Shown here piece after piece: positions 1 through 64,000 of a stretch of 64,000 nt of DNA (within the stretch, counting starts at the first letter, position 1; every line of letters starts with the position of its first letter). The position numbers and the translations under genes were made by a program. The stretch is taken from contig CBDFMP010000048.1 in NCBI GenBank assembly GCA_965249715.1, positions 69,713-133,712 of the forward strand, read 5' to 3'. The stretch comes from Spirochaetota bacterium. GTDB taxonomy: Bacteria; Spirochaetota; UBA12135; COTS27. The notes beneath the pieces are model-generated. The model saw only the letters and a program-made list of their open reading frames with translations, ran no database searches and was not told the DNA's origin.

Positions 1-65
1 TGTAAAGAAAATGGCTGCCTTGGAAGGTGGCTTCTTTGATTTGGGCGCGGATGGCACTTCTATTA
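1..65 (-). repeat. Second copy of a 65-bp piece of the fbpC-like gene 3' region (matches 378-442); the window starts inside it
   Basis: By-eye alignment of 1-65 with 378-442 shows 64/65 identical. The reverse strand reads ..SAIRAQIKEATFQGSHFLY versus ..SAIRAKIKEATFQGSHFLY in the gene. Confidence 0.85.
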
Positions 66-255
66 AAGAGCGTATCGTCCATGGTCACAGCCATAAGGCT
101 CTTACGAAAGACCCCAATATGCAGGGAACGGCTAAATATATAGCTTTGGAGACATTGAGCAGGTCGCGGCGATAGTAAGTGACCGCGCTGACAATGCCTA
201 TGCCTAGGACAATCAACGTAAAAGTGCTGGTAAAAGAAAAATCCATCGTTATGAT

Positions 256-1413
256 TCAGGATGCAAATGCAACAATGTGTTGAAAGGAAAAAACAATGCC
301 CACTTCTTCATTGAGGTTATAACGATAAGTTGCGGGCATGAGCGAAAGCAGTTTTGTGCCTGAATGTAGCTCTAAGCTGTAAAGAAAATGGCTGCCTTGG
401 AAGGTGGCTTCTTTGATTTTGGCGCGGATGGCACTTCTATTATCCAGCCGTACGTCGTCGGGACGGACAAGGACTTTGACATTAAGCGACTGACGGCGGT
501 AGGGGTTTACTAGCGGAGCAGGTGCTGTGTCTGGCGGAGTCACAAGTTGAAATTTCTTGATGCGACCAAATTCACTGTTTAACGTACCTTCTTCAATGAT
601 GCCGTTCACCAGGACTCCCTTGCCAATAAAATCTGCAATGAAACGTGACCGCGGCTGGTAATAAATTTCATAAGGTGTGCCCACCTGTTCCAAGCCGTGT
701 GCGTGAATAACGCCGATCTTATCCGAGAGTGCAAAAGCTTCATTTTGGTCATGAGTGACAAGGAGGGCGGTCAGTTTTTCCTCTTTGATCAGCGCGCGCA
801 GGGTCACTTGCAATTTCTGCTTGAGCTCAATGTCTTGACTGGCTAGCGGTTCGTCCAGCAATAAAAGTGCAGGCTGCGGTGCCAGTGCGCGTGCGAGTGC
901 TGTACGCTGCTGCTCACCGCCGGAGATGGTATGCGGGTATTGGTTCACAACGTGTTCCAGTTTGAGGGCGGTGATGAGGGCATCCATGCGGCGATGCTGG
1001 TCTTTGCGTGACCCGTGTTTCATGGAAAGCAGGATATTGGCTTTGACGCTGAGGTGCGGGAAGAGTGCCAGATCCTGAAAGACCATATTGATATTGCGAT
1101 CGGCGGGCGGCACCAGCATTTGCGGACTGCTGATGACTTTGCCATTTAAATAAAGTTTGCCTGCAACGGGGGTTTCAAAACCGGCGATTGCTTTGAGCAA
1201 TGTTGTTTTTCCGCAACCGGAGGGCCCCAGCAGGCAGAAAATTTCTTCACGTTTGACACGCAACTCAATATTCGTAAGTACAGGCAGCTTGCCGTGAGCA
1301 AGCGACATGCCTGCAATATGTAAAAATGGTTTATCCTCCCGTGCCGCTGGGTGTGTAAGAATATGTTGCTGCGGCAGCTGGTTCGTGATAGGAGGAGGGA
1401 AGTCTTTTGTCAT
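256..1413 (-). CDS. fbpC: ABC importer ATP-binding protein, Fe(3+)-type (FbpC/PotA-like) with a C-terminal TOBE-like domain
   Basis: 385-aa ORF with Walker A GPSGCGKTT, ABC signature LSGGEQQRTALARAL and Walker B LLLLDEP. It lies downstream of the permease and Fe(3+)-type binding-protein genes. Confidence 0.85.
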   Translation of the reverse strand: MTKDFPPPITNQLPQQHILTHPAAREDKPFLHIAGMSLAHGKLPVLTNIELRVKREEIFCLLGPSGCGKTTLLKAIAGFETPVAGKLYLNGKVISSPQMLVPPADRNINMVFQDLALFPHLSVKANILLSMKHGSRKDQHRRMDALITALKLEHVVNQYPHTISGGEQQRTALARALAPQPALLLLDEPLASQDIELKQKLQVTLRALIKEEKLTALLVTHDQNEAFALSDKIGVIHAHGLEQVGTPYEIYYQPRSRFIADFIGKGVLVNGIIEEGTLNSEFGRIKKFQLVTPPDTAPAPLVNPYRRQSLNVKVLVRPDDVRLDNRSAIRAKIKEATFQGSHFLYSLELHSGTKLLSLMPATYRYNLNEEVGIVFSFQHIVAFAS

Positions 1414-1436
1414 GGTTGTGAAGGTTTGTGTCCTAC

Positions 1437-3185
1437 CTACTTGTGTACAGGTTGTGCAAAGCTGCGTGTGACAAGAAGAATAGGGATGAGGCAGGCGAGG
1501 ACCATGAGCAAACAGGCTGCCGCAGCTTCTTCTATCAGCTCATCGGAAGCAAAGGCGTAAATATGTGTGGCGAGTGTTTCAAAGTCAAACGGGCGCAAGA
1601 TGATGGTGGATGAAAGTTCTTTCAGGGAGTCAATGAAAACGATGAGGAAACTGGTGAGGATGCTTTTTTTTAAGATAGGCAAATGAATACGCGTGATGAG
1701 CTGGCTATCGCTGTACCCTAAGAGGCGTGCTGAATAATCAATATTGATCGGGATTTTTTTGAGACTGGAGCGCATGGCGCCCAGCGCAATACTGGTGAAG
1801 CGCACAACGTAGGCGAAAACAATGGCACTGCCTGTGCCAATAAGCAATAACCCGCTGCGAATGCCAAAAAGTGTTTCGCTTTGCAGGTCCAGCCAGTTGT
1901 CAAAGGCACCGAAGGGGATCATGATGCCAATGGCAAGAATGGTGCCGGGAATAGCGTAACCCATGTTGATCAGTTGTGTGAGGCCGCGGGCAAACAAGTG
2001 TTTGCGGCTGCGCTCAAAGTAGGCTACGGAGATGCCAATCAGGATGCTGATGGCGGCAGCCCCTAGTGCCAGCATTAGACTATTGGCGGTGGTGCGGAAG
2101 AAGTTATGCTCAATAAATGAAGGAACATTGCGAATACTGTAAAAGACCAGTACGGCTACCGGGACGATGAAACCGAAGATGATAGGTGCCCAGCAGTAGC
2201 AGGTGAAGAGCCAGCGGACTGCTGGTCGGGGCGTCTTGAGCGGAGGTGCATAAGAGGCGCCTTCACGTTGGTATTGTTCCTGCGCCGCGCGGCTAAATTG
2301 TTCAAGGAAGATCAGCGAGCAAACAACCATGATGGTGAAACTGGCTAGCCGCACTGCAGAGCCTAGGTCATTGAGATTGAGCCAGAGGTTATAAACGCCT
2401 AAGGAGACGGTATTGACTGCCAGATGTTGCACGCTGCCAAAGTCATTGAGTGTTTCCAGAATCACCAGGATCACTCCAACGGCAAGCGCAGGACGTGCCA
2501 TTGGCAGTGAAAGTTTGAAAAAGCCGCGCAGTCCGCCAATTCCCATCAGTGCCTGGGCACGGGCCAATGAGGCAGAATGCTCGTAAAAGGCTTTGCGCGC
2601 AAACAGATAGACGTACGGGTAAAGTGAGAGTGCCATGATCACACCCGCGCCGCCCAGACTGCGAACAGCAGGAAAATAATAATCATCGGGATTGTCCGTG
2701 CCTATGAGCTCACGGATAAAAATCTGAAGCGGCCCGCTGTAATCCAAAAACTCAGCGTAAATATACGCAGCAATGTAAGTGGGAATGGCAAAGGGAAGTG
2801 CCAGTGCCCAATTTAACCAGCGGCGTGTTGGAAATTGGTAATGACTGACAATCCAGGCATTGGTGACGCCCAGGATGAAAGCATAACTGGCGGTGAGACA
2901 GACCAGTGCGAATGAATTCCAAATATAGCTGGGGAGGGTGGTGTTCAGCAAATGCTGCCAGATGTTTTTTATGCCTGTTGCCGTGTAAACCTTTGCCGGT
3001 TCAGCAAAGGTAAACCATGCCAGCGCGATAATGGGCAGCAGAAAACAGGCTGCGATAGCACTCAGCCAAAGTGTTTGTACAAAGTTTGTTCGTGAGGACC
3101 TGACGCGGCTGATGCTGCGGCGGATAGTGTTGCTGGCGTGGCGGATAAAGCGATAGTTAAGCCGGATAAATGGCAGTTTGCACAT
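1437..3185 (-). CDS. fbpB: Iron(III)-type ABC transporter permease with a duplicated membrane domain
   Basis: Polytopic ORF of ~580 aa lying between the binding-protein and ATPase genes. ATG at 3185, with an alternative GTG at 3221. Confidence 0.8.
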   Translation of the reverse strand: MCKLPFIRLNYRFIRHASNTIRRSISRVRSSRTNFVQTLWLSAIAACFLLPIIALAWFTFAEPAKVYTATGIKNIWQHLLNTTLPSYIWNSFALVCLTASYAFILGVTNAWIVSHYQFPTRRWLNWALALPFAIPTYIAAYIYAEFLDYSGPLQIFIRELIGTDNPDDYYFPAVRSLGGAGVIMALSLYPYVYLFARKAFYEHSASLARAQALMGIGGLRGFFKLSLPMARPALAVGVILVILETLNDFGSVQHLAVNTVSLGVYNLWLNLNDLGSAVRLASFTIMVVCSLIFLEQFSRAAQEQYQREGASYAPPLKTPRPAVRWLFTCYCWAPIIFGFIVPVAVLVFYSIRNVPSFIEHNFFRTTANSLMLALGAAAISILIGISVAYFERSRKHLFARGLTQLINMGYAIPGTILAIGIMIPFGAFDNWLDLQSETLFGIRSGLLLIGTGSAIVFAYVVRFTSIALGAMRSSLKKIPINIDYSARLLGYSDSQLITRIHLPILKKSILTSFLIVFIDSLKELSSTIILRPFDFETLATHIYAFASDELIEEAAAACLLMVLACLIPILLVTRSFAQPVHK

Positions 3186-3370
3186 GGTGAGATCAAAGCT
3201 GGTTTGAGCTTGTCCGGGCACACTTACAACACTCAGGACAATAACAGGCCTGGAAGTGATTGTTAGGGCATGAGTGTTGTTATGGCTGCTACAGCTTCCA
3301 CTGGGATTATATCATGATTGTACATAAAAGTACATGCAGTCAATGCAGCTTATTGGCAATACTGATGTGA

Positions 3371-4447
3371 TTATTGATCAAACTTGACTTTGTCCAGCAG
3401 CAGGATGGCTTTGTCGTAGTTTGCCATGAGCTCTTGTAATGGAAGTGCGTCTTCCTTAAAGTCAATACTGAGCTCCTTGACCTTCGCGGGCTTTGTTATC
3501 GCACTATTGACAGGGAATTCAAAATTAACTTCGCTGTAAATAAATTGTGCATTGGGACTACTGAGGTATTCTAAAAATTTAAGCGCAGCTTTTTTATGCG
3601 GTGCATATTTGGTGAGCGCGGCACCGGAAATATTCATATGTGTCCCGCGAGTTGCTTGATTGGGAAAAATGAGACGCACAGCGCGCGCCCAGCTTTTTTG
3701 CTTGGGATTTTCTTCGTTAAGCAGCATTTTTCCGTAATAATAGCTGTTGCCTAGGCTTAAATCGCAGAGATTTTCTTTAATGGCTTTAACTTGCGTACGA
3801 TCGTTGCCCTGCGGCCTACGTGCCAGGTTGTTTTTTAGCCCGCGTAACCAAGCTTCGGTTTTGGCTGCACCGTGGTGAGCGACCAGCGAAGAAATAAGCG
3901 CAATGCTGTACTCATGATAGCCCGAGCGTGTGCAAATACGTCCTTTCCACTTTGGATCCGCTAAAGCTTCATAAGTAAGGGCCTCGTCAGCGGCTACACG
4001 CGTTTTGGACGCGTAAATAATACGTGCGCGTGTGGTGAGACCTATCCAACTTCCATCTGCCGCGCGATATTGGGCGGGAATATTGCTGTTAATGGTGCTT
4101 GAACGGATGTGTCCCAGTACGCCTGCTTCCTGAAGATACTTAAATCTCCCTACGTCCACTGTTAGAACAACATCTGCAGGAGAATTGCGGCCTTCACTTT
4201 TAAGACGCTCTAAGAGTCCCGACTTTAGGAAAACAACGCGTGTTTGAATGCCTGTTCTTTGCGTAAAATCGTCTAAGAGCGGGCGTAATAGAAATTTTTG
4301 ACGATAGGAATAAATATTAACAGTTTGTTTCTTGCCCTGAGCATAGGCAGGCGGGCTGGCAATCATTAAGCTGACACATAATAATAGCAGCCAGCAACGA
4401 TTGCTGAACAATATTTTGTATAGGGTAACTTGTGTTTGTTTATTCAT
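3371..4447 (-). CDS. fbpA: Periplasmic Fe(3+) ABC transporter substrate-binding protein
   Basis: Signal peptide ..LLLLCVSLMIASPPAYAQ. FbpA/AfuA-like strings VNIYSYRQ..LLDDFTQRTGI..SPADVVLTVD. ATG at 4447; the track ORF starts at TTG 4459. Confidence 0.8.
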   Translation of the reverse strand: MNKQTQVTLYKILFSNRCWLLLLCVSLMIASPPAYAQGKKQTVNIYSYRQKFLLRPLLDDFTQRTGIQTRVVFLKSGLLERLKSEGRNSPADVVLTVDVGRFKYLQEAGVLGHIRSSTINSNIPAQYRAADGSWIGLTTRARIIYASKTRVAADEALTYEALADPKWKGRICTRSGYHEYSIALISSLVAHHGAAKTEAWLRGLKNNLARRPQGNDRTQVKAIKENLCDLSLGNSYYYGKMLLNEENPKQKSWARAVRLIFPNQATRGTHMNISGAALTKYAPHKKAALKFLEYLSSPNAQFIYSEVNFEFPVNSAITKPAKVKELSIDFKEDALPLQELMANYDKAILLLDKVKFDQ

Positions 4448-4508
4448 AGCTTCTTTCAAAACTAAGCTTGTTTTGTTTGTTGTGTTAAAATAGGATAAAA
4501 AAAGCTTA

Positions 4509-4967
4509 TCAATAACGTGTCTCGCTTTCTGCCACTGCCTGATGTTTCAGTGCAGCCATGGCGGTATGCCATGGCAATAGTACACATTTGGTGCGTGCAG
4601 GATAGGCTTTCACACCTTCAAAAACTATCAGCTTATGCAGGGTTGCCTTGAGTGCCTGCGTGTCACTCTCACCCAGTACTAATTGACGAAAAGCCTGAAA
4701 AAGTTCTTTGATTTCAGTGGGAGTTTTGCCTTTAAGCATTGCGGTCATGAGTGATGCTGAGGCTTTTGCCAGCGCGCAGCAGCTGCCTTTGAAGGCAATT
4801 TCGCGGAGCTGTTCAGTGTTTGTTGTGAGCGCCATTTGCAGCCAGATATGATCGCCGCAGAGGGGGTTATAACCTTCGCTGGCATGGGTGTGCTGTGGTA
4901 ACGTTCCGTAATTTTGCGGATGTTTATTGTGGTCTAAGATAACCTGTTGATAGAGGTTATGCTCCAT
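4509..4967 (-). CDS. sufU: SufU/NifU-N-type Fe-S cluster scaffold or sulfur-transfer protein
   Basis: 152 aa from ATG 4967, preceded by AAGGAGG (4974-4980). Strings LYQQVILDHNKHPQNYG, NPLCGD and GSCCALAKAS. Sits directly after sufS. Confidence 0.85.
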   Translation of the reverse strand: MEHNLYQQVILDHNKHPQNYGTLPQHTHASEGYNPLCGDHIWLQMALTTNTEQLREIAFKGSCCALAKASASLMTAMLKGKTPTEIKELFQAFRQLVLGESDTQALKATLHKLIVFEGVKAYPARTKCVLLPWHTAMAALKHQAVAESETRY

Positions 4968-4981
4968 GGGGATCCTCCTTG

Positions 4982-6265
4982 TTAGGTGTTTAGCTTGGCG
5001 ACAACTTTTTTTAAGCCTGTTATCAGCGTATCCACATCGTCGCGTGTGTTGTAAATGCAGAACGAGGCGCGTAATGCTGCGTCGACACCGTATTTGTTGA
5101 TAATAGGCTGTGCACAATGGTGACCGCTGCGCACGGCGATGCCTTCTTCATCCAACAGCGTTCCTACGTCGTGCGGATGAAGCTCATTGATGTTAAAGGT
5201 GAAGACCGGCACGCGTGCGGCGGCATTGCCAATCATGTTCAGAAAAGGAAGCTGGCGTAAGCGCTCAGTGGCATAATCAAGCAAGTTTTGTTCCAGCGTC
5301 TGAAAAGTCCGTGTACCGATGGCTGTCAGCAAATCTAAGGCAGCCCCCAAGGCGATGACCCCGGCAATATTGCCGGTGCCCACCTCAAATTTTTGCGGCG
5401 CGCCTTGGAAGATCGTTTTTTCAAAACTCACGCTAAGGATGCCATTACCGCCGCGGCGATAGGGCGGCATTTTATCAAGCAGTTCCCTTTTGCCGTAAAG
5501 CACGCCAACGCCTGTGGGACCAAACATCTTATTAGAACTGAACGCAATGAAATCCACATCCAGCTTTTGTACGTCAATGCCTCCATGAACCATCGTCTGT
5601 GCACAATCTAATGCCACCACTGAGTCATTCTGATGCGCCAGCTTAATGATAGTTTCAATGGGATTAATGGTTCCCAACGTATTGGAGATATGCGCGAGAC
5701 TTACAATTTTTACTTCCGGTGAAAGCAGTTCCTTGTAATGCTGCAAATCCAATTCACCGCGTTCAGTGACGCGGACAACTTTAATAACAAGCTCCTGTTC
5801 CTCTGCCAACTTCTGCCATGGCAGGATATTGGCATGATGCTCCATTTCGGAGAGGATAATTTCATCGCCAGGCGAGAGCACGGTTTTACCGTACGATTCA
5901 GCAATCAGATTAAATGAATCGGTGGTGCCGTAAGTCAGGACAATTTCTTCAAGATGTACAGCATTGATGAAGTGTTTGAGTTTGCTGCGTGTTTGCTCAA
6001 AGAGCTCAGTTGCCAGTTGCGATGTGGTATAAACTCCGCGGTGTGTATTGACCCCTAACTTGCTGTAATAATAGTGGCTTGCAGTAATGACGGGAGTGGG
6101 TTTGAGCGTTGCCGCTGCGCTGTCCAGGTAGGTATAACGCTTACCGTGAATTTGCTGAGCAAGGGCTGGAAAAAGCGCTTTAATGTTGCCTGTTTGAATG
6201 TGCTTCAAGACTTCATCGGTGATGAAAGGTGGGGTTGTGGCTGAGGCGATTTTTGTTGATTCCAT
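4982..6265 (-). CDS. sufS: Cysteine desulfurase, SufS type (PLP-dependent, class V)
   Basis: 427 aa. PLP-lysine region SSNKMFGPTGVGVLYG and active-site loop RSGHHCAQP. Located in the suf operon. Confidence 0.9.
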   Translation of the reverse strand: MESTKIASATTPPFITDEVLKHIQTGNIKALFPALAQQIHGKRYTYLDSAAATLKPTPVITASHYYYSKLGVNTHRGVYTTSQLATELFEQTRSKLKHFINAVHLEEIVLTYGTTDSFNLIAESYGKTVLSPGDEIILSEMEHHANILPWQKLAEEQELVIKVVRVTERGELDLQHYKELLSPEVKIVSLAHISNTLGTINPIETIIKLAHQNDSVVALDCAQTMVHGGIDVQKLDVDFIAFSSNKMFGPTGVGVLYGKRELLDKMPPYRRGGNGILSVSFEKTIFQGAPQKFEVGTGNIAGVIALGAALDLLTAIGTRTFQTLEQNLLDYATERLRQLPFLNMIGNAAARVPVFTFNINELHPHDVGTLLDEEGIAVRSGHHCAQPIINKYGVDAALRASFCIYNTRDDVDTLITGLKKVVAKLNT

Positions 6266-6422
6266 GGTGGCTGATTGAAAAATAATTGAACAAGTCTCTT
6301 AATGACTTAGGGTTAGGTTAAGGGGGTTAATCGTTTGTAACGAGGTTGTTTATCCATTTACGATCAAGAAGCCGCTTTGTTGTGCTGGGGGTCAGCAGCA
6401 GCAGCAGGCTTCTTTAGGTCAG

Positions 6423-7799
6423 TTATGTTGCAAGCTGAGTGGGAAAGACGCGTGCTGAGAGCCGCTGTACGTATGCTGCTGCGTCTGCTGTTGAACCAAG
6501 TGCTGCTGCCAGTGCTATAAAAAAAGCTTTTGCGAACGCGGTGCTCAGTATGGTTTGTGCCGCTTGCGGTGAAATGCCGCGACTTGTCAGATAAAAAATT
6601 TCTTCAGGAGCTAATTGACCAATTGTGGCGCCGTGTCCGCATTTAACATCGTCAGCAAAGATCTCCAGTTGCGGGCGTGTGTGCATGACGGCTTTCTCGC
6701 CAAGCAGCAAGGTTTTACAGAGCTGCTCAGCATGAGTTTGCTGAGCGTCGCGATAAACAACAACATTGCCAGTGAAAGCTCCCCGGGCATGTTCAGCAAG
6801 GATGAACCTATAATGCTGGCTGCTGGTGGTTTGCGGACTTTTATGATGCAGTGAAATAATATTATTAAAATGCTGGCGGTCATGAGCTAATGCCAATCCA
6901 TGAACGTCAACATGAGCACCACTAGCTTGAAGCTCCAAACATTTTTCCAGCAGGGTCGCCTGTCCGCCTTGCTGCATGGAAAATGCAGTGTACGCACTAT
7001 TGGCTGCTAAGCTGCCGTGCAGCATATGGGTATGATTGACGTTTGTGCCTTCACAGAGCTCCTGAATGTGCAGACATTGTGCACCAGCAGCCAATGAGAG
7101 GTTGAAGTAGCTGTTTTGTAATAAGGCATAGGTGGGAGCATGAATTTCAATGAGCCTCAGCGCGGCATTTGTTTCCAGATGCAGGTGAATGCGCGGGAAA
7201 ATGAGTTTATCCTGCGCGCCTTTATCGTCAAGACTGAGTAAGATCAGTGGTGCAGCAAGCTTGTTTGCTTGCGGGATGCGAATAAAAACTTCCTGAGTTT
7301 CATGGAAACTGCCTTCTTTGACGGCGGCAAGTGCAGCGTTCAATTCCAGCATTAAGTTGGGCGCCGCAGCAGTGGCGGGTGTTTGCGAAAAGTTTGTTAA
7401 TGAATGTGTGAAATATTTGGCAATAAGCTCAGGATTTGTTTCAAGGATGAGCTGTTTGCTGCCAAGCCCCTGACAATGTTCGGGAACAAGCGTTCCGTTG
7501 ACAAATGTTAAAACAATGGCTGTAGCGGGTTCTGTGTTAAAACCAGTCACCCACTCAGCAACGCGCGCACGGATAGCGGCGTGGGCACTGCTGGCATTAT
7601 TAGCGGCTGGCGCAATGAGCTCGCTTGCCTGTTTTTTTTCAATTTTATTAAGAAAACTAAAATTGCTATTCTTCCAATATTCGTCTTTCTCCAGGTTCAG
7701 ATTATGCAGCGCGTGTTGAAAGCGCGCAAAAGCCTGATTGCCGTAATGGAGGCGTTGCTGAGCGATGTCTTTACTGAGGGGACGTGTGGCGGTGGTCAT
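6423..7799 (-). CDS. sufD: Fe-S cluster assembly protein SufD
   Basis: 458 aa between sufC and sufS. SufB/D-type C-terminal region ..DVKCGHGATIGQL..EEIFYLTSRGI. Confidence 0.85.
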   Translation of the reverse strand: MTTATRPLSKDIAQQRLHYGNQAFARFQHALHNLNLEKDEYWKNSNFSFLNKIEKKQASELIAPAANNASSAHAAIRARVAEWVTGFNTEPATAIVLTFVNGTLVPEHCQGLGSKQLILETNPELIAKYFTHSLTNFSQTPATAAAPNLMLELNAALAAVKEGSFHETQEVFIRIPQANKLAAPLILLSLDDKGAQDKLIFPRIHLHLETNAALRLIEIHAPTYALLQNSYFNLSLAAGAQCLHIQELCEGTNVNHTHMLHGSLAANSAYTAFSMQQGGQATLLEKCLELQASGAHVDVHGLALAHDRQHFNNIISLHHKSPQTTSSQHYRFILAEHARGAFTGNVVVYRDAQQTHAEQLCKTLLLGEKAVMHTRPQLEIFADDVKCGHGATIGQLAPEEIFYLTSRGISPQAAQTILSTAFAKAFFIALAAALGSTADAAAYVQRLSARVFPTQLAT

Positions 7800-7880
7800 G
7801 ATGATAACGGGTGCTGCTTGGCTGGAGTGATGGGATGGGCACTTACTTAGGCTCTTTTAGGATTAGGCTCTTTTAGGATC

Positions 7881-8633
7881 TTAGGCTGATATCAATTCGT
7901 ACCCATTTGCTTCAATGTCCATAGCCAGCTTAATGTTGCCAGTTTTGACAAGCTTGCCTGCTTTAAGGATATGAACGTAATCGGGATGGACATGCTCTAA
8001 AATGCGATGATAATGCGTGATGAGAACAAGCGCATTATTTGGGCTGCGCAGCTTTTCAATACCTGCTGCAACAATTTTAAGAGCGTCGATATCCAGACCA
8101 GAATCGGTTTCATCCAGAAAAACTATTCGCGGATTGAGCATTGCCAGCTGGATAATTTCATTTTGTTTTTTTTCACCACCGGAGAAGTCAACATTGAGCT
8201 CCCGTTCCAGTAGTGCCGGGTTGATGCCCAGGTGTTTTATTTTTTCTTGTAAAATAGTTTCAAATTCAAAGGCGTCCAATGGTTCACTGCCATGGTGTTT
8301 GCTGAGCTCGTTGAAAGCGGCACGCAGGAATTCTTTATTGGCAAGCCCGGCAATTTCTAAGGGGTATTGGAAGCTTATAAAAATGCCTTCACGGGCGCGC
8401 TCTTGTGGTTCTAACTTGAGCAGATCACGTGTTTTGAGATTGATCTCATACTCAATGCTGCCAGCTGTGACCTTGTAAAGCGGATGACCGGCAATGACCT
8501 TTGATAAGCTGCTTTTGCCAGCACCATTAGGCCCCATAATGGCATGAACCTCGCCTGCTTTTACATTGAGGTTGATGCCGTTTAAAACTGCTTTGTCTCC
8601 CACAGTGACGTGAAGATTTTTTATAGTTAACAT
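7881..8633 (-). CDS. sufC: Fe-S cluster assembly ATPase SufC
   Basis: 250 aa. Walker A GPNGAGKSS, signature FSGGEKKQNEI and Walker B VFLDETDSGLD. Confidence 0.92.
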   Translation of the reverse strand: MLTIKNLHVTVGDKAVLNGINLNVKAGEVHAIMGPNGAGKSSLSKVIAGHPLYKVTAGSIEYEINLKTRDLLKLEPQERAREGIFISFQYPLEIAGLANKEFLRAAFNELSKHHGSEPLDAFEFETILQEKIKHLGINPALLERELNVDFSGGEKKQNEIIQLAMLNPRIVFLDETDSGLDIDALKIVAAGIEKLRSPNNALVLITHYHRILEHVHPDYVHILKAGKLVKTGNIKLAMDIEANGYELISA

Positions 8634-8680
8634 TGTTTAAGCTCGGTATTCATAAAAGGTTATGTGGTTTGGCATTGGAG

Positions 8681-10177
8681 TTAGCCAACGCTGTTTTCTA
8701 ACTTCATTTCCAACAGGCGTATGGCTTCCACTGAAAACTCTAAGGGCAGTTTATTGAAGACGGATTTACAAAAGCCATTGATGAGCAAGGAAATAGCCAG
8801 CTCTTTGGAAATGCCGCGTGTTTGCAGGTAAAACAGTTGTTCATCGGAGATGCGCGAGGTGGTGGCTTCATGTTCGACAGTGGATGAATTGTTTTTGACT
8901 TCGATGAGCGGGAACGTATGCGCCGCGCACTTATCATAAACAAGCAGCGAATCGCACTGGGTGAAATTTTTAGCGTGTATGGCATTGGGACCAATTTTGA
9001 CCAACCCGCGATACACGTTTTGACTGGCATCGGCAGATATACCTTTAGCGATGATTTTCGAACGCGTGTATTTACCGACGTGAATCATTTTAGTGCCGGT
9101 ATCGGCTTGCATTTTTTTATTGGTGAGAGCGACAGAATAAAATTCACCGATGCTGTGATCGCCTTTGAGGATAACGGATGGATATTTCCAAGTGATGGCG
9201 GAGCCCGCTTCCACTTGCGTCCATGAAATTTTAGAATGGGCACCCTTGCAAATGCCGCGTTTGGTCACAAAGTTGTAAATGCCGCCCTTGCCTTCGTTGT
9301 CACCGCTGTACCAGTTTTGCACAGTAGAGTAATTGATGGTGGCGCCTTCCAGTGCCACCAATTCTACTACTGCAGCATGGAGTTGATTGGTGTCGCGGAT
9401 AGGCGCCGTGCAGCCCTCTAAGTAGTTTACAAAACTACCCTCGTCAGCAATAAGCAAGGTGCGTTCAAATTGCCCGGTTTCCATGGCATTAATGCGGAAG
9501 TACGTCGAGAGGTCCAATGGACATTTGAGGCCCTTAGGAATGTAGCAGAACGAGCCGTCTGAAAATACGGCTGAATTCAATGCAGCGTAAAAATTATCGG
9601 TATGCGGGACGACGGTACCAAGATACTTTTTAATGAGCATGGGATGTTTTTCCAATGCTTCTGAAAACGAGCAAAAAATAATGCCCAGCTCTTCCAGTTT
9701 TTCCTGATGTGTGGTGCCAAGTGAAACAGAATCGAAGACGGCATCGACAGCCACGCCTGACAGCCGTTTTTGTTCGGAAAGTGGGATGCCAAGCCGTTCA
9801 AAGGTTTTAAGAATTTCTTCATCGACCTCTTCCAAACTTTGTTTCTTGCTGCCGCTACCAATGGATTTAGGTGCTGAATAGTAGGAAATATTCTGAAAAT
9901 TAATGGCGGGATAAGTGATGCTTGCCCAACTGGGCTCCTGCATATGTTTCCAGGCTTGATAAGCCTTCAAGCGGAAAGCCAAGACAAATTCAGGCTCGTT
10001 TTTCTTGGCTGAAAGTTTTTTGATAATATGTTCGTTCAGCCCTTTTTCAAAGGTCTCAGTAGCGACAGACGTGCTGAACCCGGCCTGATATTCTTTGGCA
10101 AGGATCTCACTAGCGGCTTGTTTGTCTTTGGGCAATGTGGCTTGCGAAGTGTCTGTGTGCGGTGATTTTAGTTCCAT
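8681..10177 (-). CDS. sufB: Fe-S cluster assembly scaffold SufB
   Basis: 498 aa. Conserved SufB strings [11 protein letters not shown] and [21 protein letters not shown]. Confidence 0.92.
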
Positions 10178-10192
10178 GGGAGGTTTTATCAG

Positions 10193-10642
10193 TTATTTTG
10201 CGGTTGCCGATTGCGGTTCCAGCAGTTGGTTGAGTGTCGTATTTTTGTAAAATTCAATGAGCTTAGCATTAAGTTTTTGCATGGGGTGAGTGATATTGCA
10301 GAAGGATGAGTAGTTGCAATTATCGTCGTTAGCCGTGACGGTACAGCGCACAATGCCAAATGGTCCTTCTATTTTTTCAATAAGCTCATAAAGCGTGATG
10401 GAAGCAACAGGTTTAGCCAAAGAATAACCGCCTTTTGTGCCTTGTTTGGAATTGAGGATGCCTTTTTGGCATAAAATTTGGAAAGTCTTAGCGGCGTGCA
10501 TTTCAGGTATGCCGTAACGCTTAGCAATAGCCTTAACGGTGATGAGGTTATTGGGAATGGCCGTTCCATCCTGTTTGTTGGCATCAAGCAGGTGCTGCAA
10601 CATGATCAGCGAATATTCTATTCTGCGTGTTAACTGAAACAT
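10193..10642 (-). CDS. Rrf2-family transcriptional regulator (IscR/SufR-like), first gene of the suf cluster
   Basis: 149 aa with an N-terminal winged-HTH of Rrf2 type (RIEYSLIMLQHLL..GYSLAKP). A three-Cys stretch, CTVTANDDNCNYSSFC, is a possible Fe-S ligand site. Confidence 0.8.
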   Translation of the reverse strand: MFQLTRRIEYSLIMLQHLLDANKQDGTAIPNNLITVKAIAKRYGIPEMHAAKTFQILCQKGILNSKQGTKGGYSLAKPVASITLYELIEKIEGPFGIVRCTVTANDDNCNYSSFCNITHPMQKLNAKLIEFYKNTTLNQLLEPQSATAK

Positions 10643-11049
10643 GAAAATAAGCTACCTTTTAACATTTACGGATAATCCCGACCTTACAAATGAACGGATT
10701 TGTATACAGGACTTAATTTATCTTATTATAACATAAGCTGAAAAAATGTGTTAAATAATTAAAATGTAAGAAAAATTATTTTTATGATGACTTACCTGAT
10801 TGAGCTATTTTGAGTTATTGGAACTATTTGTGTGATGTGGGAGCTGTGCAGTTTTCTTGACAGTTGCCGAAGAACAGGTTAAAATATGCGGTGTAGTGGT
10901 GGCTTTTGTAAAGTGTCTAGGGTGCTGTTGTTATGTTAGAGCTATGGAAAAGCTAACGGCTGCAGCAGGAACAAAAAACAGTACGAAGAAATAAATATAC
11001 CCATGATAATGGGCTTAGTTTTAAACTTAATGTTATCAGGAAAATAATA

Positions 11050-11358
11050 ATGCCTAATTTAAAAGCAAGTATAGTCGGGCTCAGAAAACAACGCAAGCAA
11101 GCTGCCTATAATAAGGGTGTGCGTTCGCGAATACGCACGGCATTGCGTAAGTTGGTACTGTTGCTCAAGGACAAACAAAAGCCGACAATCGAGCAGCTGG
11201 CAACCATTCGCAAACGGCTCAGTCTCTTTTATAAACTGAGCGATAAAGCAACACGGAAAGGCGTCATCAAAAAAAATACAGTGGCGCGGCACAAGTCTGC
11301 TTTAGCAAAACATGTGCAGAAAGTAGAGCTTGCTGTAATGCCCAATTCCACTTCTTGA
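11050..11358 (+). CDS. rpsT: 30S ribosomal protein S20
   Basis: 102-aa basic ORF with an S20-like N-terminus (MPNLKAS..RKQRKQAAYNKGVRSRIRT). Confidence 0.85.
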   Translation: MPNLKASIVGLRKQRKQAAYNKGVRSRIRTALRKLVLLLKDKQKPTIEQLATIRKRLSLFYKLSDKATRKGVIKKNTVARHKSALAKHVQKVELAVMPNSTS

Positions 11359-11584
11359 CCACCAGCTGAGCAGGCGGCTGCCTACTATTAAATTATTAAA
11401 TTGTTAAATTGTCAAACTATTATATTGGCAAAAATTTATAACATTTTCTGAGCTTAGTGTTTTTGAAGCAGTTCAGCAAAGCTTGATTGCCGTGGTGTCT
11501 CAGTTATTTTCAATGTAGTGTTGCTTTTGTGTCATTGGATATTGTCAAGATGAGGTGTTTCATTTTTTATTGATTCACGCGAAG

Positions 11585-12202
11585 ATGAAGTTACTTTTTT
11601 TACTGAGTATCCCAGCTATTTCAGCATTTATTGGCTGGTTGACAAATTATTTTGCTATTAAAATGCTGTTTTATCCGCGTGAACCCGTTAATCTCGTTTT
11701 TTTTAAATTACAAGGGATATTTCCTAAGCGGCAACGGGCCTTGGCGCGCCAGCTGGGTGATGTTATTGCACGCGAACTCTTAAAAATTGATGATATTGTG
11801 GCGGCAATTGCTAATAACACCGAACTCAATGATGAGTTGCAGCGTACGACAGAAGCTTACATCGATGATTTTATTGAAAACCGACTGCTCGCAAAAATCC
11901 CAATGGCAAAAATGTTTATTAACGATGCCATGATAACATCGCTGAAAACAAGCTTTTTTGCCGATTGGGAACAGTTTATGGCAAACATTAAGACCACATT
12001 GGTGACACGTCTTGAGAAAGATTTGAATATCAAGCGATTGATTCAGGAGAAAGTACAAGGATTTTCATCAGACAAACTGGAAGAAATTATGATGGCTATT
12101 TTAAAAAAAGAATTTCGTTTTGTCGAACTAATCGGCGCTGTATTGGGGTTTCTGATAGGGTGTCTCCAGTTGGTAATCGCCAACTTTTACACAATGCTTT
12201 AA
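11585..12202 (+). CDS. DUF445-family membrane protein
   Basis: N-terminal TM segment plus the string FIGWLTNYFAIKMLFYPREP typical of DUF445, and a C-terminal TM. ATG at 11585; the track starts at GTG 11555. Confidence 0.65.
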   Translation: MKLLFLLSIPAISAFIGWLTNYFAIKMLFYPREPVNLVFFKLQGIFPKRQRALARQLGDVIARELLKIDDIVAAIANNTELNDELQRTTEAYIDDFIENRLLAKIPMAKMFINDAMITSLKTSFFADWEQFMANIKTTLVTRLEKDLNIKRLIQEKVQGFSSDKLEEIMMAILKKEFRFVELIGAVLGFLIGCLQLVIANFYTML

Positions 12203-12233
12203 CGGCAGCTAGCGGCTCAGGTTGACCAGCTCT

Positions 12234-14051
12234 ATGACCCCGCGCGGCTCTCCCGTGAGAGCTGCCCGTTACATTGTAGTGACGGGCGGTGTTATCTCTG
12301 GTTTAGGCAAGGGGGTGCTCACAGCTTCCTTAGGGGCGCTCTTCGTCAGTCAATATCGCGTCGTTTGCATTAAATGCGACGGCTATCTGAATGCCGATCC
12401 CGGTACGATGAACCCCATTGAACACGGCGAGGTTTATGTTTTAGACGATGGCGCCGAAGTGGACATGGACTTTGGCCATTATGAGCGCATCATCGGCGTA
12501 CGCGCAAAACGCGATTGGAACATTACGATGGGCAAGGTTTATCAACAGCTCCTGGAGAATGAACGACGCGGACGTTATTTGGGCAAGACGGTACAGCTCA
12601 TCCCGCATGCAACCAATGAAATTAAGGAGCGAATTTATACCATTGCCCGCAAAGAAGCAGCGGATATTGTTTTTATTGAGATTGGTGGAACAATTGGCGA
12701 TTTAGAGAATGAGCTTTTTATTGAAGCTATTCGGCAAATTAGAAGCGAAGTGCCCGCAGATAATATTCTTTTTGCACATCTTACTTATGTTCCCATTGTG
12801 GAGGGAAGCCGCGAACTCAAGTCAAAACCCACGCAGACATCGGTTAAGATTCTTAATCGTTCAGGGATTTACCCGGATATTATCTTTTGCCGCAGTGATC
12901 GCGCCATTACTCAGGAAATCCGAGATAAGATCTCGTTATATTGCAATGTCAAGACCGAAGCCGTCATCTCCAATATTAATATGGCGGATATAAACTTGCT
13001 GCCGGAACATTTTCAGGCGCAAGGCGTGACAAAGTTAATTGAGGACAAATTCAAGTTAAGTGTGCCCGGGATTTCTGCTGACAGACAAAAACGCCTGCAA
13101 ACCTTGAAAAAACTGCTGGCGCTCAAACACCGCACAGCGACGGCGACGGCGGCGGCGGGAGTGATGGTGCGGTTGGCTATTTGTGGAAAATATACGCGCT
13201 TGGAAGATTCTTATGCCAGTGTGCGCGAAGCTATTCTTCATGCGGCGGTGCATGTTACGGAAAAGTTAGGCATCGTCGTTTGCCCACAGGTTGTGTTTTG
13301 CGATGTTGCTAAATTGGCTGCGGTACAAACCGCTTCAGTGGGGAATGAGCTGCAAGTCGATGAGGCAATGATGGCGCCATTTGCCGGTTTAATTATCCCC
13401 GGCGGATTTGGTGTCCGCGGCTTGGAGGAGAAGATAACAATTATTCGTTATGCACGTGAGCACAACTTGCCGTTTATGGGTATTTGCCTGGGTATGCAAT
13501 TAGCGGTGATAGAATATGCGCGGCATGTTTGTCAGTTGGCAGGCGCCGGCACGGAAGAGGTACAGCGTGAGCAATTAAAAAATTCTGTACAGGCACAACA
13601 ACAGGCTGCGGCTGCGGCTGCGGCTGCGTTTATTCCGGTCATTCATCTATTGGATGAGCAAAAGTACATTCAATTAGTGGGGGGAACCATGCGCCTTGGC
13701 GCGCGTCCTGTCCATTTGCGTCCGGGGACACAAATGTACGATTTATACGGACAACAGGCGATTATTCACGAACGTTTTCGCCACCGTTATGAGGTGAATG
13801 CAGCTTATGTTGAGAGTTTAGAAGCGGCGGGATTGGTTTTTTCCGGGACGGCACCGCCTGAAGATGGGATTATGCAGGTACTGGAGTTGCCGCAACATCC
13901 CTGTTTTATTGGCGGGCAATTTCATCCTGAGTTGAGCTCCACTTTGGATGTGCCTGCGCCGTTTTTTGTGCATTTTCTAACGGCTGCTGTGCGCGTGGCT
14001 CAGCAGCGGCAGCAAGCTGCGGCTGACGCGAAACTTTCTTCTGTAAAATAA
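12234..14051 (+). CDS. pyrG: CTP synthase with low-complexity insertions
   Basis: YIVVTGGVISGLGKG N-terminus and GATase Cys motif GICLGMQL. About 605 aa versus ~545 typical. Contains Ala-rich inserts including (GCTGCG)x4 at 13605-13628. Confidence 0.92.
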   Translation: MTPRGSPVRAARYIVVTGGVISGLGKGVLTASLGALFVSQYRVVCIKCDGYLNADPGTMNPIEHGEVYVLDDGAEVDMDFGHYERIIGVRAKRDWNITMGKVYQQLLENERRGRYLGKTVQLIPHATNEIKERIYTIARKEAADIVFIEIGGTIGDLENELFIEAIRQIRSEVPADNILFAHLTYVPIVEGSRELKSKPTQTSVKILNRSGIYPDIIFCRSDRAITQEIRDKISLYCNVKTEAVISNINMADINLLPEHFQAQGVTKLIEDKFKLSVPGISADRQKRLQTLKKLLALKHRTATATAAAGVMVRLAICGKYTRLEDSYASVREAILHAAVHVTEKLGIVVCPQVVFCDVAKLAAVQTASVGNELQVDEAMMAPFAGLIIPGGFGVRGLEEKITIIRYAREHNLPFMGICLGMQLAVIEYARHVCQLAGAGTEEVQREQLKNSVQAQQQAAAAAAAAFIPVIHLLDEQKYIQLVGGTMRLGARPVHLRPGTQMYDLYGQQAIIHERFRHRYEVNAAYVESLEAAGLVFSGTAPPEDGIMQVLELPQHPCFIGGQFHPELSSTLDVPAPFFVHFLTAAVRVAQQRQQAAADAKLSSVK

Positions 14052-14062
14052 TCAGAACTTTT

Positions 14063-14986
14063 ATGGTAAGACAGCTGCGCGTTTGGTTTGAGTTCACGCG
14101 GCCTAAGACACTTGTCGTAAGCATTTTGCCGCTTGTGGCTGCTGTGCCCATTGCTGCGTCAAGCCCGGTGTTTTCATTATGGCGCGGACTCTTATTCATG
14201 GCAACCGTGCTGACCTTACAAATTGCCTGTAATTTCACAAACGATTATTATGACCAGGCGCGCGGGAGCGATAACACTGAACGTCAGGGGCCTAAACGCG
14301 CTTTGCAGGCGAAGCTGCTTTCACGTGTACAAGTGCGGAGAGCCATCATCGGAAGTTTCGTATTAGCGGCTTTGTTGATCATTCTATTGGTGCTTTCCGT
14401 ACGCTTAGCCGCTGTTTGGAATGTTGCGGTTGGCGTGCTGGGTGCAGTGGCAATGGGCTGTGCTTTTTTTTATACAGGCGGTCCTTATCCGCTTGCCTAT
14501 AAAGGGCTGGGTGAGGTGACGGCTTTTATTTTTTTTGGCCCCGTGATTGTCTTGACAGCGCTTTTTTTTATGGGAAGCGCAGGTGGTGAATTTCAATTTA
14601 TGACTGAGCCTCTTGTGCTCTCAGGCGCTGCAGCACTTGCGTGCAGTTACGGTGCATTTGCATATATGCTTATTACCGTTAACAATCTTCGTGATATTGA
14701 TTCCGATAGGAAAAGCGGCAAACAAACATTGACGGTACGCCTGGGACAGAACTTTGCATACGTTTCACTGTACGGCAGCATTATCCTGATGGGATTGGCA
14801 CCCCTTATGTGGGGATTGGCTGTCAGCAATTTATGGTTGTTATTGCCTTCTGCAGTGGCAATGTTGGGGCTGGCAGCACTTGGCAAGGTGCTCAAACGTC
14901 CGCAACCTGCGCTTAATAAGCTGCTGGGGCACTTGAGTGCTTTTGTTTGTATTTACACTTTCGTGCTGGTGGTGGTGGTGTTTTAA
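14063..14986 (+). CDS. menA: 1,4-dihydroxy-2-naphthoate polyprenyltransferase (UbiA superfamily)
   Basis: 307-aa polytopic ORF with motifs NDYYDQARGSD and NNLRDIDSDRKSGKQTL. Confidence 0.8.
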   Translation: MVRQLRVWFEFTRPKTLVVSILPLVAAVPIAASSPVFSLWRGLLFMATVLTLQIACNFTNDYYDQARGSDNTERQGPKRALQAKLLSRVQVRRAIIGSFVLAALLIILLVLSVRLAAVWNVAVGVLGAVAMGCAFFYTGGPYPLAYKGLGEVTAFIFFGPVIVLTALFFMGSAGGEFQFMTEPLVLSGAAALACSYGAFAYMLITVNNLRDIDSDRKSGKQTLTVRLGQNFAYVSLYGSIILMGLAPLMWGLAVSNLWLLLPSAVAMLGLAALGKVLKRPQPALNKLLGHLSAFVCIYTFVLVVVVF

Positions 14987-15061
14987 CTACACCAGCCGCT
15001 AAGCAGCGAGTTGTTGTTTTAGCGGAATTTTGCAGGTAGTAGGCTGGGTTTTTGCTTTCGC

Positions 15062-16477
15062 TTATGTATTGAAGAATACTTTTTTGTTTTTGACGGAAAC
15101 AAGTAATCGCTCGCCTTCGATAACAACAACCTTTGCAAATATTTTTTCAATTTTTCTGATGATAAGCGGATCTATTGAAAATAACGAGAAAAGATATATT
15201 GTTTTAAATAATAGCTTACTGACAAATTCGTCTTTACTTTTATGCCTCAGAATTTTTTCAATGTGATGATGGTCCAAATGCTTAAAACTCATATTAAAAA
15301 CAATAAGGATTTTTTCATGGTTATCACTTAGTTCGGCATTGTTTATATAGATATGATCATTTGTGGAGAATTGAGAGAATGTCCCTGAAATAGCTACATT
15401 TTCTTCTGTGAACAGTTCTGAGAGAATTAAAGCAGCATCAGTCGGTTTAACTTTGGAAAAAAACATAGACAGCTTCTTATCTTCCAGAATGGCTTTATAA
15501 ACAGCTAAGCGTTCATCGGTTTCTTCATAAGCTTTGTGTCCTTTTTGAATGAAAGACATTTGCATGACGGCAGTAATGAGGTCGCCATCCTCAATAAGCA
15601 TTTCGCTGTAGTAATAACGAGCTTTTAAGGTTATGGAAGAATAATCATTGACGTATTTGCTGAGGCTGGAGCGAAAGAGTTTACTGGCATCGCTAAATTG
15701 ACCAAGCTCGCGGTGAGCAATGCCCATGATGGTTTGCACTTCTTCCAGTTTGGCATAATGATGGTCAATGGACTTGCCCACGCTGATGGCTTCCGGGTAG
15801 CGCTCAAGCTTAAAAAGAATACGGACTTCTTTATGGCGCAAGCGGCAGTACCCATACGCGTGTTGCTCACCATTGCTGTGTTTAAGGGCTTGTTGGATAT
15901 GCGCGAGGGCATTGATATAATCGTTATTAATACCGTGCGTATCGCTGAGGAGTTCGGCGAGGCGTATGTTTTGCTGATCTTGGCTAAAGGCTTCTTGTAA
16001 ATGCACCAAAGCGGCATCGTACTTTTTCATATTGAAATAACACTTGCCCGTTTCCATATTCGCGATTAAATGTTTGGGAGCGTGTTTAAGGATCTGCAGA
16101 TATTCCTGTAAAGCACTTTTGGATTTATCAATATTTTCGTAGATTTTCGCTTTTTTTAGATGGATATCCACTTTGCCATTGGGATGAAGGGTTTTCGCGA
16201 TATAAAGTTTTTTTTGAATGATTTCATTGAGGTGAAAGAGTGCCAGGTACCAATGTTTTTTCATGGTATGGGCTTCCCAATAGGCCAGATGTACTTCTAG
16301 CGTAGCTTTCTTTTTTTGTGGCAGGCCGTTAAGAATGGAGAGCGCTAAGTCGGCTTGTTCACTGCGTATGTAGCCATTGAATTTTTCCATTTCACGTGGA
16401 AAAATATAAGTATTGTAAATTAACGGATAGGAGAGAATGGCGCCAACGATACAAGATGCTAAGATTACGTAAAACAT
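15062..16477 (-). CDS. Membrane-anchored TPR-repeat protein with an unassigned C-terminal domain
   Basis: 471 aa. N-terminal TM (MFYVILASCIVGAILSYPLI) and repeated TPR-like A/Y/L patterns. I cannot assign the last ~130 aa. Confidence 0.6.
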   Translation of the reverse strand: MFYVILASCIVGAILSYPLIYNTYIFPREMEKFNGYIRSEQADLALSILNGLPQKKKATLEVHLAYWEAHTMKKHWYLALFHLNEIIQKKLYIAKTLHPNGKVDIHLKKAKIYENIDKSKSALQEYLQILKHAPKHLIANMETGKCYFNMKKYDAALVHLQEAFSQDQQNIRLAELLSDTHGINNDYINALAHIQQALKHSNGEQHAYGYCRLRHKEVRILFKLERYPEAISVGKSIDHHYAKLEEVQTIMGIAHRELGQFSDASKLFRSSLSKYVNDYSSITLKARYYYSEMLIEDGDLITAVMQMSFIQKGHKAYEETDERLAVYKAILEDKKLSMFFSKVKPTDAALILSELFTEENVAISGTFSQFSTNDHIYINNAELSDNHEKILIVFNMSFKHLDHHHIEKILRHKSKDEFVSKLLFKTIYLFSLFSIDPLIIRKIEKIFAKVVVIEGERLLVSVKNKKVFFNT

Positions 16478-16708
16478 AATAAATTCTTTCCTAAAAACCC
16501 CCTTAATCGCTTATTTGAAATATTACTTAATTTTCGGCTTAAAGCTAATAACTATCGTAGTATTTTCCTAAGCCTGAGTTTACCAAGCACCCCACAATTT
16601 AAATGCGGACTTTCGCTGGCGACGCAAAGCTACCTTTGCATCAGGCTATGCCGATTCCACCTCAGGTAAAAACAGATACTAGATGAACGGGGGATTGAAT
16701 GAGGAACT

Positions 16709-16736
16709 AAAACCAGTATAAACATTTACTGGTTTT
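16709..16736. other. 9-bp-stem hairpin in a 420-bp non-coding spacer
   Basis: aaaaccagt(16709-16717)/actggtttt(16728-16736) with a 10-nt loop. The only U-run lies within the stem itself. Confidence 0.3.
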
Positions 16737-16901
16737 AAATGGTCAACGGGAATAATGGATATGGTTCAGAAAATACTGAATAAGCTATAAATTCATAGAT
16801 TTAAAATAACACAGCAATACCTATGGTTGAAACTGACCCACGCTAATTATATTATTAATCTAGAATTTCAAGTGGATTTTTTTAGCTTATATTTTTTAGA
16901 A

Positions 16902-18332
16902 TTATGCGATGGTAAATTTTACTGTTTGCGTGACTTGCTTAAAAATAGCTTCATTGGCTGCAAGTGTTTTAGCGCAGATGAGCACATTACCGGCTTTCAT
17001 AAGGTTATTTTGCGGTTTATGTACAGTATCACCTTTTTTAATGTGGATGAATAATGCGGCGACGCCTTGAATATTGGCGGCATTGGCAACGCCGCTTATG
17101 TCCATGACCATGCCCGGTTCGGTAATTAGTGCGCGTTCACAGACAATAGGACGTTTAGCAGGCTCCCAAGCTTCCAGGCTGCTGGGTTTGATGCCAAAAC
17201 TAGTCTCAAGCAATGCCTGCATTAAGTTGCAGCCCAAATGCAGCGGCGTTGTCCAACCGGACATGTAGCCACCGGAAAGCCGCGCCGCTACTTCGCCAAT
17301 ATAGGCTTTGCCGCGATAAATGCGAAGATCGCCCTTAGCAGCGCCATTTTCGATGCCCAGTGCCAGAATAGCTTGTTTGAACAGCGCGCAGGCTGCTTGT
17401 TGCTGCACTGCGGAAATGTTGCTGGGCGGCAGCGTGTGCCCTGTTTCAACAAAATATGGCGGATAAGCGATGATCCGCTCAGCAATGCCGCGGATGAAAA
17501 TTTCGCCGTTATGGACAATGGCATCGATGGAAAGCTCTGGGCCTGGCAGGTATTCTTCTAAGATGAGGGCATTGCTGCGTGAAAATGCGAGGCTTTCCTG
17601 CAGCGACGTGGTGAGACTTGCGCGATTGTCTATGCGTTTGACGCCGCGGCTCCCCATGGAGTCTGCTGGTTTTAGCACCAATGGGTAGGATAACTGTTTT
17701 TCTATTTGCGGTACCAATTTTAACGCACTGCCCGCAGCCATGTTTTCCAATGCCATATACCGCGGCTGTGCCAGTCCCGCTGCCGCCAAACAGTTACGCA
17801 TAAGAATTTTATGACTTGCCGTACGCGCGTCGCTAAGGCTCAAAGTAGGGGGCGGTACGCTGATACCAGGAATGGGATTAGCATACAGCGATTTTAACGT
17901 TGCATTCAGCACGGCGACAGTGGGGGTGTAGTCGTTTCCTACGGTCACCGCACATTCCAAACGTCCCTGTGTATTGCTGGACGTTCCCTGTACCGTTGGT
18001 GCTTTATGGGCTGAAATTCGTCCTATTTCCACCGGCTGATTACGGGCGATCGTTTTATAGGCCTGGTGCGCGCCGCGCTCCAGGTGGTTCACCAGCGCAC
18101 GCCGTGCCGCTTCACGCTCGCCAATACTTGCAGGAATAAACTGTGCCTGCGGCACCAGCTGTACGCCCGGTGCTTGGGGATTCCTGTCCATCACGCATAC
18201 ATGCATATTATGTGCCTGGGCGCACAGGATGAGCGGCACTTGCATAATGCCGCCACCCACCACTAATATGCCCCTGCCAGACAATTTTGCATTATGGGGT
18301 TGTTTTGTGGCAGGTATGGTTGTCTTTAGCAT
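16902..18332 (-). CDS. ATP-grasp domain protein (carboxylate-amine ligase family, substrate unknown)
   Basis: 476 aa. N-terminal Rossmann-like GILVVGGGIMQVPLI..VCVMD and ATP-grasp-like core ..YPLVLKPADSMGSRGV...LILEEYLPGPELSIDA. Confidence 0.65.
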   Translation of the reverse strand: MLKTTIPATKQPHNAKLSGRGILVVGGGIMQVPLILCAQAHNMHVCVMDRNPQAPGVQLVPQAQFIPASIGEREAARRALVNHLERGAHQAYKTIARNQPVEIGRISAHKAPTVQGTSSNTQGRLECAVTVGNDYTPTVAVLNATLKSLYANPIPGISVPPPTLSLSDARTASHKILMRNCLAAAGLAQPRYMALENMAAGSALKLVPQIEKQLSYPLVLKPADSMGSRGVKRIDNRASLTTSLQESLAFSRSNALILEEYLPGPELSIDAIVHNGEIFIRGIAERIIAYPPYFVETGHTLPPSNISAVQQQAACALFKQAILALGIENGAAKGDLRIYRGKAYIGEVAARLSGGYMSGWTTPLHLGCNLMQALLETSFGIKPSSLEAWEPAKRPIVCERALITEPGMVMDISGVANAANIQGVAALFIHIKKGDTVHKPQNNLMKAGNVLICAKTLAANEAIFKQVTQTVKFTIA

Positions 18333-18367
18333 AAAAATATGACTGTTTCGTTAATTTGCTTGTTTAA

Positions 18368-18406
18368 ATTTAGTTTACTAATTTAGTTTACTAATTTAGT
18401 TTACTA
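18368..18406. repeat. Perfect 13-bp tandem repeat x3 (atttagtttacta)
   Basis: Read directly at 18368-18380, 18381-18393 and 18394-18406. Lies in the divergent intergenic region between the ATP-grasp gene and the secreted-protein gene. Confidence 0.9.
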
Positions 18407-18504
18407 AGCTTTCATATAAAACAAGGAATTATAAGCTATTTTTTATAATTTTATTGTTGATCGGCGTAATTTTTTTTTCAAGCTATTTTTTTTTTTTTTC
18501 ATAC

Positions 18505-18533
18505 TTGACAACATTTTTATTAAAGAGTATAAT
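18505..18533 (+). promoter_or_regulatory. Consensus sigma70-type promoter (TTGACA-17 nt-TATAAT) preceded by a T14 tract
   Basis: TTGACA at 18505-18510, a 17-nt spacer, then TATAAT at 18528-18533. T14 at 18486-18499 and T9 at 18470-18478 lie upstream. The ATG at 18656 is ~120 nt downstream. Confidence 0.6.
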
Positions 18534-18655
18534 TTTCTTTGTAAAGATATGTCTTGATGCTCTTACAGGGGTTCTACTCCACTTCTGTGTGAAAAACAAG
18601 ATAAAACTAAAAATTACAATTAATATTAAAATTAAATTAGCGAGAGGTACTTCTC

Positions 18656-20072
18656 ATGAAAAGACTCCTACTCATTTCTTCCGTGCTTGTGGCAGGGTTG
18701 ACTTCATACGTGTTTGCTGCCGGCTATACTGCTGGTGTTAGCATTGATGCACGTGTTGGTGGTTACATAGTTGGTGGCGGCACTGCTTTTGAAACGTTTA
18801 CTGTAGAAACGACTACAGATTCTACAGGCGCAGTGGTTTACCAACAAGTTCCCGGTACTGGTCAGGCAATTGGCGATAACGCGCAGGAATATGACACCAC
18901 TAAAATTACATTTGATGCCAGCATTGACAATGTTTCTGCATCCGTCACATTTGCGGCTAACAGCGTAGATGGGGGGGCAACTAACTTCATCACACTTGAT
19001 TCTTTCAATGTAAAAGCCAGTGATCTATTTGGTATGTTGACACTTCAGTTTTATGACTGGGGTTATTCTGCAGGCAGCTCAGCCAATGAAGGCGATTACA
19101 TTCTATCAGACATTGGGTTTCCATGGTTTTTATGCCACTGTTAAGCCTATTGATATTCTCAGTATTGGTCTCGGTTTTGGTGTGAATACAGATAGCATTC
19201 GCGGTGTGCGGCTTGATTTCGGTATTGGCGGTCCCGTTCCTACGGATATTTATCTTGGTGTTGTTATTAATAGCATTGATAACGAAGATGATGCTGGTCA
19301 TGTTAAAGAAGGTACCATTGAGCGTCTGCAGGCAGGTTTCCAATCTAAGCTTTACGGCGATTATGTGAAACTAAGCTTCGGTATTACTCCACTTGGTACT
19401 GCTGTCAGTTACCTTGAGACTACCGCTACGGGTACAATAATTGTAAATACAGATGATGATGGCGTTGAGACATATACGAATGAAATACGCAGCTGCCGCT
19501 GATACAACTACGGAAATTAACTTTGTAGTTGATATTTCAGGCAGCGCTTCTTTCCTAGGCGGGCTTTTCAGCTTGGGTTATGGCGTGCAGTACGCAGCGC
19601 CTACTCTTACTAAAGCACTAGCTGCAGGTGGCGGCGGTCTTACTGGAGATGGTGTCGCAGTCGCTTATCCCACTGACTTCGGTTATCAGGCTATTTATAA
19701 CGGTGGTACTGACCTCTTGGAAGACATTGCTGTGAAACATTAATCCTGCTGTTACTGTTGGGCAATTCACTGTTTCACTGCCTATTAAGTTTGAGCTTTA
19801 CGGCACTACTTATGGCGGTTATCAGTTGCGTCAGGATCCAGTGTATATCATTGACATTGACGCCGACCATTAAGTGGTCGCCTGCTTCTGGCATTAGCGT
19901 CGTAGCGCTTATTGGTATTGACCTGATCAATACTTCTATAGGCGATCTCAATACTGATATTGGTGTTGGCTTTGTTGATCAAGGTCATACCAGCGGTGAA
20001 ACTGGTTTTGGTATTGATGATATTTTCGGACAGCTTCAAGTAGCTGCTTCATTCGGAGTATCTTCTGAGTAA
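18656..20072 (+). pseudogene. Secreted or surface protein gene of unknown family (~470 codons) interrupted by four successive +1 frameshifts
   Basis: Signal peptide MKRLLLISSVLVAGLTSYVFA. The reading frame moves from frame 2 (18656) to frame 0 (~19110), frame 1 (~19485), frame 2 (~19745) and frame 0 (~19865). The last two shifts are 1-nt length differences relative to the in-frame partial copy at 20192-20618. Confidence 0.7.
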
Positions 20073-20140
20073 GTTTTGTTATTTAGTTTTAGCGGGTTAG
20101 GCGATTAACAAAAAATCGTCCTGAGCTCGGTTAAAGCCTA

Positions 20141-20185
20141 AAGCCCACGCAGGATGCCAGTTGGTATTCTGCGTGGGCTTTTTTT
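20141..20185 (+). terminator. Rho-independent terminator, copy 1 of 4
   Basis: Stem gcccacgcag (20143-20152) / ctgcgtgggc (20169-20178), followed by T7 (20179-20185). Confidence 0.85.
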
Positions 20186-20191
20186 GTCGAT

Positions 20192-20618
20192 TGGAGAGGG
20201 TATCGCAGTTGCTTATCCCGATAACTTCGGTTATCAGGCTATTTATAACGGTGGTACTGACCTCTTGGAAGACATTGCTGTGAAAATTGTTCCCGCTGTT
20301 ACTGTTGGGCAATTCACTGTTTCACTGCCTATTAAGTTTGAGCTTTACGGCACTACTTATGGCGGTTATCAGTTGCGTCAGGATCCAGTGTATATCATTG
20401 ACGTTGAGCCGACTATTAAGTGGTCGCCTGCTGCTGGCATTACCGTCAAAGCGCTTATTGGTATTGACCTGATCAATACTTCTGTAGGCGATTTCAATAC
20501 TGATATTGGTATTGGCTTTGTTGATCAAGGTCATACCAGCGGTGAAACTGGTTTTGGTATTGATGATATTTTTGGACAGCTTCAAGTAGCTGCTTCATTC
20601 GGAATATCTTCTGAGTAA
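20192..20618 (+). pseudogene. Promoterless, frame-intact copy of the last ~140 codons of the 18656-20072 gene (3' cassette)
   Basis: Homology to 19644-20072 begins immediately after terminator copy 1. There are no frameshifts and many substitutions, and the stop is at 20616-20618. Confidence 0.8.
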
Positions 20619-20685
20619 GTTTTGTTATTTAGTTTTAGCGGGTTAGGCGATTAACAAAAAATCGTCTGAGCTCGGTTAAAGCCTA

Positions 20686-20730
20686 AAGCCCACGCAGGAT
20701 GCCAGTTGGTATTCTGCGTGGGCTTTTTTT
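20686..20730 (+). terminator. Rho-independent terminator, copy 2 of 4
   Basis: Same stem at 20688-20697 / 20714-20723, followed by T7 (20724-20730). Confidence 0.85.
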
Positions 20731-20906
20731 GTCGATGTTAGTGTAGGGGGCTATTTATAACGTGGTACTGACCTCTTGGGTCTGTGTGCCGATTGCTGTT
20801 ATGAGGTTTCGTTGGCGGCGCGCGGGGGGGCGTTGCATTGCGATGGGAGGACGTAGGCTTTCCGTGAGTGTCTTATTGTTTATCGTAGTGATGTTAGAAT
20901 TAGTAT

Positions 20907-21910
20907 ATGGGAAAGTGGAGTAAGCTGGTGCAGATTTTGGCATTCGGAATATTTTAAAGAGAATTACTGCTCGTGGCTTTGGTCAATAGTTATTATTTTA
21001 AGTATAGTTGGATGTGCATATTGGTTAGGCTTATGCTTTAATGAGAGTAAAGCTAATTAGTGTATTTAATTGCTACTATAATGATAGGAATATTTACGCC
21101 TGCTTTTACTATTTCTGAATACAGGAACATATAAATCAGAATTTCAGTTAAAAGAAGTTCATAGTGAGGATACTCGGTCTTAAGGACCGCTCATGCTGAT
21201 ATATCGGTCAGTTAAGAAAGGATCATGGTGAGGATAGTCGGTCAGTTAAAAGAAATTTATGACAGTAAGCTTAAGGCACAAAAAATAGCAATTTGATAAC
21301 AATAAAATTGTTTTTTTGGGTTCACGTATCTTATGGAAATTGCAGAAAAGTTAATTGAAGAAGTAACCAAGAGACAAGGAATATGAAAATTTGGATCTGA
21401 TGAAAGGATTTGTGTTTATAGGTATTTTTCCAAAGAAAGGGGGTTTAGGTGTATTGGACGTTATTCAAAAGTAGATCCAGAATTAAATAAATTTGTCGAG
21501 AATAAATTATTATCAGTGAAGGATTTATATCTAACGTATTTAAGAAAACCGATTGGGTAGAAGCAATAGCTTCCAAGTATTCCACATGATAATAGGATGC
21601 AGTATAGAGCGTTGGAAACGATACAGGGCGGATAGATCATATAAAAGAGGAGGATCAAGGCTTTTCCTTAAGAGGTATCAGAGCATATATTAAAGAGGAG
21701 CATGGACTTACGCCTGATGTTTATGAAAAATTTCGCATGAATGCTGAGCATATGATTGCTAAAAAATTACAGGATAAAACAGCTATAGGCGTTATTGTGT
21801 TTGAAAGCTGCCGCAAGGATTTTCTTTCATTGGAATGTATAAAAAAAGCTTGCACTAAGAATGATGAGCAGTTTATAATTAGGATGATATGTGATCATTT
21901 TCATGAATAA
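20907..21910 (+). pseudogene. Decayed copy of the 2-TM cassette gene (paralogue of 22745-23611)
   Basis: Upstream region and first ~23 nt are identical to those of 22745. A stop follows after 16 codons. Internal fragments are recognisable (CVYRYFSKERGFRCIGRYSK.., ~21410-21540) with in-frame stops. The C-terminal ~80 codons (21660-21910) are still alignable, including FRMNAEHMIAK. Confidence 0.75.
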
Positions 21911-21930
21911 GCATAATTAATGGATGAGGG

Positions 21931-22476
21931 ATGATGACAACAGCGACAATTGCAGAGAGCCAAACGATTCTTATGGACGTTATGGCTTATATTTGTAAAA
22001 GATATAGTAGCCCGGAAGAACTTTCCAAAGCAAGGCTGACGAAGCTAATTTATTTGGCGGATTGGAGGTCTGCTAAGACTAAGAGTGATAACAGTCAAAT
22101 CACGAATATTAAATGGTATTTTAATCATTACGGGCCTTATGTGGATGATGTGGTGGATGTGATCATTGATCACGAGGACACTTTTAAGCTTGACCCCGGT
22201 ACTAATATTTATGGTGGTGTCCGTGATCTTGTGAGGTTAAAAAAAGCGGATTACGAGTATGGGCAGCTGCAACGAGAGGAAGACAAAAAGCTCTTGGATG
22301 AAATTATTACTAGGAGTGCAGGGTTGAATTGGACTAGATTTATAGACTTAGTTTATTCATCTTACCCTATTACAGTTTCCGAACGCTATGCTCAGCTTGA
22401 TTTGCCAGCTTTAGCAAGAGAGTACAAAGAGCGCGAAAGCAAGCCGCATTTCGAGCTTATTGCTGATGACATTTAG
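21931..22476 (+). CDS. Panacea/DUF4065 (SocA/GepA-like) antitoxin-domain protein, copy 1
   Basis: 181 aa. Strings RLTKLIYLADW..WYFNHYGPYVDDV fit the DUF4065 pattern (KLxKLLY..W..GPV). About 65% identical by eye to 23671-24213. Confidence 0.7.
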   Translation: MMTTATIAESQTILMDVMAYICKRYSSPEELSKARLTKLIYLADWRSAKTKSDNSQITNIKWYFNHYGPYVDDVVDVIIDHEDTFKLDPGTNIYGGVRDLVRLKKADYEYGQLQREEDKKLLDEIITRSAGLNWTRFIDLVYSSYPITVSERYAQLDLPALAREYKERESKPHFELIADDI

Positions 22477-22541
22477 TCGCGTAGTTGTAATTTTTAAGGC
22501 TGGATGATTTAACTAATCGTCTGAAGCCCGATTAAAGCCTA

Positions 22542-22586
22542 AAGCCCACGCAGGATGCCAGTTGGTATTCTGCGTGGGCTTTTTTT
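22542..22586 (+). terminator. Rho-independent terminator, copy 3 of 4
   Basis: Stem at 22544-22553 / 22570-22579, followed by T7 (22580-22586). Confidence 0.85.
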
Positions 22587-22744
22587 GTCGATGTTAGTGT
22601 AGGGGTCGCGTGGGGGGGTCTGTGTGCCGATTGCTGTTATGAGGTTTCGTTGGCGGCGCGCGGGGGGGCGTTGCATTGCGATGGGAGGACGTAGGCTTTC
22701 CGTGAGTGTCTTATTGTTTATCGTAGTGATGTTAGAATTAGTAT

Positions 22745-23611
22745 ATGGGAAAGTGGAGTAAGCTGGAGCAGATTTGGGGATTCATAAAAGAAAACTACCG
22801 TTGGTGGGTTTTATATATATGTATATTGGGTGTTGTTAGCCTACTTGCAGATTCAAGTGAGCTAATGAGGTGTTTAAGACAACAAAAGTTAGGGTTAGTG
22901 GAGTGTTTTAGGCAACTAAATTTTGTATATTCTTTTACAACTCTCTTGGGACCGCTAGCTATATATGGTTTTGAGGAATGGAGAAAGTCTAAACTGAAAA
23001 AATCTTACAAGGAAAAATTTGAGAACCTGGAAATAACGTTTAAGGAGAATAGCTTAGACTTACATCTTACGTTAATTATAAAAAAATTAAATGCTCTAGC
23101 AGCAGCAAATAATCAGGCATTTGGAACCACTGAAAGACTTTGTATTTATAAACATTTTCCAAGAACTGAAAATGAAGGAGAATGTTTTAGGTGTGTCGGG
23201 CGTCGTTCAAGCAATAAAGAACTTGCCAAATTTACTAAGGATAATCTATATCCTATTGGGAATGGATTTATATCAAAAGTATATCGTGAGGGCAATGAGT
23301 GGTTGGTAGATAGGGATTTTCTGAGTATTTCGCCTGATGATAGGGATCGTATATTGCGAGGGGAGCATCCTGGTTCACTTGAGCAGTATCGAGCAGATAT
23401 TAAAAGGAGGCATGGGATTACAAGGGAGACTTCCAAAAGCTTTCGCATGAATGCTGAGCATATGATTGCTAAACAACTAAAGGATCATAACAATGAGGAG
23501 GTTATTGGAGTTATTTTATTTGAAAGTCAACGTAAGAATTTCCTTTCATTAGAGCTTATAAAAAAATCTTGCACAGAAACAGATGAGCAGCTTATAATTA
23601 ATATGATGTGA
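22745..23611 (+). CDS. 2-TM membrane protein with an unassigned ~160-aa C-terminal domain (GAF-like or HEPN-like strings); putative toxin/effector partner of the Panacea protein
   Basis: 288 aa. TM segments RWWVLYICILGVVSLLA and FVYSFTTLLGPLAIYGF, then a charged linker. C-terminal strings YPIGNGFISKV and EVIGVILFES, plus RMNAEH (an R-x4-H motif, nt 23444-23461). No SD; TAGAAT (22733-22738) lies 6 nt before the ATG. Confidence 0.6.
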   Translation: MGKWSKLEQIWGFIKENYRWWVLYICILGVVSLLADSSELMRCLRQQKLGLVECFRQLNFVYSFTTLLGPLAIYGFEEWRKSKLKKSYKEKFENLEITFKENSLDLHLTLIIKKLNALAAANNQAFGTTERLCIYKHFPRTENEGECFRCVGRRSSNKELAKFTKDNLYPIGNGFISKVYREGNEWLVDRDFLSISPDDRDRILRGEHPGSLEQYRADIKRRHGITRETSKSFRMNAEHMIAKQLKDHNNEEVIGVILFESQRKNFLSLELIKKSCTETDEQLIINMM

Positions 23612-23670
23612 ATGGTTTATGATACATAGGGCACTAAGTTTTGTATAGCTTCATACATGGATGACAGGAT

Positions 23671-24213
23671 ATGACAACGGCAGTAGCTGCAGAAAGCCAA
23701 ACAATACTTATGGATGTTATGGCTTATATTTGTAAAAAATATCCTTATGCGAGAGCTCTTTCTAAGGGAAGGCTGACGAAGCTGATTTACTTAGCAGATT
23801 GGAAGTCTGCTAAGGATAGAGGCAGGCAGATTACGGATATTGAATGGCACTATAATCATTATGGTCCTTATGTGGATGATGTGGTGGATGTGGTTATTAA
23901 ACACGATGACATTTTTGAGCTTGAAGCTGACACTAATATTTATGGTAGTATGAATGATCTTGTGAAGCTAAAAAAAGCAGATTATGGATATAAGAAGTTG
24001 CAGCAATTGGATGAGGATAAAAAGATCTTAAGTGAAATTATTGATAAGAGTGTAAAGTTAAATTGGACTGATTTTATTCAGTTAGTCTATTCATCATATC
24101 CTCTTAAGGTTTCTAAGCGTTATCAAGATCTTGACTTGCCGGTTTTAGCAAGAAAATACAAAAAGAGTAGACGCTGGTGGCTGAATTTTGAGCTTATTGC
24201 CGATGACATTTAG
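23671..24213 (+). CDS. Panacea/DUF4065 (SocA/GepA-like) antitoxin-domain protein, copy 2
   Basis: 180 aa. Strings RLTKLIYLADW..WHYNHYGPYVDDV. Lies 59 nt downstream of 22745-23611 and is followed by terminator copy 4. Confidence 0.7.
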   Translation: MTTAVAAESQTILMDVMAYICKKYPYARALSKGRLTKLIYLADWKSAKDRGRQITDIEWHYNHYGPYVDDVVDVVIKHDDIFELEADTNIYGSMNDLVKLKKADYGYKKLQQLDEDKKILSEIIDKSVKLNWTDFIQLVYSSYPLKVSKRYQDLDLPVLARKYKKSRRWWLNFELIADDI

Positions 24214-24271
24214 CAGCGTAGTTGTAATTTTTTAGGCTGGATGATTTAACTAGTCGTCTGAGTCTATTAGT

Positions 24272-24316
24272 AAGCCCACGCAGGATGCCAGTTGGTATTC
24301 TGTGTGGGCTTTTTTT
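24272..24316 (+). terminator. Rho-independent terminator, copy 4 of 4
   Basis: Stem at 24274-24283 / 24300-24309 (one G-U pair), followed by T7 (24310-24316). Could also serve the convergent kdsB. Confidence 0.8.
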
Positions 24317-24470
24317 GTCGATGTTAGTGTAAGGGGGAGCTCCGTGTGCGATTGCTGTTAGTGAGTTCGTGCGGAGCTGGCACGACGAGCTCAGGTGACG
24401 GAGAATGCTGTGAAGTATTAGCTAAATTAAGGGATAAGCCAGTTAGTCGTCAGTCCTTGACTGACGCGTC

Positions 24471-25271
24471 TCACTCAGTATGTGCGATGAGCGCTCGTAA
24501 ACGCGCTAAATCGGCGGCGTCGTTAATGTCCAGCGGGGGAGCAGCATTTGCATTGACTTCACAGGCAATGATGCTGTAGCCATGTTCTAAAATTCGTAAT
24601 TGTTCCAAGCGCTCGGCTTGTTCTAAGGGCGTGGGTTTGAGGCTGGGGTACTGTGTGAGAAAGGCGCTTTTGTAAGCGTAGATGCCAATGTGCTGCATGT
24701 AGCGATGAGAGGCTGCTGCTGTGGTGCTTGCGGGTAAGGCTGGAATGGGGGAGCGTGAGAAATAAAGTGCGCGGCCATCCGCGGCGGTGACAATTTTCAC
24801 GGCATTGGGATGTGCGGCGCGTTCGGGGGAGATGGCTTTCATCAATGTGAGGGCAGCCACATTGGCGGGAGCGGTTACGTTACTTTGCATGAGTGCAATG
24901 AGCGCTTTGACAGCGGCGCTGGGCACTAAGGGTTCATCGGCTTGCAGGTTCAGCACGTAATCGTAGTGTGTGTGCGGTTCTGCGGCACTGAGCCGCTTTA
25001 GCACCTCAGCGCTGCGTTCAGTGCCATTTGCGCACTGAGGCGATGTGTACATGACGCTGCCGCCGCAGTCCTCAATGGGAGCAGCAAGGCGTTTGTCATC
25101 AACGGCGACAATAAGGCGGGAAAAAAGACCTGCTTGTTTTAATGTGCGGGCGTTTTCGTAGCTATAAACAATGAGCGGTTTTTGTTTATGGACGGGCTGG
25201 AGGAGCTTTTGTGGGAGACGTGAGGAATGAAGGCGTGCCGGTATGACGGCAAGAATATTAGGCGTCACCAT
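24471..25271 (-). CDS. kdsB: 3-deoxy-manno-octulosonate cytidylyltransferase (CMP-KDO synthetase)
   Basis: 266 aa with motifs AVIPARLHSSRLPQKLL and NLQADEPL. Confidence 0.85.
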   Translation of the reverse strand: MVTPNILAVIPARLHSSRLPQKLLQPVHKQKPLIVYSYENARTLKQAGLFSRLIVAVDDKRLAAPIEDCGGSVMYTSPQCANGTERSAEVLKRLSAAEPHTHYDYVLNLQADEPLVPSAAVKALIALMQSNVTAPANVAALTLMKAISPERAAHPNAVKIVTAADGRALYFSRSPIPALPASTTAAASHRYMQHIGIYAYKSAFLTQYPSLKPTPLEQAERLEQLRILEHGYSIIACEVNANAAPPLDINDAADLARLRALIAHTE

Positions 25272-25369
25272 GCGAAATTTCTGAGCAGAAACAATGGATG
25301 ATTATACGAATGGGGTGAGCGGTGCGTGGCGGCAATGGTGACAATTGTGGTAATGGCAGCAATGGAACT

Positions 25370-26860
25370 TTAATGGGAGCGCAGGCTGAGTACCGCTTTA
25401 TTCTGTTTGATGTCAATAGCGGTAGGGTAGTCACCGGTGAAACACGCGGTGCAGAAGCGTTTTTGCGTGGGCGTGGCTTTGAGCATGGTGTCCAGCTTAA
25501 TGAACGCAAGCGAGTCGAGCCCCAAGTGTTCGCAGATCTCAGCGATGGTTTTATTGTTAGCGATGAGCGATGATTTATCAGGGAAGTCTATGCCGTAATA
25601 ACAACCATGTGTGATAGGTGGAGAAGTGACGCGCATATGGATTTCTTTGGCACCGCAGGCACGCAGCTGTATAATTTTAGCTTTGGTGGTGGTGCCGCGC
25701 ACAATGGAGTCGTCAATGATAATAATACGTTTGCCTTTGATGAGATGTTTGATGGGATTGAGTTTAAGCGAGACCATCTGTTTACGTACGGCTTTATTGG
25801 GTTGAATAAAGGAACGGCTGGTGTAGTGATTACGGGTGATGGCGAACTCCAAGGAAATACCGGAGGCTTCGGCATAACCAAGGGCGGCGATATTGCCGGA
25901 ATCGGGAATGGGAACAACAATGTCCGCTTCAGCGGGAGCTTCCTGTGCCAGCAGGCGACCTAGCTCTTTGCGAAAGGCGTAAACGGGTTCGTTAAAGACT
26001 ACCGAATCCGGGCGGGAAAAATAAATGAGCTCAAAAATACAGCGTGCTTCTTGAATTTTACGTGCGCGGATGCTTTCTGTACTGAAAATGGGTTCACGTG
26101 TGAACGCGCCGTCTTTGGCATTGACGTTGAGCGTGACCAGTTCGCCTGGGCGCACGCTACCCATACTTTCAGCATTCATAAAATCCAAGGCACAAGTTTC
26201 GGATGCCACTACCATTGCCTGTTGTGTGGGAGTGATGGGGATGCGTCCTAGACAAAGTGGTCGGAAGCCATGGGGATCACGGATTGCATAAAGTTGATCT
26301 TTACAGAGAATAAGCAGCGAGTAAGCGCCTTCTATGTGCTGGAGTGCATCAATAATGCTGTCTTTGAAAGAGCTAGCAGTGGATTGGGCGATGAGGTGGA
26401 CAAAAATTTCACTATCGTTGGTGGTTTGGAAGATGGCACCGCGTTGTTCCAATTTGTATTTGAGTTCGCGCGAGTTGCTGAGGTTGCCATTGTGTGCCAG
26501 CGCGAACGAGCCTTTGAGGTGCTCAACGACAAGCGGTTGGATATTACGCAGTTCGTTGCCGCCGGTGACGGAGTAACGCGTATGCCCAATGACTGGAGGG
26601 TGTGTGGTTTTCAGCCTGGCAGCGTTTTGAATTTCTGCAGGGCTGATTTTGTGACCAAGGAGATGACTGAAATTTTTCTGCACAAGCCCACTTGCAAGCG
26701 TGCTGTGGATGCGGCCTTCGTCCCACCAGGCGATGCCGCAGGCTTCTTCTCCGCGATGCTGCAAGGCAAACAGCCCTGTGGCAGTGAGCGCTGTGGCGTG
26801 AGGATGCTGAGTAATGCCAACAAGCCCGCAGGCTTCTTTTTTATCGCTGAAGACGCCCAT
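25370..26860 (-). CDS. purF: Amidophosphoribosyltransferase
   Basis: 496 aa. Ntn Cys after a short propeptide (..EACGLVGI), PRTase motif RIIIIDDSIVRGTT and C-terminal Cys residues of the 4Fe-4S-type PurF. Confidence 0.9.
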   Translation of the reverse strand: MGVFSDKKEACGLVGITQHPHATALTATGLFALQHRGEEACGIAWWDEGRIHSTLASGLVQKNFSHLLGHKISPAEIQNAARLKTTHPPVIGHTRYSVTGGNELRNIQPLVVEHLKGSFALAHNGNLSNSRELKYKLEQRGAIFQTTNDSEIFVHLIAQSTASSFKDSIIDALQHIEGAYSLLILCKDQLYAIRDPHGFRPLCLGRIPITPTQQAMVVASETCALDFMNAESMGSVRPGELVTLNVNAKDGAFTREPIFSTESIRARKIQEARCIFELIYFSRPDSVVFNEPVYAFRKELGRLLAQEAPAEADIVVPIPDSGNIAALGYAEASGISLEFAITRNHYTSRSFIQPNKAVRKQMVSLKLNPIKHLIKGKRIIIIDDSIVRGTTTKAKIIQLRACGAKEIHMRVTSPPITHGCYYGIDFPDKSSLIANNKTIAEICEHLGLDSLAFIKLDTMLKATPTQKRFCTACFTGDYPTAIDIKQNKAVLSLRSH

Positions 26861-27033
26861 GGGCAGTAAACAAGTGCACTTAGGCTCGGGCTGATGAAAC
26901 AGTGCCGGGAAGAGAGCTTAGTACTTAGGAATTATACTCTGAGCTGCCAAACAAATGACCATTTTTTAGTTAATTTTGCCTGCTGTTTGGATTTGCAATA
27001 AAACTTGCCGCGTACTGAGCACACGTTGATGAT

Positions 27034-30000
27034 TTATGCTGAGGTTAATGAGTTTTTGCGACGTTTGTTTGCCAGACTATGGATAGAATAGGCTTTGAAA
27101 TTCGGGTTTTTTGTATAAACTTTAATGGCTTCGGTGGCACAGTACATGGCTTTAAGGGTGGTGAAAACGCCAATGCCATAACGCTGGGCAACGAGACGAA
27201 TATAGGCATCGGATATTTCTGCCTGGCGCCCGGCTGGGGTATTGAAGACCAATTTAATCGTGCCGTCAATAATTTTTGCGACAAGTTCATTATCGCCCGG
27301 CTGTTTGGTTTGTTTATCCAGTTTCTGGACAATGCGGCTGGGCAAATCGTGTTTTTTTAGGAAAGCAGCAGTGCCTGGGGTGGCGTAAAGGGTATAACCC
27401 AGCTCGCAGAGTATTCGGCAATAAGGAATAATTTCACGCGGCTTCTCACTGAGCGATATTAAAATTCCGCAGCTGGCATGAACGTTCACGTATGGGAATG
27501 CAGCTTGGGAAGACGCTGCTGTGGCGGTGGTTGGCGGGACAGCATGGCGAACGGCGCGTTGGACTATGGGGAGCGGCTGATGAATGGCAGCCTGAGTTTT
27601 GTAAAAAGCTTCTGCAAGCGTCTCACCAACACCCATAACCTCACCGGTAGATTTCATTTCCGGTCCCAGCAGGGGATCCTCATTGGGGAATTTATTGAAA
27701 GGAAGCACCGCTTCTTTGAGTGCTACGTAGTCCAGTGTTTCAGGCTTGAAATCGTGTTGGAATTGCTCAGCACTGAGAGGGGCGCCCATCATCACGCGTA
27801 CGGCAAGCTTGACCCAGGGCACACCGGTGGCTTTACTCACAAAGGGAATAGTCCGTGAACCGCGCGGATTGGCTTCCAGGAAATAAACGTTATTCTGATG
27901 AATAGCAAACTGAATATTCATAAGCCCGATAATTTTAAGCTGTTTGGCAAGCTGTTTGGCTTGCAGCGTGATTTTTTTTAACAGGGGTGGGGAAATGTTT
28001 TGCGGCGGCAGGAAACACGCAGAATCGCCCGAGTGAATGCCCGCTTCTTCTATGTGTTCCAGGACTCCGCAGATAACGGCGTTTTCGCCGTCAGCAATCA
28101 GATCTACATCTACTTCCAGCGCAGCTTTAAGATATTTGTCCACAAGAATACTCACCGGGAGCAGTGACGTGGCACGTGCCTCGGCAAAAAAGACTTTCAA
28201 TTCTGTTTCGTTATACGCTACTTTCATCGCACGTCCACCCAGGACAAAAGATGGACGAATAAGTACGGGAAAACCAATGCGGCGTGCTGCTGCTAAGGTT
28301 TCTTCATAGCTAAATACAGCCTCGCTTTCCGGTTGCAATGCCTTGAGCTCATCCAAAATGGCGCGGAAACTTTTGCGATCTTCACTAATAAAAATATTTT
28401 CCTGTTGTGTGCCTAAAAGCTTGATGCCAGCAGCGGCAAGGTCGGCACTGAGGTTAAGCGAAGTTTGTCCGCCAAAGTGAACAATGACGCCCATTGCTTT
28501 TACAGCATGGAGCACGGCAAGCGTGTCTTCAACGGTGAGCGGCTCAAAAAAGAGCATTGCAGAGACGTCGTAATCTGTGGAGACCGTTTCAGGATTGGAA
28601 TTCAACATGACAGGAGCATACCCCAGTTTTCTCAGTTCCAGCGATGCCTGTACGCACATATAATCAAATTCAATGCCCTGCCCTATGCGATTGGGGCCGC
28701 CGCCAAGGATGACAATGCGTTTGGCAGCGGTTTCACTTTTAACAGCAAGTCGCTCTGAGAGCTCATCTTCGTCGTCGTAGGAGCTGTAATAATAGGGGGT
28801 TTCGGCAGCAAATTCACCGGCGCAGGTATCCACCACTTTATAATTGGGACGGATTTGCAACTTTTCACGGATAGCGCGCACTTCGCTTTCTGAACAATTA
28901 AATATGTATCCTAATTGAATATCGGAAAAACCACAGGCTTTGAGTGTGCGAAGAAAATGCGGGCTGTGCCGCGTGGGAATGTCTTGCGGAGCGAATGTGC
29001 TGGGGATTGCGGTCACGGCTTCTGCGCTCAGCAGGTGTGTCAAGTCTTGTTTCCAATAGGTTTGTTCAATGTTAAAAAGCTCTGCCAACTGATGAATAAA
29101 CCAGGGGTCTATCATGGAAGCCTGGCTCACCTCGGCTGGCGTGGCTCCCAGATAAAAAAGATCTTTGATGTAGGCAATACGATTGTAATGAAGCTTTTTG
29201 AGCTCGTTTTTCAATTCATGCCGTTCGCCTTGTTTGGCGGCAATACGCGCCTTGAGTTCTGCTGGACTAAGGGCATGGAGCTTATGGTAAGCAAAATAAT
29301 GACCATCGAAACCGGGTGCCGTCAATTCCAGCGCACGTATGGCTTTCTGAAAAGCCTCCTGGAAGCTGCGCCCCAGTGCCATTGTCTCTCCTACGGATTT
29401 CATTTGTATGCCCAAATAAGGCGAGGCGGTGGTAAACTTTTCAAAGGCAAAACGCGGTATCTTAACCACCACATAATCAATGCTGGGTTCAAAACAGGCA
29501 GGGGTGGAACGTGTGATGTCGTTTTCTATTTCATCAAGAGTATAACCGACCGCAAGCTTCGCCGCAATCTTTGCAATGGGAAATCCCGTTGCTTTCGATG
29601 CCAATGCCGATGAACGTGAAACACGCGGGTTCATTTCAATGACAAGGACTTCATCCGTGTCGGGATTGACGGCAAACTGGACGTTGGCGCCGCCGGTGTC
29701 CACGCCAATTTTATTGATGATCTGAATGGACATATTGCGCAGCGTTTGATATTGGCGATCACTGAGTGTTTGCTGCGGGGCAACGGTGATGCTGTCACCA
29801 GTGTGAATGCCAATGGGGTCCAAGTTCTCAATGGAACAGACGATGACAGCATTACCGACATTGTCTTTCATGACTTCCAGTTCAAATTCCTTCCAGCCGA
29901 CAATAGACTTTTCCACAACCACTTCATGAATGCGTGAGAGGTGCAAAGCATTCTCCACGCAGCTTATATAATCTGCTTCTGTGACAACCGTTGCGCCGCC

Positions 30001-30531
30001 GCTTCCCCCCATGGTAAATGAGGGACGGATGACCAGTGGTAATCCTAAACTGGCTAACGCTTCATGGGCATCGTTTAGGTTGCGGACGTGGCGTGCAGGC
30101 GTGGTTTGATAGCCTAATTCATGCATGGCTGTTTCAAAACACTCGCGATTTTCGGCTGTGCGAATGGCATTTTCATCGGCACCGATGAGCTTGACCCCGT
30201 ATTCATCAAGCACACCTGTTTCCTGTAATGCCAGGGCAGTATTCAATGAGGTCTGTCCACCAACAGTAGGCAGGAGAGCATCCACTTGCTCCAGACTGAG
30301 AATTTTACGTACGGTTGGTACGTCAATAGGTTCAATGTACACTTCATCAGCTGTTTCCTGATCGGTCATGATTGTAGCGGGATTAGAGTTCAGGAGAATG
30401 ACGCGATAGCCTTCCGCACGCAAGACCTTACAGGCCTGTGTTCCCGAATAGTCAAACTCACAGGCCTGCCCAATGACAATAGGCCCCGAGCCGATGACAA
30501 GGATGGTTTTTATATCTGTACGGCGTGGCAT
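27034..30531 (-). CDS. carB: Carbamoyl-phosphate synthase large subunit (with insertions)
   Basis: 1165 aa. Two ATP-grasp halves ([24 protein letters not shown]; [19 protein letters not shown]). About 90 aa longer than typical. Confidence 0.93.
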
Positions 30532-30588
30532 GGCATGGCGGGTGGAGAAATGAAATGGGCGGGAGGATGGGCTTAGTGATGGATTTTG

Positions 30589-31827
30589 CTATTTGTGTGT
30601 TGGTTCCTGCTTGGTATTTGCGGATGGCTGCTGCATAAATACACGTACCTGAGCGATGAAGTCTTCAAAGAGCGCATAGCTGTCTTGTGGACCTGGCGCC
30701 CCCTCGGGATGGTATTGGACGGAAGTATAATGTTGCGCGGGAACAGCGTGCCCAGCAACGGTGAGATCGTTTAAGTTAACATGTGAGAGCTCTTTATAAT
30801 GGTTTGGAGTTTTAGCGGCAAGTGTTTGTTTATTGAGTGCGGCAGCGGGTTTCAGCGCATAACCGTGATTTTGTGAACTGATGGCGATGCGCGCTTTTCC
30901 CAGTGTTTTAATGGGATGATTGGCGCCGTGATGTCCAAAACTAAGTTTATAACTTTGATAATTGTTTGCCAGTCCTAATAATTGATGTCCCAGACAGATG
31001 CCAAAGATGGGATAATGACCAATAAGCTTCTTTAGTGTTTGAAGAGTGTTTGTTAAATACTGTGGATCGCCAGGACCATTGGAGAGCAGGATGCCGTTTG
31101 GTCTTGCGCTGATGATGGCGGCAGCGGAGCTGGTGCAGGGCAGCACATAAACCTGCGCACCAAAAGCTTTGAGCAGGCGGAGGATATTTAGTTTAACACC
31201 GTAGTCAATCACGACAATCAGCGGTGTGGCAGTAGCGGACTGAGGGTGTTGCGCAGGTAACGGAAGCGTGATCGGCTGCTTTTTCCCCTTGCCGGTGAAT
31301 TCATAAGGAATGGCTGTGGTGACGCTTTCAGCCAAGGGCATTGTATTGTAATCGGGTGCCATTTCTATGCGGCGGAGCAGCTCCTTGTAAGACAGCGGCT
31401 CGGTGGATAAAATGCCCATGCAGCTGCCCTGAGTGCGCAGTTGCCGCGTAAGCCGCCGTGTGTCAATACCGGTAATAGCAAGTGTTTGCTGATTATCAAG
31501 GAATTCGGCTAATGTACAAGTGCCTGCACGCGTCCTGCAATAAGGATTGTAATGTTTGACGATGAGACCGTGCGCATGAATACTTTCCGATTCGCTTTCT
31601 CCTGCACGGATGCCGTAATTGCCAATTTCTGGATTGGTCAATGTGATTAGCTGTGTTTTATAGGAAGGATCAGTAAGAATTTCCTGATAACCGGTGAGAC
31701 TGGTATTGAAAACGAGCTCGCCACAGATACTGCCGCGGGTTTTTCCTATTGCTGTGCCAACAAATACTTCCCCCGTTGCCAGTACTAAAACTGCCTGCGC
31801 GGGTTTGGAAGAGTGTCCGTGCATCAT
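30589..31827 (-). CDS. carA: Carbamoyl-phosphate synthase small (glutaminase) subunit
   Basis: 412 aa with GATase motif PIFGICLGHQLL. Located immediately upstream of carB. Confidence 0.92.
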   Translation of the reverse strand: MMHGHSSKPAQAVLVLATGEVFVGTAIGKTRGSICGELVFNTSLTGYQEILTDPSYKTQLITLTNPEIGNYGIRAGESESESIHAHGLIVKHYNPYCRTRAGTCTLAEFLDNQQTLAITGIDTRRLTRQLRTQGSCMGILSTEPLSYKELLRRIEMAPDYNTMPLAESVTTAIPYEFTGKGKKQPITLPLPAQHPQSATATPLIVVIDYGVKLNILRLLKAFGAQVYVLPCTSSAAAIISARPNGILLSNGPGDPQYLTNTLQTLKKLIGHYPIFGICLGHQLLGLANNYQSYKLSFGHHGANHPIKTLGKARIAISSQNHGYALKPAAALNKQTLAAKTPNHYKELSHVNLNDLTVAGHAVPAQHYTSVQYHPEGAPGPQDSYALFEDFIAQVRVFMQQPSANTKQEPTHK

Positions 31828-32175
31828 TCAAGCTTGGTTTTTAACAAGCTGCTTCCCAGGTCAAATAATTTACTGAGCTTGCCAATAGTGTTATTTAATG
31901 GTGATTGAAAATTTGTTTAGTTTATTAATACTTGGCAAATTATAAAATCAAACTGCTTTGTTGCGGTAGGTTTTTAGCGTACGCCTGCGCGAAATGCAGC
32001 TAAACTGTAGGAAACACTTAAGTCATTTTATGCTTTATGCACCTATGTATAAGAAATATTAAAAAAATTCCCAAGCTTACGATAATCAAATGAACCAGCA
32101 TTGAGCTCATCAATGTCAAAATTTTGTGTAAACGTGATGCTGTTTGGAAATATATTTTGTGATTGAGACTGAAAT

Positions 32176-33396
32176 ATGCAGAAATATAGCGATTTAAAGC
32201 GATATTATCATTTTTCACAGACGGATCCGCGTGTTATCGCACTGGATCAAGCAGCGTTTGCAGGTGGTGCGGCACCGCCCAGCTTGAATAGAAATACAGC
32301 TGCTTATGCCCCTGCCACTGCTGCTGCTTCTGCTTACGGCCTTGCTCAGCCGGGTGAACAAACTGTTCCCGCGTCAACTTTTAAGCTTTTTCATGTTGTG
32401 CTCTTAGTGATCAGTCTTGCTTCATTTCTGTACGTGCGTGCAGAGGCACTGGGCAATAAAAATTCAGTTTTTTATGAACTTTATAAGGTTTTCACGACGC
32501 GTTTTGGTGAACTTTCCTTTGATTTTATGATCTTTCCGAAAGCACGCAGTACAAATGTCCTGAATGCACAGCTGGAGCTGCCTGCTGCTGCTGACTCAGT
32601 AGTCTCAGTGCCAGTCTCAGCCATTATTCCCGTAACAACGAACATCACGGCAAGCAGCACTGCTGCGCTTGCCGCTGTCAATGCAGCTGAACATGTTTCT
32701 GCAAATTTATCGCCCTCCTCACAACATGAGCTCAGTTCAGTGCCAGCTCTTGTTGAACATGCCGCAACAGCGACAACATTGGATACAGGAAATGCTAAGG
32801 GCATTGTTATTGCAGCTTCCCCAGCCACTGAACAGGCTGTTGCCATAAGTCAGGTTGCTGACACTAAGGCACCAAGCGCAGCAGCAGCCACTGCCGCAGT
32901 CCGCTCAGCTGGTTGGACGCCCCCTCAGACAATAGACATTTTTTTGCCACTTCTCAATGCTGATAAAACAACTGTCCAGCTTAACAAACAAAATATTGCG
33001 CTCAGCTCAAAAGCGCAAACACCGGCAGCGCTTTTAGTGGAAGTGGCTAAAAGCGTGACGCGTACAGCTTACAGCAGCCTGGGAGCATTGGATTTTTTCC
33101 CGGAAAAACTTATTGTCAAACGTGCCTGGGTGGAAAACCAGACGCTTATGGTGGATTTCAACCGCGCATTTGAGTACAGCCGTTATGGTCGTAAAGCCCT
33201 TGCCGTGCGCCTGCAACTGCTGCTGTGGAGTGTTTTTTCGGCTAATCAAAACCTGCAGCCAGCACCTATTCGGTTTGTTTCCATTCTGATAGAGGGACGC
33301 CGTAAAACTAAAATAGGCGGCGATGGTTGGGTGGTCAACCCTTTTTATTCTGAACGTGACCTGAAACCTGCCATTGGCTTTTTAGCTGCCGATTAA
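32176..33396 (+). CDS. Membrane-anchored Ala-rich protein with a C-terminal GerMN-like domain
   Basis: 406 aa. One TM (FKLFHVVLLVISLASFLYV), a long A/S/T-rich linker, and a C-terminal ..TLMVDFNRAF..LQLLLWSVF..VSILIEGRR pattern resembling GerMN. Confidence 0.45.
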   Translation: MQKYSDLKRYYHFSQTDPRVIALDQAAFAGGAAPPSLNRNTAAYAPATAAASAYGLAQPGEQTVPASTFKLFHVVLLVISLASFLYVRAEALGNKNSVFYELYKVFTTRFGELSFDFMIFPKARSTNVLNAQLELPAAADSVVSVPVSAIIPVTTNITASSTAALAAVNAAEHVSANLSPSSQHELSSVPALVEHAATATTLDTGNAKGIVIAASPATEQAVAISQVADTKAPSAAAATAAVRSAGWTPPQTIDIFLPLLNADKTTVQLNKQNIALSSKAQTPAALLVEVAKSVTRTAYSSLGALDFFPEKLIVKRAWVENQTLMVDFNRAFEYSRYGRKALAVRLQLLLWSVFSANQNLQPAPIRFVSILIEGRRKTKIGGDGWVVNPFYSERDLKPAIGFLAAD

Positions 33397-33473
33397 ACTG
33401 ATTTTAATATTGCAATCGTGAATTCAAAGCTCCTGTTCTATCCTGTATCATTTGATACCTGTTCCAGCAGTTA

Positions 33474-34301
33474 ATGTCCTCATCCCTCAGTATGTTTGCG
33501 ATTAAGACTTTTTTACCGCGTACGATGTTTGTTTTTCTATGCAGCTTCACCGTGTGGCAAGCACAGCAGCTTTGTACAGCGTTTCCCGCCAGCGCCGCCG
33601 CTTCCAGGCTATCCGCTGCCGCTGCCAGGCAGTCCGTTTATTATGTAGCAGCGCGTTATGACAGCAACCAGCTCCTGCGCGTGGTAGAGCGACCGATTGT
33701 TTATACAGATGGCATTCTTTTTACCTATTTGGCGCCCACTCCCAATACGGAGGTCAGCATCAGTGGTAGTTTTGTTGACTGGCAGCTGAATATTAAACTC
33801 AGCCCCAACGCCTTAGGGATTCACAGTGTATGGGTCCCGCTGAATTTTCCCCCAGGCCGTTACAGTTACAAGTTTAACGTTGACGGTATTTGGATCAACG
33901 ATCCCCAGCAACCTTATCGCATCCAGGAAACGCAGCACTTGGGGACTGCTGTTACTGAGCATTCCGCTTTTCAGCTCTCGCAAGTGGTTGAGCAGCACCT
34001 AAGTAGTCCCGTTGCCCGGGGGCAAGGACTTTTTACGTTTTATTTAGCCGATAAGGGCTACACACGCGTCAGCTGGGTGGGAACGGCTAATCTTTGGCAC
34101 CCCACGCGTGATGCAATGGTTCTGAAAAATGGTTATTGGCAGCTCACCCGCCACCTCCCCATTGATGCCCCGTACTACCTGTTGTTAGCGGACGGCAACC
34201 TGAGCGTGGATCCGCTGAACGTCAATATTGCCGCTACACGCTTTCAGCCTCAGGTAAGTGTGGCACAAGGTGGCGGTTATTTTCTCAGCGAACGCAACTA
34301 A
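33474..34301 (+). CDS. Secreted protein with CBM48/AMPK-beta-like (glycogen-binding-type) beta-sandwich domains
   Basis: 275 aa with a signal-like N-terminus. Contains VSISGSFVDWQ...GRYSYKFNVDGIWINDPQQP, the classic G.F.W...Y.YKF.VDG.W..DP pattern. Confidence 0.55.
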   Translation: MSSSLSMFAIKTFLPRTMFVFLCSFTVWQAQQLCTAFPASAAASRLSAAAARQSVYYVAARYDSNQLLRVVERPIVYTDGILFTYLAPTPNTEVSISGSFVDWQLNIKLSPNALGIHSVWVPLNFPPGRYSYKFNVDGIWINDPQQPYRIQETQHLGTAVTEHSAFQLSQVVEQHLSSPVARGQGLFTFYLADKGYTRVSWVGTANLWHPTRDAMVLKNGYWQLTRHLPIDAPYYLLLADGNLSVDPLNVNIAATRFQPQVSVAQGGGYFLSERN

Positions 34302-34313
34302 TACAGTGACTGA

Positions 34314-36167
34314 CTAATGCAAATAGTCAATCGTGATCGTGCAGCAGTGCTCCTCAGCGGGCTGCGGTAAGCTGAGCTGCGCGAGAATATCGTCAGTGGG
34401 CGAAATAATGGTTATTGCGGCTTTCTGCTGGTTTGTTGATGGTTTTCTGCTGCGGCGCGACCGTGCAGGCAATGTTGTTTGAAGTTCCGTTGGTTCAGTA
34501 AAATCAAGGCTCAGTCGCTGCTGGGCGGCAGCACAGAGCTTTGGAAAGGTCTCAACCCCATTCCAGCAATACAAGCGCCTCTCCATTAAGGATTTCACCA
34601 AGCTTCAATGTACTGAGTAGGTCGTCATGGTGCCCACTAACATCAGTGTACGGGGAGTGATGGTTGCCAATAGTACTCCTTGGCACTTGTTGCAGGCGAT
34701 AAAGGTCGCCATGAAATAATGTGCCGTGTTGGCATGGCTGCCTGTTGCGGCGTTTGCCTAACATGTTTGGCGGCGGCTTTTTAATGCAAATAGTCAACGG
34801 TGATCGTGCAGCAGTGCTCCTCAGCGGGCTGCGGTAAGCTGAGCTGCGCGAGAATATCGTTAGTGGGCGGAATAATGGTTGTTGCGGCTTCAAGCTGGTC
34901 TGTTGATGGTTTTCTGCTGCGGCGCGGCACAGTGCAGGCAATGTTGTTTGAAGTTCCGTTGGTTCAGTAAAATCAAGGCTCAGTCGCTGCTGGGCGGCAG
35001 CACAGAGCTTGGGAAAGGTTTCACCCCATTCCAGCAATACAAGCGCCCTCCATTAAGGATTTCACCAAGCTTCAATGTACTGAGTAGGTCGTCATGGTGC
35101 CCGCTAACATCAGTGTACGGGGAGTGATGGTTGCCAATAGTACTCCTTGGCACTTGTAGGCGATAAAGGTCGCCGTGAATAATCTGCCGCGTTGGCATGG
35201 CTGTCTGCTGCGGCGTTTGCCTAACATGCTTGGCGGCGGCATTTTAATGCAAATAGTCAACGGTGATCGTGCAGCAGTGTTCCTCAGCGGGTTGCGGTAA
35301 GCTGAGCTGCGCGAGAATATCGTCAGTGGGCGGAATAATGGTTGTTGCGGTTTCCTGCTGGTCTGTTGATGGTTTTCTGCTGCGGCGCGACCGTGCAGGC
35401 AATGTTGTTTGAAGTTCCGTTGGTTCAGTAAAATCAAGGCTCAGTCGCTGCTGGGCGGCAGCACAGAGCTTGGGAAAGGTCTCACCCCATTCCAGCAATA
35501 CAAGCGCCTCTCCATTAAGGATTTCACCAAAATTCAATGTACTGAGTAGGTCGTCATTGTGCCCGCTAACATCAGTGTACGGGGAGTGATGGTTGCCAAT
35601 AGTACTCCTTGGCACTTGTAGGCGATAAAGGTCGCCGTGAATAATCTGCCGCGTTGGCATGGCTGTCTGCTGCGGCGTTTGCCTAACATGCTTGGCGGCG
35701 GCATTTTAATGCAAATAGTCAACGGTGATCGTGCAGCAGTGCTCCTCAGCGGGCTGCGGTAAGCTGAGCTGCGCGAGAATATCGTCAGTGGGCGGAATAA
35801 TGGTTGTTGCGGCTTCCTGCTGGTCTGTTGATGGTTTTCTGCTGCGGCGCGACCGTGCAGGCAATGTTGTTTGAAGTTCCGTTGGTTCAGTAAAATCAAG
35901 GCTCAGTCGCTGCTGGGCGGCAGCACAGAGCTTGGGAAAGGTCTCACCCCATTCCAGCAATACAAGCGCCTCTCCATTAAGGATTTCACCAAAATTCAAT
36001 GTACTGAGTAGGTCATCATGGTGCCCACTATCATCAGTGTACGGGGAGTGATGGTTGCCAATAGTACTCCTTGGCACTTGTAGGCGATAAAGGTCGCCGT
36101 GAATAATCTGCCGCGTTGGCATGGCTGTCTGCTGCGGCGTTTGCCTAACATGCTTGGCGGCGGCATT
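34314..36167 (-). repeat. Four extra tandem copies (462-467 bp each) of the 3' half of tsaE
   Basis: Unit ends (stop codons) fall at 36168, 35706, 35244, ~34781 and 34314. Units at 35706-36167 and 35244-35705 keep full 138-aa ORFs differing from the gene copy by 2 aa and 1 aa. The two distal units carry indels. Confidence 0.92.
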
Positions 36168-36980
36168 TTAATGCAAATAGTCAACGGTGATCGTGCAGCA
36201 GTGCTCCTCAGCGGGCTGCGGTAAGCTGAGCTGCGCGAGAATATCGTCAGTGGGCGGAATAATGGTTGTTGCGGCTTCCTGCTGGTCTGTTGATGGTTTT
36301 CTGCTGCGGCGCGACCGTGCAGGCAATGTTGTTTGAAGTTCCGTTGGTTCAGTAAAATCAAGGCTCAGTCGCTGCTGGGCGGCAGCACAGAGCTTGGGAA
36401 AGGTCTCACCCCATTCCAACAATACAAGCGCCTCTCCATTAAGGATTTCACCAAAATTCAATGTACTGAGTAGGTCGTCATTGTGCCCGCTAACATCAGT
36501 GTACGGGGAGTGATGGTTGCCAATAGTACTCCTTGGCACTTGCAGGCGATAAAGGTCGCCGTGAATAATCTGCCGCGTTGGCATGGCTGTCTGCTGCGGC
36601 GTTTGCCTAACATGCTTGGCGGCGATGTTGCTGTATTGTTTGGGCAAGTTTTGTTGCAGGGAAGCTTGCACGGCTGCGATGGCAGCTTTTAACGGTACTG
36701 GTGTTTGTTGTTGCGGCTTAGCGGGATAACTGTAAGCTTGCAGCAATGTAAAAGTGGGGGAGGGCAAGGCGGCGGCTGTTACGCCCAGTGCACGTAACAT
36801 GCTGCGAATAAGATGAGATTTGCCGCTGCCCATGGGACCAGTGACCAGCACCACTTCATCGCCAACTAAACTTTTTATATAAGCTAAGGCAAACACCGTT
36901 GTGGCAGCTGCCGATGGAAGCAGGAAACGAAATGTTTCTCTGCCAGTAGCGGATGGTAACGAGCTTGGCGAGGTTGACAA
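36168..36980 (-). CDS. tsaE: tRNA t6A37 biosynthesis ATPase TsaE (YjeE), unusually long
   Basis: Walker A GPMGSGKSH, SPTFTLL, HGDLYRL and LLEWGE. At 270 aa it is much longer than the ~150 typical, with an internal Q/P/A-rich insert and a ~60-aa C-terminal extension. Only a TTG start (36980) is available. Confidence 0.8.
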   Translation of the reverse strand: MSTSPSSLPSATGRETFRFLLPSAAATTVFALAYIKSLVGDEVVLVTGPMGSGKSHLIRSMLRALGVTAAALPSPTFTLLQAYSYPAKPQQQTPVPLKAAIAAVQASLQQNLPKQYSNIAAKHVRQTPQQTAMPTRQIIHGDLYRLQVPRSTIGNHHSPYTDVSGHNDDLLSTLNFGEILNGEALVLLEWGETFPKLCAAAQQRLSLDFTEPTELQTTLPARSRRSRKPSTDQQEAATTIIPPTDDILAQLSLPQPAEEHCCTITVDYLH

Positions 36981-37023
36981 GGTTGACGCAGAAGCCGTGT
37001 TTGTTTAGCTTGGCATGGCAAAC

Positions 37024-38046
37024 TTAAATGTAACCGTGATCGATGAGCTTACTTTGTTTCATGAGTTTGGCTATATAAATTTCTTGTTTGTGTTCGCGCA
37101 ATTCACGCAGCAGATCAGCTTCTACTTCTGCGCGAATTTCTGCAAGTGGCGGAATGCCCGCGGCACTTTCTTTGGCGACATAAAATAAATAAATATAGGG
37201 ACTGAGGACAATTGGCATTGTCACAGTGTGAAGCGGCAATGGTGCCACAGCTGTGCGAATATTGGTTGCGAACGCCTTAAGCTCTTGCAGACGCAAATTG
37301 CCGGCATGCAGCGCGGCAAGCTGTTGCAACCGCGGGAGAAAAACTGCACTGAGCGCCGCGGCTTGTGAAACACGCCCACCAGGCTGCTGCAACGGTGTTT
37401 GTGGTTCCTTGTCATTATTGTTGTCATTGTTATTGCCGCTAACATTGAACGCTGTTTGTGCAGCTGAGTCCTGTGTTGGCATGGCAGCTTGAAATACTGC
37501 TAAGCGCTGCGCTGCCGCCATGGACATGAGTGCGCGCTGCAGCCGCAGTAAGTGCGCACGCAGCTTCCTGCGGGGTGCCGTTTCACGCGGCTCTGTGCAG
37601 GCAATAAAGGCAAGCGCGACGCGTCGTTCTTTATAATACTGCGCGCGATTGCTCTCGTAAAAAATTTTAAAATGCCGTGCTGTGGGCGTATCAATATCAT
37701 CGCTCACACGTGTTAGCAGTGCATTGATCTTCAGTTGCAGGCGCATATGCTCACGCAGCACTTCCGTTGTCATGCCAGCTGGCGGTGCTGCGCTTTGCTG
37801 CGTAAGCGCCTCGGTAAGCTCTGCTTCTGAAATTTCTATTTCTGACTTACGCGCCTGCTGGCGCAATAATGTTTTACGTGTGATATTCTCCTTGACCAGC
37901 TGCATCAGTGTTTCATCGTCTGGCAGCGGTGCTAAGGAAACTTGGCGCTTGCCGGTAAGCGCGCTCCGATATTTTTCTTTTATGTGTGCAAATTCTTCTG
38001 CAAGCAAGGCATCCGTTATGTGTTCGCCATTGATTTCTAATGCCAT
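37024..38046 (-). CDS. SurA-N-terminal-like chaperone-domain protein (no PPIase motif seen)
   Basis: N-terminus ALEINGEHITDALL.. is typical of SurA/PrsA-type N-domains. Contains a low-complexity NNNDNNND insert. ATG at 38046; the track starts at TTG 38079. Confidence 0.45.
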   Translation of the reverse strand: MALEINGEHITDALLAEEFAHIKEKYRSALTGKRQVSLAPLPDDETLMQLVKENITRKTLLRQQARKSEIEISEAELTEALTQQSAAPPAGMTTEVLREHMRLQLKINALLTRVSDDIDTPTARHFKIFYESNRAQYYKERRVALAFIACTEPRETAPRRKLRAHLLRLQRALMSMAAAQRLAVFQAAMPTQDSAAQTAFNVSGNNNDNNNDKEPQTPLQQPGGRVSQAAALSAVFLPRLQQLAALHAGNLRLQELKAFATNIRTAVAPLPLHTVTMPIVLSPYIYLFYVAKESAAGIPPLAEIRAEVEADLLRELREHKQEIYIAKLMKQSKLIDHGYI

Positions 38047-38063
38047 TTGTAAGAAGGCTGCAC

Positions 38064-39242
38064 TTAGCGAAAATGCCAAAATGACTTCTTCTCAGCACGC
38101 AGTTTACTGAGCTCAATGGTATCGTTGTCATTTTTTAACGCTGCAAGTTCACGGTAAAGCTCACGTGTGCGCGTATTAACGTTGCGCGGAATTTCCATAT
38201 TGACGCGAATCATGAGCTCGCCGCGTTCGCCGCGCCGTTGGAGAATCGGCATGCCCTTGCCTTTCACGCGCAAGACACTTCCAGCTTGCGTGCCAGCTGC
38301 AATAGTGACCTTAATGACTTCATCGTTCAGATTTTTTAATTCCAGTGCGGCGCCTAAGACGGCTTGTGTGATGCTGATATGCGCGTTGCAGTACAAGTCA
38401 TTGCCCTCGCGTTCAAAATAATCATCGCCGCGCACGCGGATGTGCAAGTACAAATCCCCTGCTGTGCCGCCGCGCTGGCTGGCATGTCCCTCACCGCTCA
38501 TACGAATGCTCTGCTCATCGTTAATGCCCGGTGGGATTTTTACTTTCACTTGTTTGTGCGCATTAACAATTCCCATCCCGTTGCAGCTATGGCAGGGATT
38601 GTCAATCTGGACCCCGCTGCCGCGGCAACGCGGACAGGTGGTGTTGATGGAAAAGATGCCCTTGTTTTGGCGCAATTGCCCGATGCCGCCGCAGTCGCGA
38701 CAATTACTGGGACTGCTGCCGCTGAGTGCGCCGCTGCCATTGCAGCTATCACACGCTACTTTTTTATTGATACTAAAATCGTACTCTGCACCCGTAAAAG
38801 CCTCGCTCAGGCTAATCTCCAATTCGTACTGCAGGTCGCCGCCGCCGCCGCCTGCACGCTGGCGATTGCGTGTTTGCCGATTGTTGCTGTTGCCGCCGAA
38901 AAAACTCTCAAAGATATTTTCGCCGCTAAAGGCCTCTTCAAATAAATCTGAAAAGGCTGAAAAATCGCCGCCGCCGCCTCTTCCGCCAAAAGGACTGCCT
39001 TGCGCGCTGCCCGCACCGCGCCTGATGGCTTCATAGCCATACTGGTCGTAAATTTGGCGCTTTTTATCATCTGAGAGAATGGAATAAGCCTCATTGATAG
39101 CCTTAAAACGCTCTTCGGCACGTTTGTCGCCCTTATTGCGATCAGGATGATTTTCAATCGCTTTTTTACGATAAGCACGTTTGAGCTCATCCTTAGTGGC
39201 GTTGCGTGAAGTGCTAAGGATATTATAAAGATCTTTTGTCAT
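38064..39242 (-). CDS. dnaJ: Chaperone DnaJ
   Basis: J domain with HPD, a G/F-rich region and four CxxCxGxG repeats (CDSCNGSG, CRDCGGIG, CPRCRGSG, CHSCNGMG). Probable start is ATG at 39242. Confidence 0.93.
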   Translation of the reverse strand: MTKDLYNILSTSRNATKDELKRAYRKKAIENHPDRNKGDKRAEERFKAINEAYSILSDDKKRQIYDQYGYEAIRRGAGSAQGSPFGGRGGGGDFSAFSDLFEEAFSGENIFESFFGGNSNNRQTRNRQRAGGGGGDLQYELEISLSEAFTGAEYDFSINKKVACDSCNGSGALSGSSPSNCRDCGGIGQLRQNKGIFSINTTCPRCRGSGVQIDNPCHSCNGMGIVNAHKQVKVKIPPGINDEQSIRMSGEGHASQRGGTAGDLYLHIRVRGDDYFEREGNDLYCNAHISITQAVLGAALELKNLNDEVIKVTIAAGTQAGSVLRVKGKGMPILQRRGERGELMIRVNMEIPRNVNTRTRELYRELAALKNDNDTIELSKLRAEKKSFWHFR

Positions 39243-39371
39243 TGTGCGCACTGCAACAGCTGGCAAGCTGCTGCTCAGGTTTCCAAGGAACTTCCGTACA
39301 GAATTTTAAAAATCCTGCGCCCAGCTCATGGTGACATTCAATAAAACTAACGAAGCGTAAAAAACGCACAG

Positions 39372-41321
39372 TTATTTCTTATCGTCGTCAACTACTTCGT
39401 AGTCAGCATCAACCACATTATCCTTGCTCTGGTGAGACTCAGTGGTGGTGCTGGATTTTTTCGCTGTTGTGTTGTCCTTGTTGTGAGGGCCGCTGCTGTT
39501 GCCATTGCCGCTTGCACCCTGGGGCTGCTGTTTGTAAAGCTCCTGTGAAATTTTATGTGTTGCCTTGGTTAACTCCTCAATGCCTTTTGTGATGGCAGCA
39601 CTGTCTTCTTTAATAATGTTTTCCTTGAGCGCATCCATAGTGGCTTTAATGGCTGCTTGTTCATCGCTTTTTAGCTTATCTTTGTGTTCTTTGAGCAATG
39701 TTTCCGTACGATAGAGGAGCTGGTTGCCATTGTTTTTTATTTCTGCCAGCTCACGGCGTTTTTTGTCCTGCTCGCGATTGGCTTCGCCTTGTTTGACCAT
39801 ATCGGCAATTTCGGAATCACTAAGACCGCCAGACACCTCAATCTTAATTTTATTCTCCTTGCCTGTACCAAGGTCTTTGGCACTTACATGGAGAATGCCA
39901 TTGGCATCAATATCAAAAGTGACTTCAATTTGCGGCATGCCACGCGGCGCTGCCGGGATCTCCACCAGATCAAAACGTCCAAGCAACTTGTTGTCACGCG
40001 CCATTTCACGTTCACCCTGATAGACATTGATGGTTACCGCTGGTTGGTTGTTTTCTGCGGTTGAAAAAATCTGACTTTTTTTAGTGGGAATGGTGGTATT
40101 GCGATCAATGAGGCGGGTCATCACCCCACCCAAAGTTTCAATGCCAAGCGATAGCGGTGTCACATCCAATAACAGGACATCTTTAACATCGCCGCCAAGG
40201 ATGCCGCCCTGAATGGCCGCGCCAACTGCCACAACCTCATCGGGATTGACACCTTTGCTGGGCTCGCGGTTGAAAATTTCCTTGACCAGCGCCTGAACGG
40301 CGGGGATACGTGTAGAACCGCCTACTAAAATCACTTCCTGAATCTCTGTTATCGGAAGTTCAGAATCCTTAATGGCATTTTCACAAGGCTCACGCAGTTG
40401 TTTGATCAAAGCTGCTGTTAGCTGTTCAAACTTTGCACGCGAAAGTGTGACATTCAAGTGTTTAGGCCCTGAAGAATCCGCCGTAATGAATGGCAAATTT
40501 ATAGTCGTATTGGTGGTGCTGGAAAGCTCCTGTTTAGCTTTTTCCGCCGCTTCTTTCAAGCGCTGTAAGGCAATGGCATCCTCTTTCAATGAAATGCCAT
40601 ATTGTTTTTTAAATTCATCGTTCAGATAGTCAATGATGATCTCATCAAAGTTATCACCTCCCAGCTGGGTGTCGCCATTTGTGGCTTTCACCTCAAAGAC
40701 GCCATCGCCCATTTCCAGGATAGAAATGTCAAAGGTGCCTCCGCCTAAGTCAAAAACCGCAAGCTTGAGTTCCTTTTTTTTGTCCAACCCATAAGCCAGC
40801 GCAGCGGCTGTCGGCTCGTTGACAATCCGTTTCACGTTCAGCCCAGCAATTTTCCCGGCATCTACAGTTGCTTGACGCTGAGAATCGTTGAAATAGGCGG
40901 GGACCGTAATAACGGCTTCTGTCACACTGCTGCCAAGGTAATCTTCCGCTGATTGTTTCATTTTTTGCAGAACTTCTGCTGAAATTTCCTGTGGCGTGTA
41001 TTCCTTGCCGTCTACTTTAACCTTTGTTTTTTTGTCTTTTGTGACAAGGTCATAAGGAAATTTATCCGGGCTGGCGGCATGACTGCTGCTGGATGCGCTT
41101 CCCATGAAACGTTTAATAGAATAAATAGTCCGTTTGGCATTCGTGACCATCTGATTTTTGGCTGCCTGCCCCACAAGGCGCTCATTGGTATCCGTGAACG
41201 CCACAATAGATGGTGTGGTGCGTTGTCCTTCAGCATTTTGAATGACAACAGGTTCTCCGCCCTCTATGACTGAGACACAGGAGTTAGTGGTTCCTAGGTC
41301 AATTCCGATGATTTTCCCCAT
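39372..41321 (-). CDS. dnaK: Chaperone DnaK (Hsp70)
   Basis: 649 aa with [18 protein letters not shown] and [11 protein letters not shown]. Confidence 0.97.
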
Positions 41322-41362
41322 GATTGATGTCCTCTTTTCAATATATAGCTTGTATTTTTAAC

Positions 41363-42091
41363 TTACGTTTGTGAAGTGTTATTTTCGGTTGTTGTATTAT
41401 TTGCCTTAGTATCGGCATAATGACTTGGTTGCGCAGCTGCTGCTGCTGTTGGTTCAGTAAGCGGTGCAGGCGACTCTTGTTTTTTTTGTAATACTTTCAC
41501 TTGTGCGGTTTTTATCACACGATCATGAAATAGATAGCCCTGCTCAAAAACCTCACCTACTGTTTCTATGTCCCCCTGTCCCGGTTCCTGCAACATCGCC
41601 TGATGCAGCAATGGATTAAAGGCATCGCCAGCTTGTGTGCTGGGTTTGACGGCATGAGCATTGATGATGCTGTCCAATTGTTGTTTGATGTTTACAAATC
41701 CTTCTAAAAATGACTTTGCAGCAGGATGCAGTTCTTTGCCCTGCTGGTCAAGTGCTTTTTCGTAATTGTTTAAAATAGGCAGAAGTTGTTTGATAAAACT
41801 TTCCGGAGCATATTTAAGTAATTGCTGTTTTTCTTCAATGGTACGCTTGCGGTAATTGTCAAATTCGGCTTGCTGGCGCTTGACCATATCTTCGTATTCG
41901 TCTATTTTTGCCCCCAAGGCACCAATCGTTTTGGCAACGGCCTCTGCAGCCTCGTCAGGATTGTCTATTTCTTCTTTAGCAGGTCCAACAGGTTGTTTTG
42001 GAGGTTTGGGCGCTGTTTGTTGGGGTGCTGCTTGTTGTTGCGGTTGTTTTGCTGCAGCTTTGGTGCTGCGTTCATTATCAGACTTTTTCAT
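41363..42091 (-). CDS. grpE: Nucleotide exchange factor GrpE
   Basis: 242 aa. Low-complexity N-terminus, then a coiled-coil plus GrpE C-terminal region. Located immediately upstream of dnaK. Confidence 0.85.
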   Translation of the reverse strand: MKKSDNERSTKAAAKQPQQQAAPQQTAPKPPKQPVGPAKEEIDNPDEAAEAVAKTIGALGAKIDEYEDMVKRQQAEFDNYRKRTIEEKQQLLKYAPESFIKQLLPILNNYEKALDQQGKELHPAAKSFLEGFVNIKQQLDSIINAHAVKPSTQAGDAFNPLLHQAMLQEPGQGDIETVGEVFEQGYLFHDRVIKTAQVKVLQKKQESPAPLTEPTAAAAAQPSHYADTKANNTTTENNTSQT

Positions 42092-42255
42092 GAATAGTTG
42101 TTTTATCTTTATGTGACGTCAACCTAGCGTAAAAATAAAAAATTTAAAGGTTAATTATCATCGTCTTATACGTATGTTAAAGTAATGAATTAAGATTAAA
42201 AGTAAAGAAAAAACTCTATAAAAACAGCGTTTTCATAGCTTGAATGTGTAGCTTT

Positions 42256-42891
42256 TCATGTTTTTTTGTGTAAGTTTTCATAAAATTCTAAAATTGTTTT
42301 ACCAAAACGGCGCGTTTGCAAAACTTGCAGCTCTTGTGTTGCTAAAAATTGCTGAAAATTCTCAAATGTAGCATTTTTATGCCCTGATGCGAGTTGTTGC
42401 AGTCGTTCGATGATCAGCAACCCTGTCGGGCACAGCAGCTTCATCGTTTGCAGCTGTTTTAAAAGACGTTTATATTCTGTTAGTGTGTTTAGCTGTGCGT
42501 ACGGCGGATCTAAAAAAATGATGTCAAATTGACTTGAGCTCAGCTGGCGGCTGCGGCGATAAAAATCGCCCGTAAGCACGGTTGTTTGACCATCTGGCAC
42601 GGCTAAGGCGTGCAGCCGCGTCAGATTGTTTTGCAGACTGCGTGCCAGCTGGACGTCACGCTCAATGAACACCACCTCGCCTGCGCCGCGTGAGAGCGCC
42701 TCCACCCCAATGGCACCCGAACCGGCAAATCCGTCGAGTATCCGCGTATGCTGTAAACGTCCTGCCAGCCGATCGAAGAGCGACTTGCGCACGATTGCCT
42801 GTGTGGGCGAGGGAGCTGTGCGATATTTGAAGCGCAGCTCCTGCCCCTTATAAATTCCCGCCAGAATGCGCGGACTGTGTACTGCTTTCAT
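42256..42891 (-). CDS. rsmD: 16S rRNA (guanine966-N2)-methyltransferase RsmD family
   Basis: 211 aa with SAM motif DGFAGSGAIGVEALSRGA and catalytic FLDPPY. Confidence 0.8.
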   Translation of the reverse strand: MKAVHSPRILAGIYKGQELRFKYRTAPSPTQAIVRKSLFDRLAGRLQHTRILDGFAGSGAIGVEALSRGAGEVVFIERDVQLARSLQNNLTRLHALAVPDGQTTVLTGDFYRRSRQLSSSQFDIIFLDPPYAQLNTLTEYKRLLKQLQTMKLLCPTGLLIIERLQQLASGHKNATFENFQQFLATQELQVLQTRRFGKTILEFYENLHKKT

Positions 42892-42973
42892 GTTCGGTGT
42901 GCCGAAACTGGCACTCCATGTTTGACTTTACAATTGTTTATAATCGTTTATAATTGTAAAGTCGGGTGCTGCA

Positions 42974-45457
42974 CTAAGCAGCGGGCACAGCTGTTGACAG
43001 CTTGCGGTAACGCAGGGCATTGCCAATGACCGAAAGCGAGCTGACGCTCATTAGCGCTGCTGCCAGCATCGGCGATAATAATAGTCCTGTAACAGGATAA
43101 AGGATGCCCGCTGCCAAAGGTACGCCCACGGCATTGTAAACAAATGCTAAAAAGAGATTACTCTTAATGTTGGCGACGGTCTGTTTACTGAGTGTGAAGA
43201 GGCTGAGCAGGGTATGCAAATTGCCGCTGAGGAGCGTGGCATGCGCAGTTGCTAACGCGACACCGCTTCCTGTGCCCATGGCAATGCTGACATCCGCTGC
43301 TGCTAATGCTGGCGCGTCATTGACGCCGTCGCCTGCCATGAGTACGGTATGCCCGGCGCGTTTAAAGGCCTCCAGCTGGTCTAGCTTGGCTTGCGGGCTC
43401 AGCTGGCTATATATCCCACTGAGCCCCCAATGGTCACCCGTGAGCTTATTAATTTGTGTTTGCACGGCTGTGCAGGCAGCTTTATGATCTCCACTGAGCA
43501 GCCAAACGGCAATGCCGCGTTTTCTCAGCGCACGGACGGTAGCAGCGGCGCTGGGACGTAAAACATCGTTCAGGGTGAACGTACTGATGATCTGACGGTT
43601 TGTGGCAAGGAAAAGCTGTGTGCCGCTGACAGCTGCTTCAGTAGCGGGTAGGTCAATGCCCAGCTGCGCTGCCATAGCATTGCTGCCGGCATAATAACAC
43701 TGCCCTTCAATGGTACCGCTTATGCCCACACCGGGAGTCGCTTTAAAATCCTTAACGGGAAATAAACTTAGCTGTGCCTGCCGTGCAGCAGCAATGATCC
43801 CCTGTGCCAAGGGATGCTCGCTGAGTGCTTCCAGCGATGCCAGCAGACTCAGTGCCCGCTCTTTCGTGTAACCATCATTTTGCAATGTCTGCTCAGTAAG
43901 CTTGGGTTTGCCTTCTGTGAGCGTACCTGTTTTATCAATGGCCACTAAGCTCACGGCATTAAAACGTTCTAAAACTTCCACGTTTTGAATAAGCATGCCG
44001 CTTTTGGCGCCGCGGCCAATGCCCACTGTAAGCGCAAGCGGTATAGCCAAACCCAAAGCGCAGGGGCAGGCAACAATGAGCACACTCACTGCCACAAGCA
44101 GCGCATTGCCCAGCGCCGGTGCCGGACCCCATCCCCACCAGATGACAAAACTAAATGCAGCTATGACAAGCACACTGGGGATGAAAATTTTTGAAACGCG
44201 TTCAGTTATGTCTTGCAATGGCGGACGACTGCGTTGCGCACGTGCGGTAAGGGTCATCAACTCGCTCAATAGCGTATTGGCACCTACACGCGTGGTGCAC
44301 ATAATAAACGCGCCTGAGCCATTGACACTTCCGCCAATAACAGGATTTCCCGCTTGTTTAAGGATGGGCGCAGCTTCGCCAGTAAGCAATGCTTCTGAAA
44401 CCTCGCTGAGCCCAGCCACCACTGTGCCGTCAGTAGGGATTTTGCTGCCGGGCTGCACAAGGAGAAAATCGCCTACGGCAACCTCCGCTAAAACAACGGT
44501 TTCCATATTGAGCGTGTTTAGCTCCAGTGCCGCGGCGGTCTGTGTGAGCGGCGGCGGCACATACTTTTGCAATCGCAATGCCTGCTGTGGACTTAATTCC
44601 ATCAGCTGTCTGAGTGCGTCACCGGTGCGCATGCGCGCACGTTCTTCCAAAAACTGCCCAAGGATCACAAGCGTGATGATAACCGCTGCCGTTTCAAAAT
44701 AAAGCCCCACCGTTCCGTTTGCACTGAGCGCGCTGCTTGGAATTAGTGCCGGTGCTATGTAGGAGAGCATAAGCAGCCATAACGAATATCCATAAGCAGC
44801 AAATGTACCCAAGGCAATGAGTGAAAACATATTAAGCGTCTTGCGCTTCAGCGCCACCCAGGCACGCGTGAAAATAAAGGTGCCTGTGCCCCAGATGACT
44901 ATTGTGGCGGCGGTTAGGCTGAGCAGCTTTAATGTCAGCTGGCTCAGTCCCAATGGACGTATTAGCGTTGGCGTCATTTCTATCAGCACTACTGGCATGG
45001 TGAAACAGAGTGCAATGATAAAGCGCCACTTTAGTCTGTGTAAACTAAACAAAGCTGCTGCGTCACTGGCAATGCCCTGAGCACCTGCGCTTAAAATGGG
45101 CTCCAGCGCCATGCCGCATTCGGGGCAACTGTCGGGTTTGTTTGTAATGATCTCCGGGTGCATGGGACAACTGTACTGGCTGCCTGCTGTTGTGGCGGGT
45201 GCAGGAGCGGGCAGGATGCCCTGTGTCCTCAGGGTGCGGATGAGACGCTTCCAGCGCCGCTGCAATGTACGCAACATTATCGGGAATAATGTTGTGTACT
45301 GCTTGGGCTCATCAGTAAATCGCTGCAAACAACCTTTGCTACAGAAATAGTACGGACTGTTTTTATAAGTGGTGTGAAAACGCTTATCACGTAATTGCAT
45401 GCCGCAGACAGGATCTTGCAACAATGGAGATGTTGGTGAAGGGATGTCTGATGGCAT
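42974..45457 (-). CDS. copA: Copper-translocating P1B-type ATPase with TRASH/YHS-like and CPMHPE-type N-terminal metal sites
   Basis: CPC (ACPCALGLA), DKTGTLT, GDGVNDAP and LTGEA. N-terminus contains DPVCGMQL..YYFCSKGCLQRF and YSCPMHPEI..CPECGMAL. ATG at 45457. Confidence 0.9.
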   Translation of the reverse strand: MPSDIPSPTSPLLQDPVCGMQLRDKRFHTTYKNSPYYFCSKGCLQRFTDEPKQYTTLFPIMLRTLQRRWKRLIRTLRTQGILPAPAPATTAGSQYSCPMHPEIITNKPDSCPECGMALEPILSAGAQGIASDAAALFSLHRLKWRFIIALCFTMPVVLIEMTPTLIRPLGLSQLTLKLLSLTAATIVIWGTGTFIFTRAWVALKRKTLNMFSLIALGTFAAYGYSLWLLMLSYIAPALIPSSALSANGTVGLYFETAAVIITLVILGQFLEERARMRTGDALRQLMELSPQQALRLQKYVPPPLTQTAAALELNTLNMETVVLAEVAVGDFLLVQPGSKIPTDGTVVAGLSEVSEALLTGEAAPILKQAGNPVIGGSVNGSGAFIMCTTRVGANTLLSELMTLTARAQRSRPPLQDITERVSKIFIPSVLVIAAFSFVIWWGWGPAPALGNALLVAVSVLIVACPCALGLAIPLALTVGIGRGAKSGMLIQNVEVLERFNAVSLVAIDKTGTLTEGKPKLTEQTLQNDGYTKERALSLLASLEALSEHPLAQGIIAAARQAQLSLFPVKDFKATPGVGISGTIEGQCYYAGSNAMAAQLGIDLPATEAAVSGTQLFLATNRQIISTFTLNDVLRPSAAATVRALRKRGIAVWLLSGDHKAACTAVQTQINKLTGDHWGLSGIYSQLSPQAKLDQLEAFKRAGHTVLMAGDGVNDAPALAAADVSIAMGTGSGVALATAHATLLSGNLHTLLSLFTLSKQTVANIKSNLFLAFVYNAVGVPLAAGILYPVTGLLLSPMLAAALMSVSSLSVIGNALRYRKLSTAVPAA

Positions 45458-45471
45458 TGTCAATAATAATT

Positions 45472-45506
45472 GCTAAATAGCTAAAATAATCGCTAAATAG
45501 CTAAAA
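45472..45506. repeat. Perfect 15-bp direct repeat (gctaaatagctaaaa) x2 with 20-bp phasing, just upstream of copA
   Basis: Copies at 45472-45486 and 45492-45506, located 15-50 nt upstream of the copA ATG. Confidence 0.85.
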
Positions 45507-45542
45507 GCTTAGCGAATAAAGCTGATGTTGAATGGGATGGCG

Positions 45543-46770
45543 TTATTGGTGGCGAGCGAGTGTATTGTAAATGGTGTTGAATTCATTTTCATCGCTTAAA
45601 AGTTCAAGCGCACGTTCAATGAATGGCATCACAACTGGTTCTTGCGGTTGCACTAGTAGGTTAGCTATTGATATTTCCTCATCGGGTGGAATGCCCTCAC
45701 GGAGATACTGCACTTCGCCGTCACCGTTTACATTGCCGGGATAGCTGGTACGTGAAGAAGTAACGGTGACCAGCCAACCATTAGCCAGATCACGTGCTAA
45801 GATCCCGCCCGCACAGCCTAAGGTGTCCCTGCCAATGTGAATAAGCTGCGCACGTTGCCGCATAGCCAATGAGAACATTTCAGCGCCGCTGCAAGTATCG
45901 TGGTCCGTGATGAGAATAAGCGGTCCCGTGCGGTAATGGTGTGTGCCCTCGGGAACTATGGTCAGGGTGTTTGTAACGAATGTCCTTATCCCGGTGCGTT
46001 CATTTTCAATCAGATAAGGACGCGCTTGATCAATAAATCGTGCTGCAAGAAAACGCGCATTGTCCTGTGATCCACCTGCAGCTGTGCGGATATCAACAAT
46101 CAGCCCCGTCATACCGGCAGCATTAAAACGTTTGAGTGTGTCTTCAATACGTATGAAATACGCGCGTGCGCCTGCCAATCTGCTGGAACCCTCAAATCCT
46201 ACAACAAGCGCGTCAATTAAAATATAACCAATGACGTGAGTTAATGATCCCGTATAAATACCAGCATCCCGCAATGCCTGCAGCTCGATGATACCGCTGG
46301 GAAAGATGTCTTGTGTACTGGTATTGGTGAGATAAGTGCTTGTTGCCAACCAGGTGATTTTGTTTTTATAAATCGTCTTCTTGAAAATCGAACTGTTCTG
46401 TGACGCACCCATACAAATAAACATCCGTAGGAAATTCAAAATAAACATGGGGATCATCCAGCTGATGTTCAACGTCATTGAGAACGCTTGCGAATTCACA
46501 ATCGCTCATCCCATCGTACACACTAGCTGCAAACATGTCACGCAAACCATTGATGCTGCCGCCGTTAGCACTTGGGATTTGATCATGATAGGCATAAACC
46601 ATGCGCAAGTCTTCAAAGAATAAATTATAGGTTTCCGTATGACTGGCAAATTGTGTATTTAAAATAAGTCCGCACCCGCTGAGCAGCAGACTCCCCAAGC
46701 TGAGCATTATCAGCCCCAACACGCGTAAGGGTTTAGCAGAAGCTTTTGCATGAAGCATGGGCGTTATCAT
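45543..46770 (-). pseudogene. S41-family peptidase lipoprotein split across two overlapping frames
   Basis: The N-terminal ORF (46366-46770) has lipobox LLLSGC. The C-terminal ORF (45543-46499) has the S41-like motif GLIVDIRTAAGGS. The frames overlap at 46366-46499. Confidence 0.6.
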
Positions 46771-46798
46771 GGTTTAATTTTACCCTGAAGCTTAACTT

Positions 46799-47704
46799 TT
46801 ACCAATAAATGGCAATGCCCACATTCAGTTTTTGCGTAAACGTCAGTTTGTTTTTGGGCACAGGTTCCACAAAATACTCCAATGCTACAGCGTACTGGGT
46901 GTGCAAGGCCATGGTGGGGGTAAAAAACCACTCGTACGTGACGGCAGCTGTGGTGCGCACCGTATTACCCCAATGATAAAGTGCGGTCGTTTCTAACAAA
47001 GTATTGATCAGCACATCCACAAGTCCATTGCTATTTTCTAATACTTGTTCTAAATGGAAATTGTAAACGTTAAAACGCGGGCGTGCCACAGCACCGATAA
47101 CGGGAAGATAATAATGGATGCGCAAATGATGTTTTTTTAAAGCAAAATTCACCATCAGTGCCGGGCCAATGGTCATGGTGGCACTCCAGCCATAACTGAG
47201 AAAATTCTGAATCAACCAAAAGTCTAGATTGCCTTCAACCATAAACCCAAGGTAAAGTGTTGCTACTTTTGTTCGCAATACGCTAAATGCTGAACTATAG
47301 GCTAGATTGACGAGGATATCCAAGTCAGCGCCTGATTGGGTAACGGGCCCATTGTCACCTGTGGCGTAGTTGACTAAGAGCGCTCCCGCGCCTGCTGTCA
47401 TTTGCACATAATGATAATGCTGCGGAGCAATATGCTCATACCCCAGGTGGAGATTGCCGCCAAGTCCCAGACGATAAAGCGAAGAAACGACGAGATCACG
47501 ACCATCGTTTAAAAATATTCCACCAGCAATGGTAAAAACATTACGCCGCGCCTCAGTCTCAGTGTCCGTGTCCAATGCCGGTTCAGCTGCGGGTGCCTCA
47601 GCTGGCGGTGCTGTTATTTCCTGTGCTAATAGCTTGGCTGGTTCATGTAACCAGCTGCTGACTAAGTAGCTGCCAGCGATGAGCAAGATGTAAAGTATTC
47701 TCAT
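46799..47704 (-). CDS. Putative outer-membrane beta-barrel protein (paralogue family, member 1)
   Basis: 301 aa. Signal peptide MRILYILLIAGSYLVSS, amphipathic strand pattern and aromatic C-terminus ..VGIAIYW. Shares blocks with 49414-50211 (KHHLRIHYYLPVIG/KHTLELNWYVPLVG; WGNTVRTT/WGNSFRTT). Confidence 0.6.
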   Translation of the reverse strand: MRILYILLIAGSYLVSSWLHEPAKLLAQEITAPPAEAPAAEPALDTDTETEARRNVFTIAGGIFLNDGRDLVVSSLYRLGLGGNLHLGYEHIAPQHYHYVQMTAGAGALLVNYATGDNGPVTQSGADLDILVNLAYSSAFSVLRTKVATLYLGFMVEGNLDFWLIQNFLSYGWSATMTIGPALMVNFALKKHHLRIHYYLPVIGAVARPRFNVYNFHLEQVLENSNGLVDVLINTLLETTALYHWGNTVRTTAAVTYEWFFTPTMALHTQYAVALEYFVEPVPKNKLTFTQKLNVGIAIYW

Positions 47705-47724
47705 CCCTTTAATTTCTCATCCCT

Positions 47725-48179
47725 TTAATAAATGGCAATACCAAGACCGACCTGATGGACATAGTCTGTTTGTGTATTGGCGGTTAATTTCGGATAATAA
47801 GCTACTTTCAAGATAATTCGCGTATTCTGAATCATATTTTGGACGGCTCAGTACCTTCGCTTTCGTTTGCCGAAAGTGGTAACAGTAATAGGACGCTGCT
47901 GATAATAATAAGAGCTGTTGTGAGTCTTAGGTTTTTGCTAAGTGACATGATTTTATCATCCATAAGCTTAAAAGATTAATGATAATAACTATTTTAACGG
48001 CATGGTCTATAATTATAAATTAAAGTAGCAAATTTGTTGCTTTATAATAGAGCTGTACAGGTTTTTTAGACTTTATTTAATATATTGCCGTTGAATACAT
48101 TCAGTTCGGGAGGTAATTTGAGTTTTGCCGGCGGTGATGCCTGCAGTCCTTGTAGCCAAGCTGCCAGCAGCGGCACTTT
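47725..48179 (-). pseudogene. Internally deleted duplicate of the OMP-2 gene plus its upstream spacer and the neuB 3' end
   Basis: 47725-47948 aligns with the 3' and 5' ends of 49414-50211 (start cat at 47946-47948; stop after ~38 codons). 47950-48145 aligns with 50212-50405. 48146-48179 aligns with an internal neuB piece (~50944-50985). Confidence 0.75.
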
Positions 48180-49413
48180 GACAATGCCGCGGAGCAATAT
48201 GCTCATGCCCTAAGCGGAGCTTGCCATCAAGTCCTAGACGATAAAACAAAGAAACGACGAGCTCACGACTATCGTTTAAAAACATTCCACCAGCAATGGT
48301 AATGGTAAAAACATTGCGCTGCGCCCTCAGTGTCCGTGTCCAAGGCAGGCTCAGCTGTGGGTGCCCTCAGCAAGCGGTGCTGTTATTTCCTGTGTTAATA
48401 GCTTAGCTTGGCTGGTTCATGTAACCAGCCGCCAGCAGCGGCACTTTGACAATGCCGCGGAGCAATGTGCTCATGCCCTAAGCGGAGCTTGCCATCTAGT
48501 CCTAGACAATAAAACAAAGAAACGACGAGCTCACGACCATCATTTAAAAACATTCCACCAGCAATGGTAATGGTAAAAACATTGCGCTGCGCCCTCAGTG
48601 TCCGTGTCCAAGGCAGGCTCAGCTGTGGGTGCCCTCAGCAAAGCGGTGCTGTTATTTCCTGTGCTAATAGCTTGGCTGGTTTCATGTAACCAGCAGCTAC
48701 CAGCGCACTTTGACAATGCCGCGGAGCAATGTGCTCATGCCCTAAGCGGAGCTTGCCATCTAGTCCTAGACGATAAAACAAAGAAACGACGAGCTCACGA
48801 ATAAAAGGCAATGGTAATGGTAAAAAAGCCCTCAGTGTCCGTGTCCAAGGCAGGCTCAGCTGTGGGTGCCATCAGCAAGCGGTGCTGTTATTTCCGAGCT
48901 TGGCTGGTTTCATGTAAGCAGCTGCCAGCGATTTAAAATACACCCCTCTAATAAAAGGCAAGCCGCCAGTAGCGGCACTTTGACAATGCCGCGGAGCAAT
49001 GTGCTCATACCCTAAGCGGAGCTTGCCACCTAGTCCTAGACGATAAAACAAAGAAACGACGAGCTCACGACCATCATTCCACCAGCAATGGTAATGGTAA
49101 AAACATTGCGCTGCGCCCTCAGTGTCCGTGTCCAAGGCAGGCTCAGCTGTGGGTGCCCTCAGCAAGCGGTGCTGTTATTTCCTGTGCTAATAGCTTGGCT
49201 GGTTTCATGTAAGCAGCTGCCAGCGATGAGCAAGATGTAAAATATTCTCATCCCTCTAATAAAAGGCAAGCCGCCAGCAGCGGCAGCAAGCGGTGCTGTT
49301 ATTTCCTGTGTTAATAGCTTGGCTGGTTCATGTAAGCTTGGCTGGTTCATGTAAGCAGCTGCCAGCGATGAGCAAGATGTAAAATATTCTCACCCCTTTA
49401 ATTTCTCATCCCT
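48163..49413 (-). repeat. About 5 degenerate tandem copies (~240-290 bp) of the 5' end (first ~90 codons) of OMP-1, some including its start region and the OMP-2 stop junction
   Basis: Recurring blocks gccagcagcggcactttgacaatgccgcggagcaat..ctcagtgtccgtgtccaaggcaggctcagctgtggg..ggctggttcatgtaa are homologous to 47415-47704. Units start near 48163, 48431, 48695 and 48962, and at least one further unit begins in the rearranged stretch after ~49230. Confidence 0.8.
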
Positions 49414-50211
49414 CTAATAAAAGGCAATGCCAAGACCGACCTGATGGACATAGTCTGTTTGTGTATTGGCGGTTAATTCCGGATAATAATCTAATGAGAC
49501 GCCATAATGGCAAACAAAGCCTATAGACGGAAGTACTCCAATGCGGTAGGTTAAATTTATGGTAGTGCGAAAACTATTTCCCCATGAGCGCAGCCCCAGC
49601 TCCACTGGTTCTGTCTCGGCGTTCAGTGAACTGATGCCTACGAGCGGTACATACCAATTGAGCTCCAATGTATGTTTTCCGATAATGAATTCACCGATGA
49701 TGGCTGCGCCTAAGGTAGTTGTGGAAAAGGTATCGTAGCGATAAAGAATAGCGTCGCTCAGCAAAGTTGTATTATTTTCAATCGTAAAACCTAGATATAG
49801 ATTGAGAACTTTCAGTGGGAGGAGATTATAGCTTAGGTTGAAGGTGCCATTGATCAAACCGCGCAATGTTTCGTCGGGAGCATTGGGGGTGAACTCATGC
49901 CAAAATATTTCCACCCGCCCAAAGCCACGGACGCGATTTTTGATAAAATCCAATTGCACCCGTCCGCCGTAAACATAATAGTATGTGATCTCGGGCACTT
50001 CTATTTCTTCAAGATAATTCGCGTACTCTGAACTGTATCCAGGCACATCTACATTGTAAAACATGACGCTGGGAAGGATTGTGAAGATAAATTTTGTTTT
50101 TTTGGACGGCTCAGTACCTTCGCTTTCGTGTGCTGTTAGTGGTAGTAGCAATAGAGCGCTGCTGACAATAACAAGAGCTGTTATTATTCTTAGGTTTTTG
50201 ATAAGTGACAT
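49414..50211 (-). CDS. Putative outer-membrane beta-barrel protein (paralogue family, member 2)
   Basis: 265 aa. Signal peptide ..ALVIVSSALLLLPLTAHE and C-terminus ..VGLGIAFY. Paralogous to 46799-47704. Confidence 0.6.
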   Translation of the reverse strand: MSLIKNLRIITALVIVSSALLLLPLTAHESEGTEPSKKTKFIFTILPSVMFYNVDVPGYSSEYANYLEEIEVPEITYYYVYGGRVQLDFIKNRVRGFGRVEIFWHEFTPNAPDETLRGLINGTFNLSYNLLPLKVLNLYLGFTIENNTTLLSDAILYRYDTFSTTTLGAAIIGEFIIGKHTLELNWYVPLVGISSLNAETEPVELGLRSWGNSFRTTINLTYRIGVLPSIGFVCHYGVSLDYYPELTANTQTDYVHQVGLGIAFY

Positions 50212-50328
50212 AACTTTTTCCTCGCTAAGCTTAAAATATTGATAATAATAGTTGTCTCAACTGTATTACCTATATTATAAATTAAAATAGTAAATTTATT
50301 GCTTTTATAATAGAGCTGTACAGTTTTT

Positions 50329-51666
50329 TCAGACTTTATTTAATGGTTTGCCGTTAAAGGCATTCAGTTCGGGAGGTACATTGAGTTTTGCGGCGGTGAT
50401 GCCTGCCCCGCTGGTTATGCTCTTTGCACTCATGAGTTGTTCTCTGCCCTTGCCAGTGGAGTGGCGCAGCACCTCTTCCCAGTCCGGTGGCAGACCTGCT
50501 TCATTGCCCTGCTCGGCGCGCAAATAGGCGCTATTGGCGTGGCTAAGCGGCGTTCCCGCGGCAATAGGCGCAGTGGCAATGAGGGAACGTTTGCTGGTAT
50601 GATAATAAGGTTTTTCGCATGCTGCCAGGGTTTTCACACCATCACCCAGTGTGGCACTCAGCTCTTCGCTGCTGTAAAACGCACTTAGTGTTTTACCAAG
50701 CAGGCTGAGCAGCTGTGTTTTGAGCGCGCGCGGATTGATCAATTTTTCGCTCAGTGCCTGTGTACAGGCACGCATGACGGGAGCTGCGGCGTTTTTGTTG
50801 GCTCCCCGTACTGTAATAAGCTCTTGCATGGTTTGGCTGAGCGCCGTGCTCAGCTCGGCAAATTCCTGCGGGATGAGCGCAACACTGTCATCGAGGCCAG
50901 CTCCGCTGCGGCTAAGCGTGAGGTGTTTTTCAAGGATAAGCGGCCTGCCTGCAAGGCCTTGCAGCCAAGCTGCCAGCAGCGGCACTTTCAAGGGATGTGG
51001 AGTGTGATCGGAGAGACCTGTGAGCATTCCTGTTGTGCGTGCAAGTGTGAGCAATGTGAGCAGGTTGTAATCGCTGGGGCGGCTGGGATAACAGGTCACA
51101 CACTGCATGAGGGCAATGCTGGCACTGAGCTTGTCAAGCGACTGCTGCTTTTGCACCGCATTTGTTTTAAGAAAACGCATGAATGCTTGGATATCGGCTG
51201 AGCGGCTCATGCCGATGGAACAGAAAACAGGAAGCTGCGTTTTTAGTACTGCACGCCAGAGGTCGTAATAGGTTAGCTCGGGGGATGCTATTTTATGCGC
51301 GGCAACGCCTAGCTCAGTGAGCAGCTGCAAACTGCGGCTGCCAAAGCAGGAAGCGAAAAACAGGATATTAGAGGCGGCTGCACTTTGTTTGAGTGCCATA
51401 AAGAATTCCCGCTCACGTTCCAATGTTTTAAACTTTTGGTACAGCTGGACGCGTTTGCCCCCCAGTCTGAGTGTACCGCTTTCAGGATGAAGAATTTCAT
51501 CAGCGAAGACAACTTGAAATTTGACGGCGTTTGCACCGGCACTTGCCGCTGCATGGATAAGTTCCTTGGCATGCTGCAGGCTGCCTGCATGTGCGGTGCC
51601 GGCCTCAGCAATGAGGAAAACATTATGCCGACTGTGCCGGGCAAGAAATGTCTGCATGACGCCCAT
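50329..51666 (-). CDS. NeuB-family sialic-acid-type (N-acetylneuraminate/pseudaminate-like) synthase, long form
   Basis: 445 aa. FLIAEAGTAHAGSLQHAKELIHAAASAGANAVKFQ and ..AHKIASPELT.. are typical of NeuB. The C-terminal region is SAF-like. No neuA/neuC lies nearby. Confidence 0.7.
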   Translation of the reverse strand: MGVMQTFLARHSRHNVFLIAEAGTAHAGSLQHAKELIHAAASAGANAVKFQVVFADEILHPESGTLRLGGKRVQLYQKFKTLEREREFFMALKQSAAASNILFFASCFGSRSLQLLTELGVAAHKIASPELTYYDLWRAVLKTQLPVFCSIGMSRSADIQAFMRFLKTNAVQKQQSLDKLSASIALMQCVTCYPSRPSDYNLLTLLTLARTTGMLTGLSDHTPHPLKVPLLAAWLQGLAGRPLILEKHLTLSRSGAGLDDSVALIPQEFAELSTALSQTMQELITVRGANKNAAAPVMRACTQALSEKLINPRALKTQLLSLLGKTLSAFYSSEELSATLGDGVKTLAACEKPYYHTSKRSLIATAPIAAGTPLSHANSAYLRAEQGNEAGLPPDWEEVLRHSTGKGREQLMSAKSITSGAGITAAKLNVPPELNAFNGKPLNKV

Positions 51667-51705
51667 AACACAATGGACAATGGGGCTGCGAATTTATGTG
51701 GATGG

Positions 51706-52115
51706 CTAACGCGTCAGCAGCACTGCAGCTGCCAGCGCAGCCCAGGCGGCTACAAATGCCAGCCCGCCAATGGGAGCAATCATTCCCAGCCACTGCCAGT
51801 TGCTGAGTGCCAGAAAATACAAACTGCCTGAGAAGAAGAGGATGCCAAGACCAAAGCCCCATGCCGCGCCAAGCAGCCAAGTGCTATTTAGCGAGCTGTC
51901 TTTCATGAGAATACCGGTAGCCAGCAATGCCAGACTATGAAAAAAGTGATAGTGGTTTGCCGTTGTGAATGTTGGCGCGCGGTCATCACCGGGAGCGGCG
52001 CAGTGAGAATGGGCGCCAGGGCATGCGCACCAAATGCGCCGATGAGCACGGCTAAACCTCCCAAGCTACTGGCGCTTAGCAGGACTAGCTGCGCTAAGTG
52101 TTTCACGTCTGGCAT
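51706..52115 (-). pseudogene. DUF423-family small membrane protein split by a frameshift
   Basis: The N-terminal part from ATG 52115 reads ..GGLAVLIGAFGAHAL... The conserved continuation FTTANHYHFFHSLALLATGIL.. is in another frame around 51940-51990. The C-terminal part is 51706-51927 (..FFSGSLYFLAL..IAPIGGLAFV). Confidence 0.6.
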
Positions 52116-52120
52116 GGTGC

Positions 52121-52864
52121 TCAGGGACTGATTGTTGTTTTTAGATATTCGCGATTTAGGTGTGCGATTGTGTTGTAAGGAATACTTTTGGGGCAGGCAG
52201 CACTGCATTCGGCTTCATTGGTACAGGCACCAAACTTGGCTGCGTCCATAGCGGTGACCATATTGACCACGCGTGTTTTGTGTTCGACTTGTCCCTGCGG
52301 GAGCTGGAAGAGGTGATTGATCTTAGCAGCGGTAAAGAGCATGGCAGCGGCATTTTTGCAACTGGCTACACACGCGCCGCAGCCAATGCACGCGGCGGCT
52401 TCAAAGGCAGCATCAGCATTGTGTTTGGGCACGGGTAGGTTGTTGGCCTCAGGCGCTGAACCACTGCGTACGCTGATATAACCACCGGCATGGAGAATAT
52501 GCTCAAATGCACTCCTGTCGACAATCAGATCTTTTTGCACGGGAAAGGCACGCGCACGCCAGGGCTCCACAATGATGGTATCGCCGTCTTTAAATTCACG
52601 CATATGCAGCTGGCAGACGGTTGTTGCTTTGCGCCCGCCATGGGGTTTGCCATTGATCATCATGCCGCAACTCCCGCAGATGCCTTCGCGGCAATCGTGT
52701 TCAAAAGCAATGCCGTCTTGGTCTGCACTCTCCAGCTGCTCATTGAGCATATCTAACATCTCTAAAAATGAAATGTCCGGACTCACGTCTGTTAAACGAT
52801 GTGTTTGCAATTTCCCTTTTGCAGTCGCGCTGGCCTGCCGCCAAATTTTAAGTGTGAGGTTCAT
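52121..52864 (-). CDS. sdhB: Succinate dehydrogenase/fumarate reductase iron-sulfur subunit
   Basis: Cys clusters CREGICGSC, CIGCGACVASC and CTNEAECSAACP. Probable start is ATG at 52864. Confidence 0.92.
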   Translation of the reverse strand: MNLTLKIWRQASATAKGKLQTHRLTDVSPDISFLEMLDMLNEQLESADQDGIAFEHDCREGICGSCGMMINGKPHGGRKATTVCQLHMREFKDGDTIIVEPWRARAFPVQKDLIVDRSAFEHILHAGGYISVRSGSAPEANNLPVPKHNADAAFEAAACIGCGACVASCKNAAAMLFTAAKINHLFQLPQGQVEHKTRVVNMVTAMDAAKFGACTNEAECSAACPKSIPYNTIAHLNREYLKTTISP

Positions 52865-52921
52865 GACAATTTCAATTCTCCAATGTTTGCATGCGGTGAG
52901 CTCAGTTAACTTGTAATGGGC

Positions 52922-52965
52922 AACAGCGCAGCGGGACAGCACAAATACTGCTCCGCTGCGCTGTT
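52922..52965 (-). other. 13-bp perfect-stem hairpin in the 215-nt sdhA-sdhB spacer
   Basis: aacagcgcagcgg (52922-52934) pairs with ccgctgcgctgtt (52953-52965) around an 18-nt loop. No U-run follows on the transcribed strand. Confidence 0.6.
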
Positions 52966-53079
52966 AGCTGTAATTTGCTGCGAGCCTAGTCGCAACCACA
53001 ACCACAGCCACAGCCAGATGTTAACTTTTTCATTATGCAATGCTCCTCTGAAAATTTAGGATCCCCTAGGTTTAAGGCA

Positions 53080-54993
53080 TTATTTATAACTGCGTTGTGA
53101 GAGTGAAACATTTTCAAACTGCAGTTCTTCTTGATGACGTTCGGGCTCAGTAGCAGTGCCTTTATACTCCCATGCTGCTACGTGACTGAAAGCTTTATCA
53201 TTGCGTTTGGCTTCATTTTCTGCTGTTTGGTACTCTTCACGGAAATGTGCGCCACAAGACTCCTCACGATTGAGGGCATCTAAGATCATCAGATCGCAAA
53301 ATTCCAGATAATCGCTTACACGGCCAGCTTTTTCCAGCGATGCATTGATGTCATCGTGTGCACCTGCAATAGAGACATTGCTGTAAAACTCTTCACGCAG
53401 CGCTTTTGTGAGCGTGAGTGCTTTTTTCAGTCCAGCGTGTGTGCGTGCCATGCCGCAGTATTCCCACATGAGCTTGCCAAGTTTGCGATGAAAATAATCC
53501 ACGGATTTGTCACCCTTAATGGCAAGTAACTTCTGTGTTTGTTGTTCCACCTTAACAATAGCCGTTTTAAAACATTCGGCATTTTCTGCACTGCGTGTAG
53601 GTTTTGCTGAAGCAAGGTAATTTCCCAATGTGTAAGGAACTACAAAATAGCCGTCCGCCAGTCCCTGCATCAATGCCGAAGCACCCAAACGATTGGCGCC
53701 GTGATCAGAGAAGTTGGCTTCACCCAACACAAAAAGCCCCTTGACGGTGCTCATGAGATTATAATCCACCCATAACCCGCCCATGGTGTAATGCACAGCG
53801 GGGTAAATACGCATTGGTGTGCGGTAGGGGTTTTCACCGGTAATGCGTTCATACATTTCAAAAAGATTGCCGTATTTATCGCGGATTGCAGGTTCACCCA
53901 GCCGTTTGATAGCCACTGCAAAATCCAGATACACGGCAAGCCCCGTTTTGCCTACGCCGCGTCCTTCGTCACAAGCTTCTTTGGCACGGCGTGAGGAAAT
54001 GTCACGCGGCGCCAGGTTGCCAAAACTAGGATAAATGCGCTCCAAATAATAATCGCGTTCTGTTTCGGGAATGTCAACAGCTTTACGGCGATCACCTTTT
54101 TGCTGCGGGACCCAGACACGGCCATCATTGCGCAGCGATTCGCTCATTAACGTGAGCTTCGATTGAAAAGCTTCGGATACAGGAATACAGGTGGGGTGAA
54201 TTTGTGTGAAACAGGGATTGGCAAAAGCGGCACCTTGTTTGTACGCGCGATAAGCGGCGGTGACATTGGAAGCTTTGGCATTGGTGGAGAGGTAGAAGAC
54301 ATTGCCGTAGCCGCCCGTGCAAAGCAGTACCGCATGGCCAGCAAACGCCTTAATTTCGCCGTTTGTAAGGTTGCGCGTAATGATGCCGCGCGCAATATTA
54401 TTTTCTGTCACCAGTTCCAGCATTTCGTGCTGGGTGTACATTTCAATAGCACCACGGGCTATTTCTTTATTCAGCGCACCGTAAGCGCCCAGCAACAGCT
54501 GCTGACCTGTCTGCCCGCGTGCGTAAAATGTCCGCGAGACCTGCGCCCCGCCAAACGAGCGATTGTCCAACAACCCGCTGTATTCACGCGCAAACGGCAC
54601 CCCTTGCGCCACACATTGATCAATAATATTCACGGAGACCTGCGCCAGCCGATAAACATTGGCTTCCCGTGAGCGATAATCGCCGCCTTTAATGGTATCG
54701 TAAAAGAGGCGATAGATGCTGTCGCCATCATTTTGATAATTTTTTGCAGCGTTAATGCCGCCCTGTGCAGCAATGGAATGCGCCCGCCGCGGCGAGCTGT
54801 GAATGCAAAAGACCTTTACGTGATAACCCAGCTCTGCAAGTGTGGCAGCGGCAGCTGCACCTGCAAGTCCCGTTCCCACCACCAGTATTGTAAATTTACG
54901 GCGATTGGCGGGATTGATCAATTTCATATCAAATTTATGTTTATCCCACTTTTCAGCAAGCGGGCCGCTGGGTATTTGGCTATCAAAATTCAC
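53080..54993 (-). CDS. sdhA: Succinate dehydrogenase/fumarate reductase flavoprotein subunit
   Basis: 637 aa with FAD motif [24 protein letters not shown] and HYTMGG. Confidence 0.95.
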
Positions 54994-55029
54994 GTTTGTC
55001 TTCCTGAATAAATTATTGTTCGCTACTGC

Positions 55030-55728
55030 TTAGCGATAACCAAGCCAAATGGCAAAAGGGATGCTGGCAAAACCAATGGCAACAATAAAACCAAAACTGA
55101 ACGCAAGCCACTTGAGAGGACTTTCCAATTTTCCACTGTAAATGCCGATTGACTTGAAGGCACTCTGCAGACCATGTGAGAGATGAGCACCCACAAGGCA
55201 GACGGCGATAATATAAAGCCACGCGTAAACAGGATCACTCAGGTGCGTAAGCAGCAAGCTGTAAAGGTCGTACATGGTTTCACCGGGGACGCCGGGCACA
55301 GGAATACTTGTTTTTTCACCGAAGCGAAACCCGCGCACATGCATCATGACAAATACCAGCACAATAGTGCCGGTAATGCCCATATTGGCTGAGAATAGGG
55401 TGCTTTTACCAAGGGTGCGGCGTGTGCTGTATTTAACAGGACGTGCGCGGCTGTTTGTCCAGGTATTCCACGCGGTAAGTCCAATGTGCAACAGAAAACC
55501 CGCTAAAATACCCAGCTCCAGCACGGTATAAATGGCTTTGTTTTTGCTAAGCTGATAACCGTAATAGTTAAAGGCATCTGCACTGACGTAAAAAAGCAGA
55601 TTGCCCAAAAGATGAACAATGATAAACCCAATTAAAAATAATCCCGAAAATGCAACAATGCCTTTTCTGCCAATAGAGGAGTTGAGAACAGTTTTTAGCG
55701 TAGAACTTTTTGTTTGCGTTGAATTCAT
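55030..55728 (-). CDS. sdhC: Succinate dehydrogenase cytochrome b subunit (single large b558-type anchor)
   Basis: Polytopic ORF of ~232 aa with five TM segments, immediately upstream of sdhA. ATG at 55728; the track starts at GTG 55761. Confidence 0.8.
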   Translation of the reverse strand: MNSTQTKSSTLKTVLNSSIGRKGIVAFSGLFLIGFIIVHLLGNLLFYVSADAFNYYGYQLSKNKAIYTVLELGILAGFLLHIGLTAWNTWTNSRARPVKYSTRRTLGKSTLFSANMGITGTIVLVFVMMHVRGFRFGEKTSIPVPGVPGETMYDLYSLLLTHLSDPVYAWLYIIAVCLVGAHLSHGLQSAFKSIGIYSGKLESPLKWLAFSFGFIVAIGFASIPFAIWLGYR

Positions 55729-55907
55729 GATAAGCCGATGTTCGAGTTCGGCGGTTGTCACCGCTGAGCTCTCATACCTTAGATTATAATACTATTAACT
55801 TGTAATTCGTTAAAAAATATTAAAAAAAAACTTAAAAATAGTACAAGTTTTTTTATTAAACTGAGTAAATGAACAGAAACTTAGCCGATTTTTAAGCTGG
55901 GCAGCCC

Positions 55908-56186
55908 ATGGCAAAACATCAAACACTTCGTAAGGAAGTAAAAGTAGGCGTTAAACTCTTGCGCGGACATGACGAGGTGAAAAAAATTATAATCGGGCGT
56001 TATGAGAATTGCCGCCATCGTTATGCACCTGGGGCATTTAAGACAATGAGCAAGACGAAGAGTGGGTTTAAACTGAAAGCTTTTGATGGATCGGGTGTAC
56101 ACGATCTGCACGTGTACTTAAAAACACCACTTTCAGCTGCTGCGCGTACGCTCGTAGAGGCTTACATTAAACATGTAAGCAGATGA
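55908..56186 (+). CDS. Hypothetical small basic protein
   Basis: 92-aa ORF with an ATG start in an otherwise non-coding gap. I recognise no family. Confidence 0.35.
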   Translation: MAKHQTLRKEVKVGVKLLRGHDEVKKIIIGRYENCRHRYAPGAFKTMSKTKSGFKLKAFDGSGVHDLHVYLKTPLSAAARTLVEAYIKHVSR

Positions 56187-56319
56187 TAGTTCAGGTTCTT
56201 TTGCTTTCAGAAAGAAAAATAAATTTTCTTTAAAAATTGCTACACAATAGTACAATCGTGATATAGCTTATGAGTGTGGGTGAAGAGCCGACGCTGCACT
56301 TGTTTTGAGGTTAGTTAAA

Positions 56320-56736
56320 ATGAATAAGGACGTACTTTACACAGCATCAGATGTTGCTAATTTTTTTCTTGGGCAGCTGAAAAATAAAAAAAAGCCAGGA
56401 ACACTCAAACAGGAAAGGCAACTTTCAGCCACTATTCGTGCGATGAAAATTTGGGGCTTAGTAATTTCATTTGTCATACTCTCAGTTCCATTAGTCTTAG
56501 TTGCATTTGTTTTAGCAATCTTATGGATGCTGCATAAAATATGGCTTTTGAATAAAGTTTTTGGGATTAAAACTGCTAAACCTGTTAAATTTGGACCGAA
56601 TAAGGTTTTGAAATATGCCTTCAGTGTTATGAAATACACACTGGTGGCTGCATTGGGGATTGTTTTTAAGGCAGCACTTCAAAAAGTGCGCCCTAAAAGC
56701 TTCGCTCACGCGCCCATCAAAGCGCGCAGCATGTAG
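56320..56736 (+). CDS. Hypothetical membrane protein
   Basis: ORF of ~138 aa from ATG 56320 with two hydrophobic segments (WGLVISFVILSVPLVLVAFVLAILWML; LVAALGIVF). Its 3' end overlaps the convergent mgsA by 31 nt. Confidence 0.4.
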   Translation: MNKDVLYTASDVANFFLGQLKNKKKPGTLKQERQLSATIRAMKIWGLVISFVILSVPLVLVAFVLAILWMLHKIWLLNKVFGIKTAKPVKFGPNKVLKYAFSVMKYTLVAALGIVFKAALQKVRPKSFAHAPIKARSM

Positions 56737-57095
56737 AAAGCTGTAGCGGGATTGGTGGCTAGCGGGATATTGTGCAGGTCAGCTAGGCGCAGCAGCATTT
56801 GAATATCGGGTTCGTGCGGGTGTTTGCCCAACGGGTCGCGAAAAAAGATAATGGCAGCGAGCTTTTTGCGTGCAGCAAGTGCAGCAATTTCCGCATCGCC
56901 GCCAAGTGGCCCTGATAGCTTGGTCGTAACTTTGAGCCCCGCGTGTTTGACGTGCTTACCGGTGGTACCAGTGGCTATTAGCTTGGCATGTTTTAAAATA
57001 TCAATGTGATCTTTTAAAAATGCGACCATCTCCGCTTTTTTGCCGTCATGGGCAATGAGTGCAATAGGCTTAATTTGCTTCTTAGCTGTTTTCAT
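56706..57095 (-). CDS. mgsA: Methylglyoxal synthase
   Basis: 129 aa with IALIAHDGKKAEMVAF, LIATGTTG and DPLGKHPHEPDI. Confidence 0.88.
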   Translation of the reverse strand: MKTAKKQIKPIALIAHDGKKAEMVAFLKDHIDILKHAKLIATGTTGKHVKHAGLKVTTKLSGPLGGDAEIAALAARKKLAAIIFFRDPLGKHPHEPDIQMLLRLADLHNIPLATNPATAFYMLRALMGA

Positions 57096-57253
57096 TGTTA
57101 ATGTTTATTTAAACTCCTCTTCACAACAAGGAATTAGTGGGCAGCTTTATTATACTCTTAATTGCATAAAAATAAGGTAATTGTTTGAAGACTTTTCCTA
57201 ACTAAGTTATAATTCAGTAACTTGGATAAATAACCGTTGATACAACTGTTACG

Positions 57254-58138
57254 ATGGACATATTGTCAGCTCCCGCACTTTCCTTAACACCTCTTAATTC
57301 TTATCAGGTCAAGCTTCCCACATGGAGCGGTCCTATGGAATTATTACTGGACCTCATTCGTTCAGCGCAACTGGAAATTACCGAACTCTCGCTTACACAA
57401 ATAACGGAAGATTACCTAAATCGCCTTACTGAGCTTAAACGGCTGGACATTGCCGTGAGTGTGGATTTTTTAGTTATGGGGGCGACGTTGGCGCTTTATA
57501 AAACGCGCGCGCTTCTGGGAGAGCCGGCTGAAGTGGAAGCAGCCGATGCCTACAAGGAAGCATTGGTCCAGCAACTGCTTAAATATGAGCAATACAAACA
57601 GGCGGCTATGCGTTTGGAACAGTTTTTGGAGCAGACGCCCGCTGTTACATTGGAAAAGGTGTCCTTAACAGCGCGTTTGCCGGCGACTGCTAAAGCTTAT
57701 CCTGTGGAACAACATGGGCAGTGGCAGCCTGCATCTTTGGCGGACTTGGCTGCGGCATTTTATCGCATCATGGATCGGCAGACACAAACGCTTGCCAAAG
57801 ATTCTTTTAGCAAATTTGCAGAAAAGGTTGAGGAGAAACGTTTATGGATAGTCAGCGAGCTTAAAGGCGCGCGCGGGATGAAAGGAGTGCCATTTTCGTA
57901 TTTTGTCAAAGCTGCAAGCGGCAACGCACCACTGCCCAGTGAAGTGCTGGCTGTGTTTGTCGCGCTTTTAGAACTTTACAAGCTGGCACAGCTGGAAGCT
58001 TATCAAGCTGAAGCTTTCGCAGAGATTATGCTCTTTAATAATGCCGCGCGTGCGCGCTCAACACCCGCTGAAACCAAGTCGACTGCTGCCACTGAAGTCA
58101 AACACGTCGACACAGCAGACGAACAAGCAGATCACTAA
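57254..58138 (+). CDS. scpA: Segregation and condensation protein A (kleisin)
   Basis: 294 aa. N-terminal GPMELLLDLIRSAQLEITELSLTQITEDYL is typical of ScpA. Its last ~56 codons form unit 0 of the downstream repeat array. Confidence 0.85.
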   Translation: MDILSAPALSLTPLNSYQVKLPTWSGPMELLLDLIRSAQLEITELSLTQITEDYLNRLTELKRLDIAVSVDFLVMGATLALYKTRALLGEPAEVEAADAYKEALVQQLLKYEQYKQAAMRLEQFLEQTPAVTLEKVSLTARLPATAKAYPVEQHGQWQPASLADLAAAFYRIMDRQTQTLAKDSFSKFAEKVEEKRLWIVSELKGARGMKGVPFSYFVKAASGNAPLPSEVLAVFVALLELYKLAQLEAYQAEAFAEIMLFNNAARARSTPAETKSTAATEVKHVDTADEQADH

Positions 58139-60347
58139 ACATAACTTTGTTGTGTTTTTAGAACATTACAAGCTGGCACAGCTGGAAGCTTATCAAGCTG
58201 AAGCTTTTGCAGAGATTATGCTCTTTAATAATGCTGCGCGTGCGCGCCCAACACCCGCTGAAATCGGGGCGGCGGCTGCCATTGAAATCAAGCACGCCGA
58301 CACAGCAGACGAACAAGCAGATAACTAAACATAACTTTGTTGCGTTTTTAGAACATTACAAGCTGGCACAGCTGGAAGTTTATCAAGCTGAAGTTTTCGC
58401 CGGGATTATGCTCTTTAACAATGCCGCGCGTGCGCGCTCAACACCCGCTGAAATCGTGTCGGCTGCTGCCATTGAAATCAAGTGCGCTGAGACAGCAGAC
58501 GAACAAGCAGATCACTAAACATAACTTTGTTGTGTTTTTAGAACATTACAAGCTGGCACAGCTGGAAGTTTATCAAGCTGAAGCTTTCGCAGAGATTATG
58601 CTCTTTAACAATGCCGCGCATGCGCGCCCAACACCCGCTGAAATCGTGTCGGCTGCTGCCATTGAAATCAAGCGCGCCGAGACAGCAGACGAACAAGCAG
58701 ATAACTAAACATAACTTTGTTGCGTTTTTAGAACATTACAAGCTGGCACAGCTGGAAGCTTATCAAGCTGAAGTTTTCGCCGGGATTATGCTCTTTAACA
58801 ATGCCGCGCGTGCGCGCTCAACACCCGCTGAAACCGTGTCGGTTGCTGCCATTGAAATCAAGTGCGCTGAGACAGCAGACGGACAACGATAACTAACGTA
58901 ATTTTGTTGCGTTTTTAGAACATTACAAGCTGGCACAGCTGGAAGCTTATCAAGCTGAAGTTTTCGCCGGGATTATGCTCTTTAACAATGCTGCGGGTGC
59001 AACACCCACTGAAACCGTTTTTAGAACATTACAAGCTGGCACAGCTGGAAGCTTATCAAGCTGAAGTTTTCGCCGGGATTATGCTCTTTAACAATGCCGC
59101 GCGTGCGCGCCCAACACCCGCTGAAACCGTGTCGGCTGCTGCCATTGAAATCAAGTGCGCGAGACAGCAGACGAACAAGCAGATAACTAAGCATAACTTT
59201 GTTGCGTTTTTGGAACTTTACTAGCTGGCACAGCTGGAAGCTTATCAAGCTGAAGTTTTCGCCGGGATTATGCTCTTTAACAATGCCGCGCGTGCGCGCC
59301 CAACACCCGCTGAAACCGTGTCGGCTGCTGCCATTGAAATCAAGTGCGTCGAGACAGTAGACGAACAAGCAGATAACTAAGCGTAACTTTGTTGCGTTTT
59401 TAGAACATTACAAGCTGGCACAGCTGGAAGATCACTAACATAACTTTGTTGTGTTTTTAGAACATTACAAGCTAGCTCAAGCTGAAGTTTTCGCAGAGAT
59501 TATGCTCTTTAACAATGCCGCGCGTGCGCGCCCAACGTTGAAACCTGCGCTGAACGTCGACACAGTAGACGAACAAGCAGATAGCGGTAACTTTGTTGCG
59601 TTTTTGAACATTACAAGCTGGCACAGCTGGAAGTTTATCAGATTGAAGCTTTCGCAGAGATTATGCTCTTTAACAATGCCGCGATGCGCGCCCAACACCC
59701 GCTGAAATCGTGTCGGCTGCTGCCATTGAAATCAAGTGCGCTGAGACACAGACGAACAAGCCGATAACTAAGCGTAATTTTGTTGCGTTTTTAGAACATT
59801 ACAAGCTGGCACAGCTGAAAGTTTATCAGATTGAAGTTTTCGCAGAGATTATGCTCTTTAACAATGCCGCGCGTGCGCGCTCAACACCCGCTGAAACCGT
59901 GTCGGTTGCTGCCATTGAAATCAAGTGCGCTGAGACAGCAGACGAACAAGCAGATAACTAAACATAACTTTGTTGCGTTTTTAGAACATTACAAGCTGGC
60001 ACAGCTGGAAGTTTATCAAGCTGAAGTTTTCGCCGGGATTATGCTCTTTAACAATGCCGCGCGTGCGCGCTCAACACCCACTGAAACCGTGTCGGCTGCT
60101 GCCATTGAAATCAAGTGCGCTGAGACAGCAGACGAACAAGCAGATAACTAAACATAACTTTGTTGCGTTTTTGGAACTTTACTAGCTGGCACAGCTGGAA
60201 GCTTATCAAGCTGAAGTTTTCGCCGGGATTATGCTCTTTAACAATGCCGCGCGTGCGCGCTCAACACCCGCTGAAACCGTGTCGGCTGCGCCATTGAAAT
60301 CAAGCGCGCCGAGACAGCAGACGAACAAGCCGATAACTAAGCGTAAC
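58139..60347. repeat. Tandem array (~190-bp period; ~11 full and 3 truncated units) copying the overlapping 3' ends of scpA (+) and hemJ (-)
   Basis: The unit landmark gaac(a/t)ttacaagctggcacagctgg occurs at 57971, 58161, 58351, 58541, 58731, 58918, 59024, 59213, 59403, 59460, 59606, 59794, 59984 and 60174. Each unit carries the scpA stop, and its reverse strand carries the hemJ C-terminal ..LSY.LVRLLSRRA codons. Confidence 0.92.
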
Positions 60348-61379
60348 CACGCCAATAACAATAAGCGTCGCAATGAGCGCCGGTAGCGGTTGTTTGAAAA
60401 TGGCTAAGAATACGATGCCGGTAAAGAGCATGGGTGCCACTTTATTGAAGCGCCGCAGCCGACGGCTGATACTTGTTGGCTGGGGGTGGTGTGGCTCCAG
60501 CATGACGCCCGCGATACAAATATGGTAGACCGCCAGTATTATGATCAACATCATTTTCCAGTATATCCAAGACTGGACAAACGCATTGCTTTTATAAGTT
60601 AATGCAATAAGCAGCCCGGAGATAATGGTGAGTATAAACGCAGAAATGGCAACACCGAATATATTGAGTTCCATGGAACTGTACTGTTTTTGTAGGGCTG
60701 CGCGCACTTCAGGGGTTAATGGCTCAGCTCCAGCAGTAGTGCTAAGCGCTTTCTGATGGTACACAGGCAGTTGTCCCCCACAAAAAATTGCCGCCATCCA
60801 GCTTACCATTGTAATAATATGAGCGACTAACATAAAATGGTAAGAAAAATTCTCCTCCCAGAAAAGAACTATAAGCTCATTTTTAAACGTCACAATGAGT
60901 GCCGATGGTGATTGTTTGTAAATTGCTAATAATATAATGCCCATAAAGAGCATGATGCCCATCAGTTTAATGAATAAGTGCAGACGGCGACTGCTCATTA
61001 CCGGCTGGGAGCGGCGCAGTTTCAGCATGATGCCCACGGCATACATATGGTAGCCCACCAGTGCTATGACCAACATCATTTTCCAGTGTATCCAAGACTG
61101 TGCAAAGGCATTGCTTCTGAGTGCAAGCTCAATCCCGAAAGCAATGGTGAGCATAAGCGCAGGCGTGGCAATAACGCTGAGGAGTCTGCGTTCCATGAAA
61201 CTGTACTGTTTTTGTAGGGCTGCGCGCACTTCAGGGGTTAATGGCTTAGCTCCATCAGCAGTGCTAAGCGCTTTCCGATGGTATGTAAGCAGTTGTCCCG
61301 CCAAAAAAAGTGCCGCCATCCAGCTTACCATTGCAATAATATGAATGCCTAAACTAAAATGATGAGAATATAGTTCCAT
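60300..61379 (-). CDS. hemJ: In-frame head-to-tail fusion of two HemJ (protoporphyrinogen IX oxidase, UPF0093) modules
   Basis: 359 aa. Both halves start with ..(E)LYS(H/Y)HF..HII(A/T)MVSWMAA and repeat the whole ~175-aa HemJ architecture. Function of the fusion is uncertain. Confidence 0.65.
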   Translation of the reverse strand: MELYSHHFSLGIHIIAMVSWMAALFLAGQLLTYHRKALSTADGAKPLTPEVRAALQKQYSFMERRLLSVIATPALMLTIAFGIELALRSNAFAQSWIHWKMMLVIALVGYHMYAVGIMLKLRRSQPVMSSRRLHLFIKLMGIMLFMGIILLAIYKQSPSALIVTFKNELIVLFWEENFSYHFMLVAHIITMVSWMAAIFCGGQLPVYHQKALSTTAGAEPLTPEVRAALQKQYSSMELNIFGVAISAFILTIISGLLIALTYKSNAFVQSWIYWKMMLIIILAVYHICIAGVMLEPHHPQPTSISRRLRRFNKVAPMLFTGIVFLAIFKQPLPALIATLIVIGVVTLSYRLVRLLSRRA

Positions 61380-61448
61380 TACAAATGTACTCCCTACCGC
61401 GTGGTATTGAATTTCATAAGAGTTAATGTTTGAATATGTAAAAAATAA

Positions 61449-61637
61449 TTAAAGCCGATTGAGCTCATTGAGACTATTGAGCGCAGCAATTCCATAAGCC
61501 TCAGCCATTGACGAATAAATAAACGTATTATTCAGGAAGTAGCGTAAGTTGTTAGCCGCGCCGCGCTGGTTCATGATGGCTTGACCTAGATGGATGAGCT
61601 CCGAAGTTTGTCGCCCCAAGCAGTGCGCGCCTAAAAT
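61449..61637 (-). pseudogene. Stray copy of the last ~62 codons of sthA
   Basis: ..[51 protein letters not shown] aligns with the true sthA C-terminus. The upstream end is fused to a fragment of the scpA/hemJ repeat (61640-61700). Confidence 0.85.
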
Positions 61638-61681
61638 TTCCCAACACCCGCTGAAACTAAGTTGGCTGCTGCCACTTGAAG

Positions 61682-62236
61682 TCAAGCGCGCCGAGACAGC
61701 AGACGGATAAACAGATAACTAAGCGTAACCACGCCAATAACAATAAGCGTCGCAATGAGCGCTGGTAGCGGTTGTTTGAAAATGGCTAAGAATACGATGC
61801 CGGTAAAGAGCATGGGTGCCACTTCATTGAAGAGCCGTAGCTGACGACTGCTCATTGTTGGCTGGGAGCGGCGTAGTTTCAGCATGATGCCCACGGCACA
61901 CATATGGTAGCCCACCAGTGCTATGACCAACATCATTTTCCAGTGTATCCAAGACTGTGCAAAGGCATTGCTTCTGAGTGCAAGATCAAGTCCGAAGACA
62001 ATGGTGAGCACAAGTGCAGGACTGGCAATAATGCTGAGGAGTCTGCGTTCCATGGAACTGTACTGTTTTTGTAGGGCTGCGCGCACTTCAGGGGTTAATG
62101 GCTCAGCTCCATCAGCAGTGTTAAGCGCTTCCTGATGGTACACAAACAGTCGTCCCACATAAAAAAGTGCCGCCATCCAGCTTACCACTGCAATAATATG
62201 AATGCCGAAACTAAAATGATAAGAATATAGTTCCAT
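61682..62236 (-). CDS. hemJ: Protoporphyrinogen IX oxidase HemJ (UPF0093 family)
   Basis: 184 aa with [22 protein letters not shown] and four TM segments. Confidence 0.8.
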
Positions 62237-62305
62237 TACAAATGTACTCCCTACCGCGTGGTCTTGAATTTCATAAGAGTTAATGTTTGAATATGTGAAA
62301 AATAT

Positions 62306-63856
62306 TTAAAGCCGATTGAGACCGTTGAGTGCAGCAATTCTATAAGCCTCAGCCATTGACGGATAATTAAACGTATTATTCAGGAAGTAGCGCAAGTTGT
62401 TAGCCTCGCCGCGCTGGCTCATGATGGCTTGACCTATATGGATGATCTCCGAAGCTTGCCGACCAAAGCAGTGAGTGCCTAAGATTTCCAGCGTCTTACG
62501 ATGGAAGAGCATCTTCAGCATGCCAATGTTATCGCCAAGGATCTGCGCTTTCGCAAGATTTTTAAAATTGGCAATGCCCACTTCATAAGGGATTTTTGCT
62601 TCCGTCAATTCGCGTTCGGTCTTGCCTATGCAGCTGATCTCGGGTGTGGTGTAAATACCGGTGGGAATATACAATGGCGAGAAATAAAAGCCTTTTAAGC
62701 TAAGTTTTGTCGCCACCAGGCAACGGCCTTGATCATAAGCGACACCCGCTAAACTTGGCCAGCCAATGACGTCACCGGCGGCAAAAATATTTGCTATCTT
62801 CGTCTGATAATCTTCGTTGACAGGCACAACGCCGCGTTTGTTGACAGTAATGCCAACGCGATCCAGTTTGAGACTGTTAATATTGGCGACGCGTCCTTGT
62901 GTCCAGAGCAGATAGGGCGCCTTAATGCACTTTCCCGATGTTAATATTAATTCTATATGATCATCGTATGTTTTCACAGCAGCATAATGTTCGCAGTTGC
63001 GGATGACAATACCCTGATCGCTCATATGGTAGTTAATGGCATTGCTAATCTCAGCGTCCAGGAAATCCAGCACGGTACTGCGGCTGTTGATCAGATCCAC
63101 TTTAGTGCCGAGGTTTTTTAAAATGCTTGCATACTCGCAGCCCACCACACCAGCGCCATAAATGGCAACGCCCACGGGGGTTTCAGTGAGGCCTAAGATT
63201 TTATCGCTGTCTAAGATGCGCGGGTGATTAAAATCAATGGTTTTGGGATGCATGGGACGTGAACCGGAGGCAATGACAATGTTTTCTGCCGTCACGCGTT
63301 CCTTACTGCCATTGGTATCAGTGAGAATGAGCGTGTGTTCATCATAAAAGGAAGCTTCAGCAAACCGCAGGGCAACCTTATTGCGTTTGTAAAAATTGTG
63401 GCGCATGCGCACTTGTGCATCAATGACCGTACGCGCCATGTTCAGAAAGTCTTTGAACGAAGGTGTGGGGGCACTGTATTCTTTGCCCAGATAAGGGATT
63501 TTGGAAAGATTCAAGTAGGCGATAATGCTTTGGCGCACGGATTTTGAGGGAATCGTCCCCCAATGTGTGCAGCCGCCGCCTATTTCTTTGAACCGCTCAA
63601 TGGCAAGAACACGTTTATTGGCTTTGCTTGCCATCATGGAAGCGCCTTCACCGGCAGGCCCTGTTCCAATGACAATAAAATCGTAATGGTAATGATGTTT
63701 CTTAGAGCTTTTACGCGCCGCTTGTTTGGGTTTGGTGTTTGGCTTGCTTGTGGCTGCGTTGTCTGATGCAGAGGGGGCGTCTGAAGCCTTAGCGGTTGCA
63801 GGTGGTTCTGACTTTGTGGTGTGAACTTGTGTGGAGTAAGGAGAGTATTGTCCCAT
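62306..63856 (-). CDS. sthA: Soluble pyridine nucleotide transhydrogenase with a ~50-aa basic low-complexity N-terminal extension
   Basis: YDFIVIGTGPAGEGASM..IGGGCTHWGTIPSK is diagnostic of SthA. At 516 aa it exceeds the ~466 typical. Confidence 0.88.
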   Translation of the reverse strand: MGQYSPYSTQVHTTKSEPPATAKASDAPSASDNAATSKPNTKPKQAARKSSKKHHYHYDFIVIGTGPAGEGASMMASKANKRVLAIERFKEIGGGCTHWGTIPSKSVRQSIIAYLNLSKIPYLGKEYSAPTPSFKDFLNMARTVIDAQVRMRHNFYKRNKVALRFAEASFYDEHTLILTDTNGSKERVTAENIVIASGSRPMHPKTIDFNHPRILDSDKILGLTETPVGVAIYGAGVVGCEYASILKNLGTKVDLINSRSTVLDFLDAEISNAINYHMSDQGIVIRNCEHYAAVKTYDDHIELILTSGKCIKAPYLLWTQGRVANINSLKLDRVGITVNKRGVVPVNEDYQTKIANIFAAGDVIGWPSLAGVAYDQGRCLVATKLSLKGFYFSPLYIPTGIYTTPEISCIGKTERELTEAKIPYEVGIANFKNLAKAQILGDNIGMLKMLFHRKTLEILGTHCFGRQASEIIHIGQAIMSQRGEANNLRYFLNNTFNYPSMAEAYRIAALNGLNRL

Positions 63857-64000
63857 GATGGCCTGCTGAGTGTTATAAATGAAGATTTTTTAGAGTTTTT
63901 ATGGGCTTTGGTGGGGGGGTTAGCCTTTATTTTTAAATTTTATTAGTTTTTAAAATATCGGAGTGACGGGGGATAAATTGAATACGAACGGCGGCTTCTG

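Follow-up and report, generated by a model that had tools for sequence, protein, structure and literature searches.

The window, by which we mean the whole 64,000-nucleotide stretch of DNA that was analysed, carries a tandem array of 14 head-to-tail units (57956-60347; 2,392 bp, in a single assembly) between the convergent genes scpA and hemJ, whose 3' ends lie within its two outermost units. The features of the locus are as follows.

57254-58138, plus strand: scpA, an intact 294-aa open reading frame (Pfam PF02616) whose last 61 codons form part of unit 0
57956-58145, plus strand: unit 0, 190 bp, made up of the functional 3' end of scpA and the next 7 nt
58146-58902, plus strand: units 1-4 (190, 190, 190 and 187 bp), non-coding, with variant types alternating (unit 1 resembles unit 3, unit 2 resembles unit 4)
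58903-59008, plus strand: unit 5, 106 bp, shortened by a deletion inside the unit that falls at a CGT microhomology, and with its own period-106 row in TRF
59009-59387, plus strand: units 6 and 7 (189 and 190 bp)
59388-59590, plus strand: units 8 and 9 (57 and 146 bp), both shortened by internal deletions
59591-60158, plus strand: units 10-12 (188, 190 and 190 bp)
60159-60347, plus strand: unit 13, 189 bp, carrying the real stop of the hemJ fusion
60300-61379, minus strand: hemJ fusion ORF, 359 aa, with two HemJ/UPF0093 (PF03653) stretches
61449-61641, minus strand: copy of an sthA 3'-end fragment, 89% identical to 62310-62489 and belonging to a tandem duplication of about 857 bp
61642-61729, plus strand: scpA-tail relic (CAACACCCGCTGAAAC...TAAGCGTAAC), brought by the 857-bp duplication and overlapping the end of hemJ-3
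61682-62236, minus strand: hemJ-3, 184 aa, the hemJ copy closest to the COTS27 orthologue
62306-63856, minus strand: sthA-like pyridine nucleotide-disulphide oxidoreductase gene, from which the 61449-61641 fragment derives

The scpA product matches the Pfam ScpA family PF02616 over residues 34-258 (model positions 1-227 of 232; E 9e-19, 68.8 bits against a cutoff of 24.6) and is 46% identical to the ScpA of COTS27 (AP019861.1), a starfish symbiont and the nearest genome, and unit 0 retains residues that are conserved among ScpA orthologues (LELYK, FAEI). At the other edge, the hemJ fusion consists of two HemJ modules (128.9 and 124.2 bits with PF03653, cutoff 34.2) that, from repeat spacing and alignment, were joined in frame by an internal tandem duplication of 522 bp (3 x 174). 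Its last 16 codons sit inside unit 13, where the final 48 nt of the unit (60300-60347), read on the minus strand, are the genuine HemJ C-terminal codons VTLSYRLVRLLSRRA with their stop, and where the scpA-derived part is dead, having acquired both a stop and a frameshift. An earlier note on this DNA had proposed that the units copy the overlapping 3' ends of these two convergent genes, with unit 0 as the real scpA end (stop at 58138) and the final unit supplying the hemJ-fusion stop at 60300 on the opposite strand, and this description is borne out by the real stops in the outer units and by the relic at 61642-61729.

Gene order at the locus is sdhCAB-mgsA-scpA><hemJ-sthA, as it is in COTS27, where the scpA/hemJ junction is a 205-bp gap with one hemJ and no array. 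The intergenic DNA of COTS27 is dense in short tandem repeats, and its genome has 23 assembly gaps, all of which are tandem repeats (PMC7444263). Look-ups of exact proteins (ScpA under both of its start calls, a unit ORF, and SthA) found no second copy of the locus, nor did searches among viral contigs and plasmids or metagenome scans with ScpA and with a 32-nt unit pattern, and a ScpA scan of genome contigs returned only COTS27 and unrelated bacteria. Another candidate locus (L003) comes from an organism of high GC content that has scpA-scpB, and has no bearing here.

Units and variants of the array

TRF reports the array at a period of 190, with scores ranging from 1712 (5.5 copies at 92%) through 1815 (7.0 copies at 84%) up to 2066, and a period of 380 is reported too. 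Unit borders, which we set by motif anchoring combined with MAFFT alignment, place the starts of units 0 to 6 at 57956, 58146, 58336, 58526, 58716, 58903 and 59009 and those of units 7 to 13 at 59198, 59388, 59445, 59591, 59779, 59969 and 60159, with the array ending at 60347. Eleven units are 187-190 bp long and three are truncated, which agrees with the tally of the earlier note (unit 0 plus thirteen further starts, eleven of all units near full length and three truncated) and with its observation that the 190-bp period is not a multiple of 3. Its coordinates for the truncated units hold only for 59403, since 59024 and 59606 belong to full-length units that follow truncated ones, the true truncated starts being 58903, 59388 and 59445. 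An scpA-type stop and, in reverse, the hemJ C-terminal codons were also said to occur in every unit, and we find the scpA-type stop context in 12 of the 14 and a recognisable hemJ tail in 11, of which 8 remain in frame to the stop. The array lies far above chance, as an 83-nt core is at least 88% identical in 13 copies. Constant-period head-to-tail copies at this level, together with a traceable parent gene that stands intact at the array edge, are what a gene-fragment-derived non-coding tandem amplification would present.

The two interleaved sequence types that had been noticed previously are indeed both present and alternate among the units (GCTTTCGCAGAG versus GTTTTCGCCGGG, and GAAGCTT versus GAAGTTT). 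In fact 111 of 231 pairs of informative sites show all four gametes, and compatibility is greater between neighbouring than between distant sites (0.33 against 0.48 in permutations, with 0 of 2000 as low). The closest unit pairs are non-adjacent (units 2 and 12, 98.4% identical; units 7 and 13, 97.4%), and beyond units 1-4 we found neither a decay of similarity with distance nor a strict two-unit periodicity. Mosaic variants and a failed four-gamete test in so many pairs indicate repeated sequence exchange between units, and support the earlier view of repeated recombination rather than one amplification burst. Unit 0 is the most divergent of the set (82-90.5% identical to all others, 85.6-90.5% to the full-length ones), and unit 1 is a mosaic of unit 0-like and array-like states.

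These variants bear on whether the array is an assembly artefact, in which one or a few true units were expanded or mis-ordered by the assembler. The sequence does come from one assembly only, in which one contig of 202,120 bp carries it, and units 6, 10 and 13 contain several 1-nt indels, as such an error might produce. However, error-driven expansion would give near-identical units with random noise, whereas we observe 22 phylogenetically informative variants in a combination particular to each unit, and truncated units with distinct junctions. Moreover, base quality is good, since the genes on either side are long, uninterrupted ORFs that match their Pfam families in full, and the same contig holds two other arrays and several duplications of different ages. 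We therefore regard an artefact as very unlikely.

Coding constraint and functional signals

Changes in the scpA frame of units 1-13 comprise 23 nonsynonymous and 9 synonymous substitutions, a synonymous fraction of 0.28 against the 0.30 expected by chance, and by type 23 are transitions and 9 transversions. Units 7 and 13 have a K-to-stop change, which in unit 7 is a premature stop in the scpA frame, and frameshifts occur in units 6 (a 1-nt deletion), 10 (three 1-nt deletions relative to other units) and 13, while positions conserved in ScpA are also substituted in the extra copies (L241H, E257G). The 13 extra copies are thus pseudo-fragments evolving without coding constraint, as would be the case in a gene-fragment tandem amplification.

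Several specific roles for the unit were considered and rejected. Evidence against a structured non-coding RNA repeat comes from an Rfam search of the unit with zero matches at E<=1, from folds that are not stable (z-scores of +1.25 and +0.92), and from the lack of covariation among units (a term of -0.41 and one compensatory pair among 55). Promoter-like and terminator-like counts in the array are close to those of shuffled sequence, with no enrichment, which speaks against a terminator or promoter role, and no parS-like SMC loading site occurs within the array, the counts across the window being at chance level. A diversity-generating retroelement with a template and variable repeat (TR/VR) was likewise discarded, as no reverse transcriptase domain was found in the scanned ORFs of at least 150 aa, and as substitutions show no bias to A (7 of 32 fall at A) and are dominated by transitions. 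Nor was a transposase or recombinase found among window ORFs of this size, and a mobile-element origin is rejected on that ground and because the unit clearly derives from host genes. From the absence of these signals the array most likely has no function, although most full units retain a stop-terminated hemJ-like tail together with an scpA-type stop, which counts against this reading.

A functional element might still take the form of a transcriptional buffer, of multi-copy RNA antisense to the scpA and hemJ 3' ends, or of expressed ORFs of 93-106 aa that contain a ScpA C-terminal fragment. Read-through from either gene would yield RNA antisense to the end of the other in up to 13 copies, ORFs of this length do span the unit borders (three were annotated as proteins in the source annotation), and the array, old as it is, has been retained. 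Against this, the scpA frame is unconstrained, RNA structure and covariation are lacking, promoters and terminators are not enriched, and truncated and frameshifted units are tolerated. In addition, a protein search with a unit ORF returned three ORFs, all on this contig, and no homologues elsewhere. An element of this kind appears highly improbable.

We also considered a silent-cassette reservoir, in which gene conversion from inner units would rewrite scpA (or hemJ) at its 3' end. Silent cassette arrays serve antigenic variation in Borrelia (vls) and Neisseria (pilS), and the locus resembles them in that an expressed gene is flanked by partial variant copies, with evident gene conversion between copies and a unit 1 that mixes unit 0-like and array-like states. 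However, ScpA is a cytoplasmic kleisin and the part of HemJ concerned is a short membrane-protein terminus of 16 residues, neither of them an obvious target of diversifying selection, in contrast to the surface-exposed targets of vls and pilS. The copies are not kept open and enriched in amino-acid changes by selection; their variation is neutral-like without nonsynonymous excess, and many have stops or frameshifts (units 6, 7, 10 and 13). Unit 0 is the least like the other units and so is not being overwritten or homogenised with the array, and tsaE, another housekeeping gene, has the same architecture. Such a reservoir therefore seems extremely unlikely.

Neighbouring duplications and proposed history

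To the right of the array, the duplication junction falls exactly between 61641 and 61642, where the scpA-tail relic adjoins hemJ-3. The relic is 83-89.5% identical to the unit tails and shares with unit 0 the ancestral states AAGT and CCACTGAAGTC, at which units 1-13 are all derived. Its position beside hemJ-3 suggests that the scpA and hemJ ends were already joined before these duplications, and the sequence supports the reading that the array unit represents the segment in which the two convergent 3' ends formerly overlapped by 41 nt. Through duplication the scpA stop (58138) and the hemJ stop (60300) now stand 2.16 kb apart.

The same window holds a 462-bp array of five copies of the tsaE 3' end (PF02367), also at a convergent junction, a 268-bp array of four copies of the 5' part of an outer-membrane-like (OMP-like) gene, the hemJ triplication with its sthA fragment (the 857-bp and in-frame 522-bp duplications), and duplications of 546 bp and about 1.8 kb at 19.7-24.3 kb. 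Each of these keeps an intact gene copy at one edge, and no junction motif common to the 190-bp and 462-bp arrays was seen. Three independent duplications (190, 857 and 522 bp) at one scpA/hemJ junction could point to a local hotspot mechanism. Several further gene ends in this genome have undergone the same process, so the cause probably lies in tandem duplications that arise often, or are weakly purged, across the lineage rather than in a property of scpA/hemJ, and a host-restricted lifestyle may form the background to it. In this uncultivated lineage, gene ends at convergent junctions (scpA/hemJ, tsaE) might instead be actively targeted for amplification, with the arrays serving as recombination reservoirs or as antisense or insulator modules. 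If so, essential genes could have their 3' ends rewritten from the reservoirs, or multi-copy modules could uncouple convergent transcription after the overlap, but we hold this to be highly unlikely.

Taken together, these observations make it likely that the array is a small bacterial 'satellite' without function, amplified in tandem from a 190-bp segment that spanned the 41-nt scpA/hemJ overlap, and now in slow decay. As to the order of events and the mechanism, scpA would first have extended 41 nt into the end of hemJ in this lineage. An illegitimate tandem duplication without junction microhomology, running from codon 235 of scpA to a point 7 nt beyond the stop, may then have followed, and since a duplication spanning both stops leaves an intact scpA end on the left (unit 0) and an intact hemJ end on the right, it would have been tolerated. 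The hemJ-side copy would subsequently have diverged and been amplified by unequal crossing-over or slippage, multi-unit steps included, with repeated gene conversion between units, and the inner copies, released from selection, would gather substitutions, stops, frameshifts and microhomology deletions. Units differ from one another by up to about 12-15%, which makes the array an old one. Since useless DNA is as a rule removed from bacterial genomes, such long persistence could hint at either selection for retention or a weak deletion bias.

Known repeat systems and significance

Satellite-type arrays evolve by unequal crossing-over and concerted evolution, and develop higher-order repeats and divergent edge units. 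The scpA/hemJ array is similar in its head-to-tail units, in the 380-bp period of two units reported along part of it, in its mosaic variants and in having its most divergent unit, unit 0, at the edge, but it is bacterial, only 2.4 kb long, and has edges pinned by selection on two real genes. Among bacteria, work by Collins and colleagues (PNAS, 2005) and by Frutos and colleagues (J Bacteriol, 2006) reportedly describes variable-copy tandem repeats and duplicated gene fragments in Ehrlichia ruminantium. That organism, which the present case resembles, is host-restricted and of low coding density, with gene-adjacent long-period non-coding tandem repeats, arrays that expand and contract so that copy number varies between strains, and truncated gene fragments produced by duplication. 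The differences are that it belongs to another phylum, that the unit here demonstrably consists of the overlapped ends of two convergent genes, and that the units here are more diverged (up to about 12-15%). E. ruminantium thus offers an analogous repeat expansion in a host-restricted bacterium (PMC10710844). Analogous expansion and genome instability are also found in the Portiera endosymbionts of Aleurolobini whiteflies (Bemisia, Singhiella), where expanded intergenic regions are rich in direct and tandem repeats that show signs of recombination and gene conversion, and where, as here, purifying selection on genes leaves repeats to persist chiefly in places other than intact genes (PMC7821994; Sloan & Moran 2013). 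The Portiera pattern is tied to the loss of dnaQ and other repair genes, and its repeats are mostly microsatellites and dispersed repeats rather than a 14-unit gene-end array.

The scpA/hemJ array is therefore best read as a neutral amplification of gene ends, now decaying, in a host-associated lineage that is prone to repeats. It gives no pointer to a new molecular system, and being most likely non-functional and one of several such arrays in a symbiont-like genome, it is a neat but ordinary case. In practical terms, such arrays can break or mislead assemblies, their unit ORFs were called proteins in the source annotation, and they are candidate strain-typing (VNTR) loci. The array is nevertheless a clean and traceable case in which a stop-spanning tandem duplication un-overlaps a convergent gene pair with neither gene harmed, and can then become a small satellite with recombining, decaying units. 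Along with the other gene-end arrays it singles out this lineage, which is poorly sampled and probably associated with invertebrates, as having an unusual propensity for tandem duplication, in the manner of Ehrlichia ruminantium or the unstable Portiera.

Gene ends copied between scpA and hemJ

The tandem array that the earlier note placed at the 3' ends of scpA and hemJ is genuine: across 57956-60347 Tandem Repeats Finder (TRF) calls a period of 190 (scores 1712, with 5.5 copies and 92% matches, and 1815, with 7.0 copies and 84%) as well as a period of 380, and conserved-motif anchoring with alignment of the pieces, which set the unit borders, returns, like the earlier note, 14 units (here u0 to u13; summed length 2,392 bp, in one assembly). 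Eleven of the 14 measure 187-190 bp, and the three others are truncated at deletion junctions of the microhomology type. Among the truncated unit starts proposed earlier, 59403 falls within u8, whereas 59024 and 59606 belong to full-length units just after truncated ones.

Parent genes and truncated units
57254-58138, plus strand: scpA (PF02616, E 9e-19, model positions 1-227 of 232)
60300-61379, minus strand: hemJ fusion ORF with two HemJ/UPF0093 domains (PF03653)
61682-62236, minus strand: third HemJ
58903-59008: u5, truncated, 106 bp
59388-59444: u8, truncated, 57 bp
59445-59590: u9, truncated, 146 bp

Unit u0 is the genuine scpA 3' end; its left edge is exactly scpA codon 235, its right edge lies 7 nt past the stop, and it holds a conserved C-terminal helix (LLELYKLAQLE..FAEIMLFNN) and a non-conserved 31-residue tail. 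On the minus strand u13 reads VTLSYRLVRLLSRRA and then a stop, the real terminus of the hemJ fusion ORF. The positions of this stop and of the scpA-type TAA of u13 (60338-60340) indicate that in the single-copy ancestor convergent scpA and hemJ overlapped by 41 nt; the real stops now lie 2,161 nt apart.

This overlap predates the duplications, as a relic of the scpA tail beside the third hemJ indicates. After the third hemJ copy come the 88-nt relic (61642-61729) and, directly next, an sthA 3'-end fragment (61449-61641, 89% identical to 62310-62489), with a sharp junction of the ~857-bp tandem duplication between 61641 and 61642. The relic and u0 have in common the states AAGT and CCACTGAAGTC, at which u1-u13 are all derived (GTGT or GGGG, and CCATTGAAATC), and the hemJ-encoding AAGCGCGCCGAGACAG is retained in u13, u3 and the relic and lost from u0. 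Combined, these shared and retained states indicate that a single hemJ-side copy, by then already distinct from u0, either gave rise to u1-u13 or was the sequence to which they were homogenised.

Exchange and decay among the units

Identity of u0 to the other units is 82-90.5%. The units most alike do not lie next to each other (u2/u12 98.4%, u7/u13 97.4%, u4/u12 96.3%). An origin of the array as an assembly artefact is disfavoured. All four allele combinations occur in 111 of 231 site pairs (22 informative sites), and compatibility is higher for nearby than for distant sites (0.33, where permutations average 0.48 and 0 of 2000 are as low), which supports the earlier note's proposal of repeated exchange among units in place of one burst; the note's overall interpretation gains support from this mosaicism and from the match to the parent genes. 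Some of the interleaving (u1 with u3, u2 with u4, and the TRF period of 380) also fits duplication of two-unit blocks.

The extra units u1-u13 are unconstrained. In the scpA frame they carry 32 substitution events, 23 nonsynonymous and 9 synonymous, a synonymous fraction of 0.28 compared with 0.30 expected for random changes at the observed transition:transversion ratio of 23:9. Lysine codons became stops in u7 and u13, frameshifts are found in u6, u10 and u13, and L241H (most copies) and E257G (many) alter positions conserved across ScpA homologues; the inner hemJ-type tails also show amino-acid changes (R to Q, A to T, T to M, L to F). The substitution spectrum of u1-u13 rejects adenine-specific substitution.

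A functional RNA or ORF array is likewise disfavoured. An Rfam search of 55-64 kb gave zero matches at E<=1, unit RNAs do not fold more stably than shuffles (z +1.25 and +0.92), covariation is absent from their alignment (term -0.41; 1 of 55 pairs), and no parS site was found. Promoter-like (13 vs 8.1 +/- 3.2) and terminator-like counts (10 vs 8.0 +/- 2.6) are near those of shuffles, and a weak hairpin that recurs on the minus strand consists of a 5-bp stem within the hemJ tail. ORFs of 93-106 aa across 58041-60151 start in one unit frame and enter the scpA frame of the next, because 190 = 63 x 3 + 1; at least three are annotated as proteins in the source (P0026-P0028), calls that are likely spurious. 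A reservoir of silent cassettes is also disfavoured. The window's larger ORFs are housekeeping genes of common types (Suf, PyrG, CarAB, DnaK/J/GrpE, CopA, NeuB, SdhABC, MgsA), with no reverse transcriptase, transposase or recombinase among them.

Taken together, these results best support a neutral tandem amplification of a segment of gene ends that is now in decay. It would have begun with an illegitimate duplication spanning the overlapped stops, and unequal exchange together with gene conversion may then have enlarged it and mixed its units. The array would be tolerated because its outer units leave both scpA and hemJ intact.

Related duplications in the window and in other genomes

The array is one of several local duplications of like kind in the window.

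Other repeats
19736-24335: 546-bp and ~1.8-kb tandem duplications, low GC (38-39%)
34315-36624: tsaE array, 462 bp x5 (462 = 3 x 154), 97% matches (TRF)
48151-49224: degraded 268-bp x4.1 array, 74% matches, 5' part of an outer-membrane-like gene

The 462-bp array copies the 3' part of tsaE (36168-36980, minus, PF02367), and 13 nt separate its edge from the stop of a convergent gene with an AMPK1_CBM domain (33474-34301); three further tsaE copies retain a 138-aa ORF (MPTRQIIHGDLYRL...DYLH) and two are degraded. The 268-bp array sits within 1.7 kb free of long ORFs, and its parent gene has no Pfam match; related copies lie at 47387-47509, and paralogous genes at 46799-47704 and 49414-50211. The segment 19736-24335 includes two genes with SocA/Panacea antitoxin domains (21931-22476 and 23671-24213), and an 81-nt element that has a strong hairpin of terminator-like form (GCCCACGCAGGAT...ATTCTGCGTGGGCTTTTTTT) occurs four times (20124, 20669, 22525, 24255). 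HemJ is present three times in 60300-62500: a 522-bp (3 x 174) internal duplication joined two modules in frame, giving the 359-aa fusion ORF, and the ~857-bp duplication gave the third hemJ, 193 bp from the 3' end of sthA (with a 78-aa pseudo-ORF, 61449-61685) and the 88 nt of scpA tail. All these duplications left an intact gene copy at one edge or are in frame, a pattern that would be expected if tandem duplications are frequent and only gene-sparing ones survive.

Ehrlichia ruminantium reportedly carries tandem repeats and duplicated gene fragments, in accounts attributed to Collins (2005) and Frutos (2006). The scpA/hemJ array is of one class with the tandem repeats and gene-fragment duplications of that species (PMC10710844), and is similar to the intergenic DNA, rich in repeats, of unstable Portiera genomes (PMC7821994). 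In the protein database the source genome is represented by a single contig of 202,120 bp, and no copy of it was recovered elsewhere. Closer to hand, the top ScpA homologue outside the source contig (46% identity) is from 'Spirochaetes bacterium COTS27', a starfish symbiont. According to its genome paper (PMC7444263), the 2.68-Mb genome has just 1650 genes and is free of transposable elements, and tandem repeats account for all of its 23 assembly gaps. The COTS27 locus is syntenic (NeuB, sdhB/A/C, mgsA, convergent scpA and hemJ, sthA), with a single hemJ and a 205-bp scpA-hemJ gap, and lacks the 190-bp array. TRF returns 38 rows in the 21 kb of this locus (AP019861.1, 1770875-1791771), almost all of short period (8-77 bp) and intergenic; one, a 17-bp x3.5 repeat, lies between scpA and hemJ. 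A tendency to form repeats thus seems to characterise the clade.

Follow-up and report, generated by a model that had tools for sequence, protein, structure and literature searches.

A triplicated hemJ locus with an in-frame HemJ-HemJ fusion in a tandem-duplication-rich Spirochaetota genome

Homo-oligomeric membrane proteins can become pseudo-symmetric single chains by duplication and fusion, a general evolutionary route treated in the literature on dual-topology and internal-repeat proteins. The family concerned here is HemJ, or PgdH2 (PF03653, UPF0093; TIGR00701), with Synechocystis Slr1790 and Acinetobacter ACIAD0878 among its members, which a review (PMC13564367) describes as a membrane b-type heme protein and a stable dimer. 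At the level of the genome, the closest described case is the tandem-repeat-rich Ehrlichia ruminantium, for which PMC3287509 gives a tandem-repeat share of 6.3%, with 0.38% for Escherichia coli. The Ehrlichia duplications (Collins et al. 2005, PNAS, cited in PMC3287509) run across the ends of genes, with shortened genes and extra spacers as the result, and copy-number variation between strains is the hallmark.

Here we analyzed a window of 64,000 nucleotides (CBDFMP010000048.1:69713-133712) from a Spirochaetota bacterium (GCA_965249715.1), in which hemJ occurs as one separate gene, copy A, and two fused modules, B and C. All three modules match the HemJ profile. The bacterium resembles E. ruminantium in being host-associated and in having a small genome with several percent of long-period tandem DNA, and its duplications likewise run past gene ends, so that partial genes and copied spacers remain. 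As in fused pseudo-symmetric membrane proteins, two homologous helix bundles follow each other head to tail within a single frame, and the number of helices in the first is even. The locus differs from the Ehrlichia case in its phylum, its relative being a starfish subcuticular symbiont, and in that duplication took in an entire gene of an essential pathway and joined two of its copies in frame. A search for a second genome of the species found none.

Layout of the locus and its relatives

Read along the minus strand, sthA and a 69-nt spacer lead to hemJ copy A; some 41 nt of the scpA tail come next, then a copied sthA 3′ end, a second spacer and a 359-aa fusion ORF. The features are as follows, with positions counted from the first letter of the window.

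57254..58138, plus strand: scpA, 294 aa, convergent with hemJ (PF02616)
57956..60347, plus strand: tandem array, 190-bp unit, about 13 copies (repeat analysis)
60300..61379, minus strand: fusion ORF, 359 aa, HemJ modules B and C (two PF03653 stretches)
60300..60866, minus strand: fusion module C, aa 172-359, HemJ helices 1-5 (57.9 bits with TIGR00701)
60837..60908, minus strand: B/C linker, aa 158-181, PSALIVTFKNELIVLFWEENFSYH (hydropathy, model)
60867..61379, minus strand: fusion module B, aa 1-171, HemJ helices 1-4 (79.4 bits with TIGR00701)
61380..61448, minus strand: spacer copy 2, 69 nt (66/69 positions, or 96%, identical to spacer copy 1)
61449..61640, minus strand: stray copy of the sthA 3′ end, last ~62 codons (repeat-family alignment)
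61641..61681, minus strand: scpA 3′-end relic in reverse complement, ~41 nt, after the hemJ A stop (alignment to the 190-bp array units and to the sequence 3′ of the fusion ORF stop)
61682..62236, minus strand: hemJ copy A, 184 aa, five predicted helices (PF03653 at 124 bits)
62237..62305, minus strand: sthA-hemJ spacer, copy 1, 69 nt (sequence; GGGAG Shine-Dalgarno-like motif with the ATG 10 nt further on)
62306..63856, minus strand: sthA, 516 aa, soluble pyridine nucleotide transhydrogenase-like flavoprotein (Pfam Pyr_redox_2 and Pyr_redox_dim)

Recomputed ORFs, Pfam matches and repeat alignments confirmed all the positions given in the original prediction. Its claim of three hemJ copies, two of them fused in frame, agreed with a six-frame search of the genome, which returned exactly three strong matches (E = 3e-116, 2e-77 and 1e-74). 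The proposed unit of about 857 bp, made up of the sthA 3′ end, the spacer and hemJ, was indeed present twice; its 5′ end is the last ~62 codons of sthA, and it also takes in a piece of the scpA tail, the relic, at its 3′ end. Unit A is spaced 857 bp from unit B, and B is spaced 522 bp from C. A further hemJ-only repeat makes the in-frame fusion as predicted, with this 522-bp spacing replacing the suggested size of ~540 bp. The stray sthA copy is about 10% different from the sthA tail, mostly by amino-acid-changing differences, and has a 9-nt in-frame insertion. Spacer copy 2 supplies the fusion ORF with the same ribosome-binding region as copy A. The B/C junction reads ...ALIVTFKNELIVLFWEENFSYHF.... 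The fusion does contain two HemJ modules, but not two complete ones, as module B ends near residue 164 of the 184 and has no fifth C-terminal helix, a feature of this lineage. The linker consists of a helix 5 stump plus some 25 nt whose origin is uncertain; no membrane span is predicted for it. Each unit of the neighboring 190-bp array copies the region in which the convergent scpA and hemJ meet at their 3′ ends.

Related genomes, the comparison originally called for, were then searched for the same region. In COTS27 (G001), a crown-of-thorns starfish symbiont of the same genus, and in G002, a member of the same family, scpA points toward hemJ, and sthA precedes hemJ, both on the strand opposite to scpA; each genome has one hemJ (200-204 aa) and no array. 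The sthA and scpA products are 73% and 46% identical, respectively, to their COTS27 orthologues. Four more genomes of the same order also gave single hemJ matches. Since COTS27 and G002 each carry one hemJ, the triplication is lineage-specific. The fusion architecture was absent from these two and from the four further genomes of the order. Neither a tandem nor a double-length HemJ appeared among the best 150 of 508 matches in a library of 1.84 billion representative proteins, all 150 being at most 261 aa long, and a word-based search over the range of 197-628 aa returned the query alone. Judged by the best 150 of 508 matches and the word-based search, the fused HemJ-HemJ protein is not a recurrent architecture. 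A search for other assemblies with these proteins found none, and a PDB sequence search yielded no solved structure of any relative.

Conservation and decay in the three HemJ copies

Copy A, which adjoins sthA, is presumed from its sequence to be the working protoporphyrinogen oxidase/dehydrogenase (HemJ = PgdH2). It retains all near-invariant HemJ residues (H13, W20, R29, Y33, P73, W96, K100, R134, N137 and E138, in copy A numbering) and breaks 3 of the 33 columns that are at least 70% conserved among 149 HemJ representatives. The PF03653 cut-off of 34.2 bits was exceeded by copy A (124.2 bits) and by the fusion (128.9 bits over two stretches). The TIGR00701 equivalog cut-off of 138.05 bits was missed by copy A (107.7), module B (79.4), module C (57.9), the whole fusion (125.3) and the COTS27 orthologue (110.5). 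Because the whole lineage lies below this cut-off, the shortfall of copy A reflects divergence, not decay. The lineage also differs from many proteobacterial HemJ proteins in having a fifth C-terminal helix and a length of 184-204 aa, compared with ~141-147 aa. Differences between copy A and its COTS27 orthologue avoid conserved columns (3/34 versus 56/112 in variable columns, p=8e-6), and the N/S count of copy A since duplication (10/4, small numbers) is a weak sign of purifying selection. Heme pathway genes are open in the genome, namely hemH (268.8 bits), hemE (275.1 bits) and hemF (304.6 bits). Neither HemY/PgoX nor HemG/PgdH1 was found in the 85%-complete genome, where TIGR00562 matches were all below cut-off and PF12724 had no match. 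At this completeness the absence of other oxidases is provisional, and copy A is provisionally the sole candidate for the protoporphyrinogen-oxidising step alongside hemE, hemF and hemH.

The fused modules break 11 (B) and 13 (C) of the same 33 columns. Both carry R29Q, E36K and E138K, with R134H and N137I additionally in module B and P73S in module C, and they differ in this from the family, in which R29 and P73 are each conserved in 99% and E138 in 95% of the 149 representatives. H13, W20, Y33, H34, G82, W96, K100, Y110 and H111 are kept in both. Loss of conserved residues need not mean loss of all activity. The helix-4 region of module B is about 23% diverged. Module C has GAG at the position of the copy A ATG, so that it has no start codon of its own, and carries in-frame indels of -3 and +6 nt; over its last third it matches copy A at about 97% identity. 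Differences from copy A showed no avoidance of conserved columns, either in module B (9/34 conserved versus 24/112 variable, p=0.64) or in module C (11/34 versus 40/111, p=0.84). When polarised by COTS27 as outgroup, unique derived residues numbered 3 in A, 14 in B and 22 in C. N/S counts were 34/14 for B and 55/11 for C, the neutral ratio being 2.7, and dN/dS of the fused modules was about 0.9 to 1.9. Given that near-invariant residues were lost in both modules, the fused ORF most likely represents a membrane protein that is left over or has been re-purposed, rather than a working double enzyme.

The fusion frame contains no stops and no frameshifts. In a neutral simulation of substitutions, which leaves out clustered multi-base events, the probability of no stop was 0.20 x 0.11 = 0.022. 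Three indels of the fusion are in frame and none breaks it; in the adjacent 190-bp array, at a similar substitution number, 11 of 15 small indels break the frame, this neutral comparator being possibly unusually indel-prone or assembly-error-prone. Helix hydrophobicity changed by +5.8 in module C, compared with a simulated -26.8 +/- 15.4 (P=0.016), and by -0.9 in module B, compared with -19.5 +/- 13.7 (P=0.08). The intact frame and helix hydrophobicity above neutral expectation lend some support to the earlier suggestion that the fusion may be more than junk. However, 11 of the 33 old, long arrays of the genome are still covered by a single ORF, so that an open frame is not rare in this genome, and the locus was picked for study because of its open fusion frame.

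Hydropathy predicts four helices, a non-spanning linker and five helices, with the positive-inside pattern retained; these nine hydrophobic helices replace the 8-TM protein of the original prediction. The AlphaFold2 model of the fusion is all-helical with a short linker helix. With four helices in the first module, an even number, the second could enter the membrane in the same orientation as the first, and one membrane orientation for both fused halves is compatible with the prediction. The fused ORF is probably translated.

Copy history and readings of the fusion

The host, a starfish-symbiont-like spirochaete, duplicates DNA unusually often. Its 2.4-Mb genome holds 205 long-period tandem arrays (period of at least 60 bp) that cover 232.6 kb, or 9.6%. 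Under the basic, published TRF settings, tandem repeats make up 8.6% of the genome, compared with the E. ruminantium share quoted above for the same settings, and 5.8% of a 260-kb COTS27 sample; in COTS27, tandem repeats in genic regions left assembly gaps (PMC7444263). Duplication units cross gene boundaries, as seen in the sthA 3′ fragment, the scpA-tail relic and the 190-bp units with both gene ends. The hemJ copies are mosaics: copy A is like B in codons 1 to ~130 and like C in codons ~130-172. Derived residues are shared by B and C at 3 sites, by A and B at 3 and by A and C at 4, and the groupings are about equally supported. The mosaic pattern requires unequal recombination or gene conversion as well; the two-step duplication history first put forward is right in its units and insufficient as a full account. 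The copies are compatible with more than one order of events.

We regard it as reasonably probable that this is a tandem-duplication locus in which copy A is the working HemJ and the fused B-C is out of HemJ-type selection, forms no working dimer and is probably translated. The genome-wide tandem-duplication tendency would have shaped the locus, and we infer replication slippage or unequal recombination as the probable mechanism. Starting from scpA convergent with hemJ and sthA upstream of hemJ, duplication of the 857-bp unit would account for copy A and unit B, an in-frame repeat of 522 bp for the B-C fusion, and repetition of a 190-bp unit at the scpA and hemJ ends, about 13 times, for the array; recombination or gene conversion between copies would afterwards have produced the mosaics. 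Copy A would remain the working HemJ (PgdH2). The B-C ORF, released from HemJ-type selection, would not be a functional covalent HemJ dimer, and with the ribosome-binding spacer of copy A it would probably still be transcribed, its translation giving a membrane protein of nine helices with co-oriented modules. Selection apparently holds it open and hydrophobic, which may be because a broken membrane protein is harmful or because of some non-catalytic role.

The original prediction raised the idea of a working covalent HemJ dimer, which would have both modules oxidising protoporphyrinogen IX; this now appears highly improbable. Each module covers nearly all of the PF03653 profile, the open frame has a good ribosome-binding site, and HemJ is reported to be dimeric (PMC13564367). 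However, residues that are 95-99% invariant have been lost (R29 and E138 from both modules, P73 from C), together with R134 and N137 from B; replacements fall on conserved and variable columns alike, dN/dS is about 1 or above, an intact copy A lies upstream, and one gene is enough in relatives. An assembly artefact, in which strain variants or mis-joined metagenome reads would hide a real chromosome with one hemJ, is also improbable. The genome is MAG-like (49 contigs, 85% complete) and the fusion protein was found in no second assembly, but the copies are 8-25% different, with distinct indels and unique junctions (scpA relic/sthA copy, B/C linker), and are not collapsed or expanded identical repeats; nor would 99%-invariant residues differ among strain variants. 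The 202-kb contig resolves arrays of 99%-identical 336-bp units and a 9.7-kb array, which suggests long reads, and the same duplication style occurs about 200 times in the genome and also in the closed COTS27 genome.

It is possible, though we doubt it, that the fused ORF has become a neo-functionalised paralogue or a pseudo-enzyme, an expressed 9-helix pseudo-dimer retained for a new role, which kept the helix core and the histidine proposed as heme ligand and shed the conserved polar R29, E36, R134, N137 and E138. The frame intact above neutral expectation, the retained helix hydrophobicity, the nine residues present in both modules and the 96% conserved ribosome-binding spacer all fit such a paralogue, as do the junction position, the even helix number and the same orientation of both modules. 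The reported stable dimer of HemJ (PMC13564367) makes a fused dimer structurally plausible. The N/S of 55/11 in module C, a ratio of ~1.85 to the neutral 2.7, hints at adaptive change, but this excess of N over S is marginal (~p=0.04) and inflated by clustered changes. The replacements are, moreover, statistically blind to family conservation, the architecture is absent from relatives and from the best 150 of 508 representatives, and the ~200 comparable duplications in the genome are mostly plain leftovers.

Returning to the preferred reading, a fused ORF released from HemJ-type selection, we compared B-C with fused pseudo-symmetric membrane proteins. It differs from them in that it is unconserved in relatives, neither half shows a sign of family-type selection and an intact single-module gene is adjacent. 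On sequence comparison, B-C is not an established protein of this kind, its architecture being neither conserved in the related genomes nor recurrent among the best 150 of 508 matches; it may at most be an early or failed instance of the pseudo-symmetric fusion route. It is unlikely, in our estimate, that B-C is an expressed and selectively retained 9-helix HemJ-derived pseudo-dimer whose role is new or non-catalytic, such as partnering copy A or handling porphyrin or heme. If true, it would offer a rare view of how a homodimeric membrane enzyme becomes a single chain via duplication and fusion, with the conserved polar residues of the family already dropped.

Layout and ancestry of the hemJ locus

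The genome under study (2.42 Mb, 49 contigs, 85% complete) carries three HemJ-coding stretches: a single gene (copy A) beside sthA, and the two halves (modules B and C) of a fusion ORF.

Features of the locus, in window coordinates (the window covers 69713-133712 of contig C48):
62306-63856, minus strand: sthA
62237-62305, minus strand: first 69-nt spacer
61682-62236, minus strand: hemJ copy A, 184 aa
61641-61681, read on the minus strand: about 41 nt of the reverse complement of the scpA 3′ end
61449-61640, minus strand: copy of the last ~62 sthA codons, ~10% diverged, with a 9-nt in-frame insertion
61380-61448, minus strand: second spacer, identical to the first at 66/69 positions
60300-61379, minus strand: 359-aa fusion ORF with two PF03653 stretches; module B, residues 1-171; module C, residues 172-359
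57956-60347: array of about 13 units of 190 bp, copies of the abutting 3′ ends of convergent scpA and hemJ

Repeat spacing was 857 bp from the A unit to the B unit and 522 bp from B to C. The join from B to C runs through ...ALIVTFKNELIVLFWEENFSYHF..., and a junction-spanning peptide would fall within ...NELIVLFWEENFSYHFMLVAHIITMVSWMAAIFCGGQLPVYHQK. A six-frame search of the whole genome gave strong hemJ matches at these three copies only (E = 3e-116, 2e-77 and 1e-74). Two array units, at 58913-59018 and 59398-59600, were irregular, one being shortened to 106 bp and the other measuring 203 bp, with a 42-nt insertion (a partial copy of the unit start) and several small deletions; such irregular units suggest repeated rounds of slippage inside the array. 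We also observed a 78-aa ORF (61449-61685, minus strand) that starts at a TTG overlapping the stop codon of copy A (cgcgcTTGActt) and crosses the scpA-tail relic into the stray sthA C-terminus, a dimerisation-domain fragment. It could be translated by coupling but is probably meaningless.

The closest homologue of copy A, 55% identical to it, comes from 'Spirochaetota bacterium' COTS27, a member of the same genus with a closed genome of 2.68 Mb. There the gene order is scpA-> <-hemJ <-sthA, with a single hemJ of 204 aa and without the array. The same three genes are tightly packed in a genome from another genus of the family, again with one hemJ (200 aa), and four further genomes of the same order yielded one hemJ match apiece. 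Because hemJ is single in all of these relatives, the triplication arose in the lineage of the genome under study. In addition, sthA is 516 aa long here, compared with 496 aa in the COTS27 genome and 474 aa in the other genus, and its N-terminus (63700-63856, minus strand) has a low-complexity extension of ~45 aa, rich in S, P, A, T and K, before the FAD-binding motif.

An assembly artefact would fit the observations that these proteins occur in no other assembly, exact-sequence look-ups matching this genome alone, and that copy A, used as the query against metagenome and genome contigs, retrieved only distant HemJ of alphaproteobacterial or Bacteroidota type (37-44% identity). We nevertheless regard this explanation as very improbable, because divergence between the copies is 8-25%, each has indels of its own, the junctions are unique, and the differences extend to family-invariant residues. 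Furthermore, much harder arrays, such as six 336-bp units at 99% identity or 6.5 units of 1497 bp, are resolved in the 202-kb contig, a sign of long reads, and duplications of the same style number about 200 in this genome and are also found in the closed genome of the congener. As assembled, the architecture is real, and the original prediction described it correctly, with two corrections to the fusion given below.

Divergence and constraint among the three copies

To define conserved positions, the three modules were aligned with 149 HemJ representatives, giving 33 columns with at least 70% conservation. Departures from these columns numbered 3 in copy A, 11 in module B and 13 in module C, including several nearly invariant residues.

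Residues of the three modules at conserved HemJ positions (copy A numbering; family conservation in parentheses):
R29 (99%): A, R; B, Q; C, Q
E36 (83%): A, E; B, K; C, K
P73 (99%): A, P; B, P; C, S
R134 (96%): A, R; B, H; C, R
N137 (95%): A, N; B, I; C, N
E138 (95%): A, E; B, K; C, K

Between copy A and the COTS27 orthologue, changes affected 3/34 conserved and 56/112 other columns (Fisher p = 8e-6). The corresponding counts were 9/34 and 24/112 between A and B (p = 0.64), and 11/34 and 40/111 between A and C (p = 0.84). Conserved columns were avoided by the differences between A and the orthologue, but not by those between A and B or A and C. When polarised with the COTS27 sequence, unique derived residues numbered 3 in A, 14 in B and 22 in C. 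Non-synonymous/synonymous branch counts were 34/14 for B and 55/11 for C, with a simulated neutral ratio of 2.7. Scores against the HemJ equivalog model (TIGR00701) were 107.7 bits for A, 110.5 for the COTS27 orthologue, 79.4 for B and 57.9 for C. In this 85% complete genome hemH, hemE and hemF are intact and neither HemY nor HemG was detectable, which indicates that HemJ activity is needed. Judged from these sequences, copy A is evidently the working HemJ that would provide it, and the substitution patterns indicate that modules B and C are evolving without HemJ-type constraint.

The original prediction derived the copies from duplication of an ~857-bp unit and a further hemJ-only duplication. 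The duplications themselves are borne out, but they do not suffice, since A, B and C are mosaics of one another that require, in addition, at least one recombination or gene-conversion event. From codon 1 to about 130, C stands apart from the closely similar A and B (singleton substitutions: A 10, B 18, C 60); over codons ~130-172 it is B that stands apart from the nearly identical A and C (A 4, C 1, B 26). Shared derived residues gave about equal support to each pairing (BC, 3 sites, R29Q, E36K and E138K; AB, 3; AC, 4), a conflict that leaves both a single (A,(B,C)) history and an origin of copy A as a B x C recombinant accounting for only part of the data. Elsewhere in the genome no donor was found for the hyper-diverged stretches of modules B and C, and the best local match to a ~25-nt part of the B|C linker, 11/12 nt in the sthA tail, is too short to trust. 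We therefore claim no unique order of events.

The fused reading frame and its possible roles

HemJ of this lineage has five hydrophobic segments, and its length is close to that of many other family representatives (~170-190 aa); the fifth is a C-terminal helix without a counterpart in the ~141-147-aa proteobacterial proteins. Instead of the eight transmembrane helices originally expected, the fusion is predicted to have 4 + 5 = 9, with module B stopping at a stump of helix 5 and a 24-residue linker predicted not to span the membrane. On this topology, both modules could be inserted in the same orientation. AlphaFold2 gave an all-helical model in which the linker forms a short helix; the pLDDT (~90, confident, for module B; 55-80, weaker, for module C) mostly reflects where alignment rows mapped and has no bearing on function. 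Since the fusion ORF has the spacer and GGGAG motif of copy A in front of it, it is probably translated. Module C has GAG at the position of copy A's ATG and no well-spaced ribosome-binding site of its own. A scan for promoter and terminator consensus motifs produced nothing but weak matches close to background and was disregarded.

Under simulated substitutions the frame stayed open in 20% of trials for B, 11% for C and 2% jointly, figures tempered by the 11 of 33 old, long arrays of this genome that a single ORF still spans, by the choice of this case for being open and by clustered substitutions, which break the model. The three indels within the modules (+3, -3 and +6 nt) are all in frame. 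As a neutral comparator we used the neighbouring 190-bp array, with 124 substitutions versus ~114 in the fusion modules, in which 11/15 small indels break the frame. The absence of frame-breaking indels from the fusion has a rate-based P(0) of ~4e-5 and a type-based Fisher p of 0.04, although this array could have an unusual tendency towards indels or assembly errors. Kyte-Doolittle helix hydropathy changed by +5.8 in C, versus -26.8 +/- 15.4 simulated (P = 0.016), and by -0.9 in B, versus -19.5 +/- 13.7 (P = 0.08).

The replacements look unconstrained, yet the frame has held up better than would be predicted under simple neutrality. On sequence evidence, the fusion would be a HemJ-derived membrane protein without the conserved residues of its family. 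HemJ, now PgdH2, has been described as a b-type heme protein of the membrane and apparently a stable dimer (PMC13564367). A fused dimer is therefore structurally plausible, but no such architecture is known. The fusion was searched exhaustively against 1.84 billion representative proteins; a tandem HemJ would rank high there because both halves would match, yet the best 150 of 508 hits, all at most 261 aa, included no double-length HemJ. A word-based search that scored 8000 candidates found only the query itself as a fused HemJ at 197-628 aa, and no solved structure was found for any relative. A functional double enzyme, the covalent HemJ dimer of the original prediction, is unlikely: the unconstrained evolution of B and C, with near-invariant residues lost, Fisher p values far from significance and falling model scores, speaks against it. 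The fusion ORF is most likely a still-translated relic, and a re-purposed pseudo-dimer is less likely. The preserved frame and hydropathy suggest that it is probably kept from turning into a broken membrane protein, or has some non-catalytic use.

Tandem duplication across the genome

TRF identified 205 arrays with a period of at least 60 bp; together they occupy 232.6 kb (9.6%) of the genome. Under the settings of a published comparison, tandem repeats made up 8.6% of this genome and 5.8% of a 260-kb sample of the COTS27 genome; the former share is higher than the 6.3% of Ehrlichia ruminantium and the 0.38% of E. coli (PMC3287509). Tandem duplication is a lineage-wide habit, of which the hemJ locus is one instance.

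Among the long-period arrays, 95/205 (46%) had a period divisible by 3, versus 33% expected, and in 44% of these, but only 3% of the others, one open frame covered 90% or more of the array (examples: contigs C48:159751-169478, C31:9631-14795 and C49:267614-269656). This excess and the spanning frames indicate that many arrays repeat in frame within ORFs, as repeat proteins or fused duplicates, and are not solely intergenic debris. A 20-kb sample of the COTS27 genome (C1:1700001-1720000) was a single tandem array throughout, with at least 10.6 copies of an 1887-bp unit (86% matches), and is presumably a gene for a giant repeat protein. In the genome under study, a weak HemJ/CopD-like match (C24:9329-9793; 27% identity, E = 6e-4) sits in a 560-aa open frame with one in-frame TGA, and an array with a 666-bp period lies just downstream (C24:10301-12072).

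The locus mainly illustrates, in well-resolved form, how gene copies, fragments and in-frame fusions arise in a duplication-prone symbiont genome, and it also shows how quickly family-specific constraint is lost in extra copies. For annotation it is a warning, as pipelines would label the 359-aa ORF as HemJ despite the loss of residues that almost never change. If the fusion is expressed and retained, it would represent a natural early stage in the passage from a dimeric membrane enzyme to a single-chain pseudo-dimer and, for an enzyme still poorly characterised in mechanism and structure, would indicate R29, E36, R134, N137 and E138 as residues needed for HemJ catalysis.
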